Both the position numbers and the translations under genes were made by a program. The notes under the pieces are model-generated. The model searched no databases. It saw only the letters and a list, made by a program, of their open reading frames with translations, and was not told where the DNA came from. From Caldilineales bacterium (GTDB lineage: Bacteria > Chloroflexota > Anaerolineae > J102), in NCBI GenBank assembly GCA_013360575.1, contig JABWBG010000012.1, forward strand, positions 1-56,336: a stretch of DNA of 56,336 bases. The letters run 5' to 3'. Positions 1 through 56,336 of the stretch are shown here, one piece after another. Each line of letters opens with the position of its first letter. Positions within the stretch are counted from its first letter, which is position 1.

Positions 1-1
1 G

Positions 2-1864
2 GGCGGCGGATCACGCGGCCCCGCCCCCGCCGCGCGCCCTGAATCTCAGGCCGTCGCCGTCCAAGAGGCGGAGGCCCCGCCTGCCTCACTCTCCGGCAAA
101 ATCATCATCCCGGAGGTGATTTCGGTGCGCGATCTGGCCGCGGCCATGGGCACCAACCCCATCGAGATCATCCGCACGATGATGAGCTACGGCACCATGG
201 CCAGCATCAACGAGCTGGTCGATTTCGACACCGCGGCCATCGTGGCGTCGGAGTTCAATCTGGAACTGGAGCGGGAAACGGTGGCCGAGCCGGTGGCCGA
301 GCCGGGCGCGGAAGCGCCGAAGACGCTGCGCGAGCGCCTGCTGGAAATGGAGGACGATCCGACCCTGTTGCGTCCCCGCCCACCGGTGGTCACTGTCCTC
401 GGCCATGTCGATCATGGCAAGACCACCCTGTTGGACGCCATTCGCAATACGAACGTGGTGGCGGGTGAGTCCGGCGGCATCACCCAGCATATCGGCGCGT
501 ATCAGGTGGCGATGGAGGGGGGGCGGATCACCTTTTTGGACACCCCCGGCCATGCCGCGTTCACGGCCATGCGCGCTCGCGGGGCCCAGGCCACCGACAT
601 CGCCATCCTGGTGGTGGCCGCTGATGATGGCGTGATGCCGCAGACGCGGGAGGCGATCGCGCATGTGCGGGCCGCGCGGGTGCCGATCGTGGTGGCGCTG
701 AACAAGGTGGATCGGGCCAACGCCAACCCGGATCGGGTGAGGCAGCAGCTTGCGGATCTGGGCTTGCAGCCGGAGATCTGGGGCGGGGACACGCCGGTGG
801 TGGAAGTCTCGGCCAAGCAGCGCCTGAACATCGACGAATTGCTGGCCAATGTGTTGATCACTGCCGAAATGATGCAATTGCAGGCCAATCCCACCGGCCC
901 CGCCGTGGGCACGGTGATCGAAGCCAATCAAGATAAACGCCTGGGCAATGTGGCCACGCTGCTGGTGCAGAAAGGCACCTTGCAGGCCGGCGATGCGATG
1001 GTGCTGGGCAAGACCTGGGGCCGCATTCGGGCGATGTTCGATTATCAGGGCAAGCCGCTGAAGGAAGCGCCGCCGGCCACGCCGGTGCGGGTGACAGGCC
1101 TGCAAGGCGTGCCCGATGCCGGCGACATCTTCCAGGTGGTGGAAAATGACCGCATCGCCCGCCAGATCTCGGCGGAGCGCAGCCAGAAGGAAGTGACGGC
1201 GCAGCCCGCGCCCCGGCTCTCGCTCGATGATCTCTTCGCCCAGATTCAGTCGGGCGCGGTGAAAGAACTGAACCTGATTATCAAAGCGGATGTGCAGGGG
1301 TCGCTGGAGCCGGTTGTCAATTCTCTGCGCGATCTGGACACGAAAGAGGTGAGCGTGCGCATCCTGCATCAGGATGTGGGCGCGGTCACCGAATCGGATG
1401 TGATGTTGGCTACGGCCAGCCATGCCCTGGTGTTGGGATTCAACACCGGCGTGGATCCGATCGCCCGCCGTCAAGCCGAGCAGCAGGGCGTCAGCATCCA
1501 GGTGTACGATGTGATCTACAATCTGGTGGATGATGTGGCCAAAGCTCTGAAGGGCATTCTCGACCCCATTTTCGAGGAGCGTGTGCTGGGCGAAGCCGAA
1601 GTGCGCGCCATCTTCCGGGTGCGGGGACATGCCCGCGTGCTGGGCTGCCAGGTGCGCACCGGCGATATCCGCCGGGACGCTATCGCCCTGGTGCTGCGCA
1701 ATCACAAGGAGATCTTCCGCGGCAAAATCAATAGCCTGAAGCGCTTCCAGGAAGATGTGACAGAAGTGCGCGCCGGGTTCGAGTGCGGCATCGGCATCGA
1801 TGGCTTCAACGACCCCATGGAGGGGGACGTGGTACGCGCCCTGGAACGGGTGCGCGTGCGTTGA
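2..1864 (+). CDS. infB: Translation initiation factor IF-2, 5' end lies upstream of the window
   Basis: Frame is open from base 2 (..[14 protein letters not shown]..). GTPase motifs [17 protein letters not shown] and NKVD are present. The gene is followed by rbfA and truB, as in the conserved infB-rbfA-truB cluster. Confidence 0.95.
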
Positions 1865-1901
1865 ACCGTTGGAACGTTCAAACGTTACACTGGAGGTTAG
1901 C

Positions 1902-2276
1902 ATGAGCCGGCATTACCGCAAGGAACGTCTGGACGAGTTGCTGTTTCGCGAATTGACCACCCTGATCGGTTACGAATTGAGCGATCCCCGCCTGGGCGAT
2001 GTGGCGGTGAAGCGGGTGGATGTCAGCAAGGACTTGCAAACCGCCCGGGTCTATATCACCCTGCTCAGCGATGAGGGGGACGAGCAGGCCGCGCTGGCCG
2101 GGCTGGAGAGCGCCAAAGGATTGATCCGAGCCGAGATTGCCACCCGCGTGCAGTTGCGCCGCGTGCCTGACCTTGTCTTTCGCGTAGATCGCAGCTTTTT
2201 GGCCAGCCAACGCATCGACGCCATCCTCGATGCCCTGCCCCCTGTGGCGGCAGGCGATGAAGGATCTGGCCCATGA
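1902..2276 (+). CDS. rbfA: Ribosome-binding factor A
   Basis: ATG at 1902 is preceded by GGAGG (1893-1897). The sequence MSRHYRKERLDELLFRELTTLI..ARVYITLL is typical RbfA. The gene sits directly after infB. Confidence 0.9.
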   Translation: MSRHYRKERLDELLFRELTTLIGYELSDPRLGDVAVKRVDVSKDLQTARVYITLLSDEGDEQAALAGLESAKGLIRAEIATRVQLRRVPDLVFRVDRSFLASQRIDAILDALPPVAAGDEGSGP

Positions 2277-3256
2277 GCTTGCTTTCGGCCATGCCGGCCC
2301 CCTTCTCCCCGCCCGCTGATCTGCTGGATCGCGTGCGCATGTCGCGACGGCCGTTACTGATCGCGCACATCTCGCCAGATGGCGATGCCATTGGCAGCCT
2401 ATTGGCCGCGGGCAGCATCCTGTATCATCTGGGCAAGGATCCGGTGCTGGCTTGCCAGGATACGCCCCCTGCCAGCCTCAGCTTTTTGCCCCGCTACGAT
2501 CGCATCACCAACCAGGTGCACGAGGAAGTGGATCTCGTCATCGCCCTGGACAGCAGCGACCGGGAGCGCCTGGGCAACATCTATGATCAGGGCCGCATCC
2601 GCAGCCTGCCCTTGGTGGTGATCGATCATCACATCACCAACACCCTGTTCGGGGATTGCAACTGGATCGAGCCCAGAGCCTGCGCCACCGCAGAGATGAT
2701 CTTCGATCTGGCGCAGGCGCTGGAAGTCACGATCGATACCCAGATCGCGACCTGCCTCCTCACCGGCATCGTCACCGATACGCGCGGGTTTCGCACCAGC
2801 AGCACCACCCCACGGGTAATGCGCATCGTCTCCGCCCTGATGGAAACGGGAGCGGATCTGCCGACGATTGCAGATCTGGCGCTGGAGGCCCGTTCGACCG
2901 AGTTGATCCAGCTGTGGGGCCGGGCAATTGCCACGATCACGGTGCATCAAGGCGTGATCAGCGCGGATAATACCCTGGAGATGCGCGTGGATCTGGGCCG
3001 GCTGATCCGGGCTGAGGGGCTGGCTTCCTTTTTACTGGGGTCGCGCGATGCCCAGATCGCGGTGGTGTTTACCGAGTTGCCGGATCAGCGCATCGAGTGC
3101 AGCTTCCGCGCCCAACCAGGGCAGGATGTGGCGGCGGTGGCCTATGCTTTTGGCGGGGGGGGCCACGCTTTGGCCGCGGGCTGCACGGTGGATGGCCCAC
3201 TGGAAGCCGCGCGCGAACGGGTGCTGGCGCGGCTATACGAAAGCCTGAGGCGCTGA
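2273..3256 (+). CDS. nrnA: DHH/DHHA1 phosphoesterase (NrnA-like oligoribonuclease/pAp phosphatase)
   Basis: Motifs HISPDGDAIGS, VVIDHHITN and C-terminal GGGGHALAAG. ATGA overlap with the rbfA stop (2273-2276). Confidence 0.8.
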   Translation: MSLLSAMPAPFSPPADLLDRVRMSRRPLLIAHISPDGDAIGSLLAAGSILYHLGKDPVLACQDTPPASLSFLPRYDRITNQVHEEVDLVIALDSSDRERLGNIYDQGRIRSLPLVVIDHHITNTLFGDCNWIEPRACATAEMIFDLAQALEVTIDTQIATCLLTGIVTDTRGFRTSSTTPRVMRIVSALMETGADLPTIADLALEARSTELIQLWGRAIATITVHQGVISADNTLEMRVDLGRLIRAEGLASFLLGSRDAQIAVVFTELPDQRIECSFRAQPGQDVAAVAYAFGGGGHALAAGCTVDGPLEAARERVLARLYESLRR

Positions 3257-3261
3257 AGCGG

Positions 3262-4176
3262 ATGAGCGAGGCAGCGATCTCCCCCTCTGGCGTGCTGAAT
3301 ATCGACAAGCCCGCGGGCCTGACCTCGCATGATGTGGTGGCGCGGGTGCGGCGGCTGAGCGGTGTGCGCCGGGTGGGGCATGCCGGCGCTTTGGACCCCC
3401 TGGCCACCGGCGTGTTGCTGGTGTGCGTGGGCGCGGCCACACGCATCGTCGAATACTTGCAGGCGGGGCGCAAGACCTACGCGGTGCAGGTGCGTCTGGG
3501 CCAGCGCACCGATACCTACGACGCGCAGGGGCAAGTTCTGAGCCAGGCCCCGGTGCCCGCGCTGGATGCAGCGGCGCTGGAACAGGCGCTGGCGCCCTTC
3601 CGTGGGCCGGGCTGGCAGATCCCGCCTATGGTGTCGGCATTGAAGCACAAAGGCCGCGCACTCTACGAATACGCCCGGCAAGGCGAAGAGATCGCCCGCA
3701 CGCCGCGGGCGATGACGGTGCATCATCTGGAAATCACGCAGTGGCAGCCGCCCGATCTCGACCTGCTGGTGGTCTGTTCGCCTGGCTTCTACGTGCGATC
3801 GTTGGCGCATGACCTGGGCGAGGCGCTGGGCTGTGGCGGGCATGTGCGGCAATTGCGCCGCCTGGCTTCCGGCGCCTGGCGGGTGGAGGATGCCATCCCC
3901 CTGGCCGAGTTGGAGCAGGCCGGGCCGGCGTGGAGTGACCGCCTGCACAGCCTCAAGGCGGCGCTGTCCATGCTGCCCCCGCTCGTCCTAGACGATGAAT
4001 TGGCGCAGCGTTTCGTGCAGGGCCAGCGGCTGCCTCTGCCTGCCGGCGCGGTTGCGGGCGATGTGCGCGTGTTCGGCGTGGATGAGCAGCTGCTGGGCAT
4101 CGGCCGGGCCGAGCCGGAGCAGGGCCGCCTGTCGCCGCACAAGATTTTTCAACCCCCGGCAATGATTAATCATTAA
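3262..4176 (+). CDS. truB: tRNA pseudouridine(55) synthase
   Basis: Internal ATG at 3262. Motifs GVLNIDKPAGLTSHDVV and GHAGALDPLATGVLLV (catalytic Asp motif). Conserved position after rbfA/nrnA. Confidence 0.92.
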   Translation: MSEAAISPSGVLNIDKPAGLTSHDVVARVRRLSGVRRVGHAGALDPLATGVLLVCVGAATRIVEYLQAGRKTYAVQVRLGQRTDTYDAQGQVLSQAPVPALDAAALEQALAPFRGPGWQIPPMVSALKHKGRALYEYARQGEEIARTPRAMTVHHLEITQWQPPDLDLLVVCSPGFYVRSLAHDLGEALGCGGHVRQLRRLASGAWRVEDAIPLAELEQAGPAWSDRLHSLKAALSMLPPLVLDDELAQRFVQGQRLPLPAGAVAGDVRVFGVDEQLLGIGRAEPEQGRLSPHKIFQPPAMINH

Positions 4177-4250
4177 TAATTAATGATTCATGATTAATGA
4201 TTAAAAACCGCGCTCGTACGTGGCGCTTTAATCCTCAATCATGAATCATT
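4161..4250. repeat. AT-rich AATGATT-type simple-repeat hairpin overlapping the truB stop
   Basis: aatgattaatcattaataattaatgattcatgattaatgattaaa (4161-4205) is an imperfect inverted repeat of tttaatcctcaatcatgaatcatt (4227-4250), around a GC-rich loop. The same AATGATTAAT motif recurs at 38402-38430. Confidence 0.75.
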
Positions 4251-4315
4251 TGTCAAGGGCAGACTGCGGTAAAATCAACCATGCCCAACCGTCTATCATC
4301 TGAACGGATCACGCC

Positions 4316-5665
4316 ATGCAGGTCTACGAATCCCTTTCCAGCGCCTCTCTGACCGGGCCGACCGCGCTCACCATCGGGAATTTCGATGGCGTCCATCGCG
4401 GGCACGGCGCGCTCATCCGAGCCATGGCAGAGGCCGCGGCGGCAGAGGGCGCGGCCTCTGGTTTGCTGACCTTTCACCCCCACCCCCGGGCAGTGTTGCA
4501 GCCTACAGCTACGGTTTCCTCCCTCACTTCGCTACACGAAAGACTCGATCTGCTCTCGCGCACCGGCCTCGATTTCACCGTCGTCCACCCCTTCACCCGT
4601 GACACCGCACAGACAGAAGCCGCAGCCTTCCTGCACGCCCTGCGCGGGCACCTGGGCCTGACAAGCCTGTGGGTAGGGCCAGATTTTGCCCTGGGCAAAG
4701 GGCGGCAGGGGGATGTGCCCTTTCTGCGCCAGCTGGGTGCAGAGATGGGGATCAGGATCGAGGTCGTCCCCGAATTTCAATGGGAGGGGCAACCGGTGCG
4801 CTCCAGCCACATCCGCCAATGGATCGAATTGGGCAACGTGGCCGCGGCCAATGTGGCCCTGGGCCGGCGGTACGCCATCCCGGGCGTGGTGGTGCACGGC
4901 GCGGAGCGAGGCCGCACCATCGGCTTCCCCACCGCCAACCTCTCTCTGGCCGGCGAACAGGTGATCCCGGCCCATGGCGTCTACGCCACCTGGGCGCACG
5001 TGGGCGGGGAGCGGCTGCCCGCAGTCACCAATATCGGCGTGCGGCCCACGGTCAACGGCTCCCACCGCACGGTCGAGGCGCACATCATCGACTTCGATCA
5101 GGACATTTACGGGCGCTGCCTGCGGTTGGAGTTCGTCGACCGGCTGCGCGATGAGATGAAATTCCCCTCGCTGGCCGCGCTCACCGCTCAGATCGCGCGC
5201 GATCGTGATCAGGCCGCACACCTGCTGGCGGCGGAGCCGGCCCTGCCCACCGCTCCCCGCTTCCAGGAATTGGCCTACACCGCGGACTGGGGCGTGGCGG
5301 TCTATGGCGATAGCCAGGCGGCGTTGTACGCCCACGCCGCCCTGGCCATGTTCACCCTGCAAGGCGCGGCTGACGTGGACGGCCCCACCGTGCGCCAGCA
5401 GTTTGCCATCGCAGCCGAGGATCGCGAATCCTTGTTGGTGTGCTGGTTGAATGAGTTGCTGTGGCAGGCGGAAACGCAGGGCGTGTTCTTCCAACAGTTT
5501 TGGGTGGAGGCGATCGACGACGTCAGCCTGCGGGCGCAGGCAGTGGGACGCCGCGGCCGCAGCGAACAGGCGCACATCAAGGCCGTCACCTATCACGATC
5601 TGGAAGTCCTCGCCCCCACCCAGCCGGGAGAAAGCTGGAAAGCGCGGGTGCTTTTCGATACGTGA
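4316..5665 (+). CDS. ribF: Bifunctional riboflavin kinase/FAD synthetase fused to a C-terminal archease-like domain
   Basis: FAD synthetase N-terminus: TIGNFDGVHRGHGALI. Riboflavin kinase part: GRTIGFPTANL and VEAHIIDFDQDIYG. From about nt 5261 the sequence is archease-like: FQELAYTADWGVAVYGDSQAALYAHAALAMFTL .. LLVCWLNELL .. IKAVTYHDLEV .. ARVLFDT. Confidence 0.85.
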   Translation: MQVYESLSSASLTGPTALTIGNFDGVHRGHGALIRAMAEAAAAEGAASGLLTFHPHPRAVLQPTATVSSLTSLHERLDLLSRTGLDFTVVHPFTRDTAQTEAAAFLHALRGHLGLTSLWVGPDFALGKGRQGDVPFLRQLGAEMGIRIEVVPEFQWEGQPVRSSHIRQWIELGNVAAANVALGRRYAIPGVVVHGAERGRTIGFPTANLSLAGEQVIPAHGVYATWAHVGGERLPAVTNIGVRPTVNGSHRTVEAHIIDFDQDIYGRCLRLEFVDRLRDEMKFPSLAALTAQIARDRDQAAHLLAAEPALPTAPRFQELAYTADWGVAVYGDSQAALYAHAALAMFTLQGAADVDGPTVRQQFAIAAEDRESLLVCWLNELLWQAETQGVFFQQFWVEAIDDVSLRAQAVGRRGRSEQAHIKAVTYHDLEVLAPTQPGESWKARVLFDT

Positions 5666-5675
5666 TCGGAAAGGA

Positions 5676-5699
5676 AACCCGTTAAAACGGGTTGTTTAT
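5676..5699 (+). terminator. Candidate intrinsic terminator after ribF
   Basis: Stem aacccg / cgggtt with loop ttaaaa, followed by gtttat (weak U tail). Confidence 0.45.
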
Positions 5700-5719
5700 G
5701 ACGTTATCATGCCAATAAT

Positions 5720-5737
5720 AACCTGCTTTAGCAGGTT
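5720..5737. terminator. Hairpin between convergent ribF and thyX (possible thyX terminator)
   Basis: aacctgc-ttta-gcaggtt perfect 7-bp stem. On the minus strand it is followed by tattattgg. Confidence 0.4.
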
Positions 5738-5777
5738 TCTGGTGCCAGACCGTGAATTCATTCACTGCTCCATCGTC

Positions 5778-6299
5778 TCATCCTGGCGGCGGCTCCGCCA
5801 TGTACGCCTCCCAGATGTCGGTGAACACGCCGGGGGCCAGGGGGTAGATCTGGCGCAGCATCTCCATCGCCACCTCCCGCACCTCCCACTGCGCGGCTTT
5901 GTCGATGCGCAGCCAGAAAAAATGCCGCAGGGCCGCATAATCCATCGACATCACCAGCCGGGTCTCGGCCGCGTTCGGCAACAGAAACCGGGCGTCCTCC
6001 TTGCGAATACCCAGCCCGCGCAGGCGCTCGTAGGCCTCCTGCACCTCGGTCCAGGCCTGATCGAGCACCGCCTGGGCCGCGGGCTGCGCGGCCAGCGCCG
6101 GCGGAGACACCGGCTCCCAGCCTCCCTTATCCAGGCTGACATAGCGCTGCGATTCCTGGCTGAAGGAAGCCAGACGATGCCGCACGATCTGATGGCTGCA
6201 CGTGCGGGAGATGCCTTCGAGCAGAAAGGTGGCGCCGCCGTGCTTCTCCGGCTGCGGCACATGGGCGATGGGCACATAGCCCAGCAGCGTGACTTTCAT
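5778..6299 (-). CDS. thyX: Flavin-dependent thymidylate synthase, short form carrying the catalytic core
   Basis: ATG at 6299. ThyX signature FLLEGISRTCSHQIVRHRLASFSQESQRY, plus C-terminal LRHFFWLRIDKAAQWEVRE. Only 173 aa; it lacks the usual N-terminal GHxxxxEH region. Confidence 0.85.
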   Translation of the reverse strand: MKVTLLGYVPIAHVPQPEKHGGATFLLEGISRTCSHQIVRHRLASFSQESQRYVSLDKGGWEPVSPPALAAQPAAQAVLDQAWTEVQEAYERLRGLGIRKEDARFLLPNAAETRLVMSMDYAALRHFFWLRIDKAAQWEVREVAMEMLRQIYPLAPGVFTDIWEAYMAEPPPG

Positions 6300-6751
6300 G
6301 CGCTCACCTCCCCTGCCGCCGGCGGCAGATCGGCGTAGACCGCGGGAATGGCCTGATAGGCCAGCCGCACCATCGCCGCAGCCAGATCGCTGCCCGAACG
6401 CGTCCAGAAATCGCGCACATTGCGGGCGTTGAGGCTGAGGATCCAATCGCCCCCGCCCAGATCGGTGTAGGCCACCGTGGGCAGGTTCACCAAGGCCAGC
6501 AGCGTGTGATCCAGCGGCTGATCCTCGAGCTTGAACACAAACCGGGTGTGCTCGACGATGTCCTCATGCCCTTCGCGCACGCGGGCCATGATGAAACCGG
6601 GATTGTGGCCCATTTTGGCGTCGGAGCGGTAGCACACCCGCCCGGCAAATTCGATCAGATTCTCTTGAAAGGTGCCCTGCCCCTGCCGCAGGGGGTGATC
6701 TGCGGGGATGCCGGGATGGGGCTGTGTGTACGCCAACAATGTCAATTGCAC
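6296..6751 (-). CDS. ThyX-like paralog lacking the RHR..S..RY motif
   Basis: GTG at 6751 is preceded by AGGAG. Contains LIEFAGRVCYRS, REGHEDIVEHTRFVFKLE and WILSLNARNVRDFW (ThyX-like N-terminal and C-terminal elements) but no RHR motif. Its stop overlaps the thyX ATG (ATGA at 6296-6299). Confidence 0.7.
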   Translation of the reverse strand: MQLTLLAYTQPHPGIPADHPLRQGQGTFQENLIEFAGRVCYRSDAKMGHNPGFIMARVREGHEDIVEHTRFVFKLEDQPLDHTLLALVNLPTVAYTDLGGGDWILSLNARNVRDFWTRSGSDLAAAMVRLAYQAIPAVYADLPPAAGEVSA

Positions 6752-6784
6752 TGAAGTCTCCTACGTGGGTGAAAGTAGATGAAA

Positions 6785-7795
6785 TTACCCCCCCGACTCG
6801 CCGCTGAAACGGAGGATTTCGGCGCGCAGCGCGCTGCGTTCATCCAGGGCGGCGCGCAGGGGCAGGGCCAATTGCTGCTGCCAGTTGGCGCTCGTCTCCG
6901 CCACTGTGGCCAGATGCGCCTCCACCGGGTCGAGCAGGCCGGTGACAACCTGATCGATCAGCCGCACGAACAGCCCGGTTTCCGGGTCGGTGGTAAACCA
7001 GCGGGTGCGCAGGGGCTGCAAAAGCCGCTCATTCACCCCTTCCACCAATTCTGGGACGGAGGCGAGCACCTCGGCCATGCCGGCAATGCCCCGGCGGATC
7101 GGCTCGCCCACGCCAAAGGGCAGCAGGCCCAGCAGGCGATCGGCAAACGCGGCGATGGCCGCGACCAGGGGGCGAGCCGGCTGCAACACCTGCGCCAGCG
7201 CGTCCTCCAGGCGCTGCAGCGCCCCTGCCAGCGCCGTCACTCGCGCCTCCACCCAGAGGATGCCCTCCTGAATGGCTGCAAAAGGGATCTCCAGATCGAG
7301 CAGCGCGGCCTCGGCCCGCTCGGCGCCGGCTTGCAGGGCAGTCGCCCCCCGCTCGACCAGGCGCAGGCTGCGATCCGCGGCCACCAGAGCGGCGGCGGCA
7401 AGATCGTCCAGGCCAGCGTTTTCCAGTTGTTCGTACAAGACCAGCAACCCGCGCAGTTTCAAGATCTCGGCGCCGAAGGCCAATTCCGCCGCGGTGCGTT
7501 GGCGCATGCCCCCCCATTCCCAGGCGGCGTAGCCCACACCGGCAGTGGTGGCCAGCCCCAGCGCGCCCACGCCCAGCGAGGTGCGCAGAAACTGCCGCCG
7601 CGTCACCATCCCTTCCCCGTGCGCGGGCGATGGAGGGGGCGGCGACGCGGCATCGCTGCCGGCCAGCGCGGGCGGACGGGTGCGCAGCTCCAGGGCTGCC
7701 AGTTCTGCGTCATCGAGCAACCGCAACCGCGCTGTCAGCCGTCCGATCAGCGCCTCGCGGCCAAGGTCTTGCAACTGTGTGGCTGATTCTGTCAT
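6785..7795 (-). CDS. Hypothetical helical protein with a twin-arginine (Tat)-like motif / TM segment
   Basis: ATG at 7795 follows GGAGGAAGCG. TRRQFLRTSLGVGALGLATTAG lies about 60 aa from that start. An alternative start at 7612 (MVTRRQFL) would make the motif an N-terminal Tat signal. The rest is Ala/Leu-rich and helical, and I recognise no family. Confidence 0.55.
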   Translation of the reverse strand: MTESATQLQDLGREALIGRLTARLRLLDDAELAALELRTRPPALAGSDAASPPPPSPAHGEGMVTRRQFLRTSLGVGALGLATTAGVGYAAWEWGGMRQRTAAELAFGAEILKLRGLLVLYEQLENAGLDDLAAAALVAADRSLRLVERGATALQAGAERAEAALLDLEIPFAAIQEGILWVEARVTALAGALQRLEDALAQVLQPARPLVAAIAAFADRLLGLLPFGVGEPIRRGIAGMAEVLASVPELVEGVNERLLQPLRTRWFTTDPETGLFVRLIDQVVTGLLDPVEAHLATVAETSANWQQQLALPLRAALDERSALRAEILRFSGESGG

Positions 7796-8015
7796 CGCTT
7801 CCTCCTGCGCCCGACAAGCGACTCGGTCGAGGCGGGCATAGTGTACACTCCCCCGCCCCACCCCGCCAAAGCCGCGACATTGCGATCATCCTTGCCCTGC
7901 CGCTTTTTGACACAGCCGCGGCCCCTTGTCTACAATACCGCTGCCAATTTCCGCGACGATCCTTGCCGGCGCTGCCGCGCTGGCGAGGATGATCTCAGCC
8001 GCAGAGGACTCCTTC

Positions 8016-8210
8016 ATGTACAAACGCTATTTCATCATCCTAGCAGCCATTTTGCTGGCCATTGCCCTCGACGCCTTCATCTTCATGGGCATCTTGGGCG
8101 TGCCCTACAGCCGGGTGCCCAGTTCCTATCATTTTCTGAACATTGTGTTGCTCTCCGCGGCGCTGACGATCTTTGGAGACATGATCTTCAAAGGCGATGT
8201 CCTGCGCTAA
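8016..8210 (+). CDS. Small hydrophobic membrane protein (64 aa), function unknown
   Basis: ATG at 8016 after AGAGGA. Two predicted TM helices (MYKRYFIILAAILLAIALDAFIFMGILG ..). Ends 3 nt before ctaB. Confidence 0.4.
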   Translation: MYKRYFIILAAILLAIALDAFIFMGILGVPYSRVPSSYHFLNIVLLSAALTIFGDMIFKGDVLR

Positions 8211-8213
8211 CCC

Positions 8214-9158
8214 ATGACCCCCTCCCCTCCGGTGGCGCAAATCGGGCCTGAGAGCCGGCCCGGGTTGGAAAACAGACGCGAGATCGGGCAGAAGCCAGGG
8301 CTGTTGGCGATTTACCTGGCGCTGATGAAGCCGAAGATCGTCCTGCTGTTGTTGATCACAACAGCGGGGGCGATGTTCGTGGCTGCCGGCGACGCGCCGG
8401 ACGCGGCCCTGTTTGGCTGGACGATGTTGGCTGGCGCGCTCTCCGCAGGCGGGGCCAACGCCATCAACCATTATCTGGATCGGGATATCGATGTGCACAT
8501 GGGCCGCACCAGCCGTCGGCCCCTCCCCGCAGGCTGGGCGCGGCCGCGGGCGGCGCTGTTGTGGGGGATCCTGTTATCGGTCGTCGCCTTTCTGCTCTTT
8601 GCCACGCAGGTCAATCTGCTGGCAGCGCTGCTTTCGCTGAGCGGGGGCCTGTATTACATCTTCATTTACACCCTGTGGCTGAAGCGACGCACCCACCACA
8701 ACATCACCATTGGCGGCGTGGCCGGAGCCATTCCCCCCCTGGTGGGCTGGGCCGCGATCACTGGGGGGCTGGATATCACCGCCTGGGGACTGTTTGCCAT
8801 CGTCTTTTTCTGGACGCCGCCGCACACCTGGGCGCTGACCCTGGTGGTGACGCAGCAATATGCGCGCGTCGATGTGCCCATGTTGCCGGTGGTGGTGGGT
8901 GAAGCGGAGACGCGGCGGCTGATTGTGCTCTATGCCTGGGCCTTCGTGGCCGTGACGGTGCTGCTGGCGGCCCTGCCCCTGTTTGGCGGTATCTATCTGG
9001 CCACAGCCCTGGTCGCCGGCGCCATTTTCATGCGCGGGGCCTATCGCCTGCGGCGCCAGGGGAGCCGGCCTGTGGCGCTGAGCCTATACAAATATTCGCT
9101 GTTGCACCTGGCCCTGCTCTTCGCGGCCATGGCTGCGGATGCAGCAAGAGGGGCATAA
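8214..9158 (+). CDS. ctaB: Protoheme IX farnesyltransferase (heme O synthase)
   Basis: UbiA-family motifs GGANAINHYLDRDIDVHMGRTSRRPLPAG. Multiple TM segments. Confidence 0.9.
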   Translation: MTPSPPVAQIGPESRPGLENRREIGQKPGLLAIYLALMKPKIVLLLLITTAGAMFVAAGDAPDAALFGWTMLAGALSAGGANAINHYLDRDIDVHMGRTSRRPLPAGWARPRAALLWGILLSVVAFLLFATQVNLLAALLSLSGGLYYIFIYTLWLKRRTHHNITIGGVAGAIPPLVGWAAITGGLDITAWGLFAIVFFWTPPHTWALTLVVTQQYARVDVPMLPVVVGEAETRRLIVLYAWAFVAVTVLLAALPLFGGIYLATALVAGAIFMRGAYRLRRQGSRPVALSLYKYSLLHLALLFAAMAADAARGA

Positions 9159-10016
9159 CTATGCCGCGGCCCGTGCCTGCTGTTGCCGTCGCCGGGCCTG
9201 GCCATACAGAGCGTAGAGGTTGGCCCGGTGCAACTGCACCGCCAGGCCCCCCATCAGCGTAGCCGGATAGCCGCACGCCTCCAGCGTCAACGCATCCAAC
9301 GCCTCCTTGCCCTCTCCCGCCGCCAGCACTGCCTGGGCGTGCGCTTCCACCCGGCCCAGATAAGTCAGTTGCGCCTGCAACACCGACTTCACCTCCCCCC
9401 GCAGCAACACCTCCCCATGCCCCTGGATCACATCCTCCAGGGGCGTCAACTCCAGCACCCCGTGCAAAGAGCGGCGCAGGTCATCGATACCGCCGTTGGC
9501 AAAATAGGGCACCGGCATGACGGCATCCGCGGCGTACAACACCTTCTCCTCCTTGATGTACACCGTGATCAGATCGGGCGAATGACCGGGCGCGTGCCGC
9601 AGCACCAGCGTGAACCCGCCAATGCGGATGCTGGCTTCCTTCTCGGTCAACATGGTGGGCAATTGCAACGTCACCTCGGCCAGGGCCGTGTTGCGCTGCC
9701 GCGCCTCCATCAGCGCCGGGCGCGTCTGCTTGATCAGATGCTCACGCGCTAACAGATGGCTGATCACCTCCGCTTCGGGGAAGAGATACGCGCCGTACAC
9801 ATGATCCGCATGCGCGTGCGTCAGGATCAGATAGCGCACATGCGAGCGCAGGCGCTGTTTGACGAATTGAATGATTTGTTGGGTTTCCTGTGGATACGGC
9901 AAGGTATCGATCAGGACACACCCCTCTTCCGTGGTGATCAGCCCGGCATTCACCTGGGCATACATGCCGCTACGAAAGACATAGATGTGATCGGCGACGC
10001 GCTCACGCAAGACCAT
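9159..10016 (-). CDS. MBL-fold metallo-hydrolase
   Basis: LILTHAHADHVYGAY (HxHxDH motif). ATG at 10016 with GAGGAG upstream. Converges on ctaB with zero intergenic bases. Confidence 0.8.
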   Translation of the reverse strand: MVLRERVADHIYVFRSGMYAQVNAGLITTEEGCVLIDTLPYPQETQQIIQFVKQRLRSHVRYLILTHAHADHVYGAYLFPEAEVISHLLAREHLIKQTRPALMEARQRNTALAEVTLQLPTMLTEKEASIRIGGFTLVLRHAPGHSPDLITVYIKEEKVLYAADAVMPVPYFANGGIDDLRRSLHGVLELTPLEDVIQGHGEVLLRGEVKSVLQAQLTYLGRVEAHAQAVLAAGEGKEALDALTLEACGYPATLMGGLAVQLHRANLYALYGQARRRQQQARAAA

Positions 10017-10166
10017 ACCGATTGAGACTCCTCGATGCAATAAGATGGGCGCCTCATCTGGCGCCGCTGAGGGCGCAGCTTAACATAGTCTCTGCTTTTG
10101 ATCAAGGGTTCGTGTGCAATTTACACTCGAAAGGCGCTGCCCGCCCGACCATCCCCCGCCAGGCCA

Positions 10167-10403
10167 AGAAAAAGCCAGCCGGGCCAGCGGCTGGCTTGCA
10201 AAAGATGATGGCTTTGTAGTCCCCCGTCGCACCGTGTGCCTGGGTAGCTTTGAACCTGCTTACGCAGGTGGGTGCCTTGACCTGGTTCTCGCCTTGCCAA
10301 TCGAGGGCTATCGCGTTCCCCAGTGTATGACCTGGCTCCCGAAGGTCTGATGTTGGCTCAAAACGTATCAGAGGCATCACGCATGCAAGAGGGGAGCTAC
10401 AGC
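10167..10403 (-). ncRNA. Candidate structured small RNA (6S-like rod with a large asymmetric internal bubble), including its intrinsic terminator
   Basis: Has its own promoter (TTGTCA-17 nt-TAGACT, 10436-10408). The 5' segment GCUGUAGCUCCCCUCUUGCAUGCGUGAUGCCU pairs with the 3' segment AGGCACACGGUGCGACGGGGGACUACAAAGC in about 23 bp with small bulges. There is an internal GNRA hairpin ACCUGC-GUAA-GCAGGU. Terminator AGCCAGCC..GGCUGGCU + UUUUCUU at 10196-10167. The only ORF here (92 aa) looks non-coding. Confidence 0.45.
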
Positions 10404-10407
10404 ATCT

Positions 10408-10436
10408 AGTCTAGCACAACCGCCGAGGGATGACAA
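10408..10436 (-). promoter_or_regulatory. Sigma70-type promoter for the ncRNA candidate
   Basis: Minus strand: TTGTCA (10436-10431), 17-nt spacer, TAGACT (10413-10408). The predicted TSS falls at the first bases of the closing stem. Confidence 0.5.
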
Positions 10437-10501
10437 ACTGCCCATTTGGTGGTGGAGAAGCGCGGCGAGAGCGATCCAATGTACGTAAAATTACACAGGA
10501 A

Positions 10502-10530
10502 TTGCCACCCGTTCCAGGTTGTGCTATAGT
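10502..10530 (+). promoter_or_regulatory. Sigma70-type promoter for folD
   Basis: TTGCCA (10502-10507), 17-nt spacer, TATAGT (10525-10530). Leaves a 5' UTR of about 73 nt containing the hairpin CCGGGCG..CGCCUGG. Confidence 0.55.
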
Positions 10531-10610
10531 TCACAACACCGGGCGCGGCCACCACGCCTGGCCCAATGTATCATCCTGACAATGACCTAGCATCCGCCAA
10601 GGAGGAAGCT

Positions 10611-11492
10611 GTGACAGCGCAAATTATCGATGGCAAAGCGATTGCCGCCGCCATTCGCGGGGAAATCGCCCAAGATGTGCAAGATCTCCTGACCAAAACC
10701 GGCAAGGCCCCCGGTCTGGCCACGGTGTTGGTGGGGGAACGCCCCGATTCGGCCACTTATGTGCGCATGAAGAAAAAGGCCTGCGCCGAGGTGGGCATCC
10801 AATCTTTCAGCGTCGAACTGCCCGGCGACGTCAGCCAAGAGCAATTGCTGCAAGCCGTGCAGGCGTTGAACGCCAATCCCGATGTGCACGGCATCCTGGT
10901 GCAACTGCCCCTGCCCGGCCATATCGATGAGGAGGAGATCCTGGGTGCCATCAGCCTGGAGAAGGATGTCGATGGCTTTCATCCCCTGAATATCGGGCGG
11001 CTGTCCATGAAGCGCCGCGATCCTCTGTTCGTGCCCTGCACCCCGCGCGGGTGTATCGAGCTGCTCGACCGCATGCACATCCCCATCGAAGGTAAACAGG
11101 CCGTGGTGCTGGGGCGCAGCAATATCGTGGGTCTGCCCGTGGCGATGTTGCTTTTGCACCGCAACGCCACCCTCACCATCTGCCATTCGCGCACCAAAAA
11201 CCTGCCCGATGTGGTGCGCAGCGCCGATATCCTGATCGCGGCTGTGGGCCGGGCGGAGATGGTGAAGGGGAGCTGGATCAAGCCTGGCGCCGCTGTCATC
11301 GACGTGGGCACCAATGCGGTCGATGACCCCAGCGCGGCCAAAGGCTATCGTCTGGTGGGGGATGTGGATTTTGCCGAGGCCAAAGAGGTGGCCGGGTACA
11401 TCACGCCATCCCCCGGCGGGGTGGGGCCGATGACGATCATCATGCTGTTGCGCAACACCGTAGACAGCGCCCGCCGCGCTTACGGGGTTTGA
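10611..11492 (+). CDS. folD: Bifunctional methylenetetrahydrofolate dehydrogenase/methenyl-THF cyclohydrolase
   Basis: GTG at 10611 follows AAGGAGGA. QIIDGKAIAAAIRGEI.., PGLATVLVGERPDSATYVRMKKKA and GRSNIVGLPVAMLL are typical FolD. The upstream ATG at 10566 would add an atypical extension. Confidence 0.92.
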   Translation: MTAQIIDGKAIAAAIRGEIAQDVQDLLTKTGKAPGLATVLVGERPDSATYVRMKKKACAEVGIQSFSVELPGDVSQEQLLQAVQALNANPDVHGILVQLPLPGHIDEEEILGAISLEKDVDGFHPLNIGRLSMKRRDPLFVPCTPRGCIELLDRMHIPIEGKQAVVLGRSNIVGLPVAMLLLHRNATLTICHSRTKNLPDVVRSADILIAAVGRAEMVKGSWIKPGAAVIDVGTNAVDDPSAAKGYRLVGDVDFAEAKEVAGYITPSPGGVGPMTIIMLLRNTVDSARRAYGV

Positions 11493-11498
11493 GTAGGC

Positions 11499-11557
11499 GG
11501 ACGATGGACGATGGACGATGGCGTGATCTATCGTCTATCGTCTATCGTCCATCGTCC
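11499..11557. repeat. GACGATG/CATCGTC heptamer-repeat hairpin between convergent folD and aspS
   Basis: ggacgatggacgatggacgatgg - cgtgat - ctatcgtctatcgtctatcgtccatcgtcc. The arms are tandem heptamers. The mismatches are G:T, so they pair as G:U only in plus-strand RNA. Confidence 0.85.
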
Positions 11558-11567
11558 TGAAACGGTG

Positions 11568-13328
<1,761 letters not shown>

Positions 13329-13475
13329 GAAAGAGACTCCAAAGGGATGGGAAGGAAGTTGTCTGAGAAAAAGGGTGGATTGGCCGGCGGCAGAGCATAC
13401 GATCCAATAAAAAAAGACCGCCGCGGCGCTGCGATCCAGGGCATTATAGACGGCGCTGCGGGCGATGGCAAACGG

Positions 13476-13505
13476 TAGACATCCCCCCCATTTCCTGTGT
13501 ATAAT
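13476..13505 (+). promoter_or_regulatory. Candidate promoter of the giant wall-hydrolase gene
   Basis: TAGACA (13476-13481), 18-nt spacer, TATAAT (13500-13505). The roughly 90-nt leader has two hairpins (GCGCCCA..TGGGCGT and GTGGCG..CGCCAC). Confidence 0.45.
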
Positions 13506-13598
13506 AGCGCCCATCTGTCTGTCTGGGCGTTCCTTCGCAGTGGTTTATGTGGCGGAGGGACCCACGCCACAAGTTCATCCCCCCTCAAGGCGATCTCT

Positions 13599-16500
13599 AT
13601 GGCCCGGCCACTTTGCGACTCTGAATACATCTACGGACTTCACGATCCTGGCGGCGAGCAGCACATGCTGGACAAAGGCGCGCCGGGGTGGGTTGTCGTC
13701 ACGGAAGGCATCGGTTTCAACCGCAACGACCATGGCAGCAGCGACTATCGCTACCTCTCTGACAAAGGTCTGGGGGTGATGGTGCGGCTGAATGCAGGAT
13801 ACAGTGGGACGGGCACGATCCCGCACGAGCGCAATTACCAGGATTTCGCGCAGCGCTGTGCCAATTTCGTGCGTAACTCGCACGGCGCCCACATCTGGAT
13901 CATCGGCAACGAGATGAATCACCCGGTCGAATGGCCGGGCGCGGACTGGGACTGGGGCGCGCAGCCGCCGGCCCCGCGCAGCGCTGCCCAGACAGGCGAG
14001 GCGATCACCCCGCAGCGGTATGTGCAGTGCTACCGGCTGGCGCGCGAGGCGATCCGCGGGCTGCCCGGACATAGCGAGGATCAGGTGCTGATCGGCGCGG
14101 TCGCGCCCTGGAACAACCTGACCAAATATCAGGGCAATGAGGGCGGCGATTGGATCCTCTATTTCCGCGACATCCTTACCGCCCTAGGCCCCGATCGCTG
14201 CGACGGCATCACCATCCACACCTACACGCACGGCCCGCAGGTGGAAAAGATCGACGCGGAGACGCGCATGGGCGCGCCTTTTCAGAACCGGCGCTACGAA
14301 TTCCGCACCTACATCGACTTCATGGAAGCGATCCCGGCCACCATGCGCCACCTGCCGGTCTACATCACCGAGACGGACCAGGATGAACCGTGGGTGAATG
14401 AGAACAGCAGTTGGGTGCGGCGGGCGTACGGAGAGATCGACTATTGGAATAAAAACAACGCCCAGCAGATCCGGGCGCTGGTGCTCTACCGTTGGCCCCG
14501 TTATGACAAGTGGTACATCGAGGGCAAACAGGGGGTGATCGAAGACTTCCGCATGGCCATGGACTGGAAGCTGAAATGGCGCACCGACGTGGCCCCGCAG
14601 CCAGAAAAGCAGCCCTACCGCGCCGACATCCGCCTGCCGCAGCCCCTCACCGCCGCGGACGCCGGCGCCACCCTGACTGTGGCGGTGACTGTGCGCAACA
14701 CCGGCAGGGATGCCTGGCCGCGCGGGGGGCCAAACCCGGTGCGGCTGGGCTATCGCTGGTACGATGCCGGCGGCCAGCAGGTGGCGGCTGCCGATCATCG
14801 CACGCCCCTGCCGCGCGATGTGGCGCCAGGCGAAGAGGTGCAGATCAGCGCCACGCTGGCCGCGCCGGCGCAGGCGGGAACCTACACCCTCTCCTTCGAT
14901 CTGGTGCACGAAGGCATCACTTGGTTCGCGGACAAGGGCAACACGCCGGCCAAGGCCCGCGTGGCCGTCAGCGGCGCGGCCGCGCCGGCAGAGCAATACT
15001 TCGCCGAGACCAAAGTGTGGGTGCGCGGGGCGTTCCTCGATTTCTATCGCCGCTATGGGCTGGATATCTGCGGCTATCCCATCACCGAAGTCTTCAGCGA
15101 AAACGGCATGAAGACACAATATTTCCAGCGGGTGGCCCTGGAGGAATACGAGCCGGGCAAGGTGCGGCTGCGCCTGACCGCGCAACAGGCACTCGAGGCG
15201 AGCCAGCGCATCACCGCCCTGGAGCAGCAGATCGCGGCCCTGCGCCGGCAGTTGCAATCGGGGGGCGGCGCCGCGCCGCAACCGCCGATGCAGGACGTGA
15301 GCCAAAGCCTGCCTCGCGATGTCAGCGCCATGATCACCCGCCCGCTCACCGACGTGCGGCACATCGTCATCAACCACACCGCGGTGGGGCCGGATGTCGG
15401 AGTCGAGCGCATTGCCCAGGCGCACCGCAAGACCTGGCCGGCCATCGTCTGCCAGTTTTTCATCGACGGCGCCGGCAACATTGTACAGACCAACCCCCTG
15501 ACCGAGGTGGTGAGCAGCAAGGACGTGCATCTGCGCGACGCCATCAACATCCATGTGGCGGGCAACTTCTCCACTGCCACGCCCTCGGCCAATCAGATCG
15601 ATGCGCTGGCCAGCCTCTGCGCCTGGTTGCTGGACATGCTGGGCCTGGAAACGACAGCAGTGCAGGGCGCACGCGAGTTCGTGGTGACGCAATCGCCAGG
15701 CAATAACTGGATGGCCGGCGCCAATTGGAAGCAGACGCTGGTCGACCGCATCGCGCCCCTGCGCGGCAGCGGCGCGCCATCCCCCGGGCCCACGCCCGGC
15801 GATGGCGCCAGCGCCCAAGAAGTGGCCCGCTTGCAGCGGGAGCGGGATGAGCTGGCGGATCATCTGCTGGACGCGCACGCGCAGATCGACATCCTCCATG
15901 GCCGGGTGATGGCGTTGGAGGCGGCGTTGGCAGCAGCGCTGCAAGGGGGCGGCGGGACTGGCGGGGTGCAGCAGCCCGCGGTGCGCGATGTGATCAGCAA
16001 TCTGCCGCGGGCGGCAGAGCGGATGTTCAAGCGCAAGGCTGAGGATGTCCGCTACATTGTCATCAACCACACGGCTGTGCCCCCCACGGTGGGGGTGGAG
16101 CGGGTGGCGCAGGCGCACGCGGCCCGCTGGCCCGCGATTGTCTCGCAGTTCTTCATCGACGGCGAGGGCGCCATCTTGCAGACCAACCCCCTGAACGAGG
16201 TGGTGGATGACAAGCAGGAGTGGATCCTGCGGGGGGTGAATATCCACGTGGCCGGCAATTTCAACGACGCCCTGCCCAGCGAGGCGCAGCTCGACAGCCT
16301 GGCGCGGTTGTGCGCCTGGCTGCTGGCCAGCCAAAAGCTGCCAGACGACGCGATCCGCGGGGCCAGCGAGTTCATCGTCACCCAATCGCCGGGCGCGCAG
16401 TGGCTGGGCGGCCAGCGCTGGAAGGATCTGTTGTTGCAGCGGGTGCAGGCGGTGCGGGCCACAGCCGGGCCAGGCGCGGCGCAGCCAGGATCCGGGCCGG

Positions 16501-17804
16501 ACCCGGCGCTGCTAAATTCTCTGCGCCAACAGATCTCGCAGTTGCAGGCGCAGAACCAGGAGCTGGCGCGGCGTTTGCAGGATGCCACCAATCAACTGGC
16601 GGCCCTGCCCGCAGAGGCGCAGGCCCTGAAAGCGCAGGTGACTACCCTGCAGCGGGAGAAAACCGCGCTGGAAGGGGAGCGCAACCAGGCGCGGACGCAG
16701 GCGGCGCAGTTGCAGACGCAGATCGAGGCCCTGAACCGGCAGGTGCAGGACTTGAACAAGCGTTTGCAAGAGCAGCCGGGAGATGCGGGGCTGCGCGCGC
16801 AGATCGCCACGCTGGAGAAAGAGAAAACCGCGCTGGCCGCGGAGCGAGACCGGCAGCAGCAGAGCATCGCCGCCCTGCAAAAACGGGTGGCGGAGCTGGA
16901 AAAAGGGGGCGGATCGACGCCCCCGCGCGACGAGGCGGCGATGCCGGGCAAGATCGCCAAGCCGCCGATGGTGGAAGTGGTGGATCAATTGATGAAGCAT
17001 CCCACCGAGACCTATCCCAGCCGCGAGCTGACTGCCATCACCCACATCGCCATCCACCACAGCGCCGCGCCGGCCAACATCCCCCCGGAACGGATCGCGA
17101 TCTATCACGTGACGAACGAAAAGCACAAATGGCCGGGCATGGGCTATCACTATTACATCGGCCCGGATGGCGTGATCAATCACACGCAGGACTTGAAACT
17201 GGCCAGCTACCAGGTGTACAAAAACAATCACTACAGCCTGGGCATCTGCGTGGCGGGCAATTTCACCGATGTTATTCCCACCCCCGCGCAGGTGGAATCG
17301 GCTGCGCATCTCACCGCCTGGCTGATGCAGGAGCTACATATCCCGATCGAGCAGGTGTGGGGGCACCGCGAGTTCCCGCTGAACAGCACCTCTTGCCCTG
17401 GCAACCAGTGGCTGGGCGGGCAGAAGTGGAAGGACATCCTGCTCAATCGCGTGCGCGAGATCCAGGGGGGAATCAGCCCGGCGCAGCCCAGCGCGGGCAA
17501 GGCCATCGAGCATTATCTGCTATTCTGGCATCATGGCGGCAACAACTGGGCGCAGCAGGATTGGCAGGCGGCGATCAATTACATCGCTGCCTTCCAGCCC
17601 ACAGCCGGCTTTTCGCTGGATGCGGCCAAGGCGGCGCGGTATGTGACCATCGTCGGCGGCACAGCCGGGGTGAGCCAGCAGATCGAGGATGCGATCCGGA
17701 CGTCGGGCAGCCGGGTGGAACGGTTGGCCGGGCGCGATTTCGCCGAGACCAAGGCCTTGCTCGACCAACTCGCTGCCTCCGGGCGCAAATTCATGACAAT
17801 TTGA
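13599..17804 (+). CDS. Giant multidomain cell-wall hydrolase: GH-A-like TIM barrel + Ig-like module + 2 degenerate and 1 intact Amidase_2 (PGRP-type) domains separated by coiled coils + CWB2-like tail
   Basis: - GH-A motifs: IWIIGNEMNHP (Glu codon 13911-13913) and VYITETDQ (Glu codon 14370-14372).
- Amidase-like domains 1 and 2: INHTAV..HVAGNF..GA(R/S)EF(V/I)VTQSPG.
- Amidase domain 3: IHHSAA..GYHYYI..CVAGNF..GHREFPLNSTSCPGNQW.
- Heptad-rich Q/A/L/E segments at about 15180-15250, 15800-15950 and 16500-16910.
- C-terminal VERLAGRDFAETKALL. Confidence 0.8.
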   Translation: MARPLCDSEYIYGLHDPGGEQHMLDKGAPGWVVVTEGIGFNRNDHGSSDYRYLSDKGLGVMVRLNAGYSGTGTIPHERNYQDFAQRCANFVRNSHGAHIWIIGNEMNHPVEWPGADWDWGAQPPAPRSAAQTGEAITPQRYVQCYRLAREAIRGLPGHSEDQVLIGAVAPWNNLTKYQGNEGGDWILYFRDILTALGPDRCDGITIHTYTHGPQVEKIDAETRMGAPFQNRRYEFRTYIDFMEAIPATMRHLPVYITETDQDEPWVNENSSWVRRAYGEIDYWNKNNAQQIRALVLYRWPRYDKWYIEGKQGVIEDFRMAMDWKLKWRTDVAPQPEKQPYRADIRLPQPLTAADAGATLTVAVTVRNTGRDAWPRGGPNPVRLGYRWYDAGGQQVAAADHRTPLPRDVAPGEEVQISATLAAPAQAGTYTLSFDLVHEGITWFADKGNTPAKARVAVSGAAAPAEQYFAETKVWVRGAFLDFYRRYGLDICGYPITEVFSENGMKTQYFQRVALEEYEPGKVRLRLTAQQALEASQRITALEQQIAALRRQLQSGGGAAPQPPMQDVSQSLPRDVSAMITRPLTDVRHIVINHTAVGPDVGVERIAQAHRKTWPAIVCQFFIDGAGNIVQTNPLTEVVSSKDVHLRDAINIHVAGNFSTATPSANQIDALASLCAWLLDMLGLETTAVQGAREFVVTQSPGNNWMAGANWKQTLVDRIAPLRGSGAPSPGPTPGDGASAQEVARLQRERDELADHLLDAHAQIDILHGRVMALEAALAAALQGGGGTGGVQQPAVRDVISNLPRAAERMFKRKAEDVRYIVINHTAVPPTVGVERVAQAHAARWPAIVSQFFIDGEGAILQTNPLNEVVDDKQEWILRGVNIHVAGNFNDALPSEAQLDSLARLCAWLLASQKLPDDAIRGASEFIVTQSPGAQWLGGQRWKDLLLQRVQAVRATAGPGAAQPGSGPDPALLNSLRQQISQLQAQNQELARRLQDATNQLAALPAEAQALKAQVTTLQREKTALEGERNQARTQAAQLQTQIEALNRQVQDLNKRLQEQPGDAGLRAQIATLEKEKTALAAERDRQQQSIAALQKRVAELEKGGGSTPPRDEAAMPGKIAKPPMVEVVDQLMKHPTETYPSRELTAITHIAIHHSAAPANIPPERIAIYHVTNEKHKWPGMGYHYYIGPDGVINHTQDLKLASYQVYKNNHYSLGICVAGNFTDVIPTPAQVESAAHLTAWLMQELHIPIEQVWGHREFPLNSTSCPGNQWLGGQKWKDILLNRVREIQGGISPAQPSAGKAIEHYLLFWHHGGNNWAQQDWQAAINYIAAFQPTAGFSLDAAKAARYVTIVGGTAGVSQQIEDAIRTSGSRVERLAGRDFAETKALLDQLAASGRKFMTI

Positions 17805-17809
17805 TCTTA

Positions 17810-17953
17810 AAAACGCAAAGGCGCAGAGGTACGCAAAGGTACGCAAAGTTTTTTTGTTTTTTTCTTTGCGTACCTCTGCGCCTTTGCGTTAAATCCTCAT
17901 CTTCTCTGCGTTCCTCTGCGTTCTTTGCGTTAAAATCCTGATCTTCTCTGCGT
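17810..17953. repeat. ACGCAAAG/CTCTGCGTT-type hairpin element plus degenerate direct repeats downstream of the giant gene
   Basis: 27-bp perfect stem: aacgcaaaggcgcagaggtacgcaaag (17812-17838) against ctttgcgtacctctgcgcctttgcgtt (17864-17890), with a T-rich loop. It is followed by two copies of aaatcct(c/g)atcttctctgcgtt (17891-17912 and 17932-17953). Confidence 0.85.
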
Positions 17954-17963
17954 TGAATCTCTC

Positions 17964-18746
17964 ATGCCCAACCCCTTCCAACTCCGCCCCGCCGAGCCTT
18001 ACGTGTTTCATCTGGATGTGGGCGAGGAAGAGCCTTTCCAAGGCCCGATGGATCTGCTGCTGAAGCTGATCGAGCAGGAGGAACTGCCGATCACGTCCGT
18101 CAGCCTGGTGCAGATCACGGGGCAGTATCTGGCGCACCTGGCCGAGATGGAGGAATTGCAACCGGAGGGCATCGCCGAGTTTTTGGTGATGGCGGCGCGG
18201 CTGATCTACATCAAGTCGGCGGCGCTGCTGCCGCGGCCGGCAGCCGAGTCTGAGGAGGAAGAGGAGGATCCGGCAGAAACGCTGGCCCGGCAACTGCGCG
18301 AGTACAAGCTATTCAAGCAGCGGGCCGCGCTGCTGCAAACGTTGGAAGAGGCCGGACAGCGGGCCTATGTGCGCCTGGCCCCGCCGCCGCAACTGCAAAA
18401 ACGTCTGGAACCGGGCGGGCTGAATGTGGCCACGCTGCTGGATGCACTGTACGCCGTGCTGGAAGATCTGGAGGCGCCGCCGCGGCCCATCCACTCCATT
18501 GCCCCCCTCGATATTACCATCGATGCGTGTATGGCCGCGCTGAAAAAGGGATTGGCGGGAGGCAAAAGCGTGCATTTTCGGCAATTTCTGGGGCAGGCGC
18601 GGGGCCGCATCGAGGTGCTGGTGCATTTCCTGGCCCTGTTGGAGATGATCAAATTGGGAGAGATTGCGGTGCGGCAGGAAAAAATGTTTGGGGAGATCGT
18701 GATAGAGGGGGTGGCGCAGGAGGCCAGGCTGCCTGTCGACGTTTGA
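17964..18746 (+). CDS. scpA: Segregation and condensation protein A
   Basis: FQGPMDLLLKLIEQEELPITSVSLVQITGQYLAHL is the typical ScpA N-terminus. No scpB follows. Confidence 0.85.
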   Translation: MPNPFQLRPAEPYVFHLDVGEEEPFQGPMDLLLKLIEQEELPITSVSLVQITGQYLAHLAEMEELQPEGIAEFLVMAARLIYIKSAALLPRPAAESEEEEEDPAETLARQLREYKLFKQRAALLQTLEEAGQRAYVRLAPPPQLQKRLEPGGLNVATLLDALYAVLEDLEAPPRPIHSIAPLDITIDACMAALKKGLAGGKSVHFRQFLGQARGRIEVLVHFLALLEMIKLGEIAVRQEKMFGEIVIEGVAQEARLPVDV

Positions 18747-18816
18747 GGCGCTTTTCGTGGTGCGTGGTGCGTCTCGGCTAGTGTTGCGGAAGCCCTGTGT
18801 GGTTGTTTTTTGGTTC

Positions 18817-18845
18817 TTGACAGCCCGCGGGCAGGCTGCTATACT
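18817..18845 (+). promoter_or_regulatory. Near-consensus sigma70 promoter of the LacI-headed operon
   Basis: TTGACA (18817-18822), 17-nt spacer, TATACT (18840-18845). Confidence 0.65.
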
Positions 18846-18856
18846 CGCCGTAGACG

Positions 18857-18876
18857 TTGAGCACACGTGTGCTCAA
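18857..18876. promoter_or_regulatory. Perfect 20-bp palindrome, candidate LacI-family operator
   Basis: TTGAGCACACGTGTGCTCAA begins about 5 nt downstream of the predicted TSS and about 20 nt upstream of the regulator ATG. Confidence 0.6.
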
Positions 18877-18898
18877 GCATGATCAAACCGTCCCCTCC

Positions 18899-19912
18899 AT
18901 GTCCACAGGCAAAGAGATCTCCATCCGCGATATTGCCGAGGCCGCCGGCGTCAGCCACACCACGGTGAGCCGGGCGCTGCATGGCCGCGGGCGCATGCGC
19001 GCCGATACCCGCGCCCACATCCAGGCCCTGGCCGAGCAGATGGGCTACACACCCGACGTCAGGGCGCGCAGCTTGGTCAGCGGCGAGACCCGCACCATTG
19101 GCGTCGTGGTCACCACCATCGCCGATCCCTTCGTGGTGCAGATCGTGGATGGCATCGAGGCGGTGGCGCAGGCCGCGGGCTACAGCCTCTTTCTCAGCGC
19201 CTCGCACTCCGACCCGGAGCGGGAGCTGGCGGTGGTGGAAACCTTTCACCAGCGCCGTGTGGATGCGGTCATCGTCACCGCTTCACGCGTGGGCAACCTG
19301 TACGCCGCCCGTTTGAAACAGTTCGGCGCCCCGATCGTGCTGATCAACAACCTGCAGGAGGGGCCTTATCTCTATTCCGTCTCTGCCGACGATGTGGCCG
19401 GCGCGCAGTTGGCGGTGGCGCATCTGCTGGAGTTGGGGCACCGCCGCATCGCCTATCTTGGCTCCACTTCCCGGCCTATATCTTCGCTACGCCGCCAACA
19501 GGGCTACGCCGCGGCGTTGCAAGAGGCCGGCATCTCCTTCGACCCTGCTCTGGTGGCGGCCCCGGAGGCCGAGAGCGACCTGGCCGCGGGGCAGGAGGGG
19601 CTGTGGATGCTGCTGGCCGCCGCGCCCACCGCCCTTTTTGCCTACAACGACATGACCGCCATCGGCGTATTGCAGGGGGCCGCCCGCATGGGAATCGACA
19701 TTCCGGGCAAACTCAGCGTCATCGGCTTCGACGACAACGAAATCGCCCGGCTGGTGACGCCGCCGCTGAGCACCATCCACCAGCCGCAGCAGGAATTGGG
19801 GCGTCGAGCCATGCACATGGCGCTCGACTTACTGGCCAAACGCCAGATCAACGACGTCATCCTGCCTTGCACCCTTGTCCTCCGCGCCACCACCGCCTCA
19901 CCCACCCACTAA
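18899..19912 (+). CDS. LacI-family transcriptional regulator
   Basis: HTH ISIRDIAEAAGVSHTTVSRALHG, followed by a periplasmic-binding-protein-like sugar-binding domain. The ORF-track start at 18857 is a TTG inside the operator; the ATG at 18899 is preferred. Confidence 0.85.
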   Translation: MSTGKEISIRDIAEAAGVSHTTVSRALHGRGRMRADTRAHIQALAEQMGYTPDVRARSLVSGETRTIGVVVTTIADPFVVQIVDGIEAVAQAAGYSLFLSASHSDPERELAVVETFHQRRVDAVIVTASRVGNLYAARLKQFGAPIVLINNLQEGPYLYSVSADDVAGAQLAVAHLLELGHRRIAYLGSTSRPISSLRRQQGYAAALQEAGISFDPALVAAPEAESDLAAGQEGLWMLLAAAPTALFAYNDMTAIGVLQGAARMGIDIPGKLSVIGFDDNEIARLVTPPLSTIHQPQQELGRRAMHMALDLLAKRQINDVILPCTLVLRATTASPTH

Positions 19913-19915
19913 CCC

Positions 19916-19948
19916 CCCAACCAACAAACCAACCAACCAACCAACCAA
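19916..19948. repeat. (CCAA)n tract forming the leader of the Zn-dehydrogenase gene
   Basis: ccccccaaccaacaaaccaaccaaccaaccaaccaa. It has no nearby inverted partner. It is the same repeat unit as the arms of the elements at 25609-25764 and 34701-34905. Confidence 0.8.
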
Positions 19949-19959
19949 GAGATACCACC

Positions 19960-21117
19960 ATGAAAGGCTTAGTTTTGGATGCCGCCTGGCATCCCAAATC
20001 ACATTACAAAGTCAGCGACTGGGAAAAACAAACCGGCAAGGCCATCACCGGCAACAGCATCTGGCACAATCCCACTCTCGAAGTGCGCGAATGGCCCGAT
20101 CCCAAAGTCGGCCCGCAGGATGTGCTGCTGGAAATCCAGGCCTGCGGCGTCTGCGGCTCGGACATGCACTTCTACGAGACCGACGCCGACAACTACATCC
20201 TCTATCCCGGCCTCACCAAATTTCCTACCATCCTTGGCCATGAATTCTCCGGCAAGGTGGTGGAGATCGGCAAGGATGTGAAAATGCTGCAGGTCGGGGA
20301 TTACGTCACCGTCGAGGAGATGATCTGGTGCGGGCGCTGCACACCCTGCCGCAACGGCTATCCCAACCATTGCACCAATCTCGAAGAGATCGGCTTCACC
20401 ATCCCCGGCGCGTTCGCCCGATATCTGGCCGTGGATGAGAAATTCTGCTGGAAAGTGGACGGGATTCTCGACCGTTTCGGCCTGGAAAAGGGGCTGGAAG
20501 TGGCGGCCTTGAGCGAGCCGACCAGCGTCTCGTACAATGCCATGTTCACCCGCGGGGGCGGCTTCAAACCGGGCCATTTCGTCAGCGTGTTCGGGCTGGG
20601 GCCTATCGGCCTGGCCGCGGTGGGGCTGGCCGAGGCTGCCGGCGCCGGCATGATCGTCGGGTTCGAGGTCTCGGCGCAGCGCCGCCAGATCGCCAAGCAA
20701 CTGGGCGCGGACGCTCTCTTTGACCCGCGCGAAGTCAGCCCGCACGAGGTGATGAACGAGTTGAGCAAAGGCGTGGGCTTCGATTTCCATGTCGAGGCCG
20801 CGGGCGCGCCCCATCTCACCGTGCCGGAGATGGAGAAAGCGCTGGCGATCAACGGCAAGGTTATCCAGATCGGCCGCGCTGCCCAGAGGGTGCCGATGTA
20901 TTTGGAGACTTTCCAGGTGCGTCGCGGCCAGTTCTTCGGCGCGCAGGGGCATTCCGGCCACGAAAACTTCCCGAATGTGGTGCGCATGGTCGCATCCGGC
21001 CGCCTCGACCTCAGCCCCATCATCACCGCCCGTTACGGCCTCGATGACGCCGTCGCCGCCATCGCTCAATCCACCGAGCGCCGCGACGGCAAGATCATGG
21101 TCAAACCGGGGCAGTAA
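19960..21117 (+). CDS. Zn-dependent medium-chain dehydrogenase (scyllo-inosose 3-dehydrogenase IolM-like / sorbitol dehydrogenase family)
   Basis: ATG at 19960. Zn-ADH motifs ACGVCGSDMHFYE and GHEFSGKVVEIG. GLGPIGLAAVGLA Rossmann segment. Confidence 0.85.
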   Translation: MKGLVLDAAWHPKSHYKVSDWEKQTGKAITGNSIWHNPTLEVREWPDPKVGPQDVLLEIQACGVCGSDMHFYETDADNYILYPGLTKFPTILGHEFSGKVVEIGKDVKMLQVGDYVTVEEMIWCGRCTPCRNGYPNHCTNLEEIGFTIPGAFARYLAVDEKFCWKVDGILDRFGLEKGLEVAALSEPTSVSYNAMFTRGGGFKPGHFVSVFGLGPIGLAAVGLAEAAGAGMIVGFEVSAQRRQIAKQLGADALFDPREVSPHEVMNELSKGVGFDFHVEAAGAPHLTVPEMEKALAINGKVIQIGRAAQRVPMYLETFQVRRGQFFGAQGHSGHENFPNVVRMVASGRLDLSPIITARYGLDDAVAAIAQSTERRDGKIMVKPGQ

Positions 21118-21278
21118 TCAGTGGTCAGTATTCAGTAATCAGTATTCAGTAATCAGTATTCAGTAATCAGTATTCAGTGTTCGGTATTGGGTATTTGGTA
21201 TTGGGCATTCAGTGTTCAGCGATCAACGATCGCTTTTTGCTGAAAGCCAAATACCGAATACCGAATACCCAATACCAA
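21112..21278. repeat. CAGTATTCAGTAAT tandem repeat plus GGTATT/AATACC hairpin element
   Basis: Four 14-mers span 21126-21181. The arm ttcggtattgggtatttggtattggg is complementary to ccaaataccgaataccgaatacccaatacc (21247-21276). Confidence 0.85.
21218..21238 (+). terminator. Canonical intrinsic terminator nested in the loop of the repeat element
   Basis: agcgatc-aac-gatcgct followed by ttttt. Confidence 0.6.
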
Positions 21279-21294
21279 GCAAAGGAGTTAGAAG

Positions 21295-22311
21295 ATGCCC
21301 GAAAAACTCACTCTCGGCCTGATCGGGGCCGGGCGGATCGGACGGCTGCACGGCGAGCACCTGGCCCGGCGCCTGCCTGCAGCGGACCTGCTGGCGGTCT
21401 CCGACATCTTCGTGGACGCGGCGCAGCGTCTGGCCGCGGACTTCGGTCTGCCGCACGCCTACGCCGACCACCGCCGCATCCTCGACGACCCCGCCATCGC
21501 CGCGGTCGTGATCTGCTCCAGCACCGACACGCACGCGCAGATGATCATCGACGCCGCCGAAGCGGGCAAGCATATCTTCTGCGAAAAGCCGATCCACCTG
21601 GATCTGGCCGAGATCGACCGGGCGCTGGCCGCGGTGGAGAAGGCCGGGGTCAAGCTCCAGGTCGGGTTCAACCGCCGTTTTGACCCAAATTTCCGGCAGG
21701 CGCGGGAGATCGTGGCCTCTGGCGGCATCGGCGAGCCGCAGATCGTGCGCATCACCAGCCGCGACCCGGCGCCGCCGCCGATCGGCTACATCCAGGTCTC
21801 CGGCGGCATCTTCCTCGATCAGACCATCCACGATTTCGACATGGCCCGCTTCCTGCTGGCCGATGAGGTGGAGGAAATCTTCGCCGTCGGCGGGGTCATG
21901 GTCGATCCGGCTATCGGCGAGGCCGGGGACATCGACACCGCCCTGATCACGCTGCGCTACCGCGGCGGGGCGCTGGGCAGCATCGACAACAGCCGCCGGG
22001 CCGTGTACGGTTACGACCAGCGCGTGGAGGTCTTCGGCTCCGAGGGCGTGGTCACGGTCGCAAACGCCAAACCGGACACCGCCGTCCATCTCAACTCGAC
22101 CGGAGAACACGCCGCCCTGCCCCTCTTCTTCTTCGTCGAGCGCTACACCGAGTCCTATCTGGCCGAAATGCGCGAGTTCATCACCTGTGTGCGCGAAGAC
22201 CGCACCCCGCCCGTCACCGGCCACGATGGCCGCATCCCCGTGGTGATGGGCTACGCGGCGAAGCGCTCATATGATGAGAACAGGCCTGTGAAACTGAGTG
22301 ATATCGAGTAA
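21295..22311 (+). CDS. Gfo/Idh/MocA oxidoreductase (inositol 2-dehydrogenase-like)
   Basis: AAGGAG at 21282-21287. LGLIGAGRIGRLHGEHL, HIFCEKPI and FNRRFDPNF are typical of IolG-type dehydrogenases. Confidence 0.8.
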   Translation: MPEKLTLGLIGAGRIGRLHGEHLARRLPAADLLAVSDIFVDAAQRLAADFGLPHAYADHRRILDDPAIAAVVICSSTDTHAQMIIDAAEAGKHIFCEKPIHLDLAEIDRALAAVEKAGVKLQVGFNRRFDPNFRQAREIVASGGIGEPQIVRITSRDPAPPPIGYIQVSGGIFLDQTIHDFDMARFLLADEVEEIFAVGGVMVDPAIGEAGDIDTALITLRYRGGALGSIDNSRRAVYGYDQRVEVFGSEGVVTVANAKPDTAVHLNSTGEHAALPLFFFVERYTESYLAEMREFITCVREDRTPPVTGHDGRIPVVMGYAAKRSYDENRPVKLSDIE

Positions 22312-22318
22312 CAAAAGC

Positions 22319-22380
22319 TATTGGATATTGGGTATTAGATATTTTTACACTCAAACAAATATCTGATATCCAATACCAAA
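22319..22380. repeat. AT-rich GGATATTGGGTATT / AATACCAA imperfect hairpin
   Basis: ctattggatattgggtattagatattt .. aaatatctgatatccaataccaaa. A related single arm is at 24736-24758. Confidence 0.6.
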
Positions 22381-22409
22381 CAACCAATAAAGGACAAAAA
22401 AGCTAAAAA

Positions 22410-23555
22410 ATGGAGAAATCCCTCATGACAACTATGCCCAAAGGCTGGCTTGCATCCAGCAATCCCACCGTTATCTTCGAAGACAACCACATCGGCCACA
22501 TGAAAAAGGCGCTGTTCGAGGCCGACGAGGCCACGCTCGACGCGGTGCTGGCCGAGTACGGCATGGCGCCGGGGGCTGTGCCGCCGGTGGAGTGGAGCAA
22601 ACCGGGCACCTACATCCAGATGATGACGCGGCGGCAGCTGATCGAAGAGCGTCGCAAAAACGACATCATCCTCGTGCCCATCGGTTGCACCGAGAACCAT
22701 GGCTTGCACCTGCCCAGCGCCACCGACACCCTCTTCGTCAGCCAGATCATCGAGGGCGTGCGCCGCTATTTCCGCAAGCAGGACATCCCCATCGCCCTGT
22801 CGCTGCCCCCGCTGAATTTCGGCGCGCATCCCTACCATCACTACGGCATGCCCGGCACCGTGCCCGTGCGCGAAGACATCGCCCGCGAGATGCTGATTGA
22901 CATGATGCTGGGATTGTGGAACGATGGCTTCCGCAAGATCATCATGCTCAATAACCACGGCCATCTGTGGATGCTGGAGGCGGCGGTGCAGCAGTTCCAG
23001 AAGCGCTACCACCTCCCCGGCATCTTCCGGGCCATGGACTGGCACCGGGCCGTGCGCGAGAGCTTCTACACCCACGACCGCGGGGGCGATTACGGCAGCA
23101 ACTTCGTCCACGCCGAAGAAGCGGAGACCTCGTTGGCCCTCTATCTCTTCCCCGACATGGTGGAGATGGCACTGGCCGTGAACACCAAAGGCAAGTCTTA
23201 TCTCAAGGAGGGCCACTTCGACACCTCGGTCGATCCCTATCACCGGCCCGGTCGCTGGTCGGAAGGCGAGGGCCACTTTGCTATCGAACTATCGGCCACC
23301 CCCGAAGGCGTGGTGGGCAACGCCGCCGACGCTGACGCCGCCAAGGCCAAGCGGCCCCTGGCCATGATCCTGCGCTATCTCACCCTGCTGATCGAAGACA
23401 TCCGCGCCGCGTTCCCGCCCGGCGTGCTGCCTCCGGTCGAGGAAGTGACCCTACGCACTGCCGCCGAGATGGAACCCTACCTGCGCGAGCCGCAGAGCGA
23501 AGGCTGGAAACCGGTCTACGCCCTGCCCCGCATCGGCCAGAGCAATATTTTTTAA
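22410..23555 (+). CDS. Creatininase-fold amidohydrolase family protein (IolN-like candidate)
   Basis: ILVPIGCTENHGLHLPSATDTLF and NNHGHLWM motifs. The second ATG at 22425 has the better GGAG spacing, so the true start may be 22425. Confidence 0.75.
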   Translation: MEKSLMTTMPKGWLASSNPTVIFEDNHIGHMKKALFEADEATLDAVLAEYGMAPGAVPPVEWSKPGTYIQMMTRRQLIEERRKNDIILVPIGCTENHGLHLPSATDTLFVSQIIEGVRRYFRKQDIPIALSLPPLNFGAHPYHHYGMPGTVPVREDIAREMLIDMMLGLWNDGFRKIIMLNNHGHLWMLEAAVQQFQKRYHLPGIFRAMDWHRAVRESFYTHDRGGDYGSNFVHAEEAETSLALYLFPDMVEMALAVNTKGKSYLKEGHFDTSVDPYHRPGRWSEGEGHFAIELSATPEGVVGNAADADAAKAKRPLAMILRYLTLLIEDIRAAFPPGVLPPVEEVTLRTAAEMEPYLREPQSEGWKPVYALPRIGQSNIF

Positions 23556-23558
23556 GTA

Positions 23559-23718
23559 GCAGTGGTCAGTATTCAGTATTCAGTATTCAGTAATCGGTAA
23601 TCAGTGGGCGGGCAGGCAACCCAGCGGTCGAAACTCTGCCCACTGACTACTGAATACTGAATACTGAATACTGAATACTGCCCACTGATTACTGACCACT
23701 GACTACTGACTACTGACC
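23559..23718. repeat. Long CAGTATT/AATACTG heptamer-repeat hairpin running up to the next start codon
   Basis: The left arm (23559-23615), cagtattcagtattcagtattcagtaatcggtaatcagtgggcgggcag, is the inverted repeat of ctgcccactgactactgaatactgaatactgaatactgaatactg.. (23636-23718). The ATG of the next gene is at 23719, with no SD. Confidence 0.9.
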
Positions 23719-24732
23719 ATGCCTGATCTTCGCATCGCCGTGATCGGCGCCGGCCGCATCGGCCTCGTCCACGCCGCCAACATCGCCCACCGGGTGCGCG
23801 GGGCCGCGCTCGTGGCCGTGACCACAGCAAATCCCGACCGGGCAGCCGCGGTTCGCCAGATTTTCGGGCCGGAGCTGGCCATCTATCCCAACCTGGCCGG
23901 CTTGCTCGCGCAGGAAACCCTCGACGCCGTGGTCATCGCCAGCAGCACTGCCGCGCACCGCGCCAATATCGAGGCCTGCGCCGCCGCCGGTCTGCACATC
24001 TTCTGCGAGAAACCGCTGGCCCTGAGCCTGCCCGATTGCGACGCCGCCATCCTCGCCAGCGAACAGGCCGGGATCAAGCTGATGGTCGGGCATGTGCGCC
24101 GATTCGATCCCGCGGCCATCGCGGCCAAACAGCGTATCGCTGCCGGCGACATTGGCCGGCCCATCGTCTACCGCGCCATCGCCGGCGACCAGGATCCGCC
24201 CCCACCCAGCTTCGCCGATCCCACCGTCAGCGGCGGCCTGATTACCGATGCCGGCTACCACGACTTGTACCTGGCCCGCTGGCTGATGGAGGATGAGATC
24301 GTGCGGGTCTACGCCGAGGGTGGGGCGCTGGTAGCCCCGGAGATCGGCGCGGTGGGCGACGTGGACAACGCCATCGTCGATTTTCGCTTTGCCCGCGGCG
24401 GGCTGGGCACGCTGTACGTCAGCCGCACCACGCGCTACGGCCATGATGTGCGCGTGGAAGTGATCGGCAGCGAGGGGGCCATGCACATCGGCCAGTTGCG
24501 CCGCACCCCGGTCAATCTGCTCACCCGCGGCGGCGTCAGCCACGATGTCATCCCCGACACCGCCGCCCGTTACGCCGAGGCCTTTGTCGCCGAGCTGCAA
24601 GCCTTTGTCGATTGCGTACGCCACGACACGCCGCCGCCGGTCAGCGGCCAGGACAGCCGCACGGTCGTCGCCATCGGCCTCGCCGCCCGCAAATCCCATC
24701 AACAAGGCGAAATCGTGTATGTGCTTCAATAA
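23719..24732 (+). CDS. Gfo/Idh/MocA oxidoreductase, second inositol dehydrogenase-like paralog
   Basis: IAVIGAGRIGLVHAANI, HIFCEKPL and HVRRFDP. Paralogous to 21295-22311. Confidence 0.8.
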   Translation: MPDLRIAVIGAGRIGLVHAANIAHRVRGAALVAVTTANPDRAAAVRQIFGPELAIYPNLAGLLAQETLDAVVIASSTAAHRANIEACAAAGLHIFCEKPLALSLPDCDAAILASEQAGIKLMVGHVRRFDPAAIAAKQRIAAGDIGRPIVYRAIAGDQDPPPPSFADPTVSGGLITDAGYHDLYLARWLMEDEIVRVYAEGGALVAPEIGAVGDVDNAIVDFRFARGGLGTLYVSRTTRYGHDVRVEVIGSEGAMHIGQLRRTPVNLLTRGGVSHDVIPDTAARYAEAFVAELQAFVDCVRHDTPPPVSGQDSRTVVAIGLAARKSHQQGEIVYVLQ

Positions 24733-24765
24733 TCAATATCCAATACCAAATATCTAATAACCAGC

Positions 24766-25608
24766 ATGAACCTAGCGCAAATCAGCCAAAACTACGATTT
24801 CAGTGGCCGTACGATTGTAATCACCGGCGGGGGCGGGGTGCTGGGCGGCGAGATCGCCGCGACCCTGGCCGGCTGTCATGCCAACATCGCCATTCTCGAC
24901 CGGGACATGCGCTTAGCCGAGCGGGCGGCGCAGCGCATCGCCGAATTGCCGGGCATGCAGGCGCGGGCCGTGGCGATCGATGCCGATGTGCTCGACAAAG
25001 CCTCGTTGGCCAAGGCCGAAGCCCGCGTACACAGCGAATTTGGCCGCGTCGACGGCCTGATCAACGCCGCCGGCGGCAACAAACCGCAGGCCACCACCTC
25101 GCCCGACCTCGCTTTCTTCGACCTGCCCGCGGAGGCGCTGCGCTTTGTCTTCGACCTGAACATCCTGGGCACGATCCTGCCCAGCCAGGTGTTTGGGCGG
25201 GGCATGGCCGCGCAGCAGGAGGGCGTGATCCTGAATATCTCTTCGATGAACGCGTTTCGTCCGCTCACCCGCATCCCCGCCTACTCCGCGGCCAAGGCCG
25301 GCGTCAGCAATTTTACGCAGTGGCTGGCGGTGCACATGGCCCAGGAATACTCCCCGCGCATCCGTGTCAACGCCATCGCGCCCGGCTTCTTCCTCACCGA
25401 GCAGAACCGCTTCCTGCTCACCGACACTGCCACCGGCGAGCTGACCCCGCGCGGCCAGACGATCCTGGCGCACACGCCCATGGCCCGCTTCGGCGACCCC
25501 GCCGACCTGCTGGGCGCGGTGCTGTGGCTGCTCTCCCCCCTCTCCCAATTCGTCACCGGCATCGTCCTCCCCATCGACGGCGGCTTCTCGGCCTTTAGTG
25601 GGGTTTAG
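24766..25608 (+). CDS. SDR-family oxidoreductase (D-mannonate / gluconate 5-dehydrogenase-like)
   Basis: VITGGGGVLGGEIA (TGxxxGxG), NAAG, and the YSAAKAGVSNFTQWLA catalytic YxxxK. Confidence 0.8.
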   Translation: MNLAQISQNYDFSGRTIVITGGGGVLGGEIAATLAGCHANIAILDRDMRLAERAAQRIAELPGMQARAVAIDADVLDKASLAKAEARVHSEFGRVDGLINAAGGNKPQATTSPDLAFFDLPAEALRFVFDLNILGTILPSQVFGRGMAAQQEGVILNISSMNAFRPLTRIPAYSAAKAGVSNFTQWLAVHMAQEYSPRIRVNAIAPGFFLTEQNRFLLTDTATGELTPRGQTILAHTPMARFGDPADLLGAVLWLLSPLSQFVTGIVLPIDGGFSAFSGV

Positions 25609-25764
25609 GTTGGTTGGTTAGTTGGTTAGTTGGTTGGTTAGTTGGTTGGTGGGGATTGCCGATAAACACGCAAACCTACCAATTTACCAATCTACCAATT
25701 TACCAATCTACCAATTTACCTACCAACCAACAAACAAACCAACCAACTAACAAACTCCCCCCCC
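25609..25764. repeat. TTGG / CTACCAAT / CCAA composite hairpin element with conserved core
   Basis: The (TTGGTTAG)n arm (25609-25653) is followed by the core ggtggggattgccgataaacacgcaaac, then 3 x ctaccaatttaccaat, then a (CCAA)n arm that runs up to the ATG at 25765. Confidence 0.9.
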
Positions 25765-27027
25765 ATGCTCACCTCCCACGCCCATCCCACCCAAACCTTG
25801 ACCGAACCCGACGTGCGGGGGCTGTTGCAGCGCGGGTTGGGGCAGATCGACGTGAGCGGCAAACGCCTGCTCGTGCTCATCCCCGATGGCACACGCAGCG
25901 GCCCCATCCCCCTGTTTTTCCGGCTGATCCACGAAATTCTCGGCGGCGAAGTGGCCGCGCTCGATTACCTGATCGCCCTGGGCACACACCAGCCCATGCC
26001 CTCCGCAGCCATCGCGCGGTTGACCGGGGCCTCCGCGGCGGACATGGCCGGGCGCTACCGGAATGTGCGGGTGCTGAACCACGCCTGGCAACACCCCGAC
26101 ACCTTCGTCACCCTGGGCGTCATCCCCGCCGCCGAGATCGAAGGACTGAGCAACGGCCTGTTCGCCATGCCCGTGCCGGTGGCGCTGAACCGCCTGGTGC
26201 TCGATTACGACCACATCCTGATCTGCGGGCCGGTCTTCCCACACGAGGTGGCGGGGTTCTCCGGGGGCAACAAATACTTCTTCCCCGGCATCGCCGGCCA
26301 GGAGATCATCGACTTCACCCACTGGCTGGGCGCGCTGATCACCAATTACGAGATCATCGGCGTCAAACACACCCCCGTGCGCGCCGTGATCGAGCGCGCC
26401 GCCGCCATGATCCCCACGCCCACCTCCGCCATCTGCTTCGTGGTCACAGAGAACGACCTGCACGGCGTCTTCACCGGCCCGGTCGTCGAAGCCTGGGCCG
26501 CGGCCGCAGACCTCGCCGCCCAAACTCACATCCTCTGGGTCGATCGCGCCTACGATCAAGTGCTCTCGGTCATGCCCCGGCTGTACGACGACATCTGGAC
26601 CGCGGCCAAAGGCATGTACAAGCTGGAGCCGGTGATCGCGGATGGCGGTCGGGTGACGATCTACGCCCCGCACATCGACGAGATCTCCTACACCCACGGC
26701 CGCATCCTCGATGAGATCGGCTACCACGTGCGCGATTACTTCGTCAAACAGTGGGATCGCTTCAAACACTACCCCTGGGGCGTGCTGGCGCATTCCACGC
26801 ACTTGCGCGGCATGGGCGCCTACGAAAACGGCGTCGAAACCCCACGCGTCGATGTCAGCCTGGCCACCGCCATCCCCCCCGAACGGGTGCGCCGGGTCAA
26901 TCTCGACTACACGAATCCCGCCGCCATCCGCCCTGAAGCGTGGGCCGGACAAGAGGATGCCGGCATTCTGCTCGTCCCCCATGCCGGCGAGATGCTCTAC
27001 CGGCTGAAACCGGAGGCGGCGCGATGA
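25765..27027 (+). CDS. LarA-family (nickel-pincer nucleotide-dependent) 2-hydroxyacid racemase/epimerase homolog
   Basis: LLVLIPDGTRSGP (LarA: DHTRPVP), ALGTHQPM (LarA: ATGFHRP), and VAGFSGGNKYFFPGIAG (LarA: FAGFSGGRKSVLPGIAS), which includes the Lys that tethers the cofactor. Confidence 0.75.
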   Translation: MLTSHAHPTQTLTEPDVRGLLQRGLGQIDVSGKRLLVLIPDGTRSGPIPLFFRLIHEILGGEVAALDYLIALGTHQPMPSAAIARLTGASAADMAGRYRNVRVLNHAWQHPDTFVTLGVIPAAEIEGLSNGLFAMPVPVALNRLVLDYDHILICGPVFPHEVAGFSGGNKYFFPGIAGQEIIDFTHWLGALITNYEIIGVKHTPVRAVIERAAAMIPTPTSAICFVVTENDLHGVFTGPVVEAWAAAADLAAQTHILWVDRAYDQVLSVMPRLYDDIWTAAKGMYKLEPVIADGGRVTIYAPHIDEISYTHGRILDEIGYHVRDYFVKQWDRFKHYPWGVLAHSTHLRGMGAYENGVETPRVDVSLATAIPPERVRRVNLDYTNPAAIRPEAWAGQEDAGILLVPHAGEMLYRLKPEAAR

Positions 27028-28544
27028 ACAGCGGCGCGGGCGTGATCCCGGCTCATCAGGCCGAGCCGCCGCTGGTGCTGGCGCTGGATGTGGGCAGCTC
27101 ATCCATCCGGGCGTTGGTTTTCGACCGGTTGGGCCGGGCGATCGCTGGGCTTGAGGCGAAGGAGCCGCATGCGTTCCGCACCGACGCGGCCGGCGCATCT
27201 GAGGCCGACCCCGACGCGCTGCTGCAATTGATCTTCGCCTGCATCGACCGCGCGTTGCAGGCGGCAGGCCCGCTGGCAAATGCCATCGCCGCGGTGGCCG
27301 CCGATACTTTTGTCAACAACATCCTCGGCATCGACGCGCATGGGCGGGCCATCACCCCACTGACCACCTATGCCGACACCCGCGCCGCCGGCGAGGTGGC
27401 GGGCCTGCAAGCCGATTTCGCCGAAGCCGAGACGCACAACCGCACCGGCTGCCGCTTCCATCCCAGCTATCTGCCCGCCCGCCTGCGCTGGCTGCACCGG
27501 GCCGATCCCGACCTTTTTCGCGCGGTCGCCCGCTGGGTCTCGCTGGACGAATACCTCAAGCTGGCCCTGTTCGGCGAGGCCGCGGTCAGCACCTCGGTGG
27601 CAGCCTGGACCGGCCTGCTCGATCGGCGGCGGCTGATCTGGGATGAGCCATTGCTGGCGGGGCTGCCGATTACAGCCGGACAACTGTCGCCCCTGGTCGA
27701 TGCCGATGCCGGCCAGCAGGGAGTGCGCCCAGTTTTTGCCCGGCGCTGGCCCTCGCTGGCGCAGATCCCCTGGTTCCCGGCCATCGGCGATGGCGCCGCG
27801 GCCAACCTGGGCTGCGGCTGCGTCGGCCCGGAGCGCGTGGCCCTGACCGTGGGCACCTCCAGCGCTCTGCGCGCGGTGGCCGTCGCCGATGCCCCGCAAC
27901 TGCCCTCCGGTTTGTGGTGCTATCGCGTCGATGCCCGGCGTTCGTTGCCCGGCGGGGCTTTGACCGAGGGCGGGTCGGTCTACGCCTGGATGCGCCAGAC
28001 CCTGCAATTGGACGATCCCGCGGCGGTGGAGCAGGCATTGGCGGCAATGCGCCCGGATGGGCATGGGCTGACCCTGCTGCCCCTGTTCGCTGGCGAGCGC
28101 AGCCCCGGCTGGGTCGGACACGCCCGCGCCACATTTCATGGCCTGACGTTGGCGACCACGCCCCTGCACCTGCTGCGGGCCGGGCTGGAAGCCGTGGCCT
28201 ATCGCATTGCCCTGGTCTACGCCCAGTTGCGGCCGCTGTTGCCCGCCGAGCCGGAGATCATCGCCGGGGGTGGGGCGCTGCTGGCCTCGCCGGCCTGGTT
28301 GCAAATCATGGCCGATGTGCTGGGCCGGCCCGTCATCGCCTCGGCTGCGCCCGAAGCGACGGCCCGCGGCGCCGCGCTGCTGGCGCTCGAGGCCATCGCC
28401 GCGCTGCCCGACCTATCACAGGCCCCGGTTTTCACCGGCGATGCCTATCTGCCCAACCCCGACCATCACGCCATCTACACCGCCGCCATTGCCCGCCAAC
28501 AGCACCTGTACCAGCGGGTGACCATCCTGACACTTGACACTTGA
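27024..28544 (+). CDS. FGGY-family carbohydrate kinase (gluconokinase-like)
   Basis: ATG at 27024 overlaps the LarA-homolog stop (ATGA). LALDVGSSSIRALVFD, AIGDGAAANLGCG and IIAGGGALLASPAWLQIMADVLGRPV. Confidence 0.8.
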   Translation: MNSGAGVIPAHQAEPPLVLALDVGSSSIRALVFDRLGRAIAGLEAKEPHAFRTDAAGASEADPDALLQLIFACIDRALQAAGPLANAIAAVAADTFVNNILGIDAHGRAITPLTTYADTRAAGEVAGLQADFAEAETHNRTGCRFHPSYLPARLRWLHRADPDLFRAVARWVSLDEYLKLALFGEAAVSTSVAAWTGLLDRRRLIWDEPLLAGLPITAGQLSPLVDADAGQQGVRPVFARRWPSLAQIPWFPAIGDGAAANLGCGCVGPERVALTVGTSSALRAVAVADAPQLPSGLWCYRVDARRSLPGGALTEGGSVYAWMRQTLQLDDPAAVEQALAAMRPDGHGLTLLPLFAGERSPGWVGHARATFHGLTLATTPLHLLRAGLEAVAYRIALVYAQLRPLLPAEPEIIAGGGALLASPAWLQIMADVLGRPVIASAAPEATARGAALLALEAIAALPDLSQAPVFTGDAYLPNPDHHAIYTAAIARQQHLYQRVTILTLDT

Positions 28545-28568
28545 CACCTGGCACCTGACACCTCCCCC

Positions 28569-29216
28569 CTACCCCTCCGCCGCGGCAAACACCTCCGCCA
28601 CATCCACGGCAAAGCCCTGCAGCAGCACCGACGTGGCCTGCTGGCCCGGCGTGAAGCGGCCATGTTCAGCGTAGCGATCCCCTGCCAGCGTCAGCACCAG
28701 GATCTCCGCCCGCTCTTGATCGACAATCCAATACTCGGGGATGCCTGCCTGCGCATACTCCCGCCGCTTCGTTTCCGTGTCGTGCCGCCGATCCTTTGGG
28801 CTGACCACCTCCATCACCAAATCCGCGCCGATCCAGAAACTTTCGGTGCGCCGTGAGGCATTTTTCCGGGCCATAAACACCAAATCTGGCTCGCGGAACT
28901 TACCCGGCCATAGCCGCACTCGTAAAGGAGCAAACAAAACCAGTCCTAATCTCTGCGCCAAAACAAACTGCTCCAATAGCTTGAACAGCAGTCTTGTGAT
29001 CAGTTGGTGTGATTGAGTCGGCATCGGAACCACCTCCAAATGGCCGTGCGAGAATTCGATCAGGTGATTGGTATCCAACGCCAGATATTCTTCCTCGTCC
29101 CAATGCCCCTGCGCCCGATGTTCCAGGTCGGTTCTGCCTCCTCTGGTCGCAGATATTCGAGTGTTTGCATACATGCCTCCGTGAGCGAAACGGCTATCAG
29201 GCCCCGATCCTATCAT
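28569..29216 (-). CDS. Uma2-family (DUF820, PD-(D/E)xK-like) putative endonuclease, copy A
   Basis: EEYLALDTNHLIEFSHGHLEVVPMP, FREPDLVF, ADLVMEVVSPKD and IPEYWIVD. ATG at 29216 after GAGGAA. Confidence 0.75.
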   Translation of the reverse strand: MIGSGPDSRFAHGGMYANTRISATRGGRTDLEHRAQGHWDEEEYLALDTNHLIEFSHGHLEVVPMPTQSHQLITRLLFKLLEQFVLAQRLGLVLFAPLRVRLWPGKFREPDLVFMARKNASRRTESFWIGADLVMEVVSPKDRRHDTETKRREYAQAGIPEYWIVDQERAEILVLTLAGDRYAEHGRFTPGQQATSVLLQGFAVDVAEVFAAAEG

Positions 29217-29292
29217 AATTTCCTCACCCTGTCGAACCCCCTCTGCCCCATACCATCCTGACACTTGACACCTGGCACCTGACACCTCCCCC

Positions 29293-29949
29293 CTACCCCT
29301 CCGCCGCGGCAAACACCTCTGCCACATCCACGGCAAAGCCCTGCAGCAGCACCGACGTGGCCTGCTGGCCCGGCGTGAAGCGGCCATGTTCAGCGTAGCG
29401 ATCCCCTGCCAGCATCAGCACCAGGATCTCCGCCCGCTCTTGATCGACAATCCAATACTCGGGGATGCCCGCCTGCGCGTACTCCCGCCGTTTCGTTTCC
29501 GTGTCGTGCCGCCGATCCTTTGGGCTGACCACCTCCATCACCAAATCCGCGCCGATGAAATACTGTTCGGTCTTGCGATCTCGATGCGATGCGAGCATGA
29601 ACACAACATCTGGTTCCCGAAATTTTCCCGACCACAATTGCACGCGCAGCGGCGAAGTCAAAGCCTCGCCCAGCCTCCGGCTTTTCACAAATCGAGACAG
29701 AACTTGTACCAGAAAAAGGACAATGCGTTGATGCGATAAGGTCGGCATCGGAACCACCTCCAAATGGCCGTGCGAGAATTCGATCAGGTGATTGGTATCC
29801 AACGCCAGATATTCTTCCTCGTCCCAATGCCCCTGCGCCAGAGTTGCGCGATGTTCCAGGTCGGTTCTGCCTCCTCCGGTCGCAGATATTCGAGTGTTTG
29901 CATACATGCCTCCGTGAGCGAAACGGCTATCAGGCCCCGATCCTACCAT
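29293..29949 (-). CDS. Uma2-family putative endonuclease, copy B
   Basis: Same N- and C-terminal sequence as copy A with a divergent middle (..SHQRIVLFLVQVLSRFVKSRRLGEALTSPLRVQLW..). ATG at 29949. Confidence 0.75.
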   Translation of the reverse strand: MVGSGPDSRFAHGGMYANTRISATGGGRTDLEHRATLAQGHWDEEEYLALDTNHLIEFSHGHLEVVPMPTLSHQRIVLFLVQVLSRFVKSRRLGEALTSPLRVQLWSGKFREPDVVFMLASHRDRKTEQYFIGADLVMEVVSPKDRRHDTETKRREYAQAGIPEYWIVDQERAEILVLMLAGDRYAEHGRFTPGQQATSVLLQGFAVDVAEVFAAAEG

Positions 29950-29981
29950 AATTTCCTCACCCTGTCGACCCCCTCTACCCC

Positions 29982-30800
29982 ATGAAACTCTCACTCGTCC
30001 TCTCCACCCAACCAGCGCGGTTCGACGCCGTGGCCTTCAAAGGCGACCTGGCCGCCAATTTTGCCAAGATCGCCGGCTGGGGCTATGACGGCGTCGAACT
30101 CGCTATCCGCGATCCCCGGCTGGTCGACGCCGAAGCCATCGCCGATCTCGCTCGCGGGCACGGCCTAGCCATCCCCGCCATCGGCACCGGCCAGGCCTGG
30201 GGCGAAGAGGGCCTCTCCTTCACCGATCCCGATCCGGCCATCCGTGACGCCGCTATCGCTCGCGTGCACAGCCACATCCCCCTGGCCGCTCGTTTCGAGG
30301 CCGTGATCATCATCGGCCTGCTGCGCGGGATCGTGCGGCCGGGGCTGGCGCCGGGCCAGGCCATGGCCCTGCTGGTCGATGCATTGCGACAAAACTGCGC
30401 CGCCGCCGCCGAACAGGGCGTGCGCATCGCCCTGGAGCCGATCAATCGCTACGAGACCACCCTGATCAACACCGTGGCCGAGGGTTTGGAACTGATCGAA
30501 AAGGTCGGAGCGCAAAATTTGGGCTTGCTGCTCGACACCTTCCACATGAACATCGAGGAGCCTGCGATCGAGGCCAGCATCGCCGCGGCGGGAGACCGTA
30601 TCTTCCACTTCCACGTAGCCGATTCCAATCGCTGGCCGCCCGGCGGCGGGCACATCGACTTCCGCTCCGTACTCGACGCCCTGTTTGCCGCCGGCTACGA
30701 CGGCTTTGTCTCCGGCGAGTTCCTGCCCCGGCCCGACGCGGACAGCGCCGCGGGCCAGGCCATCACTTTTCTTCGCTCACTTTCTCCTTTCCATGATTAG
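29982..30800 (+). CDS. Xylose-isomerase-like TIM-barrel sugar isomerase/epimerase (IolO-like 5-keto-L-gluconate epimerase candidate)
   Basis: YDGVELAI, RIALEPINRYET, LLDTFHMNIEE and FHFHVADSNR (metal-binding E/D/H/E pattern of the AP-endonuclease-2/TIM family). Confidence 0.75.
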   Translation: MKLSLVLSTQPARFDAVAFKGDLAANFAKIAGWGYDGVELAIRDPRLVDAEAIADLARGHGLAIPAIGTGQAWGEEGLSFTDPDPAIRDAAIARVHSHIPLAARFEAVIIIGLLRGIVRPGLAPGQAMALLVDALRQNCAAAAEQGVRIALEPINRYETTLINTVAEGLELIEKVGAQNLGLLLDTFHMNIEEPAIEASIAAAGDRIFHFHVADSNRWPPGGGHIDFRSVLDALFAAGYDGFVSGEFLPRPDADSAAGQAITFLRSLSPFHD

Positions 30801-32298
30801 CGAATTGTTTTTTTCTCTTGATTTAGAGGTTACTGAACAGATAGCCTTATGGCTACACGAAATCAGCGATCTGGCAATCTATCCACGCTCATTGGCCACG
30901 GCCAACCAGGCCTTGTTTGCCCTGGGCCGGGCTGGTGCTGCCAAGAAACTGATCATCGTCAGCCGCGGCGACCAGCCGCCGCCGCCCGGATTCAGTGGCG
31001 AGACGCGCGCCGTCGGCGAGTTGCGCCTGACCCTCTGCCCCACCAGCGCGGCCCATGCCGCCGCGCTCCGCGTAGCCCTTGACTACACGAAGCCATCCTG
31101 TCTGGGGCTGGCAACCTCGGTTGGCTGCGGCGATCGGTTGGGTCTGGCCACGCCGGGGCACATCCAGGCCGTGGCCGGAACCGGTGTGCGGCCCATCCTG
31201 GCCCAGCAATCGATGCGCGAGAACGCCCGCACCGGCCGCACGCCGCAGCAAGTGATCGACGACGCCACCTGGGGCGTGTTCGAGGCGGGCTGGCGGCAGG
31301 GCTACGGCGCCGACGCCGATCATCTCAAAACCACGGCGCATATCGATGCCTGCGTGGCCGCCGGCTACACCTTTTTCACCATCGATCCCGGCGACCATGT
31401 GCAGGATGAGGCCCACACCGCCCCGCCCGCCCATCTTGCAGACATCGTGGCGGCCCTGCCCTGGGCCAGTCTGGAGAGCAACCTTGCGGACTTGCGCGCC
31501 CGCTATCTGGGCCCGGTTTTCGATCTGGACGAAGGGACGCGCATCGCCTTCGACGAAGAGACGCTGTTGCGGGCCGCGGGCAAATATGGCCGGGCCATCG
31601 CCCACACCGCCCGCATGGCCCGCCATCTGGCCGGGCTGACCCCGGATTTCGATCTGGAGATGTCGGTGGACGAGACCGAAACGGTGACATCGGCGGCAGA
31701 GCATTTCTTCATTGCCAACGAGTTGCGGCGGCTGGGCGTGCGCTGGGTCAGTCTGGCGCCCCGCTATGTGGGCCGGTTCGAAAAAGGCGTGGATTACATC
31801 GGCGATCTGGCCGCGTTCGAGGCCAGTTTGGCCCAGCACGCTGCCATCGCCCGCAGCCTTGGCCCCTACAAACTCAGCATCCATTCTGGCTCCGACAAAT
31901 TCAGCATCTACCCGGCCTTTGCCCGGCAGACCGGCGGCCTGGTGCACCTGAAAACCGCGGGAACCAGCTATCTGGAGGCGCTGCGCGTGGCGGCGCAGGC
32001 CGAGCCGGATCTTTTCCGCCGCATCCTCGCTCTGGGCATCGAACGGTATCCCGCCGAACGGGCGACCTACCACGTCTCCGCCGATCTGGCCCGTGTGCCC
32101 GATCCCGCCGCGGTCGCCGACTCCGATCTGCCCCGCTATCTGGATCAGTCCGACGCCCGGCAGGTTCTGCACGTCACCTATGGGGCGGCGCTGGCCGCGT
32201 TTGGCGACGACCTGATCGCCGTGCTACGCTGGCATGAAGAGGCGCATTACGCTGCCCTCGCCGGCCATTTTCGCCGGCATCTACAGTCATTTTTTTGA
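30793..32298 (+). CDS. uxaE: Tagaturonate/fructuronate epimerase (UxaE-like)
   Basis: ATG at 30793 overlaps the upstream gene by 8 nt. GYGADADHLKT, KLSIHSGSDKFSIYP and HLKTAGTSYLEAL resemble the UxaE family as I remember it. Confidence 0.6.
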   Translation: MISELFFSLDLEVTEQIALWLHEISDLAIYPRSLATANQALFALGRAGAAKKLIIVSRGDQPPPPGFSGETRAVGELRLTLCPTSAAHAAALRVALDYTKPSCLGLATSVGCGDRLGLATPGHIQAVAGTGVRPILAQQSMRENARTGRTPQQVIDDATWGVFEAGWRQGYGADADHLKTTAHIDACVAAGYTFFTIDPGDHVQDEAHTAPPAHLADIVAALPWASLESNLADLRARYLGPVFDLDEGTRIAFDEETLLRAAGKYGRAIAHTARMARHLAGLTPDFDLEMSVDETETVTSAAEHFFIANELRRLGVRWVSLAPRYVGRFEKGVDYIGDLAAFEASLAQHAAIARSLGPYKLSIHSGSDKFSIYPAFARQTGGLVHLKTAGTSYLEALRVAAQAEPDLFRRILALGIERYPAERATYHVSADLARVPDPAAVADSDLPRYLDQSDARQVLHVTYGAALAAFGDDLIAVLRWHEEAHYAALAGHFRRHLQSFF

Positions 32299-32345
32299 CG
32301 AAGGACGAAAGATCGCATCATTGCCTCATCGTAAGGAGCCTACGC

Positions 32346-33731
32346 ATGAACGACTATCGCATCGAAAAAGATTCTCTGGGCGAGGTGCGGGTGCCCGCGG
32401 GCGCGCTCTACGGCGCCCAAACCCAACGCGCAGTGGATAATTTCCAGATCAGCGGCCTCCTCTTCCCCCGCAGTTTCATCCGGGCGCTGGGCCTGGTCAA
32501 GGCTGCCTGCGCCCAGGCGAACCAGGATCTGGGCCTGATGGAGGAGGCGATGGCCGCGGCGATTCAGCAGGCCGCGCAGGAGGTGGCCGCGGGCCAGCAC
32601 GATGCCCACTTCCCTCTCGACATCTTCCAGACCGGCTCCGGCACCAGCACGAACATGAACGCCAACGAGGTGATCGCGGCCCTGGCCAGTCGCGCCCTGG
32701 CCGCGGGCGTGCACCCGAACGATCATGTGAATATGAGCCAGTCTTCCAACGATGTCATCCCCACAGCCATGCACGTGGCCGCGTATCTGGAAGCGCAGGA
32801 GGCGCTGCTGCCCGGCCTACAACAGCTCTATGATGCTCTGATCGAAAAGGCGGCGGCGGTGGATGACGTGGTCAAGACCGGGCGCACCCATCTGATGGAC
32901 GCCATGCCGCTGCGGCTGAGCCAGGAGCTGGGGGGCTGGGCCACGCAGATCGGTAAAGGCATGGTGCGGGTGGAGGGGGCGCTGGCCAGCGTGGCCGGAT
33001 TGGCGCTGGGCGGCACCGCGGTGGGCACCGGCATCAATGCTCATCCTGCGTTCGGGGCCCGCGTCGCCGCGGTGCTGGCCGAGCGCACCGGCTACCCCTT
33101 CGCGGCCAACGATAACTTCTTCGAAGCTCTCTCCTCCGCCGATGCCATGGTGGAGCTGAGCGGCCAGATCAAAACGGTCGCGGCCAGCCTGATGAAGATC
33201 GCCAACGACCTGCGCTGGATGAACTCTGGCCCCCTTGCCGGCCTGGCCGAGATCAGCCTGCCGGCGTTGCAGCCCGGATCCAGCATCATGCCCGGCAAGA
33301 TCAATCCGGTGATCCCGGAGGCGGTGATGATGGTCTGCGCGCAGGTGATCGGCAACGATGTGACGGTGACGATCGGCGGCATGTCGGGCAATTTCCAGTT
33401 GAATGTGATGCTGCCGGTGATCGCGTACAACGTGCTGCAAGCAGAGAGGCTGCTGGGCCGGGCCGCGGCGGCGCTGGCTGATAAAGCTATCGCCGGCTTC
33501 AGCGTCAACCGCGAGCGCGTGGCCGCGCTGGTGGACAAAAATCCCATTCTGGTCACCGCGCTCAACCCGGTGATCGGCTATGAAATGGGCGCGCAGGTGG
33601 CCAAAACCGCGTACGCGCAGGGCCGCAGTCTGAAGGAAGTGGCGGCGGAGCTGACCGACCTGACGCCGGCAGAATTGGATGCCCTGCTCGACCCGGCCAA
33701 GCTAACGCGCGGGGGCATCCAATCGGCCTGA
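32346..33731 (+). CDS. Class II fumarase/aspartase superfamily lyase (aspartate ammonia-lyase-like signature)
   Basis: AAGGAG before the ATG at 32346. RIEKDSLGEVRVPAGALYGAQTQRA and the signature GSSIMPGKINPVIPE (NPV.PE resembles aspartase; fumarase has NPTQCE). Confidence 0.85.
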   Translation: MNDYRIEKDSLGEVRVPAGALYGAQTQRAVDNFQISGLLFPRSFIRALGLVKAACAQANQDLGLMEEAMAAAIQQAAQEVAAGQHDAHFPLDIFQTGSGTSTNMNANEVIAALASRALAAGVHPNDHVNMSQSSNDVIPTAMHVAAYLEAQEALLPGLQQLYDALIEKAAAVDDVVKTGRTHLMDAMPLRLSQELGGWATQIGKGMVRVEGALASVAGLALGGTAVGTGINAHPAFGARVAAVLAERTGYPFAANDNFFEALSSADAMVELSGQIKTVAASLMKIANDLRWMNSGPLAGLAEISLPALQPGSSIMPGKINPVIPEAVMMVCAQVIGNDVTVTIGGMSGNFQLNVMLPVIAYNVLQAERLLGRAAAALADKAIAGFSVNRERVAALVDKNPILVTALNPVIGYEMGAQVAKTAYAQGRSLKEVAAELTDLTPAELDALLDPAKLTRGGIQSA

Positions 33732-33732
33732 T

Positions 33733-33816
33733 GGTGGACGATAGACGGTGGAGGATAGACGGTGGACGATGGATCACGCGTCGCCATCGTCCATCGTCTA
33801 TCCTCCATCCTCCGCC
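33733..33816. repeat. GACGATG-family hairpin between convergent genes, right arm overlapping the ROK gene 3' end
   Basis: ggtggacgatagacggtggaggatagacggtggacgatgg - atcacgcgtcgc - catcgtccatcgtctatcctccatcctccgcc. The loop is the reverse complement of the loop of the 11499-11557 element (GGCGTGATC core). Confidence 0.8.
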
Positions 33817-34700
33817 GCGGCCAGGGCGATGGCCCCCAGCACCCCGGCATAGGCCCCCAGCCCCGGCGGCACGATGTAGTCATCGATGGCATCGAGAATG
33901 GCCGGGGCCTGCACGTAGCCGTTCAGCACTTCCTGCACGCGGCGGCGAATGACGGGGAACAGGTGGGCGTTGCTCATGACGCCGCCGCCAAGGATGATGC
34001 GCTGCGGCGAGAGGGTGCAAACGAAGATGGCGAGGGCCTGGGCCAGGTATTCCGCCTCCAGCGCCCAGGCGGGGTGGCCGGGGGGGAAGGTTTCGGCCCG
34101 CTGCCCCCAACGCGCTTCCAGGGCCGGGCCGGCCGCCATCCCTTCCAGGCAGTCGCCGTGAAAGGGACAATGCCCGGGGAAGGGATCGGCCTGCCAGTCG
34201 TGGGGCAGGTGGATGTGGCCCATCTCCGGGTGCACCAGGCCGTGCATGAGCCGGCCGCTAATCATGCCGCCGCCGCCCACGCCGGTGCCGATGGTGAGAT
34301 AGATGAAGGTGTCGAGACCCTGGGCCGCTCCCCAGCGATGTTCGCCCAGGGCCGCGCCGTTCACATCGGTATCGAACCCGACCGGCAGGCCGAACGCCCG
34401 GCGCAGCGGCCCGGCCAGATCGGTATGCGACCAGTTGGGTTTGGGCGTGGCGGTGATGTAGCCGAAAGTGGGGCTGGCCGGATTCACATCCACCGGCCCG
34501 AAGCTGGCGATGCCGAGGGCAGCCAGATCGCATCCTTTGGCCTGCTCCGCGAAAAAGGCGATGGCCCGCCCAATGGTTTCGTCAGGGGTGGTGGTGGGAA
34601 AACGGACTTCAGCACGGATATCGTCAGGCCCAGTTCCGACTGCGCAGACGAATTTGGTGCCGCCAGCCTCGATGCCGCCAAAAAGGGGAGAGTGGTTCAT
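33798..34700 (-). CDS. ROK-family sugar kinase (fructokinase/glucokinase-like)
   Basis: ATG at 34700. [15 protein letters not shown] and a Zn motif region [27 protein letters not shown]. Confidence 0.85.
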
Positions 34701-34905
34701 GTTGTAGTTGGTTGGTTGGTTGGTTGGTTGGTTGGTTGGTTGGTTGGTTTGTTGGTTGGTTGGTTGGTTGGTAGATTGGTAGATTGGTAGATTGGTAAAT
34801 TGGTGGAGATCGCCAAAAAAAAACGAGAACTCACCAACCAACCAACAAACAAACCAACAAACCAACCAACCAACAAACAAACAAACAAACCAACCAACCA
34901 ACCAT
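34701..34905. repeat. Largest TTGG/TAGATTGG/CCAA hairpin element (arms about 65-100 bp) with conserved core
   Basis: A (TTGG)n + (TAGATTGG)3 arm (34706-34806) is followed by the core ggtggagatcgccaaaaaaaaacgagaac, then a (CCAA/CAAA)n arm (34831-34905). It fills the whole gap between two minus-strand genes. Confidence 0.92.
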
Positions 34906-34909
34906 CACC

Positions 34910-35398
34910 TCACGACAAAGGTTCGAGCAGGATTACGGGGATATGGCGAACGCCGACGCGCTGCGCGTACTGCCGGTAGCCGGGATAGCGGCGCACCGCC
35001 TCCTGCCACAGCGCCTCCCGTTCGGCCCCTTCGGTTTCGCGGGCCAAATACGCGGCCTCGCCCTGGCCTTGCACCGCGGCCCGCACCTGGGGATGCTTGC
35101 GCAGGTTGTGGTACCAGCCGGGATAGTGTTTCTGACCCCAGTTGGAGGCGATGACCACATAACCGCCCCCGGCCACCGGCAGGCTGAGCAGGGGCGTGGT
35201 GCGGGGCAGGCCACTCTTGGCCCCGGTGGTGGTGAGCATGAGGACGGGCAGACCCGTAAGCAAGCTGGCGGCGGAGCGCCGGCCCCCTGTCAGCCGGAAC
35301 ACCGGCCTGTCCAGGTGATGCATGATCCGGGAAAAAAGGTAGGTGCCGGCGAGGGAACCGGCCAGAGCGCGGGTGAAGCGGTAGAAAAGAGAGGTCAT
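34910..35398 (-). CDS. Deazaflavin (F420)-dependent nitroreductase/quinone reductase family protein (DDN-like)
   Basis: LMLTTTGAKSGLPRTTPLL, VVIASNWGQKHYPGWYHNLRKHPQV. AAGGAG upstream of the ATG at 35398. Confidence 0.75.
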   Translation of the reverse strand: MTSLFYRFTRALAGSLAGTYLFSRIMHHLDRPVFRLTGGRRSAASLLTGLPVLMLTTTGAKSGLPRTTPLLSLPVAGGGYVVIASNWGQKHYPGWYHNLRKHPQVRAAVQGQGEAAYLARETEGAEREALWQEAVRRYPGYRQYAQRVGVRHIPVILLEPLS

Positions 35399-35424
35399 GA
35401 GATTACACTCCTTTTTTGCTCACA

Positions 35425-35497
35425 GTGGACGAAGGACGAAAGACGATAGACAAAAGTTCGCGTTACCATCGTCCATCGTCCATCGTCTATCGTCCAC
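35425..35497. repeat. GACGAAG/CATCGTC-family hairpin overlapping the rarD stop
   Basis: gtggacgaaggacgaaagacgatagac .. ccatcgtccatcgtccatcgtctatcgtccac. Confidence 0.75.
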
Positions 35498-36380
35498 CAT
35501 GATGCGCGGACGGGCGCGGTTGCCGGTGGCGCAGGCCATCGATAGTATACACCGCCAGCGCCAGCCAGATCAGGATGAACCCGGTGAGATGCGCGGTGGT
35601 GAAGGGCTCGTGATAGAGCAGGACGCCCAACAGGAATTGCAGGGTGGGCGCCAGATATTGCAGGATGCCCAGGGCCGAGAGGGGCACCCGCCGCGCCGCC
35701 GCGCCGAACAGCAGCAGAGGCACGGCCGTGACCATGCCCGCGGCCACCAGCAAGAGATGGGTGGCCGCATCCGCCTGGCCGAACGCGGCCTCGCCCCGGC
35801 TCATCAGCCACAGCAGATAGATCAGCGCCGGCGTAAACAGCGCCATCATCTCCGCGGTCAGGCTCTCCAACGAGCTGAGCGACACCCGTTTCTTCAGATA
35901 GCCATACAAGCCGAAGGTGAAGGCCAGGGTGAGGGCAATCCAGGGCAGCGAGCCGTACACCAGGGTGAGGTAAAACACGCCAACAGCGGCCAGCGCCACC
36001 GCCGCCCATTGCCCCCCGCGCAAACGCTCGCGCAGCAGCAGCACCCCCAACAGCACGCTGAGGATAGGGGTGATGAAATAGCCCAGGCTGGTCTCGACCA
36101 CAAAATCATGGGTCACACCCCAGATGTAGAGAAACCAATTGACGCCCAACAGGATGGCGGCAAGGGCAGATACAGCCATCGCCCGCGGCCGGCGTCGCAG
36201 CGCGACCAGCCAGGCCCACTGCCCGCGCCAGGTCAGGATCAGCGCCACAAAGACCAACGACCAGATCATGCGGTGCACCAGCACTTCGGAAGCAGCCACA
36301 TGGCCCAGCGCCTTCCAATAGATGGGAAACAGGCCCCACAGAGCATAGGCAGCGATGCCGTAAAGGGTGCCCCGGTTCAT
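35487..36380 (-). CDS. rarD: EamA/RarD-family permease
   Basis: LYGIAAYALWGLFPIYWK N-terminus. About 10 TM segments. ATGA overlap with the upstream acyltransferase gene. Confidence 0.75.
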   Translation of the reverse strand: MNRGTLYGIAAYALWGLFPIYWKALGHVAASEVLVHRMIWSLVFVALILTWRGQWAWLVALRRRPRAMAVSALAAILLGVNWFLYIWGVTHDFVVETSLGYFITPILSVLLGVLLLRERLRGGQWAAVALAAVGVFYLTLVYGSLPWIALTLAFTFGLYGYLKKRVSLSSLESLTAEMMALFTPALIYLLWLMSRGEAAFGQADAATHLLLVAAGMVTAVPLLLFGAAARRVPLSALGILQYLAPTLQFLLGVLLYHEPFTTAHLTGFILIWLALAVYTIDGLRHRQPRPSAHHGGR

Positions 36381-36997
36381 ACGCGCGCCGGCTCTTTATC
36401 GGGGGCCAGGGCCACAATGCCATGCCGGTGGGGATAGCGGCCCTGCACGCCTGCATAGAAGGCCCGGATCACCTCGAAATCGCGGGCAATATCGCCCGTG
36501 GGCATGAGCGCGGGGCCAATGCCCACCACTTTGGCGGCGTAATCGGCATAGCCGCAGAGGATCGGTACCTGCGCGCCCCTGGCGATATGATAGAACCCGG
36601 TCTTCCAATAGGTGCTGTATTGCCGCGTGCCCTCTGGCGCGATGGCCAGACGAAAACGGGGCAACTGCGCGAACAACTGCACCATCTGGCCGACAAACTG
36701 GTTGCGCTGGCTGCGATCCACCGGTACGCCGCCGATGGCGCGCAGCAACGGGCCAAAGGGCGGGCGGAAAAAGACATCCTTGCCCACCCAACGCATGCGC
36801 ACCCCGCCGCCAAACGCCAGCAACATCAAGGCCAGGAAGTCGGCGCCAGAGGTGTGATGCGCGCCGATGATGACGCACTTGTCGGGGATCGGGGTATCGA
36901 TTTGCACGCCCCAACCGGCCAGACGTCCGGCGCCCAGGGCGAGTTTTTGCAGGAGGGTGGTGGGAGGCAAGGAAACAGCAATGCTTTGTGCGCTCAT
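36377..36997 (-). CDS. Lysophospholipid (PlsC-type) acyltransferase family protein
   Basis: ATG at 36997. HxxxxD motif (GAHHTSGADF) and AIAPEGTR motif. The long ORF-track extension to 37861 has no protein-like features. Confidence 0.7.
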   Translation of the reverse strand: MSAQSIAVSLPPTTLLQKLALGAGRLAGWGVQIDTPIPDKCVIIGAHHTSGADFLALMLLAFGGGVRMRWVGKDVFFRPPFGPLLRAIGGVPVDRSQRNQFVGQMVQLFAQLPRFRLAIAPEGTRQYSTYWKTGFYHIARGAQVPILCGYADYAAKVVGIGPALMPTGDIARDFEVIRAFYAGVQGRYPHRHGIVALAPDKEPARV

Positions 36998-37312
36998 GAA
37001 AAAAGAGGCTCCAGGGTGGATGGGGAAGGAGAGAGGGTCAGGTATCACCACTTCCCAAACGCCCGCCTGCCCACACCCCGGTGCGAAGGTCGATGCCATC
37101 AAGAAGCTGTGATGAGGGCCGATCCTACACCCCTTTCCCGCGATCTGTCCAGTTGGGCGGCGTCTTGGGGTGGCAATCCCAAGCCCTAAAGGTTTCCAAA
37201 CCCTTTGGGGCTTTTCCCGGCGATCGCTCACGCTGCTGCGCTTGGCCAGCGCCCGCAACTCCTGGTAAGATGTGTGGTTCCCATTCGCCTCACGCCCCCT
37301 TGCCCACCCGCC

Positions 37313-38401
37313 ATGCCAGATATCACACCCGAACCTGTGAACCCGCCGCCGCTGACCGATCGCGGCTACAGCTACCGCGTCGGCACCGAGCTTTATCTGG
37401 TGCGGCATGGCGAGTCGATGACCAACATCTATAGCAACATCGTCACCTATGACCCCAATCTCACGGCGCTGGGCTGGGCGCAAGCCCTGGCCGTGGGCCG
37501 GTGGATGGCGGAACACGTCCCGGTCGATGTGGTGATCACCTCTGCCCTGCGCCGCGCGCACAGCACGGCCCTGGCCATTGCCCACGCTCAGGGCCTGCAA
37601 CCGATCACCGTGGCCGGGTTGGAGGAGTTCAGCCTTGATTTTTGGGAAGAGCTGCCCCTGCATCACCCCACCCAGCCCTGGCTGGGCCGCTGTGAATGGC
37701 AGGCGACCAGCGCCGGGCAGCCAGCTTTCGTGGCCTTTCGCGACCGCATCCACGCCGCCCTGGCCGCGATCCTGGCCGAATTCAACGGCCAGCGCATTTG
37801 CCTGGTCAGCCACGGTGGGGTGATGAATGTGATCACCGCGGCCATGCTCGGCAGCAGCCACCTCTCATTGTGGACGGAAAACACCGGCATCAGCCATTTT
37901 CTGTGGCCAGAGTGGCAACGCTGGCTGGCCACGTATATCAATCGCCGCGAACACCTGCTCAGCCTCGACCCCGCCGCGTACCCGCGTGTACCCGAAGCCA
38001 CGCCTGCTGGCAACGGCCAGTTCGCTCTGCCCGATCGCCTGATCCGATCCTGGGCCGACCTGCCCGCGTATCCGGCGCTGGCCTTCCTCAGCAACCGGTT
38101 GCGCCGCAGCGACCGTATCCTCTTCCTGCGCCCACCCGACCCGATCACGCCGCTGCGGGTATCGCTGCGGGCGCGCAGCGCGGCCATCCTGCATGATGAC
38201 CTGGCCGCGCTGGAGATAGGCGAACTGCGCCGGGCCACACTCAATGCCAACCACATCCGTTACCAATACCTGTTCACCCCCCTGCCCTATGCCGACGGCC
38301 ACTTCGACGTGGTCGTAGCGCCGGCAGGCGACCCCGCCCTCGCCTCCGAAATCACCCGCGTCCTCAAACACCCCGATGGACTGATCGAGATGAATTCGTA
38401 A
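37313..38401 (+). CDS. Histidine phosphatase family protein with a C-terminal degenerate methyltransferase-like domain
   Basis: LYLVRHGESMTN (RHG motif) and LVSHGGVM. C-terminal PLPYADGHFDVVVA..EITRVLKHPDGLI resembles Methyltransf_11, but the GxGxG site reads ILFLRPPDP. Confidence 0.7.
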   Translation: MPDITPEPVNPPPLTDRGYSYRVGTELYLVRHGESMTNIYSNIVTYDPNLTALGWAQALAVGRWMAEHVPVDVVITSALRRAHSTALAIAHAQGLQPITVAGLEEFSLDFWEELPLHHPTQPWLGRCEWQATSAGQPAFVAFRDRIHAALAAILAEFNGQRICLVSHGGVMNVITAAMLGSSHLSLWTENTGISHFLWPEWQRWLATYINRREHLLSLDPAAYPRVPEATPAGNGQFALPDRLIRSWADLPAYPALAFLSNRLRRSDRILFLRPPDPITPLRVSLRARSAAILHDDLAALEIGELRRATLNANHIRYQYLFTPLPYADGHFDVVVAPAGDPALASEITRVLKHPDGLIEMNS

Positions 38402-38553
38402 TGATTGATAATCAATGATTAATGATTAATTATCGAATACCGAATACTGACCACTGAATACTGACCACTGAATACTGACCACTGAATACTGACCACTGAA
38501 TACTGACCCCTGAATACTGACCACTGAATACTGACCACTGACCCCTGACCCCT
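38402..38553. repeat. AATGATT motif followed by about 7.5 tandem copies of CTGACCACTGAATA, abutting the uvrA ATG
   Basis: 14-bp units run from 38447 to 38553 with variants (ctgacccctgaata). There is no inverted partner. uvrA starts at 38554 without an SD. Confidence 0.9.
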
Positions 38554-41490
<2,937 letters not shown>

Positions 41491-41496
<6 letters not shown>

Positions 41497-41643
41497 GTCA
41501 GTTGCACGACCGCCCAGCGATTCAGCTCGATAGCGAGTCGCTGCAGGCGGTTGCCTTATCTAAGTGCCTTCTAAGTGAGTTGCACGACCGCCCAACGATT
41601 CAGCTCGATAGCGAGTCGCTGCAGGCGGTCGTGCAACTCACTT
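41491..41643. repeat. 79-bp tandem duplication that includes the uvrA stop codon; the second copy closes into a 19-bp perfect hairpin
   Basis: ttctaagt(c/g)agttgcacgaccgccca(g/a)cgattcagctcgatagcgagtcgctgcaggcgg occurs at 41491 and 41570. agtgagttgcacgaccgcc (41575-41593) pairs with ggcggtcgtgcaactcact (41625-41643). Confidence 0.85.
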
Positions 41644-41654
41644 GCGAGCCTATC

Positions 41655-44600
41655 ATGCCGCCGCCGACTGTAAGCCCCTCCATCGCCGACTTCGGCGATC
41701 TCAATCCCACCGCGCACCTGGCCGCGCTCACCCGCGCCCAGGATCTCTTCACCGCGCTGCTGCGCGTCAGCGCCCGCGTGCACACCGCGGCCACCCCCGC
41801 CCAGGTGATGGAGACCCTGGGCGCAGAGCTGCTGGCCCTGGGCATGCACTGCGCGGTGCTGCTACTCTCTGAGGAGGGCAGCGACGACGGTACGTCGTAT
41901 CTCCAGGCCGCCTACGTATCCCTGGACGAGGCCGCTCGCCGTAACGCCCGCGTCGCCCATCTCGGCCAGGCGGAGCCGCTGAAGATGCCGCTGCGCTCCC
42001 TCCCCTTCTGGCCCGATCTGATCGCCGGCGGCGAAGCGGTCTATTTTCACAGCCCCACGGAGGTGATCGAGCACTTCCTCCCTGCCCCCGCCCGCGCCCA
42101 CGCCCGCACCCTGCTGCAACAGGCCGGCGTCCACGCCGATCTCAAGGGCGCGCTGCTGCTGATGCGCACCGAAGGCAAACCCCTGGGCTTGCTCGCCATC
42201 TGGGGGCCGGAGATCGCGCCGCAAGACCGCACGGCCATGATGCTCTTCGCCGACCAGATCGCCGCCGCCCTGGAAATGTCGCGGCTGCGCCAGCAACAGA
42301 CCGCCCACCGCCTGCGCCAGCAACAAGCCTTGCAGCGCTTCTCCCAAGCCCTGCTGGAGGCCGTGGGGCCGGACGCCATCTTCGCCTACACCCTCCAAGC
42401 CCTGCAGGAAACCCTCCAGCCCGATCTCTGCGAGATCCTCCTCCCCCATCCCCAGGGCGGCCTGCTGCTGGCCGCAGCCCACGGCTGGCCCGCAGCCTTC
42501 GTCGGCAGCCTGCACATCAAAAAGGCCAGCGACCAATCCCTGGCCCAGTTCGTCCTGCAGGAAAAGAAGGTCGTGGCCGTGTCCGACTTTGCCCACGAAA
42601 CCCGCTTCCTCGCCCCCTCCCTCTTCCTCCGTCAGGGCATCCGCGCCAGCCTCAGCGCGCCCATGCTCGTCGCCGATCAGGCCCTGGGCGTGGTCTGCGC
42701 CCTCTGGCGCACGCCCCGCCCCGACGCCGCCCCCCCCGAGGGCGACGCCGACCAGCGTCTGCTCAGCCTCATCGCCAACAGCGCCGCCCAGGCCCTGACC
42801 CGCGCCCAGTTGCTGGCCGCCGCCCAGCGCAACGCCCTGGAAATGGCCGCGCTCTACGACACCGCCCTCGCCCTCACCGCCCAGCCCAATCTCGCCGATC
42901 TCCTGCCCGCCATCATGCGCCGCGCCGCCGAACTGTTGGGCGCCAGCATCGGCGCCCTCTATCTCCTCGATCCCCAACAACACGTCCTGCGCATGGCCGT
43001 GCCCTACAACCTGCCCCCCGCCCTCGATCATGTCGTCCTGCAGTTGGGCGAAGGCATCTCCGGCCGCATTGCCCAAAGCGGCCAGCCCATGGTGATCGAG
43101 GACTACGAAACCTGGCCCCACCATGCCGCCGCCTACCACGGCTACCCTTTCCATTGCGTCGCCGCCGTCCCCCTGATCGTGCGCGGGCAGATCATCGGCG
43201 TGCTCAATATCGCCTCCGATCAAAAAAACGTGCGCTTCGGCCCCGAACATCTGCGCTTGCTCCAGCTCTTTGCCGATCACGCGGCCATCGCCATCGAAAA
43301 CGCCCGCCTGCTGGAAAGTGAACAGCAGCAACTGCGCCTGACCGAAGCCCTGCGCCAGATCGGCCTCATCCTCGGCGCCAGCCTCGATCTGGAAACGATC
43401 TTCGACCGCCTACTGGAGCTGATCCAGCGCATTATCCCCCTCGACGGCGGCTGCGTCTTCACCGTGCAGGAGGGCATAGCCAAGATCGCCCGCTCCATCA
43501 ATTACCAGGCGCACGACCAGGCCGTGGCCCAGGCCCTGCAAACCCTGAGCCTGCCCGTGGCCGCCACACCCAACCTCCGCCGCGTGGCCGAGATGGGGCG
43601 AGCGCTGCGCATCGCCGATACCCAGGCAGACCCCGACTGGGTGCAGGTCTTCCCCCACTCCCCCTTCCGCTCCTGGCTGGGCGCGCCCATCCTCCTGGGT
43701 GAAGAGGTCATTGCCTTCTTCTCCATCGAGAAGATCGAGCCCGACTTCTACCAGGCGCACCACGCCCAGGCCCTGGACCTTTTCAGCCGCCAGGCCGCCA
43801 TTGCCCTGGAAAACGCCCGCCTCTTCGCCGCGGAACGCCAACAGCTCCTCCTCTCGCAGACGCTGCAGGCCCTGGGCGCGCTGCTCACCACCGAATACAC
43901 CCTCAGCGAGGTGCTGGACCGCACCCTCACCCTGCTCCGCCAGGTCGTGGCCTTCGACAGCGCCTCCATCTATCTCTTCGACCCGGCCGGCCATCCCCGT
44001 TTCTATGCCGGGCGCGGCTTTGCGGACATCCAGCGCTTGCAGACGCTGATGGATAGCCACGGGCCTGCCATCCTCGCCCGCTTCCATTCTCACCAGATCC
44101 AGGTCATCGCCGATACCCGCGCCGAGCCCACCTGGGTGGATATGGCCGAAACCAGGGCCATCCGCTCCTGGATCGGCGCACCCTTGCTGATCAAGGGCCA
44201 GCTGATCGGCGCCCTCAATGTGGATAGCCACCAGCCCCACACCTTCGACACCCAGATCGCCCAAACCGTGATGGCCTTCGCCAACCAGGCCGCGGTCGCC
44301 ATCGAGAACGCCCGCCTCTTTGCCGAGGTGCAGCAGCGCGCCCGCCATTCCGAGACGCTGAACGCCATCATCGCCGCCGCCGCCGCGGCCGACGATTTAC
44401 AGGCCCTGCTTGACGCCACCCTGCCGCAACTCCTCCAAGCCCTTGCCGCCCCCCAGGGCATGATCCGCATCCACGGCGGCGGCCATGTAGGGGCTCCCAC
44501 ACAGGGGCGCCCCTACGTGACCGCCGCCGTGGCCGCCGCCGGCCTCCCCCCCGCCTGCGTCGACGCGCTCTCCCCCCTGGCCGCGGGCCCCGCCCCATTC

Positions 44601-45896
44601 GATCTGGACGCGCGCCTGGCCGCGCACAGCGACCTGACCTATCTGCACCTGCCCATCCAACAGCAGGGACAAGCCATCGGCGATCTCTACCTGGGCGATA
44701 CCGCCCCCCGCTCCTGGACAGCCGCCGAAATCGCCCTGGCCGAAGCCGCAACCCGCCAGCTCGCCGCCGCCGCCGAGCGCATCAGCCTGCTGATGCAGAC
44801 GCAGGCCCAGGCGCGGCTGATGCAGCAACTCGTAGACACCGTGCCCGAAGGTGTGCTCTGGCTGGACGCCCAGCATCGCCCCGCCCTCGTCAACCCCGCC
44901 GCAGCCGCCATGCTGCATCTGCTGGCCCGCTACGACGCGGCCGGCAGCCTCACCCATCTGGGGGATGTGGGCCTCGCCCAGATGCTCGCCCCCGCCAGCC
45001 AGGCTGACGTCGCCCTCGCCCAGGGGGGCCGCCATTTCGAGATCGCCTCCCGGGCCTTGACCGAGGGAGAAGAATGGGTGCTGGTGCTGCGCGATGTCAC
45101 AGGGCAACGGCAGCAGCAGGAGCGGGAGCAGCAGCGCCAACGCCTGGTCGCGGTGGGGCAGATGGCCGCCGGTATTGCCCACGACTTCAACAACATCTTG
45201 CAGGGCATCATCGGTTTCGCCGACTTGCTGCAAAAACGCGAGGACATGCCCACCGCGGCCCGCCGTCACTTGCAGCTCCTGGCCGAACAGGGCCGCCGTG
45301 GCGCCGCCCTCGTCCGCCAGATCCTCGACTTCAGCCGCCAATCGGTGATCGATAAACGCCGGCACGATCTCGCCACCCTCGCCCAAGAGGCCATTGCCCT
45401 GCTCCACCCCAGCCTGCCCCCCACCATCCACATCGAACTGCACAGCGACCCCCCGCCCCATCCCATCGCCGCCGATCCCGCCCAGATCCAACGCCTGTTG
45501 ACCAATCTCATCTTCAACGCCCGCGATGCCATGCCCCGGGGAGGCGCGATCCGCCTGCACGTGCAGCGCTTGCAGGTCGCAGCCGGCGCAGCCCTGCCCC
45601 TGCCGGAGATGTGGCCGGGCGACTGGGTGACGCTGACAGTGCAGGACACCGGCGCCGGCATCTCCCCCGAGGTGCTCCCCTTCATCTTCGAGCCTTTCTA
45701 CACCACCAAGGGCGCGTCCGGCGGCACAGGCCTGGGGCTGGCGCAGGTCTACGGCATCATGCGCCAGCATGACGGCTTCATCAAGGCCCATCCAACCGCC
45801 GCCGCTGGCGACGACACCAGGGGCGCCTGTTTCACCCTCTATTTCCCTCTGGCCGCCAGCACACCCGCAGACGCAGCCCCCCTCACGGAAATCTAA
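41655..45896 (+). CDS. Multi-GAF/PAS sensor histidine kinase (about 1,413 aa)
   Basis: Repeated GAF-type endings (..AIAIENARL.. x5). H-box AAGIAHDFNNILQGIIGFADLL. HATPase N/G boxes: NLIFNARDAM, DTGAGISPEV and GGTGLGLAQVYGIM. Start uncertain; ATG at 41655 is the first after the repeat. Confidence 0.8.
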   Translation: MPPPTVSPSIADFGDLNPTAHLAALTRAQDLFTALLRVSARVHTAATPAQVMETLGAELLALGMHCAVLLLSEEGSDDGTSYLQAAYVSLDEAARRNARVAHLGQAEPLKMPLRSLPFWPDLIAGGEAVYFHSPTEVIEHFLPAPARAHARTLLQQAGVHADLKGALLLMRTEGKPLGLLAIWGPEIAPQDRTAMMLFADQIAAALEMSRLRQQQTAHRLRQQQALQRFSQALLEAVGPDAIFAYTLQALQETLQPDLCEILLPHPQGGLLLAAAHGWPAAFVGSLHIKKASDQSLAQFVLQEKKVVAVSDFAHETRFLAPSLFLRQGIRASLSAPMLVADQALGVVCALWRTPRPDAAPPEGDADQRLLSLIANSAAQALTRAQLLAAAQRNALEMAALYDTALALTAQPNLADLLPAIMRRAAELLGASIGALYLLDPQQHVLRMAVPYNLPPALDHVVLQLGEGISGRIAQSGQPMVIEDYETWPHHAAAYHGYPFHCVAAVPLIVRGQIIGVLNIASDQKNVRFGPEHLRLLQLFADHAAIAIENARLLESEQQQLRLTEALRQIGLILGASLDLETIFDRLLELIQRIIPLDGGCVFTVQEGIAKIARSINYQAHDQAVAQALQTLSLPVAATPNLRRVAEMGRALRIADTQADPDWVQVFPHSPFRSWLGAPILLGEEVIAFFSIEKIEPDFYQAHHAQALDLFSRQAAIALENARLFAAERQQLLLSQTLQALGALLTTEYTLSEVLDRTLTLLRQVVAFDSASIYLFDPAGHPRFYAGRGFADIQRLQTLMDSHGPAILARFHSHQIQVIADTRAEPTWVDMAETRAIRSWIGAPLLIKGQLIGALNVDSHQPHTFDTQIAQTVMAFANQAAVAIENARLFAEVQQRARHSETLNAIIAAAAAADDLQALLDATLPQLLQALAAPQGMIRIHGGGHVGAPTQGRPYVTAAVAAAGLPPACVDALSPLAAGPAPFDLDARLAAHSDLTYLHLPIQQQGQAIGDLYLGDTAPRSWTAAEIALAEAATRQLAAAAERISLLMQTQAQARLMQQLVDTVPEGVLWLDAQHRPALVNPAAAAMLHLLARYDAAGSLTHLGDVGLAQMLAPASQADVALAQGGRHFEIASRALTEGEEWVLVLRDVTGQRQQQEREQQRQRLVAVGQMAAGIAHDFNNILQGIIGFADLLQKREDMPTAARRHLQLLAEQGRRGAALVRQILDFSRQSVIDKRRHDLATLAQEAIALLHPSLPPTIHIELHSDPPPHPIAADPAQIQRLLTNLIFNARDAMPRGGAIRLHVQRLQVAAGAALPLPEMWPGDWVTLTVQDTGAGISPEVLPFIFEPFYTTKGASGGTGLGLAQVYGIMRQHDGFIKAHPTAAAGDDTRGACFTLYFPLAASTPADAAPLTEI

Positions 45897-45898
45897 CC

Positions 45899-47545
45899 AT
45901 GGCCCACGTACTCATTGTCGATGACGATGCCCTGGTGCGCGAACTCTATAGCCTCTGGCTGCAGGAGAGGGGACACACCACATGGCAAGCCGATTCGGTA
46001 GCCGCGGCCCAGGCGATCCTGAATCGCCAGCCCTGCGATGTGGTGATCAGTGACATCCGCATGACGCACGCCAACGGCATCGACCTCCTGGCCTGGATCG
46101 GTCAGCAGGAGGAGCATCTGCCTGTCATCCTCATCACCGGCGCCCCGGCCGTGGATACGGCGGTCAGCGCCCTCCGCCTGAACGCCTACGATTATCTGCT
46201 CAAACCGATCGAAGAAGCGCAACTGGCGCAGAGTGTGGAACGGGCGGATCAGTATCACCGCCTCCTGCACGAAAAAGAACGCCTGCAACGGGAAAATATG
46301 CGCTATCAGCAGGAATTGGAGGCGCGCGTGGCCGCGCAAACCGCAGCCCTGCATCGCCTCAACCAACGTCTGCTGACGCTGCACCAACTCGTGCAGAGCA
46401 TGAACACACTGAACGAGGATGCCCATCTGCACGCCGCCGCCCTGGCCGAAGCGCGATCCGCGTTCAGGTTCGATCTCCTCGCCCTGCTCACCATCCATTG
46501 GGATGAGGCCTATTTCGAGACCCTGTCCCTGCACACCGCCGCCGAGATCAAGCGGGGGGAGGTGTTCCTGGACCTCGCCCAGCCAGAGTTGCGCGCCGCT
46601 ATCGCCCAGGATCGTCCTTTGCTTATCAACCACATCACCCCGGAGGCGGCCTGGTTGCGCCTGCCCGAACTGCCCCTGCGCTCCCTGGGCATCTTCCCCG
46701 CCCTGAACGAGTGGCCCATCCGCACCACCCTCCTTGCCGTGGGACACACCACAGAGGACGCCTTCGATGGCAGCGCCGAGTTGGTGTTGAAGACCCTGGC
46801 CGGGCATCTGCGGGCGGTGCTGATCAACACCCGCCTGTACACGCAAGTGCGTCAGGCCCTGCGCGTGCGTGAGGAGGTGCTGCAAAATGTCTCGCACGAG
46901 TTGCGCACCCCCCTTGCCATCATTCAGGGCTACGCAGAAGTGCTGCGCGCTCAGGACGCGGCCGCCGACAGCCTGATCGACGCCGGTCTGGCCGCCATTC
47001 TCGAGCAATCGCAGCATCTGCATCATCTGGTGGATCAGTTGATCGCCTTCCACGAGATCGCCAGCACGCCGCTACAGCGCACGCGCGTGCACGTGGGCTT
47101 GTGGGTGCAGACGGTGGCAGGGGGGTGGCGGCGGGTGCTGGCCACGCGCGGCCAGACGTTGGAACTGCATCTGGCCGCGAATGTGGGAGATGTCAGCGCC
47201 AACGCCGACTATCTGCAGCAGGTGCTGAACAACATAATCAGCAACGCCCACAAATTCAGCCCAGATGGCAGCGTCATTGTGGCGCGCGCCTGGCGGCAGC
47301 AGGCCGAGGTGTACATCGCCATCACCGATCAGGGCATCGGCCTGGCAGCGGAGCAATTGCCCCTGATTTTCGAACGGTTCTACCAGGCCGATAGCGGGGC
47401 GAACCGCCAGTTCGCGGGCATGGGCCTGGGCCTCTCCCTGGCGCAGCAGATCATCGAACGCCATGGCGGGCGCATCTGGGCCGAGAGCGCGGGGCTGGGG
47501 CAGGGCGTGACCATCACCTTCACCCTGCCAGCCATCGGCGGTTAA
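45899..47545 (+). CDS. Hybrid response regulator (REC) - GAF-like - histidine kinase
   Basis: REC: VLIVDDDALVRE..VVISDIRMTHANGIDLL..ITGAP. H-box VSHELRTPLAIIQGY. HATPase NAHKFS, DQGIGL and GMGLGLSLAQQII. Confidence 0.85.
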   Translation: MAHVLIVDDDALVRELYSLWLQERGHTTWQADSVAAAQAILNRQPCDVVISDIRMTHANGIDLLAWIGQQEEHLPVILITGAPAVDTAVSALRLNAYDYLLKPIEEAQLAQSVERADQYHRLLHEKERLQRENMRYQQELEARVAAQTAALHRLNQRLLTLHQLVQSMNTLNEDAHLHAAALAEARSAFRFDLLALLTIHWDEAYFETLSLHTAAEIKRGEVFLDLAQPELRAAIAQDRPLLINHITPEAAWLRLPELPLRSLGIFPALNEWPIRTTLLAVGHTTEDAFDGSAELVLKTLAGHLRAVLINTRLYTQVRQALRVREEVLQNVSHELRTPLAIIQGYAEVLRAQDAAADSLIDAGLAAILEQSQHLHHLVDQLIAFHEIASTPLQRTRVHVGLWVQTVAGGWRRVLATRGQTLELHLAANVGDVSANADYLQQVLNNIISNAHKFSPDGSVIVARAWRQQAEVYIAITDQGIGLAAEQLPLIFERFYQADSGANRQFAGMGLGLSLAQQIIERHGGRIWAESAGLGQGVTITFTLPAIGG

Positions 47546-47673
47546 CCGCTGTCCTGTGCATTTGGGCCCGGCCTCTCTTGGCGCGGCGCGGCCTCTCCTG
47601 CTATACTCCCCCTCTCATTTTTTTCATTCCACACTGTTGGCCCCTCGTACAGGGGACCGCCAACGGAGGTCAC

Positions 47674-49023
47674 ATGCAAAAGTATCACCTGTGGACGATC
47701 GGTTGCCAGATGAACGTGGCCGACTCCACCCACGTCGGGGCCGAGCTAGAAAAGCTGGGCATCGAACCCACCCTCGATATCGACGAAGCCGACATCGTCA
47801 TCCTCAACACCTGCGTGGTGCGCCAAAGCGCCGAAGACAAAGCCCTGGGCAAGCTGGGAGCGCTGAAGCCCTGGCGCACACAGCATCGGCAACGCACCCT
47901 CGCCCTCATGGGCTGCATGGTCGGGGTCAAGCCCTCGCCGCAGTTGGCCGCGGCCTTCCCCTGGGTGGATGTGTTCATGGGCCCCAGCGAAGCGCAGCCC
48001 CTGATCGACCACCTGCGCGAGCGGCTGGTGGATCAGGAGCTGGCCGCCCTGGAACAGCAGCAACTGGCGCAGCGCCACCATCTGCAAGATGAAGCCCTGC
48101 CCAACGCCTCGCTCAAGCACCTTTCATTGGCAGGCGAGACGCCGGTGGCGGCCTTCGTGCCCGTGGTCTACGGCTGCTCCCATGCCTGCACCTTCTGCAT
48201 CATCCCCTTCCGCCGCGGGATCGAGCGCAGCCGGCCCCTGCCAGAGATCGTGGCCGAGGTGCGCGAGTTGGTGGCCCAGGGCGTAAAAGAAGTCACCCTG
48301 CTGGGGCAGATCGTCGACCGCTACGGCTATGATTTCGGCGGCGCCCCCCATCTTGGCGATCTACTGGCCGCCATCCACCCCATCCCCGGCCTGGAGCGCA
48401 TCCGCTTTCTCACCAGCCACCCCAATTACATGAGCGATGCCCTGCTAGAGCAGGTGGCGGCCCTGCCCAAAGTCATGCCTCATATCGAAGTCCCCCTGCA
48501 AGCGGGAGATGATGAAGTGCTGGCGCAGATGAAGCGAGGCTACACCGTGGCCGATTACCGCCGCCTGATTGCCCGCATCCGCAGCATCATCCCCGCGGTT
48601 GCCATCCACACCGACATCATCGTCGGTTTCCCCGGCGAGAGTGCAGCCCACTTCCAGCGCACCTACGACATCCTGGAAGAGCTACAACTAGAAAAAACGC
48701 ATCTCGCCCGCTACAGCCCACGGCCGGGCACGGTCAGCGCCCGCCGCATGGTGGATGATGTGCCCGACGAGGAAAAGCGCGCCCGCCACCAGCAACTGGA
48801 AGCGCAACACGAACGCATCAGCACCGCCTACAACCGCCGCTGGCTGGATCAGGATGTGCAAGTGCTGGTCGAAGATCGTCACAAAGAGAAATGGCGGGGC
48901 CGCACCCCGCAGAACCGCCTGGTCTTCTTTGAGGACGATCGCGATCTACGCGGGCAGTTGGTAGATGTGCGCATCACCTGGGCCGGGCCGTGGAGCATGC
49001 AAGGCCTGGCCCCGGCAGGTTAG
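47674..49023 (+). CDS. miaB: tRNA-2-methylthio-N6-dimethylallyladenosine synthase
   Basis: GGAGG before the ATG at 47674. LWTIGCQMNVADS, NTCVVRQSAEDK, radical-SAM CSHACTFCIIP and a C-terminal TRAM domain. Confidence 0.9.
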   Translation: MQKYHLWTIGCQMNVADSTHVGAELEKLGIEPTLDIDEADIVILNTCVVRQSAEDKALGKLGALKPWRTQHRQRTLALMGCMVGVKPSPQLAAAFPWVDVFMGPSEAQPLIDHLRERLVDQELAALEQQQLAQRHHLQDEALPNASLKHLSLAGETPVAAFVPVVYGCSHACTFCIIPFRRGIERSRPLPEIVAEVRELVAQGVKEVTLLGQIVDRYGYDFGGAPHLGDLLAAIHPIPGLERIRFLTSHPNYMSDALLEQVAALPKVMPHIEVPLQAGDDEVLAQMKRGYTVADYRRLIARIRSIIPAVAIHTDIIVGFPGESAAHFQRTYDILEELQLEKTHLARYSPRPGTVSARRMVDDVPDEEKRARHQQLEAQHERISTAYNRRWLDQDVQVLVEDRHKEKWRGRTPQNRLVFFEDDRDLRGQLVDVRITWAGPWSMQGLAPAG

Positions 49024-49050
49024 AACGTTGGAACGTTCTAACCTGCCGGG
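49011..49050. terminator. Perfect 19-bp palindrome (AACGTT-type) between convergent miaB and the LysM protein gene
   Basis: cccggcaggttagaacgtt-gg-aacgttctaacctgccggg. It overlaps the miaB stop. A related GAACGTTGGAACGTTC motif is at 1865-1888, after infB. Confidence 0.7.
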
Positions 49051-49062
49051 CGGGAAGGGCGA

Positions 49063-50823
49063 TCAGGAAGAGGGGATGGTCAACCGCTGGCCGGGGTAGA
49101 TGCGGTTGACATTCTTGATGTGGTTGATCTTGCGCAGTTCGGCGACGGTAACGCCGTAGCGGGCCGCGATCTGGCTGAGGTACTCGCCGCGACGCACCAC
49201 ATGCACCCTGGCCGCGGTGCTGTCCGTGTCAGTGGTCGTGGTGGTGGTGGTCGTGGTTGTGGTTGTGGTGGTCGTCGTGGTCGTGGTGCTGGTGGTGGTC
49301 GCCGGGCAGGGCGTCTTCAGCACCTGTCCCACATAGATGCGGTTGACATTCTTGATGCCATTCTGCGCGGCCAGCGCCGACACCGTGGTGTGGTATTTGG
49401 CTGCGATGGCGCTGAGCGTGTCCCCGCGCTTGACCACGTAGGTGCAGGTCGAGCTGCCGCCATTGCTGCCGCCTTCCACCGTGGTCACGGTGCGGCATTT
49501 GCGCAGCGCCGCCTCATCGAAATCGAAATCAACCTCCCGCTCCACCGTCGCCCACTTCTTCAGACCCAGCAGGTAGATCATCAGATCCGAGCTGGGGGCG
49601 GTGAAGGTCATGCGATAGGGGCTGTAGGCGCCGGGCGCGGTGCGAGAGAAGATGCCGGAGACTGCTGCGCCGTACCGGGCATCGAGATCGGCCACCGCGG
49701 CCACAGGTTTGACGCCTGCCTCGTACCCCCAATGCACTTCGTAGCGATTCGGGTCTTCATCGCTGTAATCGCCGGCCTCACGGATCATGCTCTGGAAGCT
49801 GATCTCGTAGGTGGCGCCCTTGCTCAGGTTGCGCACGCCCTGATAGATGCCGATGAAGCGATCCGGATCGCTGAGTGTGCGGCCATAGGTGTTGATCTCC
49901 AACAATTGGGCGTGCTTGCCCGCGGCTACCACAGCCGGCCAGGTGTCGTCATAGAAGCCAAAGGCCGCGGCGCCGCCATTCTGCAAGGGCCCCCAGCTCT
50001 TGCCGGTGCCATCCGCATCGAAGCCAGACTCGAAGCCACCATTTTTGAGCAGATTGGGGCCATCGCACACCAGTCTGGTCACCGTCTTGGGCGCGGGCGC
50101 GGGCGCGGCGCCGGTGGAGGGTGCGGGTGTAGTAGGGGTGGGCGCGGGCGCGGCCGGGGCCACACCCTTCAGGGAGACGCCGTCGATATTGAAATCGACC
50201 TCCCGATTCCAATCGCCCCACTTCATCCGCCCGGCGATGAACACTGTCAGTTTGTTGCCGGTGGCCTTGACCGGCACGCTGACCGTGTGATAGCCGCTCG
50301 GGTTGAGGCGATCCTGGATGGGGCCGGCGTTGACTTCCTGCCACACGGCATCAGCCCATTTCTGGCCGCCGCTGTGGTCGAAGCCGACCAGCATCACGTA
50401 GCGCCAGGGATCGCCGCCCGCGGCCAGGTCATCGGCCCGGATCATGGCCTTGAAAGCCAGTTGATAGGTCTGGCCCTTGACCACATTCAGGGTCTGATAG
50501 ATGCCGGCGGTGCGGTTCTGATCACCGAACTGGCCGCGCGTGTTGATCTCGATCATCTGGGCGTGGCTGCCCTCGGCGATGGCGCGGCCCCAGCCCTCGT
50601 CATAGAAGCCGTAGGCGGCGCGGCCGCCGCTGGTGAAGCAGTTCCAGTCATTGCCCACCATGCCACAGCCGCCGCGGGCGCTGAAGCCGGACTCGAACCC
50701 GCCGTTGCGCAGCAATTCACCGGTCGTGGTTCCGCCGGCCAGGGTCGTCCAAGCGGCCACGCTCAGCATCAACGCCAGCGCCACGGTAAGAGCCAGCCAT
50801 GCCGATTGTTTCGATATTTTCAC
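49063..50823 (-). CDS. Secreted protein with two CBM-like jelly-roll domains and two C-terminal LysM domains joined by a poly-Thr linker
   Basis: GTG at 50823 after AGGAGGA. Signal/TM segment [21 protein letters not shown]. Duplicated LL(R/K)NGGFESGF modules. LysM: [16 protein letters not shown] and [17 protein letters not shown]. The linker has about 27 Thr. Confidence 0.85.
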
Positions 50824-51091
50824 TGCATTCCTCCTGGATGAAAAGAGCGAAAGCAGGTAGGCTTCCGCGAAAACGCGGCCTTAACAATGACTTGGCCGCA
50901 ATGGGAGGTTCTTCTCAATAACGCCATTTTAGCAAGGTCTGATCGCTATGTCAAGTAGTCTGGGGCAGGGAAATGCCAGGCGACCCGCGTTACCGGTGAT
51001 GACGCCGGGCGTCGCGTCGGGATACGCCGTTTTCTTTGCTCCCCGCCGGTTCAGGACGGGTCATCCATCGTCCTTTCAAGGTGATTCGGGT

Positions 51092-52333
51092 TTAGAAAGC
51101 AAGCAGCGACCGGTACAGCGCCAGGGTCTGAGCGGCAATGCGATCCCAGGAGAATTGGCTGCGGGCCAGCACCCGCGCGTGCGTGGCTCGCTGCCGCGCG
51201 GCCGGCGGGTCGGCCAGGGTGGCGATAATGGCCTGCGCCAGGGCGTCGGCGCTCTCTGCGGCTGTGCACAGGCCGGTGTGGCCGTGGTTCACCACTTCGC
51301 GCAAGCCGCCCACATCGGCCACAATCACCGGCGCGCCCGCGGCCATCGCCTCCAGAGCCACGATGCCAAATGGCTCGTAACGGCTGGGGAAAACCGCGGC
51401 ATCGGCCAGCGCGTATAGTTCATCCCGCAGTTCATCGCTGATGAAACCGACCAACCGCACCCGCTCCTGCAATCCCAGGCCGCGGATCTGCTCTTGTAAG
51501 TGATCATGTAGCGGGCCTCTGCCGGCGAGGATGGCGCTGGCGTCAGGAAAGGCGGCGATCACCCTGGCCATGGCGCTGACGAGCAGATCGGGGCCTTTGG
51601 GCCACACCAGCCGACCTACAAAAAAGATCAGGGGGCCGGCCGCGGGCAAGTGGAAGCGCCGGCGCAGGGCTGCCTCGTCTGGCTGCTGCAGCAGTGGTTT
51701 GCTCTCCACCCCATTGGGGATCACCGTGATCTTGCTCTCTGCCACGCCCAACACGCTGGCGATCTCTTCGCGCATGAACAGGCTGCACGCGATCACCTGA
51801 TCCGAGGCGCGGGCGAGATGCCGCTCCGCCTCGTGGATGCCCTGGCTGATGCCGCTGGCCTGCGTCCGGCCCTGCACGCGGCCATGCTCGGTGGCGTGGA
51901 TCGTGGTGGCCAGGGGGATGTGATAGCGCTGATGCAGGTCGTTGGCGACGAAGCCGGTCAGCCAGTCGTGGGCGTGCATGAGGTCGTAGGCCGCGCCGGC
52001 CTCGATCAGCGTGGTCGCCTGGGCGTTGAGCTGGTCGTTCATTTCCCACACCCGCTGCACATAGCCCTCTCCCCCCTCCGGCTCGCTGACGCCAACGCTG
52101 TACACCTGCCCGTAGCGGCCCATGCTGTGCTGCTGCACGCTGTGCAGGGCTTCGCTGCCGTCGTACCAGGGCACGATCAGGTCGAGATAGAGATGATCGG
52201 CCAGCCGCGGGGCCAACGCGCAGACGTGGGCGCCCAACCCCCCCACGCGCTGCATCTCATATTCGGGCGAGAGCATCAGCACCCGCAGGGGCCAGCCCGT
52301 GACCGGGTGTGTCAGGGGAGAGGTTGACAACAT
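51092..52333 (-). CDS. GT4-family (GT-B) glycosyltransferase
   Basis: RVLMLSPEYEMQRVGGLGAHV N-terminus. C-terminal PSRYEPFGIVALEAMAAGAPVIVADVGGLREVV (E-x7-E region). Confidence 0.85.
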   Translation of the reverse strand: MLSTSPLTHPVTGWPLRVLMLSPEYEMQRVGGLGAHVCALAPRLADHLYLDLIVPWYDGSEALHSVQQHSMGRYGQVYSVGVSEPEGGEGYVQRVWEMNDQLNAQATTLIEAGAAYDLMHAHDWLTGFVANDLHQRYHIPLATTIHATEHGRVQGRTQASGISQGIHEAERHLARASDQVIACSLFMREEIASVLGVAESKITVIPNGVESKPLLQQPDEAALRRRFHLPAAGPLIFFVGRLVWPKGPDLLVSAMARVIAAFPDASAILAGRGPLHDHLQEQIRGLGLQERVRLVGFISDELRDELYALADAAVFPSRYEPFGIVALEAMAAGAPVIVADVGGLREVVNHGHTGLCTAAESADALAQAIIATLADPPAARQRATHARVLARSQFSWDRIAAQTLALYRSLLAF

Positions 52334-53292
52334 GCGTCCGCGCTCCTGAGGTAGCGATGGAAGGGGGGGAGGGGCAACTCAGCCAAAGCGAGGCCCAGGG
52401 CGGCGCGTTCCTGGTTTTGGGCCAGCAGTGGCAGCGCCGCATCCACGGCAGCAAAGGCCAGGCCGGCCATGGGCGTGGGGGGTTCGCCGGCGGCCGCGGT
52501 GTAGGCGGCGATAAAATCCGCGGGCAGCGCGGCGGGGGCAGCCGCGGCCCAGATCAGGCCCCCTTCAGGCAGGGGCGCCCAGGCTACCAGCGCCGGCTCT
52601 GCCGCCACACTGCCCGCAGCCGCGGCCAGTTCCGGCCGCGTGATCAGCAACTCGGCCAGGGTCAACGGATCCCCCACCCAGATGCTGGGCGTGGCCAGAG
52701 GCAGTTGCCAGGCCACAGCCGCGGCGCCCGCCACATCAGCCAACGCCGCGGCCAGCCTGCTATCATCGCCGGCAAAGGGGATGACCGCAGCCGGCGCGGG
52801 CGGGCCTGTGTGCTCGTCCTCACCTGGCAGGGGGGCAAGCGCCAGGGTGGGCAATCCCCATGCAGCCAGTGGCCCCAGGGCAGCGCGGGCGGTGTGGCCC
52901 TGGGGCGGGCCCAACACCAGCAGAACCGCAGGATCGAGCGCCAGTTGCGCGGGCAATCGCGCGGCCAACTCCGGGTCGCCGTCATCGTTGAGGGCGATGA
53001 TCTCGATCTTGGGCGCGGGCATGCTAGCGTTCCAGGCCTGCACACGCAGCCGCACCGCGTGCAGGATGCTGTATCCCAGGGGCCGGGAGGGGCCTTCGAA
53101 GGGGGCGATGATGGCGATCTTGAACACCGGCGGCGTGGCGCGAGGCGCACATGCCGTCAGGATCAGGGCCACAGACAGCAGCCACAGCGCCGTCCGTGTA
53201 GGCGCGCCCCTGTGTGGGTGCGCCGCCCATCGCAGGGCCGCGGGCAAAAATGGGGAGGTGGGCGACGACGATAGCGCCGATTCCGGCTGCAT
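52312..53292 (-). CDS. Putative lipoprotein with a type-1 periplasmic-binding-protein-like domain
   Basis: Lipobox-like LILTAC, then VFKIAIIAPFEGPSRPLGYSILHAV (LivJ-like start). Overlaps the GT4 gene by 22 nt. The protein is Ala/Pro-rich and the call is weak. Confidence 0.45.
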   Translation of the reverse strand: MQPESALSSSPTSPFLPAALRWAAHPHRGAPTRTALWLLSVALILTACAPRATPPVFKIAIIAPFEGPSRPLGYSILHAVRLRVQAWNASMPAPKIEIIALNDDGDPELAARLPAQLALDPAVLLVLGPPQGHTARAALGPLAAWGLPTLALAPLPGEDEHTGPPAPAAVIPFAGDDSRLAAALADVAGAAAVAWQLPLATPSIWVGDPLTLAELLITRPELAAAAGSVAAEPALVAWAPLPEGGLIWAAAAPAALPADFIAAYTAAAGEPPTPMAGLAFAAVDAALPLLAQNQERAALGLALAELPLPPFHRYLRSADACCQPLP

Positions 53293-53315
53293 GGCAGGTA
53301 GAAGATGTTAACGGG

Positions 53316-54530
53316 TCAACGTTGGTACGTCTCCACGTTGAACTGGTGCTCCGCTCCGGTGACCGCGAAGACGTGGGCGCCGCCGCTGCTGGCCACAAAG
53401 TAACAATATTGCGTCTCGGCAGGATTGGCTACCGCCTGGATCGAGGCCAGGCCGGGGCTGGCAATGGGGCCGGGGGGCAGGCCGGGATAGAGATAGGTGT
53501 TGTAGGGAGAATTGAAGGCCAGATACTCTTCCACCGTGGCCACAGTCGGCCACCAGGTGTCTTGATCAGGGTTGTAGCCCATGGCGTACTGGGCGGTGGG
53601 ATCCGCGCCCAGGTAGCCGAAGACTTCGTTGGCGCAGATCTCGCCCAAGCGGTTGCGGTAGGTGGAGGCAATCAGGGGGCGCTCATCGGCCAGCACCGCT
53701 TCCCGCTCCACAATCGAGGCCAGCGTCAGGGCCTGATGGAAGCTGAGGCCGCCGGCAGTGATGCTCTGCCGCACTTCGGGAGTCACGCGCAGTTCCAGGG
53801 TCTCGAACATCAGGCGCAGGATGGTGGCAGGCGCGGCGTTGAGGGGGAAGCGATAGGTATCGGGGAAAAGATAGCCCTCGAAGGAGAGGGCGGGGGGTTT
53901 GCTGGCCAGCAGGGGATACTCCTCCAGGCCCAGCAGGGCAAGGTCGCCGGTGCGCACTGCGGCCAGGAAGTCGGCGGCAGCGACGATGCCATTTTCTTGC
54001 AGCAGCAGGGCGATCTCCTCGGCCCGGCGGCCTTCGAGGATGCGCACCAGCACATCTTCGGCGCGGGCGCTTTGCAGGGTCTCCAGGATATCGACCGCAC
54101 TCATGGCCGGGGAGAGTTGGAAATCGCCTGCCTCCAGCCGTTGGTCGATGCCGGTGACGCGCATGTACAGCCGCAGCAGGCCGGCGTCGCGGATCAGGCC
54201 CAGGTCTTGCAGCCGTTCGGAGATGTCGAACCCTGTTTCGCCCAGAGAGACGCGGAAGGGGATCGGTTCGCCCGCGGGGTCGAGCGGGGTGTGGAGGGCG
54301 TCGCGGTTGAGATTGAGATAGAACTGTAAGAGCTGGGTTTCCAGGGTGTCGGGGTTGAGGTTGCGCCAGGCCGCGTCGACGTTGCGCACGAGGCCGCTGC
54401 CCGCGCCTTCCTTTTGATACGCCGTCTGCTGCGCCCGCGTCCATTCCCGGGCCAGCAGCGCCGCGCCGGCCACCGCCGCCAGGGTGAGGAGGAAGATGAG
54501 GAAACGGGGAAACGCGCGGAGGAGGGGCAT
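53316..54530 (-). CDS. mltG: Endolytic murein transglycosylase (YceG/MltG)
   Basis: ATG at 54530. N-terminal TM segment. EGYLFPDTYRF, ASIVEREA and YNTYLYPGLPPGPIASPG. Confidence 0.9.
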   Translation of the reverse strand: MPLLRAFPRFLIFLLTLAAVAGAALLAREWTRAQQTAYQKEGAGSGLVRNVDAAWRNLNPDTLETQLLQFYLNLNRDALHTPLDPAGEPIPFRVSLGETGFDISERLQDLGLIRDAGLLRLYMRVTGIDQRLEAGDFQLSPAMSAVDILETLQSARAEDVLVRILEGRRAEEIALLLQENGIVAAADFLAAVRTGDLALLGLEEYPLLASKPPALSFEGYLFPDTYRFPLNAAPATILRLMFETLELRVTPEVRQSITAGGLSFHQALTLASIVEREAVLADERPLIASTYRNRLGEICANEVFGYLGADPTAQYAMGYNPDQDTWWPTVATVEEYLAFNSPYNTYLYPGLPPGPIASPGLASIQAVANPAETQYCYFVASSGGAHVFAVTGAEHQFNVETYQR

Positions 54531-54565
54531 GGGCGTAAAACGTGGTGCGTGGTGCGTGGGGGGGG

Positions 54566-54679
54566 GGTAGGTTGGTAGATTGGTAGATTGGTGGGTTTTC
54601 GTGTTTTTTGGCGATCCCCACCAATCTACCAATCTACCAATTTACCAATTTACCAATCTACCAATTTACCAACCTACCA
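54566..54679. repeat. TAGATTGG/CTACCAAT hairpin element with conserved core, right arm overlapping the ruvX 3' end
   Basis: ggtaggttggtagattggtagattggtggg - ttttcgtgttttttggcgatcc - ccaccaatctaccaatctaccaatttaccaat... The reverse complement of the core (ggggatcgccaaaaaacacgaaaac) matches the cores at 25650-25677 and 34803-34830. Confidence 0.9.
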
Positions 54680-55065
54680 AAAAAGTTCTGTAAAATGGCG
54701 GCGGCGGCGATGTCGTCGTTGTGGCGGCGACGGCGGCCGGTTTCGGCCAGGATCTGGTCGGCCTCGAAGCTGCTCAGGCGCTCGTCCCACAGGGTGAGGG
54801 GCAGGCCCAGGACGCGGCGGAGTTGCTCCGCGAACTTGCGCACCCGCTTCGCCTGCAAGCCTTCGCTGCCATCCATGTTCAGGGGCAGGCCCACCAGCAA
54901 GTGCTCGGCCCCGCAGCCCGCAGCCTGCCGCGCCAACGCCTCGAAATCCGCGCGCTTGCTGCTGCGGGTGAGGATGCCCAGGGGCCGCGCCAGCCGGGCG
55001 TCATCGGCGCCGGCAGCCAGGCCAATGCGGCGATCGCCAACATCGAGGGCAAGATAAATGGTCAT
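54658..55065 (-). CDS. ruvX: Holliday junction resolvase-like nuclease RuvX (YqgF)
   Basis: MTIYLALDVGDRRIGLA.., LLVGLPLNMDGSEG and WDERLSS. The ORF-track start at 55071 is a TTG; the ATG at 55065 is preferred. Confidence 0.88.
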   Translation of the reverse strand: MTIYLALDVGDRRIGLAAGADDARLARPLGILTRSSKRADFEALARQAAGCGAEHLLVGLPLNMDGSEGLQAKRVRKFAEQLRRVLGLPLTLWDERLSSFEADQILAETGRRRRHNDDIAAAAILQNFFGRLVNW

Positions 55066-55101
55066 CGGCAAAAACAGTGTACCCCAAGCCGGAGGCGTGG
55101 G

Positions 55102-56336
55102 TTACAACGGGCCCTCCAGCACCCGCACGCGGATGCGCGTGGGAATCCAGGGGATGCGGCCCAGCCAGTCCGGCGCCAGGGTGATCTGAGGGGGCGCGGC
55201 CAGGGCCAGGGAGCGTTGCAACAGAGGCCCTGCCTCCACCAGAGGCGCGCCGGCCAACAAGCTGCGCACCTGGGCAGTCGAGATCGGTACCAGGGCCTCC
55301 GCGCTGGCGGTGAGGGTGAAAGAGAGAGACTCGTTGCCAAAGCGGGTGTAGGCCGGCTCGCCCACGCGCAGGCTCTGATCCAGCAAAAAATGCCCCTCAG
55401 GCACACCCTCGCGCAAAGAACGACGGGCCAGCATCTCCGCCGCGGTCACATCCACGGCCAGGCCGCGGGCCAATAATTGCAGTTGTAAGCCCAGCACATC
55501 CGACACCTCGCCATTGAAACGGTCGTAAGTCTCGGCCAGGGTGAAGGTGCGCACCGTTTCCACAGGCACCGCCTCGCCCTGACGCAGGCTTTCCGCCAGC
55601 CGGGCATAGGCCTGCTGCTGCAATTCCGCCTGCAACTGCCCCAGCACCCGTTCCTTGTCCGCCTGCGTCACCACCGCCACACTTTCCACCGAGCCGCCGC
55701 TGGCCGGGGCCGGGTTGCTCACGCGCAGGCTGATGTTCAGGGGGCCTTCGATCTCGTTGATCGTCAGCGCCGGCACATTCCCCTGCCTGCCCGGCTCCAC
55801 CGCTTCCACCAGCACCCGCGCCTGCTGGCCCACGCCCGCCGGCACTGTCATCTCCTCCTGCACCCGAAACCGCACATTGTTGCCCGTGGTCGTGCGCACC
55901 ACCGTCGTTGTCGGCACCAGGATCTCGCGGTTGGTTTGGTTGATCAGGGTGACGTTGGTCGTGGCCTTGCCCAGGGGCGCGTTCTCCACCCCGGTGGTCA
56001 GCACGGTGGCAAAGCCATCCACCTGCGCCTGCACGGCCCGCGCTGGCGTCAGGCGATTGAGATAATCGGCAGCATCGATGCCCACACGCGCGGTCACATC
56101 GATGGAGCTGACAAGCCGGGTGCGGGCCGGGATCAGGGTGACGGTGGCTTGCGGCAGCAGCAGCAGGGCCACGCCCGCCAGCCCGGCAGCGACCAGGGCC
56201 ACCAAGAGCAGGTAGCCCAGCGCCGTCACCCACCCGCGCGGGCGCGTCCGCCGCGTGCGCCCGGCCAACAGGGTCCGCCCCGGCAGGGTGACGATCTCCG
56301 GGGCCCGCAGTCCCAATCCCACCACCCGCGGAGGAG
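55102..56336 (-). CDS. Membrane-anchored protein with a baseplate-J-like segment; 5' end may lie beyond the window
   Basis: TM segment LLLVALVAAGLAGVALLLL. VEAVEPGRQGNVPALTINEIEG resembles the GxxGNV motif of the baseplate J/gp47 family. The frame stays open to base 56336; the nearest in-window start is a GTG at 56325. Confidence 0.45.
   Translation of the reverse strand, partial: PPRVVGLGLRAPEIVTLPGRTLLAGRTRRTRPRGWVTALGYLLLVALVAAGLAGVALLLLPQATVTLIPARTRLVSSIDVTARVGIDAADYLNRLTPARAVQAQVDGFATVLTTGVENAPLGKATTNVTLINQTNREILVPTTTVVRTTTGNNVRFRVQEEMTVPAGVGQQARVLVEAVEPGRQGNVPALTINEIEGPLNISLRVSNPAPASGGSVESVAVVTQADKERVLGQLQAELQQQAYARLAESLRQGEAVPVETVRTFTLAETYDRFNGEVSDVLGLQLQLLARGLAVDVTAAEMLARRSLREGVPEGHFLLDQSLRVGEPAYTRFGNESLSFTLTASAEALVPISTAQVRSLLAGAPLVEAGPLLQRSLALAAPPQITLAPDWLGRIPWIPTRIRVRVLEGPL

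Follow-up and report, generated by a model that had tools for sequence, protein, structure and literature searches.

A gene in the window, by which we mean the whole 56,336-nucleotide stretch of Caldilineales bacterium DNA that was analysed, encodes a protein that is, with a probability of roughly 0.6, a chromosomal, vertically inherited multi-domain wall hydrolase, acting as a division-associated autolysin, of filamentous Anaerolineae including Caldilineales. The family is so far unstudied. The order of domains proposed by a first-pass annotation made from the letters alone was borne out for every module (Table 1), and the motifs that it had quoted (IWIIGNEMNHP, VYITETDQ, GAREF/GASEF..TQSPG and GHREF..STSCPG) were all found in the translation.

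Table 1. Positions in the window of the wall hydrolase gene, the modules that it encodes and the adjacent features
Feature	Position	Strand	Protein coordinates and evidence
Promoter-like site, TAGACA-18-TATAAT	13476..13505	+	11/12 matches; upstream of the wall hydrolase gene
Multi-domain wall hydrolase gene, complete ORF	13599..17804	+	1,401 aa plus stop codon; identical protein P0121
(alpha/beta)8 barrel, clan GH-A type, unclassified family	13599..14588	+	aa 1-330; AF2 pLDDT 94.5; Foldseek; invariant residues
NBR1-type Ig-like domain (PF16158, N_BRCA1_IG)	14655..14933	+	aa 353-445; 40.9 bits, cut-off 28
Conserved small module	14985..15167	+	aa 463-523; about 60 aa; family conservation
Coiled coil 1	15168..15257	+	aa 524-553, 30 aa; a/d 89% LIVMA; no Pro/Gly
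Amidase_2 domain 1, catalytically degenerate	15321..15758	+	aa 575-720; Pfam E 5.5e-11; alignment
Coiled coil 2	15810..15941	+	aa 738-781, 44 aa; a/d 85% LIVMA
Amidase_2 domain 2, catalytically degenerate	16011..16448	+	aa 805-950; Pfam E 7e-13; PDB 1sxr match
Coiled coil 3	16503..16904	+	aa 969-1102; coiled-coil family matches, heptads
Amidase_2 domain 3, canonical	17001..17453	+	aa 1135-1285; Pfam E 2.9e-21; PDB matches
Single CWB2-like alpha/beta wall-binding domain	17499..17801	+	aa 1301-1401; AF2 pLDDT 86; Foldseek; profile
Hairpin, perfect 28-bp stem	17812..17890	.	dG -60.9 kcal/mol, z -9.6
scpA (kleisin of the SMC condensin complex), conserved downstream neighbour	17964..18746	+	Pfam SMC_ScpA E 7.6e-26

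Gene model and assembly

The open frame extends over 13497..17804 (+), and the ATG at 13599 yields the 1,401-aa product. Since Met1 and residues 8-20 build strand 1 of the barrel and are conserved in at least 90% of homologues, 13599 is the true start of the gene; the alternative GTG start at 13497 is overlapped by the promoter-like site. The ORF itself is real. A mis-assembly of repeated amidase modules, which the first-pass annotation had raised as a possibility, is ruled out because P0121, a protein occurring on 4 independent contigs, matches the product at 100% identity across 1,379 aa, the amidase-domain copies have diverged at the DNA level (identity of merely 64-82%, in stretches of at most 79 nt) and the GC content of the gene is that of its flanks. 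No near-identical internal DNA repeats were found within the ORF.

An N-terminal barrel of clan GH-A type

The AlphaFold model of the N-terminal domain has eight strands, with N104-E105 after strand 4, H207 and Y209 in strand 6, E258 in strand 7 and W299 after strand 8, and these key residues (NE, H.Y, TE and W) are invariant in sets of 46, 31 and 62 diverse members. N104-E105 would provide the putative acid/base and E258 the putative nucleophile, the barrel being of the retaining type. Foldseek matches of the model in the PDB were restricted to clan GH-A TIM barrels, the top ones all belonging to GH26, GH44, GH5, GH79, GH1, GH128, GH39 or GH10; the glycosidase assignment made from the two acidic motifs thus stands. 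With clan GH-A enzymes (GH5, GH26, GH44, GH128, GH39 and others) the domain shares the (alpha/beta)8 barrel, the Asn-Glu after strand 4, the His..Tyr of strand 6, the Glu of strand 7 and the Trp after strand 8, but its identity to clan GH-A structures is just 10-15%, at a TM-score of about 0.5. Because the barrel has no match in Pfam, NCBIfam, PHROG or the PDB sequences, and no profile link to any solved structure, we consider it a candidate new glycoside hydrolase family, comprising about 1,300 clusters at 50% identity.

The known context of clan GH-A is the degradation of plant or algal polysaccharides, whereas the barrel described here is found among peptidoglycan hydrolases: across 62 diverse cluster representatives it is paired with Amidase_2 (17), PF11860 muramidase (12), SH3_3 (7), Peptidase_M23 (5), GH108 (2) and LysM (2). 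To our knowledge, no clan GH-A family cleaves peptidoglycan glycan strands, a point against the proposed autolysin role.

Two degenerate and one canonical amidase domain

Each of the three Amidase_2 domains (aa 584-691, 815-923 and 1146-1269) scores over the Pfam cut-off. Domain 3, whose PDB matches are amidases, PGRPs and T7 lysozyme, has the complete catalytic and zinc-binding set (H1154, Y1183, H1256, T1264 and C1266). Domains 1 and 2, which are 56% identical to each other, keep the first His (H593 and H824) and have the Tyr replaced by C618 and S849, the second zinc His by A691 and A922 and the Cys by S699 and S930. The loss of the second His and the Cys had been read from the motifs, and an alignment of 119 homologues agrees: in the last amidase domain each of H, Y, H, T and C is kept in 114-119 of 119 sequences, and among 219 upstream domains the second zinc His never occurs (0/219), Ser stands for Cys in 215 and the first His is present in 216. 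A Glu two residues past the lost His is found in 212/218 of the n1 and n2 domains, and the catalytic position holds a Tyr in 58/119 and 69/99 of the upstream domains across the family. We saw no conserved substitute metal ligand in the alignment of the dead domains, a possibility that the first-pass annotation had raised.

The proposal that domains 1 and 2 serve as PGRP-like binding modules was strengthened, as the best solved-structure sequence match of domain 2 is Drosophila PGRP-SA (1sxr, E 6.6e-5), a non-amidase receptor of the same fold family in which the TQSPG motif is identical. Although two of its zinc residues are lost, PGRP-SA still binds peptidoglycan, without zinc and by means of the equivalent Ser and His (PMC515366). 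The pattern of loss is common to both, with the first His kept, the second lost and Cys changed to Ser; given the weak sequence similarity, it is probably convergent. PGRP-SA is an animal immune receptor made of a stand-alone secreted domain, whereas domains 1 and 2 belong to a bacterial protein, a putative autolysin, in which a live copy stands beside them.

Ig-like module, coiled coils and tail

The Ig/NBR1-like module noted earlier was identified as N_BRCA1_IG (Table 1). Between it and coiled coil 1 lies a conserved small module that was missing from the earlier list, with the consensus F..T..WV.G.F..FYRRYGLD..GYPI......QYFQRV.LE and with no match in the PDB, Pfam or PHROG. The coiled-coil spacers are likewise real, as judged from family matches and from the heptad pattern, in which LIVMA residues take up 85-90% of the a and d positions in all sub-segments (n=5) bar the last one, against an overall background of 35-55%. 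Coiled coil 3, to which Pfam coiled-coil families match too, contains an internal 55-aa duplication (repeat 16632-16686 / 16797-16851). Pro/Gly residues interrupt it, leaving stretches of about 35, 55 and 41 aa in which the a/d LIVMA fractions are 0.90 (aa 969-1003), 0.87 (1004-1058) and 0.67 (1062-1102). Because spacer lengths vary widely across homologues (30-158 and 80-280 aa), the coiled coils do not make a ruler of constant length; this variation and the splitting of the long coiled coil into three weaken the idea of a wall-remodelling ruler.

The tail is a single unit that is CWB2-like by profile and by fold, as had been suspected. Its family profile matched Cwp8 in the PDB at E 1.4e-10 and its top Foldseek matches were Cwp8 and SlpA HMW, with the C-terminal domain of the CD27L endolysin also among the fold matches; against Pfam CWB2 it reached merely E 0.1, which is under the cut-off. 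Characterised CWB2 anchors consist of three tandem copies. A CWB2-type tether is shared with Cwp19, Cwp6, Cwp8 and SlpA of Clostridioides difficile, where wall hydrolases are anchored in this way, Cwp19 combining a TIM-barrel GHL10 domain and Cwp6 an Amidase_3 domain with 3 CWB2 domains each. The C. difficile proteins have signal peptides and the full tandem, whereas the protein described here has one unit below the Pfam cut-off. Cwp19, a CWB2-anchored TIM-barrel glycosidase active on peptidoglycan, has Gly328 in place of the strand-7 Glu (PMC5765458) that is invariant in our barrel, and it was absent among the top 50 fold matches of the latter.

Distribution, export signals and gene neighbourhood

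Hundreds of filamentous Chloroflexota genomes encode the wall hydrolase. Full-length homologues at 40-85% identity number more than 100, and species-representative genomes contained 563 relatives. All of the 78 loci retained for comparison come from Chloroflexota MAGs and were labelled almost without exception Anaerolineae, Anaerolineales or Caldilineales/Caldilineaceae. The full architecture, at first described as unusual, recurs across Anaerolineae and Caldilineales; it is no one-off and defines a conserved family.

No signal peptide, lipobox or transmembrane segment was found in the protein, confirming an earlier remark on its start, so that its action outside the cytoplasm is assumed; its highest KD19 hydropathy (1.38) lies within amidase domain 1. 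Signal peptides were also absent across the Chloroflexota family members.

Of 66 evaluable loci (species), 50 have scpA next to the gene, downstream and in the same orientation, and 16 lack the adjacency; it is also present in L001-L003, with the stop codon and the scpA start overlapping in L002. This syntenic position recurs across species whose orthologues are just 35-60% identical. The neighbours in the window are aspS, folD, scpA, a LacI-family regulator and dehydrogenases, with no phage genes near the wall hydrolase gene and no ftsEX genes adjoining it. The hairpin, a possible terminator, attenuator or repeat element, lies in the 159-nt spacer before scpA, and because both separate the two genes, their co-transcription in this window is uncertain. 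Gene order alone is no proof of a functional link to scpA.

Discussion

An Amidase_2 MurNAc-L-Ala amidase, a glycosidase and wall-binding repeats are joined in one polypeptide in Staphylococcus aureus Atl (and AtlE) as well, a bifunctional amidase and glucosaminidase autolysin. Atl has a role in daughter-cell separation (abstract of PMC6262408). Atl differs in having a signal peptide and a propeptide, in being cleaved into two enzymes, in its GH73 glycosidase and in its SH3b-like repeats, the place of which is taken here by dead amidase domains, and it has neither the coiled coils nor the CWB2 domain. LytA of Streptococcus pneumoniae, at 318 aa, has one catalytic domain and choline-binding repeats and is without glycosidase, dead domains or coiled coils. 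Like the protein described here, it is a chromosomal Amidase_2 enzyme lacking a signal peptide and bearing a C-terminal wall-binding module, which in LytA recognises a wall polymer; LytA works at the septum and contributes to daughter-cell separation (PMC12029793). Coiled coils are also joined to a peptidoglycan hydrolase or degenerate hydrolase domain in the FtsEX-controlled proteins EnvC, PcsB, CwlO and RipC, which function at the division site and for which regulation of a live amidase by a dead domain is an established theme (abstracts of PMC7668044 and PMC11139282). These are exported, and their single coiled-coil region precedes a LytM, CHAP or NlpC/P60 domain, whereas in the protein described here coiled coils alternate with Amidase_2 domains.

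The protein might instead be cytoplasmic, either recycling peptidoglycan as an AmpD-like amidase plus glycosidase that works on muropeptides taken up by the cell, or forming a coiled-coil scaffold in physical contact with SMC-ScpA. The lack of signal peptides or membrane segments in the Chloroflexota family, a Met1 inside the barrel, the direct coupling to scpA and the label 'AmpD' that source annotations give to homologues would all fit, as would the likeness of the long coiled coils to SMC or crescentin rods in profile scans, but those matches reflect generic similarity and are far below the cut-offs. Furthermore, the CWB2-like anchor, the PGRP-SA-like domains and the Ig-like module form a set typical of wall-bound proteins, paralogues join the barrel to LysM, SH3, M23 and muramidase domains, distant barrel homologues bear classical signal peptides, and LytA sets a precedent for a signal-less Amidase_2 autolysin at the septum. 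We consider a cytoplasmic role unlikely.

It is unlikely, too, that domains 1 and 2 do more than bind, either through a zinc-independent His-Ser activity or through allosteric activation or inhibition of domain 3 in the manner of degenerate LytM proteins. The near-invariance of His, Ser and Glu exceeds what simple decay would leave, and in PGRP-SA the reported L,D-carboxypeptidase activity requires both His42 and Ser158, which are close enough for a hydrogen bond (PMC515366). The same residues, however, serve ligand binding in PGRP-SA, so their conservation cannot separate binding from catalysis, and both the absence of a conserved substitute metal ligand and the unconserved Tyr position argue against an activity.

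Finally, an endolysin that was domesticated or stems from a prophage is highly improbable, as is the antibacterial lysin that the first-pass annotation had also suggested, which would be freed by lysis against neighbouring cells: the missing signal, the multi-catalytic design with a C-terminal wall-binding domain, the CD27L match of the tail and the PHROG endolysin/amidase matches of all three amidase domains (domain 3, phrog_1493, E 3e-23) do recall endolysins, but PHROG gave nothing significant for the other modules (barrel none, Ig none, tail best E 0.02), viral fold matches of the barrel are just generic GH5 barrels (TM about 0.5), the GC content is that of the flanks, the neighbouring genes are of a housekeeping kind with no phage genes among them, and the syntenic position recurs among species with diverged orthologues.

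For a division-associated autolysin, what we infer of substrate, export route and the link to scpA would run as follows. The protein would leave the cell without a cleavable Sec or Tat signal, LytA-like release being one precedent. Its CWB2-like tail would dock it on a wall polymer and domains 1 and 2 on peptidoglycan stem peptides, while the coiled coils may oligomerise it and so multiply the binding sites, which could gather single CWB2 units as the three tandem repeats do in the Clostridioides proteins. Domain 3 would next cut MurNAc-L-Ala bonds, and the barrel a non-muramidase glycosidic bond, either GlcNAc-MurNAc or one in a peptidoglycan-linked polysaccharide. Among the roles suggested early on, the conserved adjacency to scpA favours that of a septal enzyme in a filamentous organism and, because the gene lies directly upstream of scpA in most species, its activity would most likely fall late in the cell cycle, in septum splitting or in remodelling within the filament.

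Gene model and family

The open frame encoding the hydrolase runs from 13497 to 17804 on the forward strand, and the protein read from the ATG at 13599 has 1,401 aa. We take this ATG as the real start because Met1, S8, G13, H15, G18, G19 and E20 are conserved in at least 90% of homologues in our alignments, because in the structural model these residues form the first barrel strand, and because a promoter-like site covers the alternative GTG at 13497. The first-pass annotation had suggested checking this upstream start for a signal peptide. None is gained: the 34-aa extension is not signal-like (maximum hydropathy 0.94) and is not conserved among the homologues. The promoter-like site is one of two lying back to back with 11/12 matches each, 13471-13443 on the minus strand toward aspS and 13476-13505 on the plus strand toward the hydrolase; the aspS ORF ends at 13514, 84 nt from the hydrolase ATG. 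A search of the upstream region against Rfam for a riboswitch or leader RNA returned only sub-threshold miRNA hairpin models, far below the cut-off.

It had also been raised that the frame might be a mis-assembly of repeated amidase modules. This is ruled out by a collected homologue, P0121, which is 100% identical to the hydrolase over 1,379 aa and was found on four contigs, and by the DNA of the amidase copies, which is just 64-82% identical and only in stretches of up to 79 nt. The GC content of the gene equals that of its flanks and is flat across the region, excluding a horizontal-transfer island.

The complete architecture is conserved: more than 100 homologues of 1,000-1,600 aa are 40-85% identical to the hydrolase across its full length, and about 120 of the 241 collected proteins carry, in this order, a barrel, an Ig domain and/or small module, one or two dead amidases, a live amidase and a tail. 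The small module, which was missing from the earlier list of domains, occurs in most long-form homologues and had no match in Pfam, PHROGs or the PDB; a family profile found only chromodomain matches in the PDB, at chance level (E 0.36). We found 563 relatives in species-representative genomes, and the 78 retained loci all come from MAGs of Chloroflexota; the labels Anaerolineae, Anaerolineales or Caldilineales/Caldilineaceae cover nearly all of them. Locus L077, which carries an orthologue, bears the label of a cultured relative, Litorilinea aerophila.

Anaerolineae also hold short paralogues of about 790 aa (loci L047, L049-L053, L056 and L065, and protein P0251), in which the barrel is followed by a coiled coil, a live Amidase_2 domain and the CWB2-like tail, and the dead domains have left weak traces at most, P0251 having two Amidase_2 stretches; scpA does not follow these genes.

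Features of the hydrolase gene and its flanks
Feature	Position (nt)	Residues (aa)	Strand	Evidence or remark
Promoter-like site TAGACA-18-TATAAT	13476-13505		+	11/12 matches; overlaps alternative GTG 13497
Predicted clan GH-A-type barrel		1-330	+	AlphaFold2 model, Foldseek, invariant residues
NBR1-like Ig domain PF16158		353-445	+	40.9 bits against a gathering score of 28
Conserved small module, ~60 aa	14985-15167	463-523	+	F..T..WV.G.F..FYRRYGLD..GYPI...QYFQRV.LE
Coiled coil 1		524-553	+	clean heptads
Coiled coil 2		738-781	+	clean heptads
Coiled coil 3		969-1102	+	clean heptads
CWB2-like tail (candidate), single unit		1301-1401	+	model, Foldseek, family profile
Perfect hairpin, 28-bp stem, T-rich loop	17812-17890			in spacer 17805-17963 (159 nt); dG -60.9 kcal/mol, z -9.6

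The N-terminal barrel

The AlphaFold2 model of the barrel, built with 46 homologues (pLDDT 94.5, pTM 0.91), has eight strands alternating with helices. Compared with the PDB by Foldseek it gave 112 matches at E<=1e-3, and the best 50 of these 112 were all GH-A-type barrels, headed by the GH26 structure 2bv9 (E 4e-8) and followed by GH44, GH5, GH79, GH1, GH128, GH39 and GH10, with TM-scores of about 0.5 and 10-15% identity. In the 4/7 superfamily an Asn-Glu pair ends strand 4, providing the acid/base, and a Glu ends strand 7 as the nucleophile. N104-E105 directly follow strand 4 (99-102) in the model and E258 lies within strand 7 (254-261); E105 and E258 are invariant in all three independent alignments and N104 in two of them, with at least 90% conservation in the remaining one, and H207 and Y209 (strand 6) and W299 (after strand 8) are invariant or nearly so throughout. 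The model thus predicts an (alpha/beta)8 fold with the classic GH-A residue pattern, in agreement with the first reading, which had named a GH-A barrel and the motifs NE and TE; the alternative allowed for there, that this domain might have no glycosidase fold, did not come true.

Sequence searches with the barrel in Pfam (whole protein and isolated domain), NCBIfam, PHROGs and the PDB (phmmer) found no match at E<=10, nor did a 46-sequence barrel profile against the PDB. It therefore could be placed by fold comparison only, and judged against these four resources it appears to belong to no described sequence family. A viral origin was rejected, as a fold search of BFVD yielded only generic GH5-like barrels (TM ~0.5). 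Searched against 1.84 billion cluster representatives, the barrel profile retrieved 1,309 clusters at E<=1e-3, 726 of them at E<=1e-30, which makes a family of some 1,300 clusters (50% identity). Among 62 diverse representatives, the partner domains were Amidase_2 (17), the muramidase PF11860 (12), NBR1 Ig (9), SH3_3 (7), Peptidase_M23 (5), GH108 (2) and LysM (2), and LysM fusions were common in a separate listing of partner domains. Given this repeated pairing with muramidases, amidases and endopeptidases, the barrel may cut a bond other than those of its partners, either GlcNAc-MurNAc or a wall-linked polysaccharide.

Export and site of action

Neither a signal peptide nor a lipobox or membrane segment is present in the hydrolase, and its highest 19-residue hydropathy (1.38) falls within domain 1, bearing out the first impression that an obvious signal peptide is missing. 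The whole Chloroflexota family is likewise devoid of these signals. Such a protein might act in cytoplasmic recycling or as a scaffold, a role that we consider unlikely, if the most probable of the alternatives. Twelve distant barrel homologues (P0287, P0301, P0316, P0323, P0325, P0332, P0334, P0336, P0344, P0357, P0365 and P0111) carry classical signal peptides. These sit immediately N-terminal of the conserved barrel start (e.g. in P0344, P0365, P0316 and P0111), so the barrel acts extracytoplasmically in some organisms at least. There is also a precedent for the hydrolase in LytA of S. pneumoniae, an Amidase_2 autolysin that acts at the septum and equally has no signal peptide (PMC12029793).

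Dead and live amidase domains

Domains 1, 2 and 3 score 43.3, 49.5 and 76.6 bits against Amidase_2 (PF01510; cut-off 26). Catalysis by this fold involves the zinc ligands His, His and Cys (H17, H122 and C130 in T7 lysozyme) and a Tyr. Domain 3, which finds amidases, PGRPs and T7 lysozyme among solved structures, is complete (H1154, Y1183, H1256, T1264, C1266) and is predicted to be a canonical zinc amidase with MurNAc-L-Ala activity. Domains 1 and 2, which share 56% identity with one another and 33-35% with domain 3, keep the first His (H593 and H824), whereas the Tyr is replaced by C618 and S849, the second His by A691 and A922, and the Cys by S699 and S930.

This division had been read from the hydrolase itself, and it holds throughout the family. 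In 119 homologues the last amidase domain has its H, Y, H, T and C in 119, 114, 117, 116 and 117 cases, respectively. The second His is present in none of 219 upstream domains, being replaced by Val, Leu, Ala, Ile or Met, while the Cys site is Ser in 215 and the first His is kept in 216; a Glu two residues past the lost His and a Pro-Gly after the Ser are also retained. The family alignment contains no conserved substitute metal ligand, which had been named as a possible objection. The upstream domains thus look like old pseudo-amidase domains maintained by selection.

The loss of zinc residues follows the pattern of PGRP-SA, which among solved structures matches domain 2 best and has the identical TQSPG motif. 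The position of the first His was anchored on PGRP-SA, where the alignment reproduces the Thr156/Ser158 numbering and places His42 on the retained His. In Drosophila PGRP-SA two of the four zinc residues are gone and there is no metal; its Ser158 is essential for binding Lys-type peptidoglycan and is close enough to His42 for a hydrogen bond, and in PGRP-SC1B replacing the Cys by Ser abolishes activity and leaves binding intact (PMC515366). That domains 1 and 2 nevertheless keep residual or regulatory activity is a further alternative, slightly less probable than a cytoplasmic role, and it would modify the main model of a septal autolysin, not replace it.

Coiled coils and tail

Four of the five coiled-coil segments scored have L, I, V, M or A at 85-90% of their a/d positions, and the fifth (aa 1062-1102) at 67%, against 35-55% overall. 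Coiled coil 3 matches many coiled-coil Pfam families, and Pro/Gly breaks cut it into three stretches of roughly 35, 55 and 41 aa. It also contains a duplicated 55-aa unit (16632-16686 and 16797-16851, 75% DNA identity), reading AQVTTLQREKTALEGERNQ in the first copy and AQIATLEKEKTALAAERDR in the second. Among the homologues, the spacer between dead domains 1 and 2 measures 30-158 aa (median 86) and that before the live amidase 80-280 aa (median 134). Lengths that differ about 4- to 5-fold speak against a ruler of fixed length, and so the wall-remodelling ruler proposed in the first-pass annotation is disfavoured.

The model of the tail is a small alpha/beta domain (pLDDT 86), for which 8 of the 11 best PDB matches by Foldseek were Cwp8 (E 6.3e-4, 25% identity) and SlpA HMW chains (TMq 0.52-0.63), and a profile of 18 family tails found Cwp8 at E 1.4e-10 and SlpA HMW at 3.7e-10. 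Pfam CWB2 (PF04122) scores the tail at 13.6 bits against a cut-off of 24.9 (E 0.1). Since fold and family profile match and Pfam CWB2 stays below its cut-off, we call the tail CWB2-like, as had been proposed, and regard it as a candidate wall anchor. The ligand of CWB2 domains is an anionic secondary wall polymer, PSII in C. difficile, and a comparable polymer would be the predicted partner here. It is single: the three tandem CWB2 copies of an anchoring module were not found in the hydrolase. A search with the tail only returned 10 proteins, probably fragments of the hydrolase family, and added no new partner architectures.

Linkage to scpA

The gene lies in a housekeeping neighbourhood, with genes for a UbiA-family prenyltransferase and a metallo-beta-lactamase-fold protein, folD and the divergent aspS upstream, and scpA, a LacI-family regulator and dehydrogenases downstream. 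In L001-L003, three loci whose homologues are 42-57% identical to the hydrolase, scpA is directly downstream, and in L002 its start overlaps the hydrolase stop. Of the 82 loci, 66 could be evaluated, having the tail and over 1 kb of sequence downstream, and in 50 of these scpA follows within 600 nt in the same orientation. The 16 exceptions are six short paralogues of about 790 aa, two genes without a barrel, seven long forms without scpA and one locus with scpA 730 nt away. The persistence of this adjacency among orthologues only 35-60% identical suggests that the hydrolase is co-expressed, or at least co-regulated, with the condensin kleisin gene scpA. In the window itself read-through is uncertain, as the spacer of 159 nt and its perfect hairpin lie in between.

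Both hairpin arms are unique within the window, Rfam gave only far-sub-threshold miRNA hairpin models for the intergenic hairpin, and short TCTGCGTT-type repeats extend downstream of it to about 17955. From 17964 to 19912 scpA is followed by the LacI-family regulator and not by scpB, so the two scp genes are not adjacent in this segment. On the 1.1-Mb Chloroflexota contig of locus L002 (ENA metagenome assembly), a 1,071-aa paralogue (L002:2575-5790), also devoid of signal peptide, lipobox and membrane segment, lies just upstream of the orthologue; in it the barrel, enlarged by some 190 inserted aa, is joined to four SH3-like repeats and Peptidase_M23; the order there is barrel-M23, barrel-amidase and scpA, with smc about 4 kb beyond.

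A phage-derived or antibacterial lysin is improbable, since no phage lysis cassette, holin or phage structural gene is found among the neighbours, which are of the housekeeping kind (aspS, folD, scpA, the LacI-family regulator, dehydrogenases), and the chromosomal synteny recurs across species.

Comparison with known wall hydrolases and proposed function

Besides LytA and PGRP-SA, the closest functional analogues are Atl, Cwp19 and Cwp6, and EnvC, PcsB and CwlO. Atl also combines an amidase with a glycosidase. Cwp19 and Cwp6 join a hydrolase to CWB2; the TIM barrel of Cwp19 degrades peptidoglycan and lacks the strand-7 Glu (PMC5765458) that is present in our barrel. EnvC, PcsB and CwlO pair a coiled coil with a hydrolase or dead hydrolase. 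Members of this FtsEX-controlled class have a signal peptide, an FtsX-docking coiled coil and often an adjacent ftsEX, whereas the hydrolase is without a signal peptide and has no ftsEX within about 5 kb. The architecture of the hydrolase is seen in none of these proteins, nor in LytA or PGRP-SA, and the literature on Chloroflexota/Anaerolineae peptidoglycan hydrolases and on scpA-autolysin operons yielded no paper on the family. We rate it as a probable multi-domain autolysin whose parts are known and whose combination and barrel family are new.

From the domain identities, the state of the catalytic residues, the conservation and the synteny we infer how it might work. The CWB2-like tail and the PGRP-SA-like domains 1 and 2 would dock the protein on a wall polymer and on stem peptides, respectively, and the coiled coils would oligomerise it. 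CWB2 occurs as three tandem repeats in Clostridioides proteins, and a trimer could bring three CWB2-like units together in a similar manner. Domain 3 would then cut MurNAc-L-Ala and the barrel a glycosidic bond of the wall, and the linkage to scpA would point to action at or after septation within the filament. Among the functions first proposed, a septal enzyme is accordingly favoured, and both the ruler and an antibacterial lysin are weakened.

In its most far-reaching form this reading joins three claims, namely that the barrel founds a new wall-cutting GH-A family, that the hydrolase is a Sec-independent, coiled-coil-oligomerised septal 'splitase' co-expressed with ScpA, and that the dead domains are sensors or regulators; we give the conjunction a probability of roughly 0.15. 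If it is true, the barrel would act in Chloroflexota on the peptidoglycan glycan or on a polysaccharide linked to peptidoglycan, domains of the dead PGRP-SA-like type would sense substrate or regulate the live amidase from within the protein, and segregation and septal wall cleavage would be coupled at the operon level in multicellular filaments. This would be no change of paradigm unless activity, localisation and coupling were demonstrated.

Chloroflexota are abundant filamentous bacteria of sludge, sediments and hot springs, and to our knowledge their cell division and envelope biology are almost unstudied. Tied by its fusions to peptidoglycan hydrolases, the barrel is a candidate for a new CAZy family, possibly with a new bond specificity in wall turnover, and the zinc-less PGRP-SA-like modules, long fixed beside a live copy, offer a natural system for the study of pseudoenzymes in wall hydrolases. 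Furthermore, a clade of signal-less wall enzymes points to an undescribed route of export or release, and the conserved autolysin-then-scpA pair suggests that wall splitting and chromosome segregation are coordinated.

Follow-up and report, generated by a model that had tools for sequence, protein, structure and literature searches.

A Caldilineales gene cluster that likely leads from myo-inositol to 6-phosphogluconate through a LarA-family epimerase and an FGGY kinase

Introduction

How might an inositol and hexuronate gene cluster dispose of D-mannonate when the usual continuation, mannonate dehydratase (UxuA), KDG kinase (KdgK) and KDPG aldolase (KdgA), is missing from its surroundings? The question is posed by a 56,336-nt contig from a Caldilineales metagenome-assembled genome (Chloroflexota; proteins NUQ36585-NUQ36597), the whole of which is the window analyzed here. 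A first-pass annotation had described a promoter and operator, a LacI regulator and a series of dehydrogenase, hydrolase, epimerase and kinase genes, and had suggested that mannonate leaves by epimerization and phosphorylation instead. All of these elements are present on the plus strand, in the positions and order claimed, and all pathway open reading frames (ORFs) are intact. A Pfam scan of every ORF of at least 230 aa, and of unassigned ORFs of at least 110 aa, agreed that uxuA, kdgK and kdgA/eda are absent from the 56,336-nt window; it likewise detected no gnd or edd, no larB, larC or larE, and no sugar transporter, inositol transporters included. In our view these genes likely specify all the soluble enzymes needed to turn myo-inositol into 6-phosphogluconate, in two modules that each have a precedent in Thermotoga maritima. 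The most likely means of reaching 6-phosphogluconate is a nickel-dependent mannonate/gluconate epimerase together with a gluconate kinase.

Results

The following features make up the inositol module.

19960..21117, plus strand: IolM, scyllo-inosose 3-dehydrogenase (Zn-ADH; NCBIfam NF041097, 528 bits, cut-off 450)
21295..22311, plus strand: IolG, myo-inositol 2-dehydrogenase (Gfo/Idh/MocA; TIGR04380, 455 bits, cut-off 355)
22425..23555, plus strand: IolN, 3-dehydro-scyllo-inosose hydrolase (creatininase fold; NF041098, 302 bits, cut-off 245; Pfam Creatininase)
23719..24732, plus strand: second inositol-dehydrogenase paralog (Gfo/Idh/MocA; IolG model, 307 bits, below the 355 cut-off)
29982..30800, plus strand: IolO, 5-keto-L-gluconate epimerase (TIM barrel; NF041099, 339 bits, cut-off 300)

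The first-pass annotation had read the Zn-ADH, the first Gfo/Idh/MocA protein, the creatininase-fold protein and the TIM barrel as an inositol route. All four pass the NCBIfam equivalog cut-offs for IolM, IolG, IolN and IolO, including the Zn-ADH and the creatininase-fold protein, whose grouping with IolM and IolN had been singled out for checking. The top PDB matches are 3IP1 for IolM (E 1.6e-99), 3EZY for IolG (E 2e-117) and 2ZVR, T. maritima TM_0416, for IolO (E 1.7e-67); the iolN start codon was set by the called gene of a relative (L081). The second Gfo/Idh/MocA paralog also matches 3EZY best (E 3.7e-65), with inositol dehydrogenases next, and homologs of 60% identity lie between iolM and iolN in two related loci (L064 and L080). 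On these assignments, IolG would convert myo-inositol to scyllo-inosose, with the paralog perhaps admitting another inositol isomer, and IolM would oxidize scyllo-inosose to 3-dehydro-scyllo-inosose. Ring opening by IolN would then yield 5-dehydro-L-gluconate, which IolO would epimerize to D-tagaturonate.

The genes that could take tagaturonate further are these.

24766..25608, plus strand: UxuB-type SDR (NF006132, D-mannonate oxidoreductase subfamily, 362 bits, cut-off 281)
25765..27027, plus strand: LarA-superfamily Group 19 enzyme, GntE-type (Pfam Lar_N; Group 19 signature)
27024..28544, plus strand: FGGY-family kinase, probable GntK (Pfam FGGY_N and FGGY_C; NCBI name gluconokinase)
30793..32298, plus strand: UxaE, tagaturonate/fructuronate epimerase (Pfam PF16257, 493 bits)

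The annotation's UxaE-like epimerase is borne out by its Pfam score and by UxaE structures in the PDB as its closest solved relatives (E 8e-115 and 1e-94); its gene and the end of iolO, stop codon included, share 8 nt, ATGATTAG, as read directly. UxaE would convert D-tagaturonate to D-fructuronate. The SDR, proposed earlier as a candidate for the step from fructuronate to mannonate, passes the D-mannonate oxidoreductase subfamily cut-off and is probably a fructuronate reductase/D-mannonate oxidoreductase, which here would reduce D-fructuronate to D-mannonate. Its match to 4WUV (E 2e-72) far exceeds that to 1VL8 (E 1e-28), which we take to be TM0441, the UxaD of T. maritima; with so weak a match, the SDR is not an ortholog of that enzyme.

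The nickel-pincer-type epimerase of the first-pass annotation groups, within the LarA superfamily, with the D-gluconate 2-epimerases. It is 61% identical to the Group 19 member Rcas_3031, 46% to Corynebacterium glutamicum GntE1 and 33% to T. maritima GntE2, and its top PDB match, 4NAR, is GntE2 (PMC7583248). All catalytic, cofactor-binding and group-signature residues are kept: D41, R44, H75, H160, K170, H186 and K282 correspond, in order, to LarA D72, R75, H108, H174, K184, H200 and K298, and the Group 19 signature E-V / W-T-A-K / G-L-A-S-T-H-R is conserved. D-Gluconate 2-epimerase activity has been measured for GntE1, a characterized Group 19 enzyme, with a Km for D-mannonate of 120 mM, and its authors doubted mannonate as the native substrate. 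The LarA homolog is probably a nickel-pincer-dependent D-mannonate/D-gluconate 2-epimerase that would invert C2 of D-mannonate to give D-gluconate.

Its gene shares an ATGA overlap, read directly, with that of the FGGY kinase. The earlier description of this protein as gluconokinase-like holds in that it is nearest to FGGY gluconate kinases (top PDB match 3GBT, E 1e-48), but it misses the gluconokinase equivalog cut-off: it lies below the curated cut-offs of the FGGY gluconokinase (211 vs 648 bits) and xylulokinase (192 vs 380 bits) models alike. It is probably a gluconokinase (GntK), translationally coupled to the epimerase gene, and would phosphorylate D-gluconate to 6-phosphogluconate, feeding the pentose-phosphate or Entner-Doudoroff pathway.

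The proposed chemistry, from fructuronate through mannonate and gluconate to 6-phosphogluconate, is backed by conserved neighborhoods as well as by these family assignments. We counted neighbors in the best 80 of at least 590 DNA stretches from a genome collection that encode close relatives of the LarA homolog. In these 80, a UxuB-type SDR lies on the strand of the LarA homolog in 51, 6-phosphogluconate dehydrogenase (identity confirmed by Pfam) is a neighbor in 41 and UxaE in 32; FGGY kinase homologs follow directly in 10, IolO, IolN and IolM are neighbors in 9, 8 and 6, and a PfkB (KdgK-like) kinase is nearby in 6. One locus labelled Deltaproteobacteria (L049) carries the single run uxaE-iolM-iolN-iolO-SDR-larAH-FGGY-gnd, and L064 (Thermoanaerobaculia) carries MFS-pfkB-iolM-gfo-iolN-iolO-uxaE-SDR-larAH-gnd. 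The Pfam check of neighbors covered clusters recurring in at least six loci; these were Gnd, PFK, molybdopterin oxidoreductase and PfkB, with no aldarate dehydratase among them.

The features below bear on regulation and integrity of the cluster.

18817..18845, plus strand: sigma-70-type promoter (TTGACA, 17-nt spacer, TATACT, TG before the -10 box)
18857..18876, no strand: perfect 20-bp palindrome TTGAGCACACGTGTGCTCAA, just downstream of the -10 box
18899..19912, plus strand: LacI-family transcriptional regulator (Pfam LacI plus Peripla_BP_1/3/4; NCBI, LacI family regulator)
21112..21276, plus strand: long hairpin of inverted heptamer tandem repeats (TRF; fold -57.9 kcal/mol, z -5.4)
23556..23717, plus strand: long hairpin of inverted heptamer repeats (TRF; fold -88.5 kcal/mol, z -12)
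25608..25755, plus strand: long hairpin, GGTTGGTTAGTT array facing CTACCAATTTACCAAT array (TRF; -56.1 kcal/mol, z -5.1)
28569..29174, minus strand: Uma2-family (PF05685) gene, copy 1, outside the pathway
29293..29907, minus strand: Uma2-family gene, copy 2 (tandem, mosaic duplicate), outside the pathway
32346..33731, plus strand: class II fumarase (Pfam Lyase_1 plus FumaraseC_C), 47 nt downstream of uxaE

Both the near-consensus promoter and the palindromic operator noted earlier were found in place. The promoter boxes (TTGACA, 18817-18822; TATACT, 18840-18845) match 11 of 12 consensus positions and form the top-scoring site in 18500-34000. The palindrome occurs once in the window even at up to three mismatches (0 in 100 shuffles) and is likely a LacI-family operator. 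Four independent related loci together contain six exact copies of its 12-bp core, GCACACGTGTGC, and four of these copies immediately precede iolM or lacI homologs. The regulator itself scores above no NCBIfam equivalog cut-off. A LacI-family repressor would bind the palindrome, which overlaps the transcription start of this strong promoter, and at least the first genes are probably under such control.

The 1.4-kb insertion of the first-pass annotation corresponds to 28545-29981, between gntK and iolO, and holds the two Uma2 genes, which form a tandem duplication of about 724-733 bp and have their own promoter-like sites. The same gene order, but with one Uma2 gene at that site instead of two, is found in a relative with a LarA homolog 88% identical to this one. 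At 21218-21234, the apex of the first hairpin resembles a terminator, a stem with a T-run after it. In the relative L083, the gap matching 25608..25755 holds arrays with a different 5' unit that are complementary there too. Most intergenic gaps of the window are filled with repeat hairpins of this kind, so they are a feature of the genome and not a sign that this operon is damaged. The intercistronic hairpins, the 1.4 kb of antisense Uma2 sequence and the one operator copy in the window speak against taking a single co-regulated transcript for granted; it is inferred and not shown, as is the effector of the repressor. The fumarase, which occupies the same position in L083, is possibly co-transcribed with uxaE; its role in the pathway is not evident.

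Discussion

The substrates, the direction of flux and the order of epimerase and kinase are assigned here from sequence, and the same genes could yield the same product in reverse order, the FGGY protein acting as a mannonate kinase and the Group 19 enzyme as a 6-phosphomannonate 2-epimerase. Lactobacillus suebicus extracts do phosphorylate mannonate first and then epimerize 6-phosphomannonate to 6-phosphogluconate. The high Km of GntE1 for free mannonate, the kinase score below the gluconokinase cut-off and the 41 of the best 80 loci (of at least 590) in which 6-phosphogluconate dehydrogenase, not a kinase, directly follows the LarA homolog also fit this order. However, GntE1, GntE2 and LarAH15 all epimerize unphosphorylated mannonate, our literature search found no LarA homolog acting on a phosphorylated substrate, and the ATGA-coupled order of epimerase then kinase matches T. 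maritima gntE-gntK, so that we regard the reverse order as unlikely. Slightly less probable still is that the LarA homolog acts on another sugar acid (an aldarate, a uronate or another hexonate), with UxuA-KdgK-KdgA encoded elsewhere in the genome as the mannonate exit and the kinase serving a different substrate. The KdgK-like kinases in 6 of those best 80 loci would suit this idea, but the strongest neighbors in the clade, namely the mannonate-oxidoreductase-type SDR, UxaE, 6-phosphogluconate dehydrogenase and gluconokinase-like FGGY proteins, point to mannonate and gluconate, and no aldarate dehydratase was identified among the neighbor clusters checked, those recurring in at least six loci.

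We give the lowest probability, a small one, to the view that these genes are neighbors without being a single working unit, either because they are separately transcribed or because the Uma2 insertion has led to partial decay, leaving iolO-uxaE not co-expressed with the rest. The split of gntK from iolO by two antisense genes with promoter-like sites, the long hairpins in three intercistronic gaps (one with the terminator-like apex) and the lone operator speak for it, yet every ORF is intact, gene order persists alongside a single Uma2 gene in the relative with the 88%-identical LarA homolog, and comparable hairpins occupy most intergenic gaps of the window. We thus favor one route in which a GntE-type epimerase precedes a gluconokinase.

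The novelty that the first-pass annotation suggested for this exit does not stand. Conversion of D-mannonate to D-gluconate by GntE and on to 6-phosphogluconate by GntK was proposed by Rodionova et al. in 2012 for the hexuronate network of T. maritima, as cited in PMC7583248, PMC6978723 and PMC3750489. GntE activity was demonstrated by Desguin et al. in 2020, and D-gluconate 2-epimerase activity of LarA homologs in 2020 and 2024. The T. maritima operon is aldH-pelB-gnd-uxaRED-gntEK. In this species the inositol route ends at D-tagaturonate, whose onward conversion falls to the uxaE-uxaD-gntE-gntK operon of the same genome. Our literature search found no paper tying a gluconate 2-epimerase to inositol specifically. 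Since all steps have already been described in T. maritima, the Caldilineales locus is a tidy new example and not a new pathway. What is modestly new is the joining of the IolGMNO and UxaE-UxuB-GntE-GntK modules in one LacI-associated cluster, in several phyla.

Results and Discussion

Organization and candidate regulation of the cluster

The contig (56,336 nt, 64% G+C; proteins NUQ36585-NUQ36597) derives from a Caldilineales (Chloroflexota) metagenome-assembled genome (MAG). All cluster elements listed in the first-pass annotation are present between 18817 and 32298, where two antisense genes interrupt the series.

Genes of the cluster
18899-19912, plus strand, lacI
19960-21117, plus strand, Zn-dependent alcohol dehydrogenase (IolM)
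21295-22311, plus strand, first Gfo/Idh/MocA dehydrogenase (IolG)
22425-23555, plus strand, creatininase-fold protein (IolN)
23719-24732, plus strand, second Gfo/Idh/MocA protein
24766-25608, plus strand, short-chain dehydrogenase (SDR, UxuB-type)
25765-27027, plus strand, LarA homolog
27024-28544, plus strand, FGGY kinase
28569-29174, minus strand, Uma2-family (PF05685) gene, within 28545-29981
29293-29907, minus strand, second Uma2-family (PF05685) gene, within 28545-29981
29982-30800, plus strand, TIM-barrel epimerase (IolO)
30793-32298, plus strand, UxaE

An ATGA couples the LarA-homolog gene to the FGGY kinase gene, the stop codon of the first overlapping the start codon of the second, and the TIM-barrel gene overlaps uxaE by 8 nt. 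A sigma-70-type promoter (TTGACA, 17-nt spacer, TATACT) matches the consensus at 11 of 12 positions, with a TG preceding the -10 element. At this promoter lies the 20-bp perfect palindrome TTGAGCACACGTGTGCTCAA (18857-18876), which occurs once in the window and in none of 100 shuffles. The lacI product combines an N-terminal LacI helix-turn-helix with a periplasmic-binding-protein-like effector domain. By this architecture and the adjacent palindrome, the protein is classed as a LacI-family repressor with a palindromic candidate operator.

Exact copies of the 12-bp operator core GCACACGTGTGC were found at six sites in four independent related loci (L-numbers denote loci encoding close relatives of the LarA homolog): L018 at 1234, L021 at 711, L058 at 2718 and 9859, and L067 at 6582 and 13846. 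These loci belong to unrelated Chloroflexota and a MAG labelled Syntrophothermus, and four of the six sites lie directly upstream of iolM or lacI homologs. By our own estimate (length / 4^12), the 1.27 Mb searched should contain about 0.1 exact matches by chance. The distribution suggests that these clusters share GCACACGTGTGC as a conserved motif of a LacI-family regulon. A scan of metagenome contigs with a 16-nt operator core for further operator sites or regulon members (a transporter, uxuA-kdgK-kdgA) yielded none: among 91 matches, none came from this organism and none lay beside cluster-gene homologs at meaningful identity. The full 20-mer alone is carried by three metagenome contigs of 54% GC.

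The LarA homolog belongs to Group 19

The LarA homolog contains a Lar_N domain (PF09861; 65.1 bits, cut-off 23.3), and its best solved relative is 4NAR (E 4e-54, full-length match, residues 32-416), which Desguin et al. (PMC7583248) describe as GntE2, the D-gluconate 2-epimerase of Thermotoga maritima. Comparison with the reference sequences and group labels of Dataset S2 from Desguin et al. 2020 placed the highest identities in Group 19, which includes the characterised Corynebacterium glutamicum enzyme GntE1 (LarAH19).

Identity of the LarA homolog to reference proteins
Roseiflexus Rcas_3031, Group 19: 61%
Nostoc Npun_F5335, Group 19: 57%
Truepera Trad_0660, Group 19: 55%
C. glutamicum GntE1, Group 19: 46%
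T. maritima GntE2, Group 20: 33%
Group 18 member: 29%
LarA, Group 1: 23%

Alignment with LarA and Groups 18-20 identified the catalytic residues and those binding the nickel-pincer (NPN) cofactor as D41, R44, H75, H160, K170, H186 and K282, matching LarA D72, R75, H108, H174, K184, H200 and K298, respectively; all seven are invariant across 23 close relatives. The Group 19 substrate-pocket signature of 20 residues is also present (E-V after the catalytic His; V; W-T-A-K; G-L-A-S-T-H-R). Positions 1-13 show no difference from the Group 19 rows. Because LarA is gapped over the last seven (G339, L341, A342, S344, T345, H346, R348) in the MAFFT alignment, these were compared by eye with Rcas_3031 and Dataset S2. 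GntE1, which shares the catalytic and NPN-binding residues, differs from the window protein at one signature position, that of LarA P355 (L in the window protein, I in GntE1). Together, the identities, catalytic residues and pocket signature assign the protein to Group 19 of the nickel-pincer superfamily as a GntE-type member, as judged from its sequence. With the Group 18 model (NF052594, "nickel-dependent putative hexonate epimerase"; cut-off 500 bits) the protein scores 155 bits, and membership of that group was rejected, as was that of Group 20 at an identity of only 33%. An N-terminal frameshift had been suspected because the Pfam match begins at profile position 52; the NCBIfam hexonate-epimerase model aligns from position 2, so the gene is not frameshifted. 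Genes for larB, larC and larE were absent from the 56-kb window.

GntE activity was demonstrated in 2020 for the T. maritima and C. glutamicum enzymes (PMC7583248) and in 2024 for further homologs; the enzymes with known mannonate/gluconate 2-epimerase activity are GntE1, GntE2, LarAH15 and LarAH10 only. The Km of GntE1 for mannonate is 120 mM, and its authors questioned mannonate as the native substrate.

Assignment of the inositol, hexuronate and kinase proteins

Four proteins exceed the equivalog cut-offs of NCBIfam models for the T. maritima-type inositol pathway: the Zn-ADH as IolM (NF041097, 528 bits vs 450), the first Gfo/Idh/MocA protein as IolG (TIGR04380, 455 vs 355), the creatininase-fold protein as IolN (NF041098, 302 vs 245) and the TIM barrel as IolO (NF041099, 339 vs 300). 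The initial recognition of the Zn-ADH and creatininase-fold protein as IolM and IolN was thereby borne out. The second Gfo/Idh/MocA protein, an inositol-dehydrogenase paralog, falls short of the IolG cut-off (307 vs 355 bits). Best solved relatives are 3IP1 for IolM, T. maritima TM_0416 for IolO and 3EZY for both inositol-dehydrogenase paralogs. UxaE matches PF16257 over profile positions 1-473 of 475 (493 bits), its nearest solved relatives being the UxaE structures 9LHU (E 8e-115) and 6IL9 (E 1e-94). The SDR exceeds, over its full length, the cut-off of NF006132, "D-mannonate oxidoreductase" (362 vs 281 bits), a subfamily-level model rather than an equivalog.

For the FGGY kinase, the gluconokinase equivalog TIGR01314 is the best-scoring model, its best solved relative is the gluconate kinase 3GBT (E 1e-48; xylulokinase, E 4e-33) and NCBI names it gluconokinase; however, the TIGR01314 score of 211.5 bits lies far below the cut-off of 648.55. 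With the xylulokinase model the protein scored 192 bits (cut-off 380). We infer the substrate of the kinase from its gene context.

Related loci share the gene neighbourhood

Scanning one genome per species, we found at least 590 stretches encoding close relatives of the LarA homolog, in Chloroflexota, Acidobacteriota, Planctomycetota, Verrucomicrobiota, Spirochaetota and other phyla. Neighbours were counted in the best 80 of these loci.

Neighbours of the LarA homolog in the best 80 of at least 590 loci
Same UxuB-type SDR: 51
6-phosphogluconate dehydrogenase (Gnd), median 92 nt downstream, Pfam-confirmed: 41
UxaE: 32
PFK-family (PF00365) gene: 17
FGGY kinase, immediately downstream: 10
IolO: 9
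IolN: 8
IolM: 6

Complete combined clusters occur in several phyla, with orders such as uxaE-iolM-iolN-iolO-SDR-larAH-FGGY-gnd (L049) and MFS-pfkB-iolM-gfo-iolN-iolO-uxaE-SDR-larAH-gnd-pfk (L064). The gene order of the window is retained in L083 (LarA homolog 88% identical), where one Uma2 gene sits at the corresponding position and fumC follows uxaE. The order LarA homolog, gnd and PFK-family gene appears in 17-25 of the 80 loci (for example L004, L008, L013 and L064 11319-14000), mostly without an FGGY kinase.

Intergenic repeats and flanking genes

Most of the intergenic gaps examined in the window contain short-period tandem repeats of 4-8 nt, mostly heptamers (CAGTATT, ACTGACT, CCTGACA), which we take to resemble the STRR heptamer repeats of cyanobacteria. 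Three such gaps inside the cluster contain long hairpins (21112-21276, 23556-23717 and 25608-25755); repeat-filled gaps also lie at 4161-4204, 11499-11556, 17813-17965, 19917-19948, 28526-28563, 29257-29287, 33733-33773, 34707-34904, 38399-38553 and 54566-54680. Often two arrays face each other in inverted orientation and pair into a long hairpin, with folding energies of -56 to -88 kcal/mol (z -5 to -12). In the SDR-LarA gap of L083, arrays occupy the same place, and the 5' unit, although different, is again complementary to its own 3' unit. An Rfam scan of the cluster returned no known RNA family; its sub-threshold miRNA-precursor matches correspond to the long repeat hairpins.

The 1.4-kb insertion between the kinase gene and iolO consists of the Uma2 pair, tandem units of ~724-733 bp that are 95-98% identical at both ends and diverged in the middle, each carrying the same promoter-like site. 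Candidate start codons at 29251 and 29983 are out of frame; the starts are 29174 and 29907. In other assemblies of this organism, contigs end at the Uma2 duplication. The three hairpin gaps, one with a terminator-like apex, and the 1.4 kb of antisense genes leave a single transcript unproven. A cyanobacterial origin, suggested by the Uma2 genes and by a hairpin resembling GCGATCGC, was rejected: the proteins come from a Caldilineales MAG. HIP1 is not enriched in the window (5 copies vs 4.4 expected).

The cluster is flanked by housekeeping genes: infB, rbfA, truB, ribF, thyX, folD, aspS, a giant amidase gene and scpA upstream, and on the downstream side fumC, genes for a ROK protein and an EamA transporter, uvrA and histidine kinase genes. 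The class II fumarase gene (32346-33731) begins 47 nt past uxaE and occupies the same place in L083 (7966-9351). In Table S1 of Desguin et al., COG1027, the aspartase/fumarase family, adjoins 86% of the gntE genes in Group 20; the adjacency could be coincidence or a functional link. Elsewhere in the window, a 449-aa ORF (4316-5665) with FAD synthetase, riboflavin kinase and C-terminal Archease domains looks like a RibF-archease fusion. On the minus strand, thyX (Thy1, PF02511; 5778-6760) is split across two reading frames, with 5778-6563 covering profile positions 49-190 and 6296-6760 positions 9-65, which could reflect a frameshift, a pseudogene or an assembly error. Other large genes encode a 1435-aa protein with three N-acetylmuramoyl-L-alanine amidase domains (13497-17804) and a 1464-aa histidine kinase with four GAF domains (41502-45896), and a Baseplate_J-like ORF lies at the contig end (55102-56325).

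A proposed route from inositol to 6-phosphogluconate

Given family membership, active-site conservation and shared neighbourhoods, the cluster most likely encodes a nine-step inositol route, for which we infer substrates, flux direction, step order and regulation. IolG would oxidize myo-inositol to scyllo-inosose, IolM would convert this to 3-dehydro-scyllo-inosose, and IolN would yield 5-dehydro-L-gluconate. IolO would then form D-tagaturonate, UxaE D-fructuronate and the SDR D-mannonate, which the LarA homolog would epimerize to D-gluconate via a nickel-pincer hydride shuttle. Finally, the FGGY kinase would produce 6-phosphogluconate for entry into central metabolism. Intermediates through tagaturonate are those given for T. 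maritima. Homology and comparative genomics support the original proposal of mannonate/gluconate epimerization followed by phosphorylation, and the UxuA-KdgK-KdgA continuation is, as first noted, missing from the window: uxuA, kdgK, kdgA, gnd and a sugar transporter were all sought there and not found.

The suggestion that this exit had not been described was mistaken. As cited in PMC7583248 and PMC6978723, Rodionova et al. 2012 proposed that in T. maritima the gluconate 2-epimerase GntE and the gluconate kinase GntK connect mannonate with 6-phosphogluconate. The hexuronate operon of T. maritima reads aldH-pelB-gnd-uxaRED-gntEK (PMC3750489). Both systems share the path from tagaturonate through fructuronate, mannonate and gluconate to 6-phosphogluconate, the local order of SDR, LarA homolog and FGGY kinase and, in related loci, gnd, which is absent from this window. 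They differ in the epimerase (Group 19 here, Group 20 in T. maritima; 33% identity with GntE2), the SDR (UxuB-type by NF006132 rather than a UxaD ortholog) and the regulator (LacI-family with its own candidate operator versus the GntR-family UxaR), and here the module is joined to inositol genes. The T. maritima inositol operon TM0411-TM0416, which encodes IolR, IolM, IolN, IolG, TM0415 and IolO (Rodionova et al. 2013, cited in PMC5931981), shares IolM, IolN, IolG and IolO homologs exceeding the equivalog cut-offs. Unlike that operon, the present cluster lacks a ROK-family IolR, a PfkB kinase (TM0415 homolog) and an ABC transporter, contains an additional inositol-dehydrogenase paralog and is contiguous with downstream hexuronate and gluconate genes. 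Modestly new relative to T. maritima is the union of inositol and hexuronate/gluconate modules in one cluster; the exit itself was already known.

The coupled LarA homolog and FGGY kinase might instead act in reverse order, as mannonate kinase and then 6-phosphomannonate 2-epimerase, the sequence of activities in the galacturonate pathway of Lactobacillus suebicus, whose genes are not identified (PMC6978723). This order would explain both the high Km of GntE1 for free mannonate and why the clade is more often trailed by 6-phosphogluconate dehydrogenase than by a kinase, and, if true, would assign genes to both of the activities measured in L. suebicus, which are still orphans. We nevertheless consider it unlikely. 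The favoured epimerase-first route likewise bypasses UxuA-KdgK-KdgA between mannonate and 6-phosphogluconate, with kinase and epimerase in the opposite order to L. suebicus. With the Ashwell and Bacillus subtilis iolABCDEFGHIJ pathways, the proposed route shares starting substrates (mannonate, and myo-inositol with IolG first, respectively). In contrast to the Ashwell pathway, no UxuA, KdgK or KdgA family occurs in the window; unlike in B. subtilis, no cluster gene is assigned to IolA/B/C/D/E/J, and the chemistry after scyllo-inosose differs.

Implications

The published context of Group 19 is mostly actinobacterial, with LarB/E at 33%, LacI at 24% and glucuronate isomerase at 24% (Desguin et al.), whereas here and in the 80 loci the neighbours include the UxuB-type SDR, UxaE, Gnd, FGGY kinase and Iol genes. 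In the literature searched, we found no paper linking a gluconate 2-epimerase to inositol and none describing the IolMNO pathway outside Thermotoga. Known chemistry is unchanged, and the gain, a modest one, lies mainly in annotation: the Group 19 clade is large and mostly unnamed, and its members usually carry the label "DUF2088" or "lactate racemase domain". A second modest use is in charting how widely the Thermotoga-type inositol route is distributed. If the assignment holds, context would support Group 19 proteins as true mannonate/gluconate epimerases, a question left open by their discoverers. The T. maritima-type oxidative-hydrolytic inositol pathway would then also exist in Chloroflexota, Acidobacteriota and a MAG labelled Deltaproteobacteria, where it would feed 6-phosphogluconate and the pentose-phosphate pathway directly rather than the KDG branch.

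Follow-up and report, generated by a model that had tools for sequence, protein, structure and literature searches.

The gene at 25765..27027 of the window (the whole stretch of 56,336 nucleotides analysed here) encodes a Group-19 epimerase of the LarA superfamily that most likely, with a probability of about three in four, converts D-mannonate to D-gluconate as the last isomerisation of a Thermotoga-type inositol route. No larB, larC or larE gene was found in the genome that carries it, and the same state recurs among its relatives, including one with a closed genome.

A LarA homologue of Group 19

The open reading frame, on the plus strand, encodes 420 amino acids. Its translation matches the Pfam family PF09861 (Lar_N) with 65 bits (cut-off, 23), and residues 32-416 match GntE2 (4NAR; E = 4e-54). 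This structure is also the top structural match of the AF2 model (pLDDT 88.9), with a TM score of 0.83 vs 0.67-0.74 for LarA structures. By sequence, the protein is a member of the LarA superfamily and would be expected to use the nickel-pincer nucleotide (NPN).

What has been kept of the active site? Residues were paired by HMMER alignment to the LarA proteins of L. plantarum (8ezf_B) and T. thermosaccharolyticum (2yjg). The motif DGTR (41-44) pairs with DHTR (72-75) of LarA; GTHQP (73-77) pairs with GFHRP, so that H75 corresponds to H108; and PHEVAGFSGGNKYFFPGI pairs with SHFFAGFSGGRKSVLPGI, so that H160 corresponds to H174 and K170 to K184. Further along, H186 matches H200, and K282 is the counterpart of K298. 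Therefore the three motif pairings with L. plantarum LarA proposed by eye in the initial annotation are borne out, as is its statement that the NPN-tethering lysine (K170) is retained; both catalytic histidines (H75 and H160) likewise survive in a proper alignment, together with the nickel-ligand histidine H186. The glycine that it had noted in place of histidine in the first motif is real: Gly42 stands where LarA has His73, in a column that is variable among orthologs (G/S/A/T/H/N/L) and is occupied by Tyr in GntE2.

The Group-19 signature D R H H E V K H .. W T A K G is present at the mapped positions (D41, R44, H75, H160, E161, V162, K170, H186, W278, T279, A280, K282 and G283), and the H-E-V loop and W278-T279..K282 fit the signature of groups 18-20 (PMC7583248). 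Identity to five Group-19 sequences is 61% (Roseiflexus Rcas_3031), 57% (Npun_F5335), 51%, 49% and 46% (C. glutamicum GntE1), as compared with 33% to GntE2 of Group 20 and 28-30% to Group 18. Membership of LarAH18 was considered and rejected, the NPN_18_hexonate model giving 155 bits where its cut-off is 500 (GntE2 scores similarly, at 180). The lactate racemase model NF033504 gives 61.5 bits against an equivalog cut-off of 460, and the protein does not cluster with the lactate racemases, in keeping with the initial annotation. On sequence grounds, the epimerase belongs to Desguin Group 19 ('G2E2', GntE1 type). This is a clade already characterised, and not an uncharacterised one as had been supposed, since its member GntE1, or LarAH19, has been assayed (PMC7583248).

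GntE1 is the sole Group-19 enzyme assayed, and its KM for D-mannonate is 120 mM; its authors suspected another native substrate, perhaps an isomer, and left the physiological substrate open (PMC7583248). All LarA homologues assayed to date, GntE1 and GntE2 included, required NPN (PMC7583248). The present protein resembles GntE1 in being a single LarA-type polypeptide of about 420 residues with a sugar-acid gene context. In contrast, C. glutamicum, which served as a control genome in our searches, has larB, larC and larE, whereas the present genome and many of its relatives do not, and the context here is an operon for inositol (IolM/N/O) and UxaE. With L. plantarum LarA (5HUQ), the protein shares the fold (TM about 0.7), the lysine tether, the nickel-ligand histidine and the two catalytic histidines; it differs in overall identity (about 18%), in the pocket residues Y294/Q295, which correspond to W278/T279, and in that its gene is not adjoined by larB, larC, larE or a nickel transporter gene.

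The operon and the predicted pathway

The gene lies in the following arrangement:

18857..19912, plus strand: regulator of the LacI family, first in the operon (Pfam LacI and Peripla_BP_3; top NCBIfam matches all under their cut-offs)
19960..21117, plus strand: IolM, scyllo-inosose 3-dehydrogenase (NF041097, 528 bits vs 450)
21295..22311, plus strand: IolG, myo-inositol 2-dehydrogenase (TIGR04380, 455 bits vs 355)
22410..23555, plus strand: IolN, 3-dehydro-scyllo-inosose hydrolase of the creatininase fold (NF041098, 302 bits vs 245)
23719..24732, plus strand: second Gfo/Idh/MocA dehydrogenase, an IolG paralogue (TIGR04380, 307 bits, under the cut-off of 355)
24766..25608, plus strand: SDR of the D-mannonate oxidoreductase/fructuronate reductase type (NF006132, PRK08277; 362 bits vs 281)
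25609..25764, plus strand: intergenic (GGTT/AGTT)n - (CCAA)n hairpin, a copy of a repeat dispersed throughout the genome
25765..27027, plus strand: LarA homologue of Group 19 (GntE type), predicted to epimerise D-mannonate/D-gluconate at C2 (see above)
27024..28544, plus strand: FGGY-family sugar-acid kinase, GntK-like (Pfam FGGY_N and FGGY_C; top NCBIfam match gntK_FGGY, 211 bits, under the cut-off of 648)
28569..29387, minus strand: Uma2-family endonuclease, breaking into the operon (PF05685, 113 bits)
29982..30800, plus strand: IolO, 5-keto-L-gluconate epimerase (NF041099, 339 bits vs 300; Pfam AP_endonuc_2)
30793..32298, plus strand: UxaE, tagaturonate/fructuronate epimerase (PF16257, 493 bits; start probably ATG 30793)
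32295..33731, plus strand: class II fumarase, of uncertain membership in the operon (Pfam Lyase_1 and FumaraseC_C)

The start of IolM was placed at ATG 19960, residue 120 of a longer open frame, where the profile alignment starts; the listed start of the fumarase gene overlaps the uxaE stop. The Thermotoga-type inositol set is complete, with IolG, IolM, IolN and IolO all above their NCBIfam equivalog cut-offs. The stop of the epimerase gene overlaps the start of the kinase gene in ATGA (27024-27027) with GGAGG upstream, an arrangement of translational coupling, and the 156-nt repeat hairpin (RNA minimum free energy -56.1 kcal/mol, z = -5.8; 585 genome-wide matches to its 16-mer with at most one mismatch) sits between the SDR and epimerase genes. 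The placement inside a sugar-acid operon described earlier thus holds, with a coupled kinase on one side and a hairpin-separated SDR on the other. Among 63 ortholog loci of at least 12 kb, the SDR is the best-kept neighbour (44/63), and UxaE and a kinase are found near 26 and 10 of them, respectively.

GntE2 of LarAH20 (TM0442, 4NAR) shows the same operon logic of UxaE, fructuronate reductase, LarA-type epimerase and FGGY kinase; the T. maritima cluster is uxaE-uxaD-gntE-gntK (Rodionova 2012, as cited in PMC7583248), and the D-mannonate 2-epimerase activity of GntE2 has been demonstrated with NPN (PMC7583248). The two differ in that GntE2, at 33% identity, falls in a separate Desguin group, in the use here of an SDR as the reductase, and in that LarB, LarC and LarE are all encoded by T. 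maritima. The inositol pathway of T. maritima, IolG-IolM-IolN-IolO, was reportedly described by Rodionova in 2013. All four of these enzymes occur here, and D-tagaturonate would again enter the hexuronate branch; the differences are the Chloroflexota host, the joining of the inositol genes with those of UxaE, SDR, GntE and kinase in one operon, and a UxuA branch that was not detected here.

Read in this way, the operon gives the strong substrate hint that the initial annotation expected, pointing to D-mannonate and D-gluconate. In the probable direction of flux, myo-inositol would be oxidised to scyllo-inosose by IolG and then to 3-dehydro-scyllo-inosose by IolM, which IolN would convert to 5-keto-L-gluconate and IolO, in turn, to D-tagaturonate. 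UxaE would then give D-fructuronate, the SDR D-mannonate and the epimerase D-gluconate, which the coupled FGGY kinase would phosphorylate to 6-phosphogluconate, the predicted end product, to be taken up by 6PGD, a gene for which was found in the genome. In the epimerase itself, the C2 hydride of the substrate would pass to NPN held by Lys170 and His186, with His75 and His160 as the acid/base pair, and would return onto the opposite face, thereby inverting C2. A genome search did not find UxuA; the epimerase may not be the sole exit from mannonate, an enolase-type mannonate dehydratase being a possible alternative.

Might the substrate be another hexonate or uronate, such as D-altronate, L-gluconate/D-idonate or an aldarate? 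The high KM of GntE1 for D-mannonate (120 mM) and the suspicion of its authors that an isomer is the substrate of Group 19 (PMC7583248) speak for this, as does the kinase, which is no confident gluconokinase (211 vs 648 bits), and a direct reduction of 5-keto-L-gluconate to L-gluconate/D-idonate is conceivable (cf. the Paracoccus route, PMC12632266). However, such a reduction would leave IolO and UxaE superfluous, whereas the conserved partners, UxaE and an SDR of the mannonate oxidoreductase type, would produce D-mannonate, and the coupled kinase, the presence of 6PGD and the failure to find UxuA fit an exit from gluconate to 6-phosphogluconate. We therefore regard a different substrate as unlikely and retain D-mannonate to D-gluconate as the predicted reaction.

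Cofactor genes in the genome and its relatives

As reported in the initial annotation, the window holds neither lar genes nor a nickel transporter gene, according to the annotation of all its large open reading frames and to genome-wide family searches. It had been concluded that the enzyme depends on distal cofactor genes, a conclusion that found no support: the assembly (403 contigs, 91% complete) yielded no larB, larC or larE, and the genes are likewise missing from high-quality and closed relatives. Genome-wide profile searches of the assembly gave no match to PF01969, TIGR00299 or NF033503, and those with TIGR00268 gave only PP-loop matches of 20-22 bits; tblastn with the LarB, LarC and LarE of relatives found no fragment in this genome at E <= 0.01. 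The same genome also encodes another LarA homologue, which falls in family LarAH5 (524 bits vs a cut-off of 462).

It could be that the enzyme is an ordinary NPN enzyme whose larB, larC and larE lie in the roughly 9% of the genome that was not assembled or binned. Some genes must be absent from the assembly, because it is 91% complete, is divided into 403 contigs and also lacks the near-universal purE (PF00731). Moreover, LarC occurs in 11 of 24 genomes of the same family, and false negatives for a single gene affect about 6% of MAGs (LarC only, 12; LarB only, 8; both, 143). Against this stand the joint absence of three genes, the lack of any tblastn fragment and the state of the closest relatives: the nearest orthologs in the gene tree are those of G016, G008 and G012, and 96-100%-complete genomes of their genera are also without larBCE. 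The closed genome shows the same state. We thus consider that genes lost in assembly are quite unlikely to account for the absence.

Among 137 ortholog-bearing genomes of the class Anaerolineae, as delimited by the genome taxonomy applied here, each at least 90% complete, 44 (about one-third) have neither LarB nor LarC, and the genomes with a LarA homologue but without larBCE are phylogenetically scattered. They include G209, a closed single-contig genome with the same operon, and the near-closed G285. In G209, neither the Pfam model (E <= 1) nor the LarC protein of a relative picked up a divergent LarC, while the positive controls were found in three of three cases. The LarC scoring of relatives includes false negatives, with LarB present in G108, G143 and G311, and certain nearly identical pairs in the gene tree differ in LarC status.

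Selection on the enzyme and the source of its cofactor

Two sets of orthologs were compared, 49 from genomes in which LarC gave no hit and 50 from genomes in which it did. The key residues D41, R44, H75, H160, K170, H186, W278 and K282 are invariant in all 99. The median dN/dS is 0.14 without a LarC hit vs 0.11 with one, and between sister species with neither LarB nor LarC it is 0.06-0.2 at dS values of 0.35-1.7. No group-specific residue was found, the best p-value of a per-column Fisher test being 6e-4, uncorrected, over about 2000 tests on related sequences; this test gave nothing usable as a signature of neofunctionalisation.

The initial annotation argued for an active NPN enzyme rather than a relic, and the complete NPN-binding and catalytic constellation, invariant in 99 orthologs, together with dN/dS of about 0.1, supports that view at the level of sequence. 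It had also held that genome-wide absence of larBCE would tell against such an enzyme. None was found in the assembly, but we do not take this to refute activity, because orthologs are equally conserved whether or not their genome has a LarC hit. That the gene is a decaying relic of a lost cofactor pathway would be a natural reading of the missing larBCE; nevertheless, we judge it very improbable, given an intact frame, the retention of all catalytic and cofactor residues, the low dN/dS of sister-species pairs devoid of LarB and LarC, and an operon whose translational coupling is intact. The in-frame stops flagged in G009, G012 and others proved to be terminal stop codons past which the aligner had continued; none is internal, and a pseudogene reading was therefore rejected.

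How, then, might an active enzyme be supplied? It might work here without NPN, the LarA scaffold holding another hydride acceptor or a simple metal at the same lysine and histidine. Purifying selection and intact operons do persist in genomes without LarB, LarC and LarE, the closed one included, and the LarAH5 homologue is retained as well. However, no residue separates the orthologs by LarC status, so that there is no sign of an altered cofactor site; every LarA homologue assayed, GntE1 and GntE2 among them, needed NPN (PMC7583248); and docking shows a poor fit of NAD(P)+ in LarA (PMC13524815). An NPN-free enzyme accordingly seems to us improbable. If the absence is real and the gene functional, the foremost candidate, at somewhat less than an even chance, would be that NPN or a late precursor is taken up from neighbouring cells; a different cofactor or metal would be rather unlikely and an unrecognised synthesis route more unlikely still, with other explanations making up the remainder. 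Tentatively, many Chloroflexota (Anaerolineae) may run NPN enzymes that they cannot supply by the known synthesis, relying on uptake or on a variant route independent of LarB, LarC and LarE.

The enzyme itself is a useful, ordinary annotation: a Group-19 GntE would connect inositol breakdown of the Thermotoga type with the pentose phosphate pathway, and the operon would give the GntE1 study its missing physiological context, from fructuronate through mannonate to gluconate. At the system level, the open literature searched contained nothing relevant on LarA without larBCE or on NPN salvage or auxotrophy, and the case discussed there is that of genomes with larBCE but without LarA; an earlier tabulation of larA-only genomes is possible. 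The reverse case is frequent here (44/137), scattered and seen in a closed genome, with undiminished selection on the cofactor residues. This calls for caution where larA homologues alone are used to predict NPN enzymology, and the acquisition of NPN from outside, or its alternative synthesis, becomes a directly testable question. If such uptake does occur, NPN would be a public good shared in a 'vitamin-like' way, and the first recognised NPN auxotrophs would be found among these bacteria.

The epimerase and its operon

The epimerase P0001 carries a Lar_N domain (PF09861, 65 bits), and its nearest solved structure is 4NAR (E = 4e-54 over residues 32-416), which is GntE2/LarAH20, a D-gluconate 2-epimerase dependent on the nickel-pincer nucleotide (NPN) (PMC7583248). 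The AlphaFold model (pLDDT 88.9) gave a TM-score of 0.83 to 4NAR and of ~0.7 to LarA structures; its sole low-confidence segment is the SGGNK loop bearing the tether lysine. In HMMER alignments with solved LarA structures, D41 and R44 line up with LarA D72 and R75, H75 with H108, H160 with H174, K170 with K184 (the thioamide tether), H186 with H200 (the Ni ligand) and K282 with K298. These alignments upheld the three motif pairings with LarA made in the initial annotation, and the replacement of LarA His73 by Gly42 proved to be a real substitution. The glycine is not diagnostic, since orthologs differ at this position and T. maritima GntE2 has a Tyr there.

Group assignments and reference sequences were taken from PMC7583248 (supplementary file 1). 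Within Group 19 ('G2E2'), P0001 shares 61% identity with Rcas_3031, 57% with Npun_F5335 and 46% with GntE1 (LarAH19) of C. glutamicum; identity drops to 33% against GntE2 of Group 20 and to 28-30% against Group 18. P0001 also shows the signature that PMC7583248 describes for groups 18-20, an H-E-V loop together with a W-T-A-x-K motif. Membership of LarAH18 was rejected, as the NCBIfam model gave 155 bits against a cut-off of 500; GntE2 itself scores 180 bits on this model, so that the 155 bits can be read as a calibrated distance. The protein had been assigned to an uncharacterised LarA clade, a view that does not hold, since it falls in Group 19 with GntE1 (46-61% identity to Group-19 sequences); its sequence-based annotation as a Group-19 GntE-type enzyme is solid.

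Genes and features of the operon, in + strand order; only the Uma2 gene is on the opposite strand
First gene, +: LacI regulator
Second, +: IolM (528 bits, cut-off 450)
Third, +: IolG (455 bits, cut-off 355)
Fourth, +: IolN (302 bits, cut-off 245)
Fifth, +: second Gfo/Idh/MocA dehydrogenase
Sixth, before the epimerase, +: SDR, D-mannonate oxidoreductase subfamily (362 bits, cut-off 281)
25609-25764: imperfect long hairpin between the SDR and epimerase genes (RNA MFE -56 kcal/mol, z = -5.8)
25765-27027, +: epimerase P0001, open frame of 420 residues
Directly after the epimerase, +: FGGY kinase
28569-29387, -: Uma2-family (PD-(D/E)XK) endonuclease gene, between the FGGY kinase and iolO-uxaE
After the Uma2 gene, +: IolO (339 bits, cut-off 300)
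After IolO, +: UxaE (493 bits)

The epimerase stop and the kinase start share an ATGA, preceded by GGAGG, and the Uma2 gene looks like an insertion that splits the kinase from iolO-uxaE. The role of IolO has been confirmed (PMC12632266). A branch leading from UxaE through a reductase and GntE to GntK was proposed for Thermotoga, as cited in PMC7583248; here, inositol (Iol) genes are joined to a branch of this type. Because the window's own genome, G000, encodes 6-phosphogluconate dehydrogenase and has no detectable UxuA, the epimerase looks like the sole evident exit from D-mannonate. Near the orthologs (63 loci, each of at least 12 kb), we found the SDR in 44/63, UxaE in 26/63, a GntK-like kinase in 10/63 and iol genes in 5-7/63; the core module is the SDR and the epimerase, often with UxaE, serving hexuronate or inositol catabolism. 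The sugar-acid operon had been taken as a substrate hint, and the context indeed favours the conversion of D-mannonate to D-gluconate. The authors of PMC7583248 doubted that D-mannonate is the native substrate of GntE1 because its KM is 120 mM; our neighbourhood data support this conversion as the physiological Group-19 reaction. That the epimerase closes an inositol/hexuronate-to-6-phosphogluconate operon, as a new representative of a known type whose substrate we infer from genomic context, is a solid assignment.

The hairpin has (GGTTGGTTAGTT)n in one arm and (CCAA/ACCAAT)n in the other; further copies lie in the window near 34770 and at 54574-54645, and the repeat is dispersed across the genome (585-885 matches of 12-16-mers at no more than one mismatch). 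This repeat resembles a family of REP-like elements, and the fragmentation of the assembly may partly be due to it. The other genes of the window are housekeeping genes (IF-2, TruB, RibF, FolD, AspRS, ScpA, UvrA and histidine kinases), and their annotation bears out the earlier statement that these 56 kb hold neither a lar gene nor a nickel transporter. Among them, a bifunctional riboflavin kinase/FAD synthetase (4316-5665, +) has an archease domain fused C-terminally; at the window end, an ORF (55102-56325, -) with a weak Baseplate_J-like domain (31 bits) may mark the edge of a prophage or contractile-injection-system locus.

Cofactor genes in G000 and the class

In the G000 assembly (3.93 Mb, 403 contigs, 91% complete), neither LarC, searched with two models, nor LarB was matched; the LarE model gave only 20-22-bit matches to other PP-loop enzymes, and tblastn with relatives' LarB, LarC and LarE returned nothing at E <= 0.01. 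PurE (PF00731) likewise went unmatched, a sign that this assembly is not free of gaps. The LarB model, which matched PurE in 14/14 control genomes, gave no match or 21-27 bits in many genomes of the class (among them G209, G285, G308 and G227), a closed one included, and some members of the lineage may lack PurE or have a divergent form of it. G000 does encode a CbiM/NikM-type transporter component, and it has another LarA-superfamily gene:

Contig C340 (locus L128), 2209-3477, -: second LarA homologue (LarAH5 malate-racemase model 524 bits, cut-off 462)

This homologue is canonical and, by model score, confidently assigned to the LarAH5 'malate racemase' family. Around it lie genes for an aldehyde:ferredoxin oxidoreductase, a transaldolase, two Gfo/Idh/MocA dehydrogenases, a xylose-isomerase-like TIM barrel and ABC transporters, with no cofactor genes nearby.

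Across 40 relatives, LarB, LarC and LarE were jointly present or jointly missing, and orthologs (E < 1e-150) occurred in larBCE-less genomes that are 96-100% complete (G002, G008, G016, G018, G029 and G039). The converse, full LarB/LarC/LarE sets with no detectable LarA homologue, was seen in the same family (G010, G017, G019, G036 and others). In genus g5, LarC is in two or three pieces, like larC1/larC2 of L. plantarum.

In an evenly drawn class sample of 301 genomes, each at least 90% complete, 137 had an ortholog; most genomes compared are MAGs, and kin among them are not independent. LarB and LarC agreed in 143 genomes, LarC occurred alone in 12 and LarB alone in 8, which puts the single-gene false-negative rate at ~6%. 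Both genes were present in 85/137 ortholog-bearing genomes, one in 8/137 and neither in 44/137, against at most ~6 double false negatives expected from that rate. The carriers with neither include the closed single-contig G209 (2.57 Mb, 99% complete) and the two-contig G285, and whole lineages had neither gene (genus g8, 0/5; family f27, 0/10). Searches found LarB and LarE missing in G209, G285, G308, G169 and G227, and LarC missing even at E <= 1 in G209, G285, G308 and G227; a relative's LarC protein matched 0/12 LarB/LarC-less genomes and 3/3 positive controls. The G209 ortholog occupies the same pathway cluster as P0001 (ABC transporter, glycerophosphodiesterase, SDR-GntE-PfkB kinase-IolG, IolO-IolM-IolN). 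There, ABC transporter genes and a glycerophosphodiester phosphodiesterase precede the inositol cluster (L147, 390-4656), which suggests glycerophosphoinositol as the natural inositol source in G209. LarC was present in 28/35 further ortholog-bearing genomes reached via named loci in several phyla, including Chloroflexota; most of the genomes that lack it belong to Chloroflexota, which places the phenomenon mainly in this phylum.

Selection and the missing cofactor route

Is the gene a relic where the cofactor genes are missing? We compared two sets of orthologs, 49 of them from genomes in which LarC went unmatched and 50 from genomes with a match. The cofactor, catalytic and substrate-pocket residues are all invariant in both sets, and no alignment column separates the 49 from the 50. 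Pairwise dN/dS between sister species both without cofactor genes has a median of 0.14 (0.058 at a dS of 0.35 for the G209-G308 pair), compared with 0.11 for pairs both with them. Because the key residues are invariant and dN/dS is similarly low, the relic reading is ruled out; the initial annotation was right on this point, and the activity that it also claimed is predicted from the sequence. On the gene tree, well-supported branches carry no fewer than 17 shifts in LarC status (26 by parsimony); the LarC-less state arose many times. In a few near-identical ortholog pairs the two members differ in status, probably through MAG false negatives; three of the 49 genomes (G108, G143 and G311) were indeed later shown to carry LarB.

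Every assayed LarA-superfamily member needs NPN (PMC7583248), and we infer the same cofactor use for P0001. The candidate explanations are that NPN or a precursor is taken up from the community, that an unrecognised biosynthetic route makes NPN, or that the same residues hold a different cofactor, the last departing from all assayed members. The searchable literature yielded no description of LarA homologues without larBCE or of NPN salvage, although the 2014 distribution paper may tabulate such cases. Judged from these genomes, an NPN-type enzyme is kept under selection in many that appear to lack the only known means of making NPN, and the operons holding the epimerase are predicted to depend on it. 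Its maintenance without larBCE is a system-level anomaly, beyond ordinary annotation.

Follow-up and report, generated by a model that had tools for sequence, protein, structure and literature searches.

Three intergenic hairpin elements lie in a 56,336-nucleotide stretch of DNA, the whole of which we call the window, from an uncultured Caldilineales-like Chloroflexota MAG. The nearest homologs of its MltG are labelled Caldilineales, Caldilineae, Anaerolineae or Chloroflexi, and by taxon label the window is Caldilineales/Anaerolineae and contig L152 Chloroflexi/Anaerolineae. All three elements are present where an earlier note, made from the sequence alone, had placed them, except that element 2, given there to position 34905, fills a spacer reaching 34909 (Table 1). 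Element 1 sits within an 8-gene iol cluster, and element 3 parts the conserved gene pair ruvX-mltG, where its array has overrun the 3′ end of ruvX such that the RuvX tail is replaced and about 20 residues are lost. The placement of the arms was also described correctly in the note: they abut the start codons at 25765 and, on the minus strand, 34700, one of them enters the 3′ end of ruvX (we find that it covers the final 7 codons plus the stop), and a lone (CCAA)8 leader precedes the gene at 19960. This lone array belongs to the same arm family as the TTGG/CCAA elements and has neither partner arm nor core.

The elements share a general build in which a 5′ arm of TTGG/TAGATTGG and a 3′ arm of CCAA/CCAATCTA, both made of slippage-prone 4- and 8-nt tandem repeats, flank a common apex of GGTGGRGATYGCC plus an A-rich stretch. 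Element length ranges from 127 to 209 nt and arm length from 27 to 95 nt. By TRF the three elements have repeat periods of 4 and 8 nt, against 7 or 14 nt in neighbouring hairpins, and the predicted folds are strong (-62.7 kcal/mol, z -5.0 for element 1; -107.5 kcal/mol, z -10.4 for element 2; -65.4 kcal/mol, z -6.3 for element 3), which bears out the description of these loci as hairpins with microsatellite arms. The loop of the long form is predicted to be single-stranded over 21-22 nt. That the arms consist of 4- and 8-nt repeats is thus upheld by TRF, but they are not simply complementary across the core as had been proposed; in elements 1 and 2 an 8-mer array lies opposite a 4-mer array and bulges out of the stem over ~28 nt. 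The same elements are present in at least four independent assemblies and are therefore not assembly artefacts, and element 1 has an identical sequence in two assemblies besides this one. DNA of the organism also occurs in the read sets SRR14520560, SRR22272411, SRR26328199, SRR25425397 and SRR30756391.

Table 1. Positions in the window of the three elements, their arms and cores, and the lone array.
Feature	Position	Strand	Description
Element 1	25609-25764	+	Whole spacer, SDR gene (stop 25606-25608) to LarA-N-like gene (ATG 25765)
Element 1, 5′ arm	25609-25650	+	TTGG/TTAG 4-mers; TRF (GGTT)10.8 at 25608-25650
Element 1, core	25648-25675	+	GGTGGGGATTGCCGATAAACACGCAAAC; forward relative to transcription; 60-64 bits
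Element 1, 8-mer array	25673-25720	+	CTACCAAT/TTACCAAT, bulged out in fold; TRF (TACCAATT)5.5 at 25677-25720
Element 1, 3′ arm	25718-25755	+	CCAA/CAAA 4-mers; TRF (ACCA)9.5; then C8 tract
Element 2	34701-34909	-	Whole spacer, F420H2-dependent reductase gene (stop 34910-34912, -) to ROK kinase gene (ATG 34700, -)
Element 2, 4-mer array	34707-34767	+	(TTGG/TTTG)n; TRF (GTTG)22.5 at 34707-34796
Element 2, 8-mer array	34768-34804	+	(TAGATTGG)4
Element 2, core	34802-34830	+	GGTGGAGATCGCCAAAAAAAAACGAGAAC; inverted relative to minus-strand genes; 52-54 bits
Element 2, C-rich array	34833-34904	+	(CCAA/CAAA)n; TRF (ACCA)18 at 34833-34904
Element 3	54531-54680	-	ruvX-mltG spacer (54531-54657) and last 7 codons and stop of ruvX
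Element 3, first array	54541-54559	+	TRF (CGTGGTG)2.7; then G10
Element 3, second array	54566-54592	+	TRF (GGTAGATT)3.4; then core
Element 3, core	54595-54622	-	GGTGGGGATCGCCAAAAAACACGAAAAC; forward relative to transcription; 66 bits
Element 3, third array	54620-54680	+	TRF (ACCAATCT)7.6
Lone (CCAA)8 array	19917-19948	+	SD-less leader of iolM (ATG 19960); 2 G in last 30 nt

A dispersed family with a shared apex

The three loci are members of one genome-specific dispersed family. At least five family loci occur within the ~85 kb of the host genome read here, which comprises the window, its two flanks and contig L185; the copies beyond the three of the window are one long form and two short forms, the short forms being in L213. 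Every copy occupies a spacer between co-directional genes, and the elements are intercistronic palindromes that, from gene order, probably share a transcript with their operon.

The core pattern GGTGGRGATYGCCRAWAAA has exactly three matches in the window (25648 on the plus strand, 34802 on the plus strand and 54604-54622 on the minus strand) against 0.12 expected, a count that is circular since the pattern was derived from these same three copies. An independent fourth copy was found by a metagenome scan that used the arm sequence only and led to contig L185 (JAANMW010000647.1) of the same MAG; the apex of this hairpin, GGTGGGGATCGCCAAAGGACACGAGAAACCACC, scores 52 bits by nhmmer, and unrelated loci score at most 24 bits. 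The core recurs at this fourth locus of the same genome and is therefore not a chance A-rich loop. The shared core of ~28 nt noted earlier is present in all three window copies, but its GGTGGRG part is itself arm-like. The apex carries TTGGTG-RR-GATCGYC, its distinctive portion being GATYGCC with the A-rich segment of 15-16 nt that the long form adds; the short forms of L213 retain only TTGGTGAAGATCGYC, i.e., TTGGTGAAGATCG(C/T)C, and the A-rich two-thirds of the core is absent from them. While all copies lie between co-directional genes, the direction of the core is mixed, forward relative to transcription in elements 1 and 3 and the L185 copy but the opposite in element 2 and in each of the two short forms, so that the loop RNA would be A-rich in some copies and U-rich in others.

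The core was absent outside the host genome among the hairpins from the arm-only metagenome scan, nor did the apex motif occur in any of 58 arrays with this arm type that come from other organisms. A core-plus-arm pattern gave 75 single matches in unrelated taxa across 185,579 species genomes, about the number estimated by chance, in a collection that evidently lacks this species (its own copies went unmatched) and is not informative on copy number in the home genome; the sole Chloroflexi match fell within a coding region. We infer that the core records the shared ancestry of copies in a single genome and is not a binding site of general use. Copies would then probably have spread via recombination between homologous repeat arms, and the apex would flip in orientation as expected of the spacer of an inverted repeat. 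The GATCGCC apex may have a role at the DNA level. A HIP1-type genome was considered on account of the likeness of the apex to GGCGATCGCC and rejected, since GCGATCGC is found just 5 times where 2 are expected. GATC is 2.8-fold over-represented. A mini-stem inside the core was likewise set aside; it would pair TCG with CGA in three copies and TTGC with GCAA in element 1, and with a differing register and four sequences only we make no claim of covariation.

Arm slippage and a wider class of hairpins

Repeat number differs between close strains. Relative to the window, element 2 of the ~99%-identical strain L004 has lost 36 nt from one arm, gained 12 nt in the other and lost one T from the loop; element 3 has one additional TAGATTGG unit (+8 nt) in strain L207 and C9 in place of C10 in L208. 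Similar changes affect an array of 14-nt units at 38442-38553, which has one unit fewer in L004, and a leader of (TTGGTTTG)n, with 8 units in L205 and 5 in L207. These differences show, or at the least strongly imply, that slipped-strand mispairing lengthens and shortens the arms by whole units, each side independently, and the unit-step changes in L004 (element 2) and L207 (element 3) agree with the earlier suggestion that arm length changes by slippage. A tandem duplication of 724-733 bp flanked by heptamer arrays was also observed.

The TTGG family is a local variant of a much larger class of Anaerolineae/Caldilineales hairpins, not recognised in the note, that fill co-directional and some convergent spacers. 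Of the spacers of the window, 11/21 co-directional and 3/5 convergent ones have a strong fold (z <= -3), as against 0/5 divergent ones (one-sided p ~0.04); in one of the three convergent cases the hairpin reaches into the ROK gene. Repeat-armed hairpins fill the convergent spacers at 11499-11556 and 33733-33813. The hairpins of the window are mostly armed with tandem repeats, in most cases with other repeats of 7-14 nt, and occupy about half of the transcribed spacers. Arm order is strict, the G-rich arm being 5′ and the C-rich arm 3′ in every one of the 45 hairpins from the arm-only metagenome scan, and in 14 of 14 hairpin spacers of the window G-C skew is higher 5′ of the midpoint than 3′ of it. 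Roughly 19 metagenome hairpins lie in co-directional, 2 in convergent and 1 in divergent contexts; these counts are approximate given that they derive from crude frame-based gene calls, of which at least one (L156) appears to be mis-called.

Orthologous spacers in relatives indicate that sequence turnover is far-reaching. Relatives have repeat-armed hairpins in their pfkB-ahcY-metK spacers, and among five related Anaerolineae the ahcY-metK spacer holds four hairpins built from four unrelated repeat units, while in the fifth (L216) the two genes overlap (ATGA). The orthologous ruvX-mltG spacer is 9-87 nt long and without the element in three relatives, a set in which no MltG identity falls between 75% and 100%, and other repeat arrays stand at these spacers in relatives. 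Repeat units thus turn over completely between related species, a conclusion that is directly observed in part and otherwise strongly inferred, and the absence of the element from ruvX-mltG in relatives, together with the overlap of ahcY and metK in L216, implies that such elements are dispensable. The class is widespread and apparently undescribed: literature on intergenic repeats of Chloroflexi/Anaerolineae yielded no description of these elements, 6S RNA was the only Rfam match in the window at the gathering threshold, and E-value mode returned only sub-threshold matches to eukaryotic miRNA precursors on both strands, as generic long hairpins do.

Comparison with known intergenic repeats

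The class appears to be the counterpart of the STRR hairpins of cyanobacteria, and the best reading is that the elements are slippage-generated palindromes of the STRR/REP kind, transcribed inside operons and with a putative effect on coupling or mRNA processing. Like the STRR between hupS and hupL of Anabaena, Nostoc and Lyngbya, they consist of short tandem intergenic units that can form a hairpin between genes of one operon, and the heptamer-armed hairpins beside the TTGG family in the window look the same. The host is in contrast a member of the Chloroflexota and not a cyanobacterium, the units of the TTGG family are 4 and 8 nt long whereas STRR units are classically 7 nt, and the present copies share an apex motif with a long A-rich loop. 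We know of no description, for STRR, of a strict G-arm-first order or of stems that span from stop to start. The hupS-hupL hairpins are thought to stabilise transcripts or to couple translation, although this is unproven (PMC2670836).

Translational roles have also been proposed for the TAACTGA heptamer repeats of marine Beggiatoaceae, Cyanobacteria and Bacteroidetes, which occur in SD-less spacers directly upstream of starts (MacGregor 2015, PMC4679880) and are scattered over unrelated genes; the one genome counted has 169 direct-repeat sets and one indirect (PMC4679880). The lone (CCAA)8 leader and other lone arrays are comparable to these repeats, but their unit sequence is different and the inverted arrangement into long hairpins seen here sets the elements apart.

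The REP sequences of enterobacteria and pseudomonads are ~20-40 nt long, of fixed sequence with a GTAG-type head, and linked to RAYT transposases; they lie in transcribed spacers of co-directional or convergent gene pairs, are rare in divergent promoter regions and have roles in mRNA 3′-end protection and attenuation. The present elements are likewise extragenic palindromes of transcribed spacers that avoid divergent regions (11/21, 3/5 and 0/5 in the window). They are nevertheless not classical REP/BIME, as the earlier note had recognised, given lengths of 127-209 nt, arms that are variable-length microsatellites and an apex motif as the only conserved part, and no transposase was seen in ~72 kb. 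Mycobacterial interspersed repetitive units (MIRU) are variable tandem repeats in intercistronic operon spacers that abut stop and start codons and vary between strains, all of which applies here, but their units of 40-100 bp without inverted arms and with small ORFs have no equivalent in the window elements. MITEs and Correia elements are, like the present elements, small, dispersed and non-coding with inverted ends, and they can fold in mRNA and be cut by RNase III. In MITEs, however, the terminal inverted repeats and the overall length are fixed and target-site duplications are present, whereas the microsatellite ends seen here differ in length between strains and show no recognisable duplication; that these are not fixed-end MITEs was another point on which the note proved right.

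The best experimental model for how the present elements might act is the heptamer hairpin in the 5′-UTR of Haemophilus influenzae hmw1A, an RNase III substrate whose repeat number tunes expression (PMC12721329). It similarly has a tandem repeat as one arm of a long RNA hairpin, but it is a single virulence 5′-UTR locus with a non-repetitive G-rich partner arm, whereas here both arms are repeats, the hairpins are intercistronic and they occur genome-wide.

Possible action and competing explanations

One explanation for these observations as a whole, which we consider the best and hold with about as much belief as doubt, is a slippage-generated family of intercistronic palindromes, probably transcribed with their operons and with a possible effect at the RNA level. 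Under this explanation the RNA would fold into a long stem whose foot encloses the upstream stop and the G-poor, SD-less leader and start of the next gene; the spacer would be looped out, and downstream translation would depend on a ribosome opening the foot (translational coupling). Alternatively or additionally, the duplex could be a processing or stability site, either through an RNase III-type cut or as a barrier to 3′ exonucleases. The effect would be tuned by arm length, and function, if any, would be structural and independent of arm and loop sequence. The more specific proposition that the elements act on coupling or mRNA processing is tentative and in our judgement falls somewhat short of probable.

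Several features are consistent with such an action. The outer helix begins no later than the stop codon in 16 of 18 cases, and in 12 of 18 its far end lies no more than 13 nt from the start codon; the genes behind CCAA arms have no SD motif and only 0-4 G in the last 30 nt. The sole strong sigma-70-like promoter match of the iol cluster is upstream of lacI, with none in its repeat-bearing spacers, and a promoter consensus scan placed no site within any element, leaving no obvious sigma-70 promoter in the loop. Coupling is suggested by this geometry, and a fully paired leader would be expected to block initiation unless opened. Evidence of selection at the RNA level was sought in the folds themselves; of 18 cases, only 9 have the more stable fold on the sense strand (Wilcoxon p = 0.83), and that strand has no excess of G-U pairs over the antisense, a symmetry by which function is neither proven nor excluded. 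The large bulges of ~28 nt in elements 1 and 2 and the independent change of arm lengths count against this explanation, and because the rule of a G-rich 5′ arm also holds in the few convergent spacers, a leader-based account is incomplete.

One may postulate instead that the hairpins are neutral or selfish by-products, in which repeats expand by slippage, inverted copies arise by template switching or recombination, and the resulting palindromes are tolerated in transcribed spacers though not in promoters and have no function of their own. We regard this as somewhat unlikely, yet it accommodates a good deal: hypervariability between strains of ~99% identity, full turnover of repeat units at an orthologous spacer with loss in some relatives, equal predicted stability on both strands, imperfect and bulged stems, the invaded 3′ end of ruvX and the heptamer-bounded duplication. 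It does not predict, being strand-symmetric, an arm order that is never reversed (45/45; 14/14), and it sits poorly with a hairpin at the same spacer in 4 of 5 relatives despite unrelated sequences and with spacers that are near-saturated with hairpins whose stems span precisely from stop to start. The earlier note had favoured a conserved loop of ~28 nt, carried on a stem of varying length, to which a specific protein or RNA would bind. The apex motif is indeed common to all six family members seen in this genome, GATCGCC being found in 6 of 6 apex loops (as GATTGCC in element 1 and GATCGTC in one short form), far above the genomic density of ~1 per 1.1 kb for both orientations together, and the long form keeps its single-stranded loop of 21-22 nt. 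This proposal is improbable, however: the RNA loop is the complement in element 2 and both short forms, where the core is inverted; the short forms dispense with the A-rich segment; the motif is absent from the 58 arrays of the same arm type, with no core-plus-arm evidence in the 185,579 genomes of a collection evidently without this species; and the same hairpin architecture at ahcY-metK uses unrelated units and loops.

Transcription termination or attenuation, in which the hairpins stop or pause RNA polymerase between genes, likewise has little likelihood. Very stable stems in convergent and co-directional but not divergent spacers, with repeat-armed hairpins filling the two convergent spacers named above, would suit it, but no T-tract follows TTGG-family stems, whose 3′ arms run into C/A-rich sequence and then ATG; a terminator scan gave no terminator-like site in elements 1 or 2, the elements lie inside conserved operons (ruvX-mltG, the iol cluster and pfkB-ahcY-metK), and it is downstream of metK that a G+C-rich stem followed by a T-run occurs, in 3 of 4 regions inspected in relatives. 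A non-autonomous mobile element of REP/RAYT or MITE type, with a transposase encoded elsewhere that recognises the hairpin and its GATCGCC apex, is very improbable. In favour of mobility, copies that share an apex are scattered through one genome, relatives have no such element at their orthologous ruvX-mltG site, and the extragenic distribution avoids divergent promoter regions, as that of REP does; against it, the REP head motif and size range are not matched, no transposase was seen among the called genes of ~72 kb of continuous sequence, and there are neither fixed terminal inverted repeats nor a recognisable target-site duplication, although the latter would be obscured because the element ends are repeats. 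Relatives carry different arrays at the same spacers, which suggests generation in place and not insertion. Contingency loci, in which repeat number switches the downstream gene as in Haemophilus or Neisseria, are to our mind the most improbable of these explanations. (CCAA)n is a phase-variable unit in H. influenzae, and repeat number differs between close strains here. A precedent for expression being tuned through repeat-hairpin length is the hmw1A 5′-UTR (PMC12721329). The flanking genes nonetheless have housekeeping or catabolic functions (mltG, ROK kinase, LarA-like and iol genes including iolM) and none is a surface or restriction-modification gene; the repeats themselves are in spacers, neither in reading frames nor separating a -35 from a -10 box, and no promoter boxes surround them; and hairpins in about half of all transcribed spacers are not the pattern of a few switchable genes.

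A more ambitious version of the RNA-level explanation may be put forward, although it is clearly unlikely in full. The hairpins would be a sequence-independent intercistronic device across Anaerolineae/Caldilineales, convergent with the STRR of filamentous cyanobacteria, in which the stem loops out the entire spacer, the foot joins the stop to an SD-less, G-poor start and the terminating ribosome opens it and re-initiates; the G-rich-first order would never expose the C-rich arm as a Rho loading site or free leader, and slippage would provide a heritable, graded dial on operon stoichiometry. If the elements do act on mRNA, they would represent a common mode of operon organisation in a large, mostly uncultured and unstudied phylum, one in which coupling is set by structure with free sequence and a fast-mutating size, and would offer a second independent lineage to compare with the long-unexplained STRR hairpins. 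If they are only mutational debris, the present analysis usefully describes a genome architecture unusually prone to repeats, and does no more. In either case the invariant arm order (45/45) is a clean rule that binds any model.

The elements also have practical consequences. Short-read assemblies are broken by them, contigs L209 and L210 both beginning within the loop, gene callers are led to extend ORFs through the repeats, and arm-length polymorphisms are usable as strain markers.

Hairpin anatomy in the window

The earlier note had described three intergenic hairpins with microsatellite arms around a shared ~28-nt core, and our analysis bears this out. Arrays of 4-nt and 8-nt units flank each of the three centres on both sides (TRF), and the transcribed strands have predicted folds of -62.7, -107.5 and -65.4 kcal/mol (z -5.0, -10.4 and -6.3) in elements 1, 2 and 3, respectively. 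The core pattern GGTGGRGATYGCCRAWAAA, which was taken from these same copies, matched three times in the window against 0.12 expected. The lone (CCAA)n leader that had been reported is present as (CCAA)8 ahead of the ATG at 19960. Two points required revision. The arms do form strong hairpins across the core, but in elements 1 and 2 the 8-mer array lies opposite 4-mers and is looped out as a ~28-nt bulge. Similarly, the core is common to the copies in this genome, but its 'GGTGGRG' start is a variant arm unit; because this stretch is itself arm-like, the distinctive apex is GATYGCC with a 15-16-nt A-rich segment.

Coordinates of the hairpins and of other features discussed in the text (window positions unless another contig is named)
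Feature	Position	Strand	Context
Element 1	25609-25764	+	complete spacer, SDR gene to LarA-N-like gene, co-directional
Element 2	34701-34909	-	complete spacer, F420H2-dependent reductase gene to ROK kinase gene, co-directional
Element 3	54531-54657	-	complete spacer, ruvX to mltG, co-directional
Other hairpin spacers	4161-4260, 11499-11556, 17813-17960, 21112-21276, 22319-22390, 23560-23717, 33733-33813, 35428-35496
Lone arrays	24734-24763, 38399-38553
Two adjacent TAGATTGG-armed hairpins	L213 3330-3499		smpB-CitMHS spacer; apex TTGGTGAAGATCG(C/T)C, without A-rich segment
Second family, two unlinked loci	17813-17960; L185 711-1100
ruvX	54658-55065	-
Direct repeats	41489-41551, 41567-41629		uvrA-GAF spacer
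Tandem duplication	28535-29258, 29259-29987		Uma2-family gene region
(CCTGACA)n heptamer arrays	28526-28563, 29257-29287		start of the Uma2-region duplication
Sigma-70-type promoter	18817-18845	+	precedes LacI-family gene heading iol cluster
Baseplate_J-domain gene	55102-56336	-	between alaS and ruvX
586-aa ORF	49063-50823	-
(GTG)n / 24-nt coding repeat	49232-49301		inside 586-aa ORF
Adjacent overlapping ThyX-domain ORFs	5778-6299, 6296-6751	-
6S (SsrS) RNA gene	10217-10397	-

The hairpins are closely fitted to the flanking reading frames. For 16 of the 18 co-directional cases, the outermost helix is predicted to start no later than the upstream stop codon, and for 12 of the 18 to end no more than 13 nt from the downstream start; the stop and start codons that flank element 2 are situated within a few nucleotides of the foot and are mutually paired in the predicted fold. 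As the earlier note had claimed, an arm runs into the 3' end of ruvX: the element 3 arm supplies the last seven codons and the stop (last residues GRLVNW), and the C-terminus of RuvX is ~17-25 residues shorter than in three relatives. No SD motif precedes the genes that follow CCAA arms (iolM, LarA-like, ROK and mltG), whose leaders contain 0-4 G in their final 30 nt; of the remaining genes, about half show a clear SD.

Strain polymorphism and the core

Several MAGs and SRA assemblies, independent of one another, contain window proteins by exact-protein look-up; the nearest MltG homologs, at most 75% identical, carry the labels Caldilineales, Caldilineae, Anaerolineae or Chloroflexi. At least four assemblies contain the elements in identical or nearly identical form, which are therefore not assembly artefacts; some short-read contigs break within the loop (L209 and L210). 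Slippage of the arms, proposed previously, was evident between strains. In strain L004, which is ~99% identical, element 2 is 36 nt shorter in one arm, 12 nt longer in the other and lacks one T of the loop. Element 3 has one additional TAGATTGG unit in strain L207 and C9 in place of C10 in L208. Outside the window, the number of units in a (TTGGTTTG)n leader is 8 in L205 and 5 in L207; no change between the strains compared was seen in element 1 or in the short heptamer hairpins. This is ordinary microsatellite behaviour: it is the long arrays that vary, by whole units, and each arm does so independently. The elements form a genome-specific family of dispersed palindromes whose repeat arms are resized by slippage, and we have high confidence in both the family's identity and its DNA-level dynamics.

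Other repeats were also compared between strains. The Uma2-region duplication (~724-733 bp, 95-98% identity) is single-copy in L003 and L004, and could be array-mediated or an assembly effect. The uvrA-GAF spacer carries two ~97%-identical 63-nt direct repeats and folds strongly (dG -85, z -8.0) without short tandem arrays, making it a different kind of spacer element; 11 nt are missing at 41569 in L004.

Further copies were found in ~16 kb of sequence adjoining the window, where L213 carries two adjacent short forms. An arm-only metagenome scan with TTGGTARATTGGTARATTGG returned 120 loci, among them a same-MAG contig (L185) with a full element between co-directional genes and the core GGTGGGGATCGCCAAAGGACACGAGAAACCACC. 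A core profile scored 52-66 bits on family copies and at most 24 bits elsewhere in 1.5 Mb of fetched DNA. The core is thus a real family feature inside this genome. It is not general, because GATCGYC occurs in none of 58 loops of same-arm-type arrays from other organisms, the core-plus-arm pattern gave only chance-level matches in 185,579 species genomes (evidently without this species), and orientation differs between copies. The core points along transcription in element 1, element 3 and L185, and against it in element 2 and the two short forms. An RNA-binding site, one of the roles that the earlier note had suggested for the conserved loop, would not survive such inversion, whereas a leftover of common descent, carried on an invertible inverted-repeat spacer, would persist.

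This genome contains a second family that is also dispersed; its hairpins or arrays are built of GCGCAGAGG/ACGCAAAGG and CTTTGCGT units and have T-rich centres. GATC is found 518 times in the window against 183 expected from base composition, and GGCGATC and GATCGCC are ~4-fold over-represented; HIP1 (GCGATCGC) is not notably enriched (5 versus 2).

The wider hairpin class and its arm order

Hairpins of the same design with other units (GGACGAT/ATCGTCC, CAGTATT/AATACTG, TATTGGA/TCCAATA, AATGATT/AATCATT and ACGCAAAGG/CTTTGCGT, with GAATACTGACCACT also among the units of these hairpins and leader arrays) occur in many other spacers of the window, and their loops are not common between copies. 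Counting spacers of 25 nt or longer, a strong hairpin is present in 11 of 21 co-directional, 3 of 5 convergent and 0 of 5 divergent ones; one of the convergent hairpins runs into the ROK gene. Each of these other hairpins has its G-rich arm 5' and its C-rich arm 3', and the excess of G over C is greater in the 5' than the 3' half in all 14 hairpin spacers. The same order of G-rich arm, loop and C-rich arm was found in 45 of 45 metagenomic arrays with a partner arm, including one from a different Anaerolineae lineage (L152, MetK 95% identical to 'Chloroflexi bacterium HGW-Chloroflexi-1'). Because the order is identical when read on either strand, it belongs to the element itself and does not depend on which strand is chosen. 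The elements of the family are confined to spacers that gene order predicts to be transcribed, probably within operons; their arm order is strictly polar and their stems span from stop to start.

The comparison of the ahcY-metK spacer is most telling. Here the architecture recurs and the sequence does not. Among five relatives with MetK 87-99% identical, four carry repeat-armed hairpins, each with a different and unrelated unit (TAGATTGG, AAATAGCAAACTGC, GGAAGAA and GGGTATC), and in the fifth the genes overlap (ATGA). Downstream of metK, three of the four regions inspected have a G+C-rich stem with a T-run after it.

Possible function and related systems

If transcribed within operons, the elements may act through structure, coupling downstream translation to upstream termination; alternatively, the duplex would be a processing or stability site. 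We advance such an RNA-level function only tentatively. Sense and antisense folds are equally stable (9/18, p = 0.83), the stems are bulged, the two arms vary independently, and some relatives lack the elements at orthologous spacers, all of which count against it. We consider a purely neutral origin slightly less probable still; the arm-order rule is the main fact that it leaves unexplained. C-rich RNA attracts Rho, and one possible reason for the order is that a G-rich arm transcribed first would at once sequester the C-rich arm.

The closest known system is the cyanobacterial STRR hairpins, which share this design but differ in phylum and unit length, and for which roles in translational coupling and in transcript stability or processing have both been proposed (PMC2670836). 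RNase III processing has been shown experimentally for the hmw1A repeat hairpin (PMC12721329). MacGregor's TAACTGA repeats similarly lie in SD-less leaders, but are direct repeats, unlike the inverted arms here (PMC4679880). REP/BIME elements are alike in genomic distribution, but their palindrome is short and of fixed sequence, and they are linked to a RAYT transposase. The elements do not show the defining features of REP, MITE, intrinsic terminators or contingency loci, which upholds the earlier view that these are neither classical REP/BIME nor MITEs. Our literature search turned up no account of such elements in Chloroflexi; they are the Chloroflexi counterpart of known STRR-type hairpins, and the variant itself is new. 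Their interest is moderate and lies mainly in the clade-wide class and its invariant polarity, less in the 28-nt core.

The elements match no Rfam family in a scan of the window, where the 6S RNA gene is the sole match at gathering threshold (67.8 bits, RF00013). The near-consensus promoter (TTGACA and TATACT 17 nt apart, preceded by an upstream TG) is located in the only long spacer of the iol cluster without tandem repeats. The coding repeat may be a length-variable in-frame repeat; its ORF product has 585 aa in some strains and 586 in others, and no Pfam domain on record. The Baseplate_J-domain protein (~511-526 aa), found also in the relatives L202-L204, is an unusual conserved neighbour for the alaS-ruvX housekeeping cluster. 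Both ThyX-domain ORFs match PF02511 and may represent a split or frameshifted thyX.
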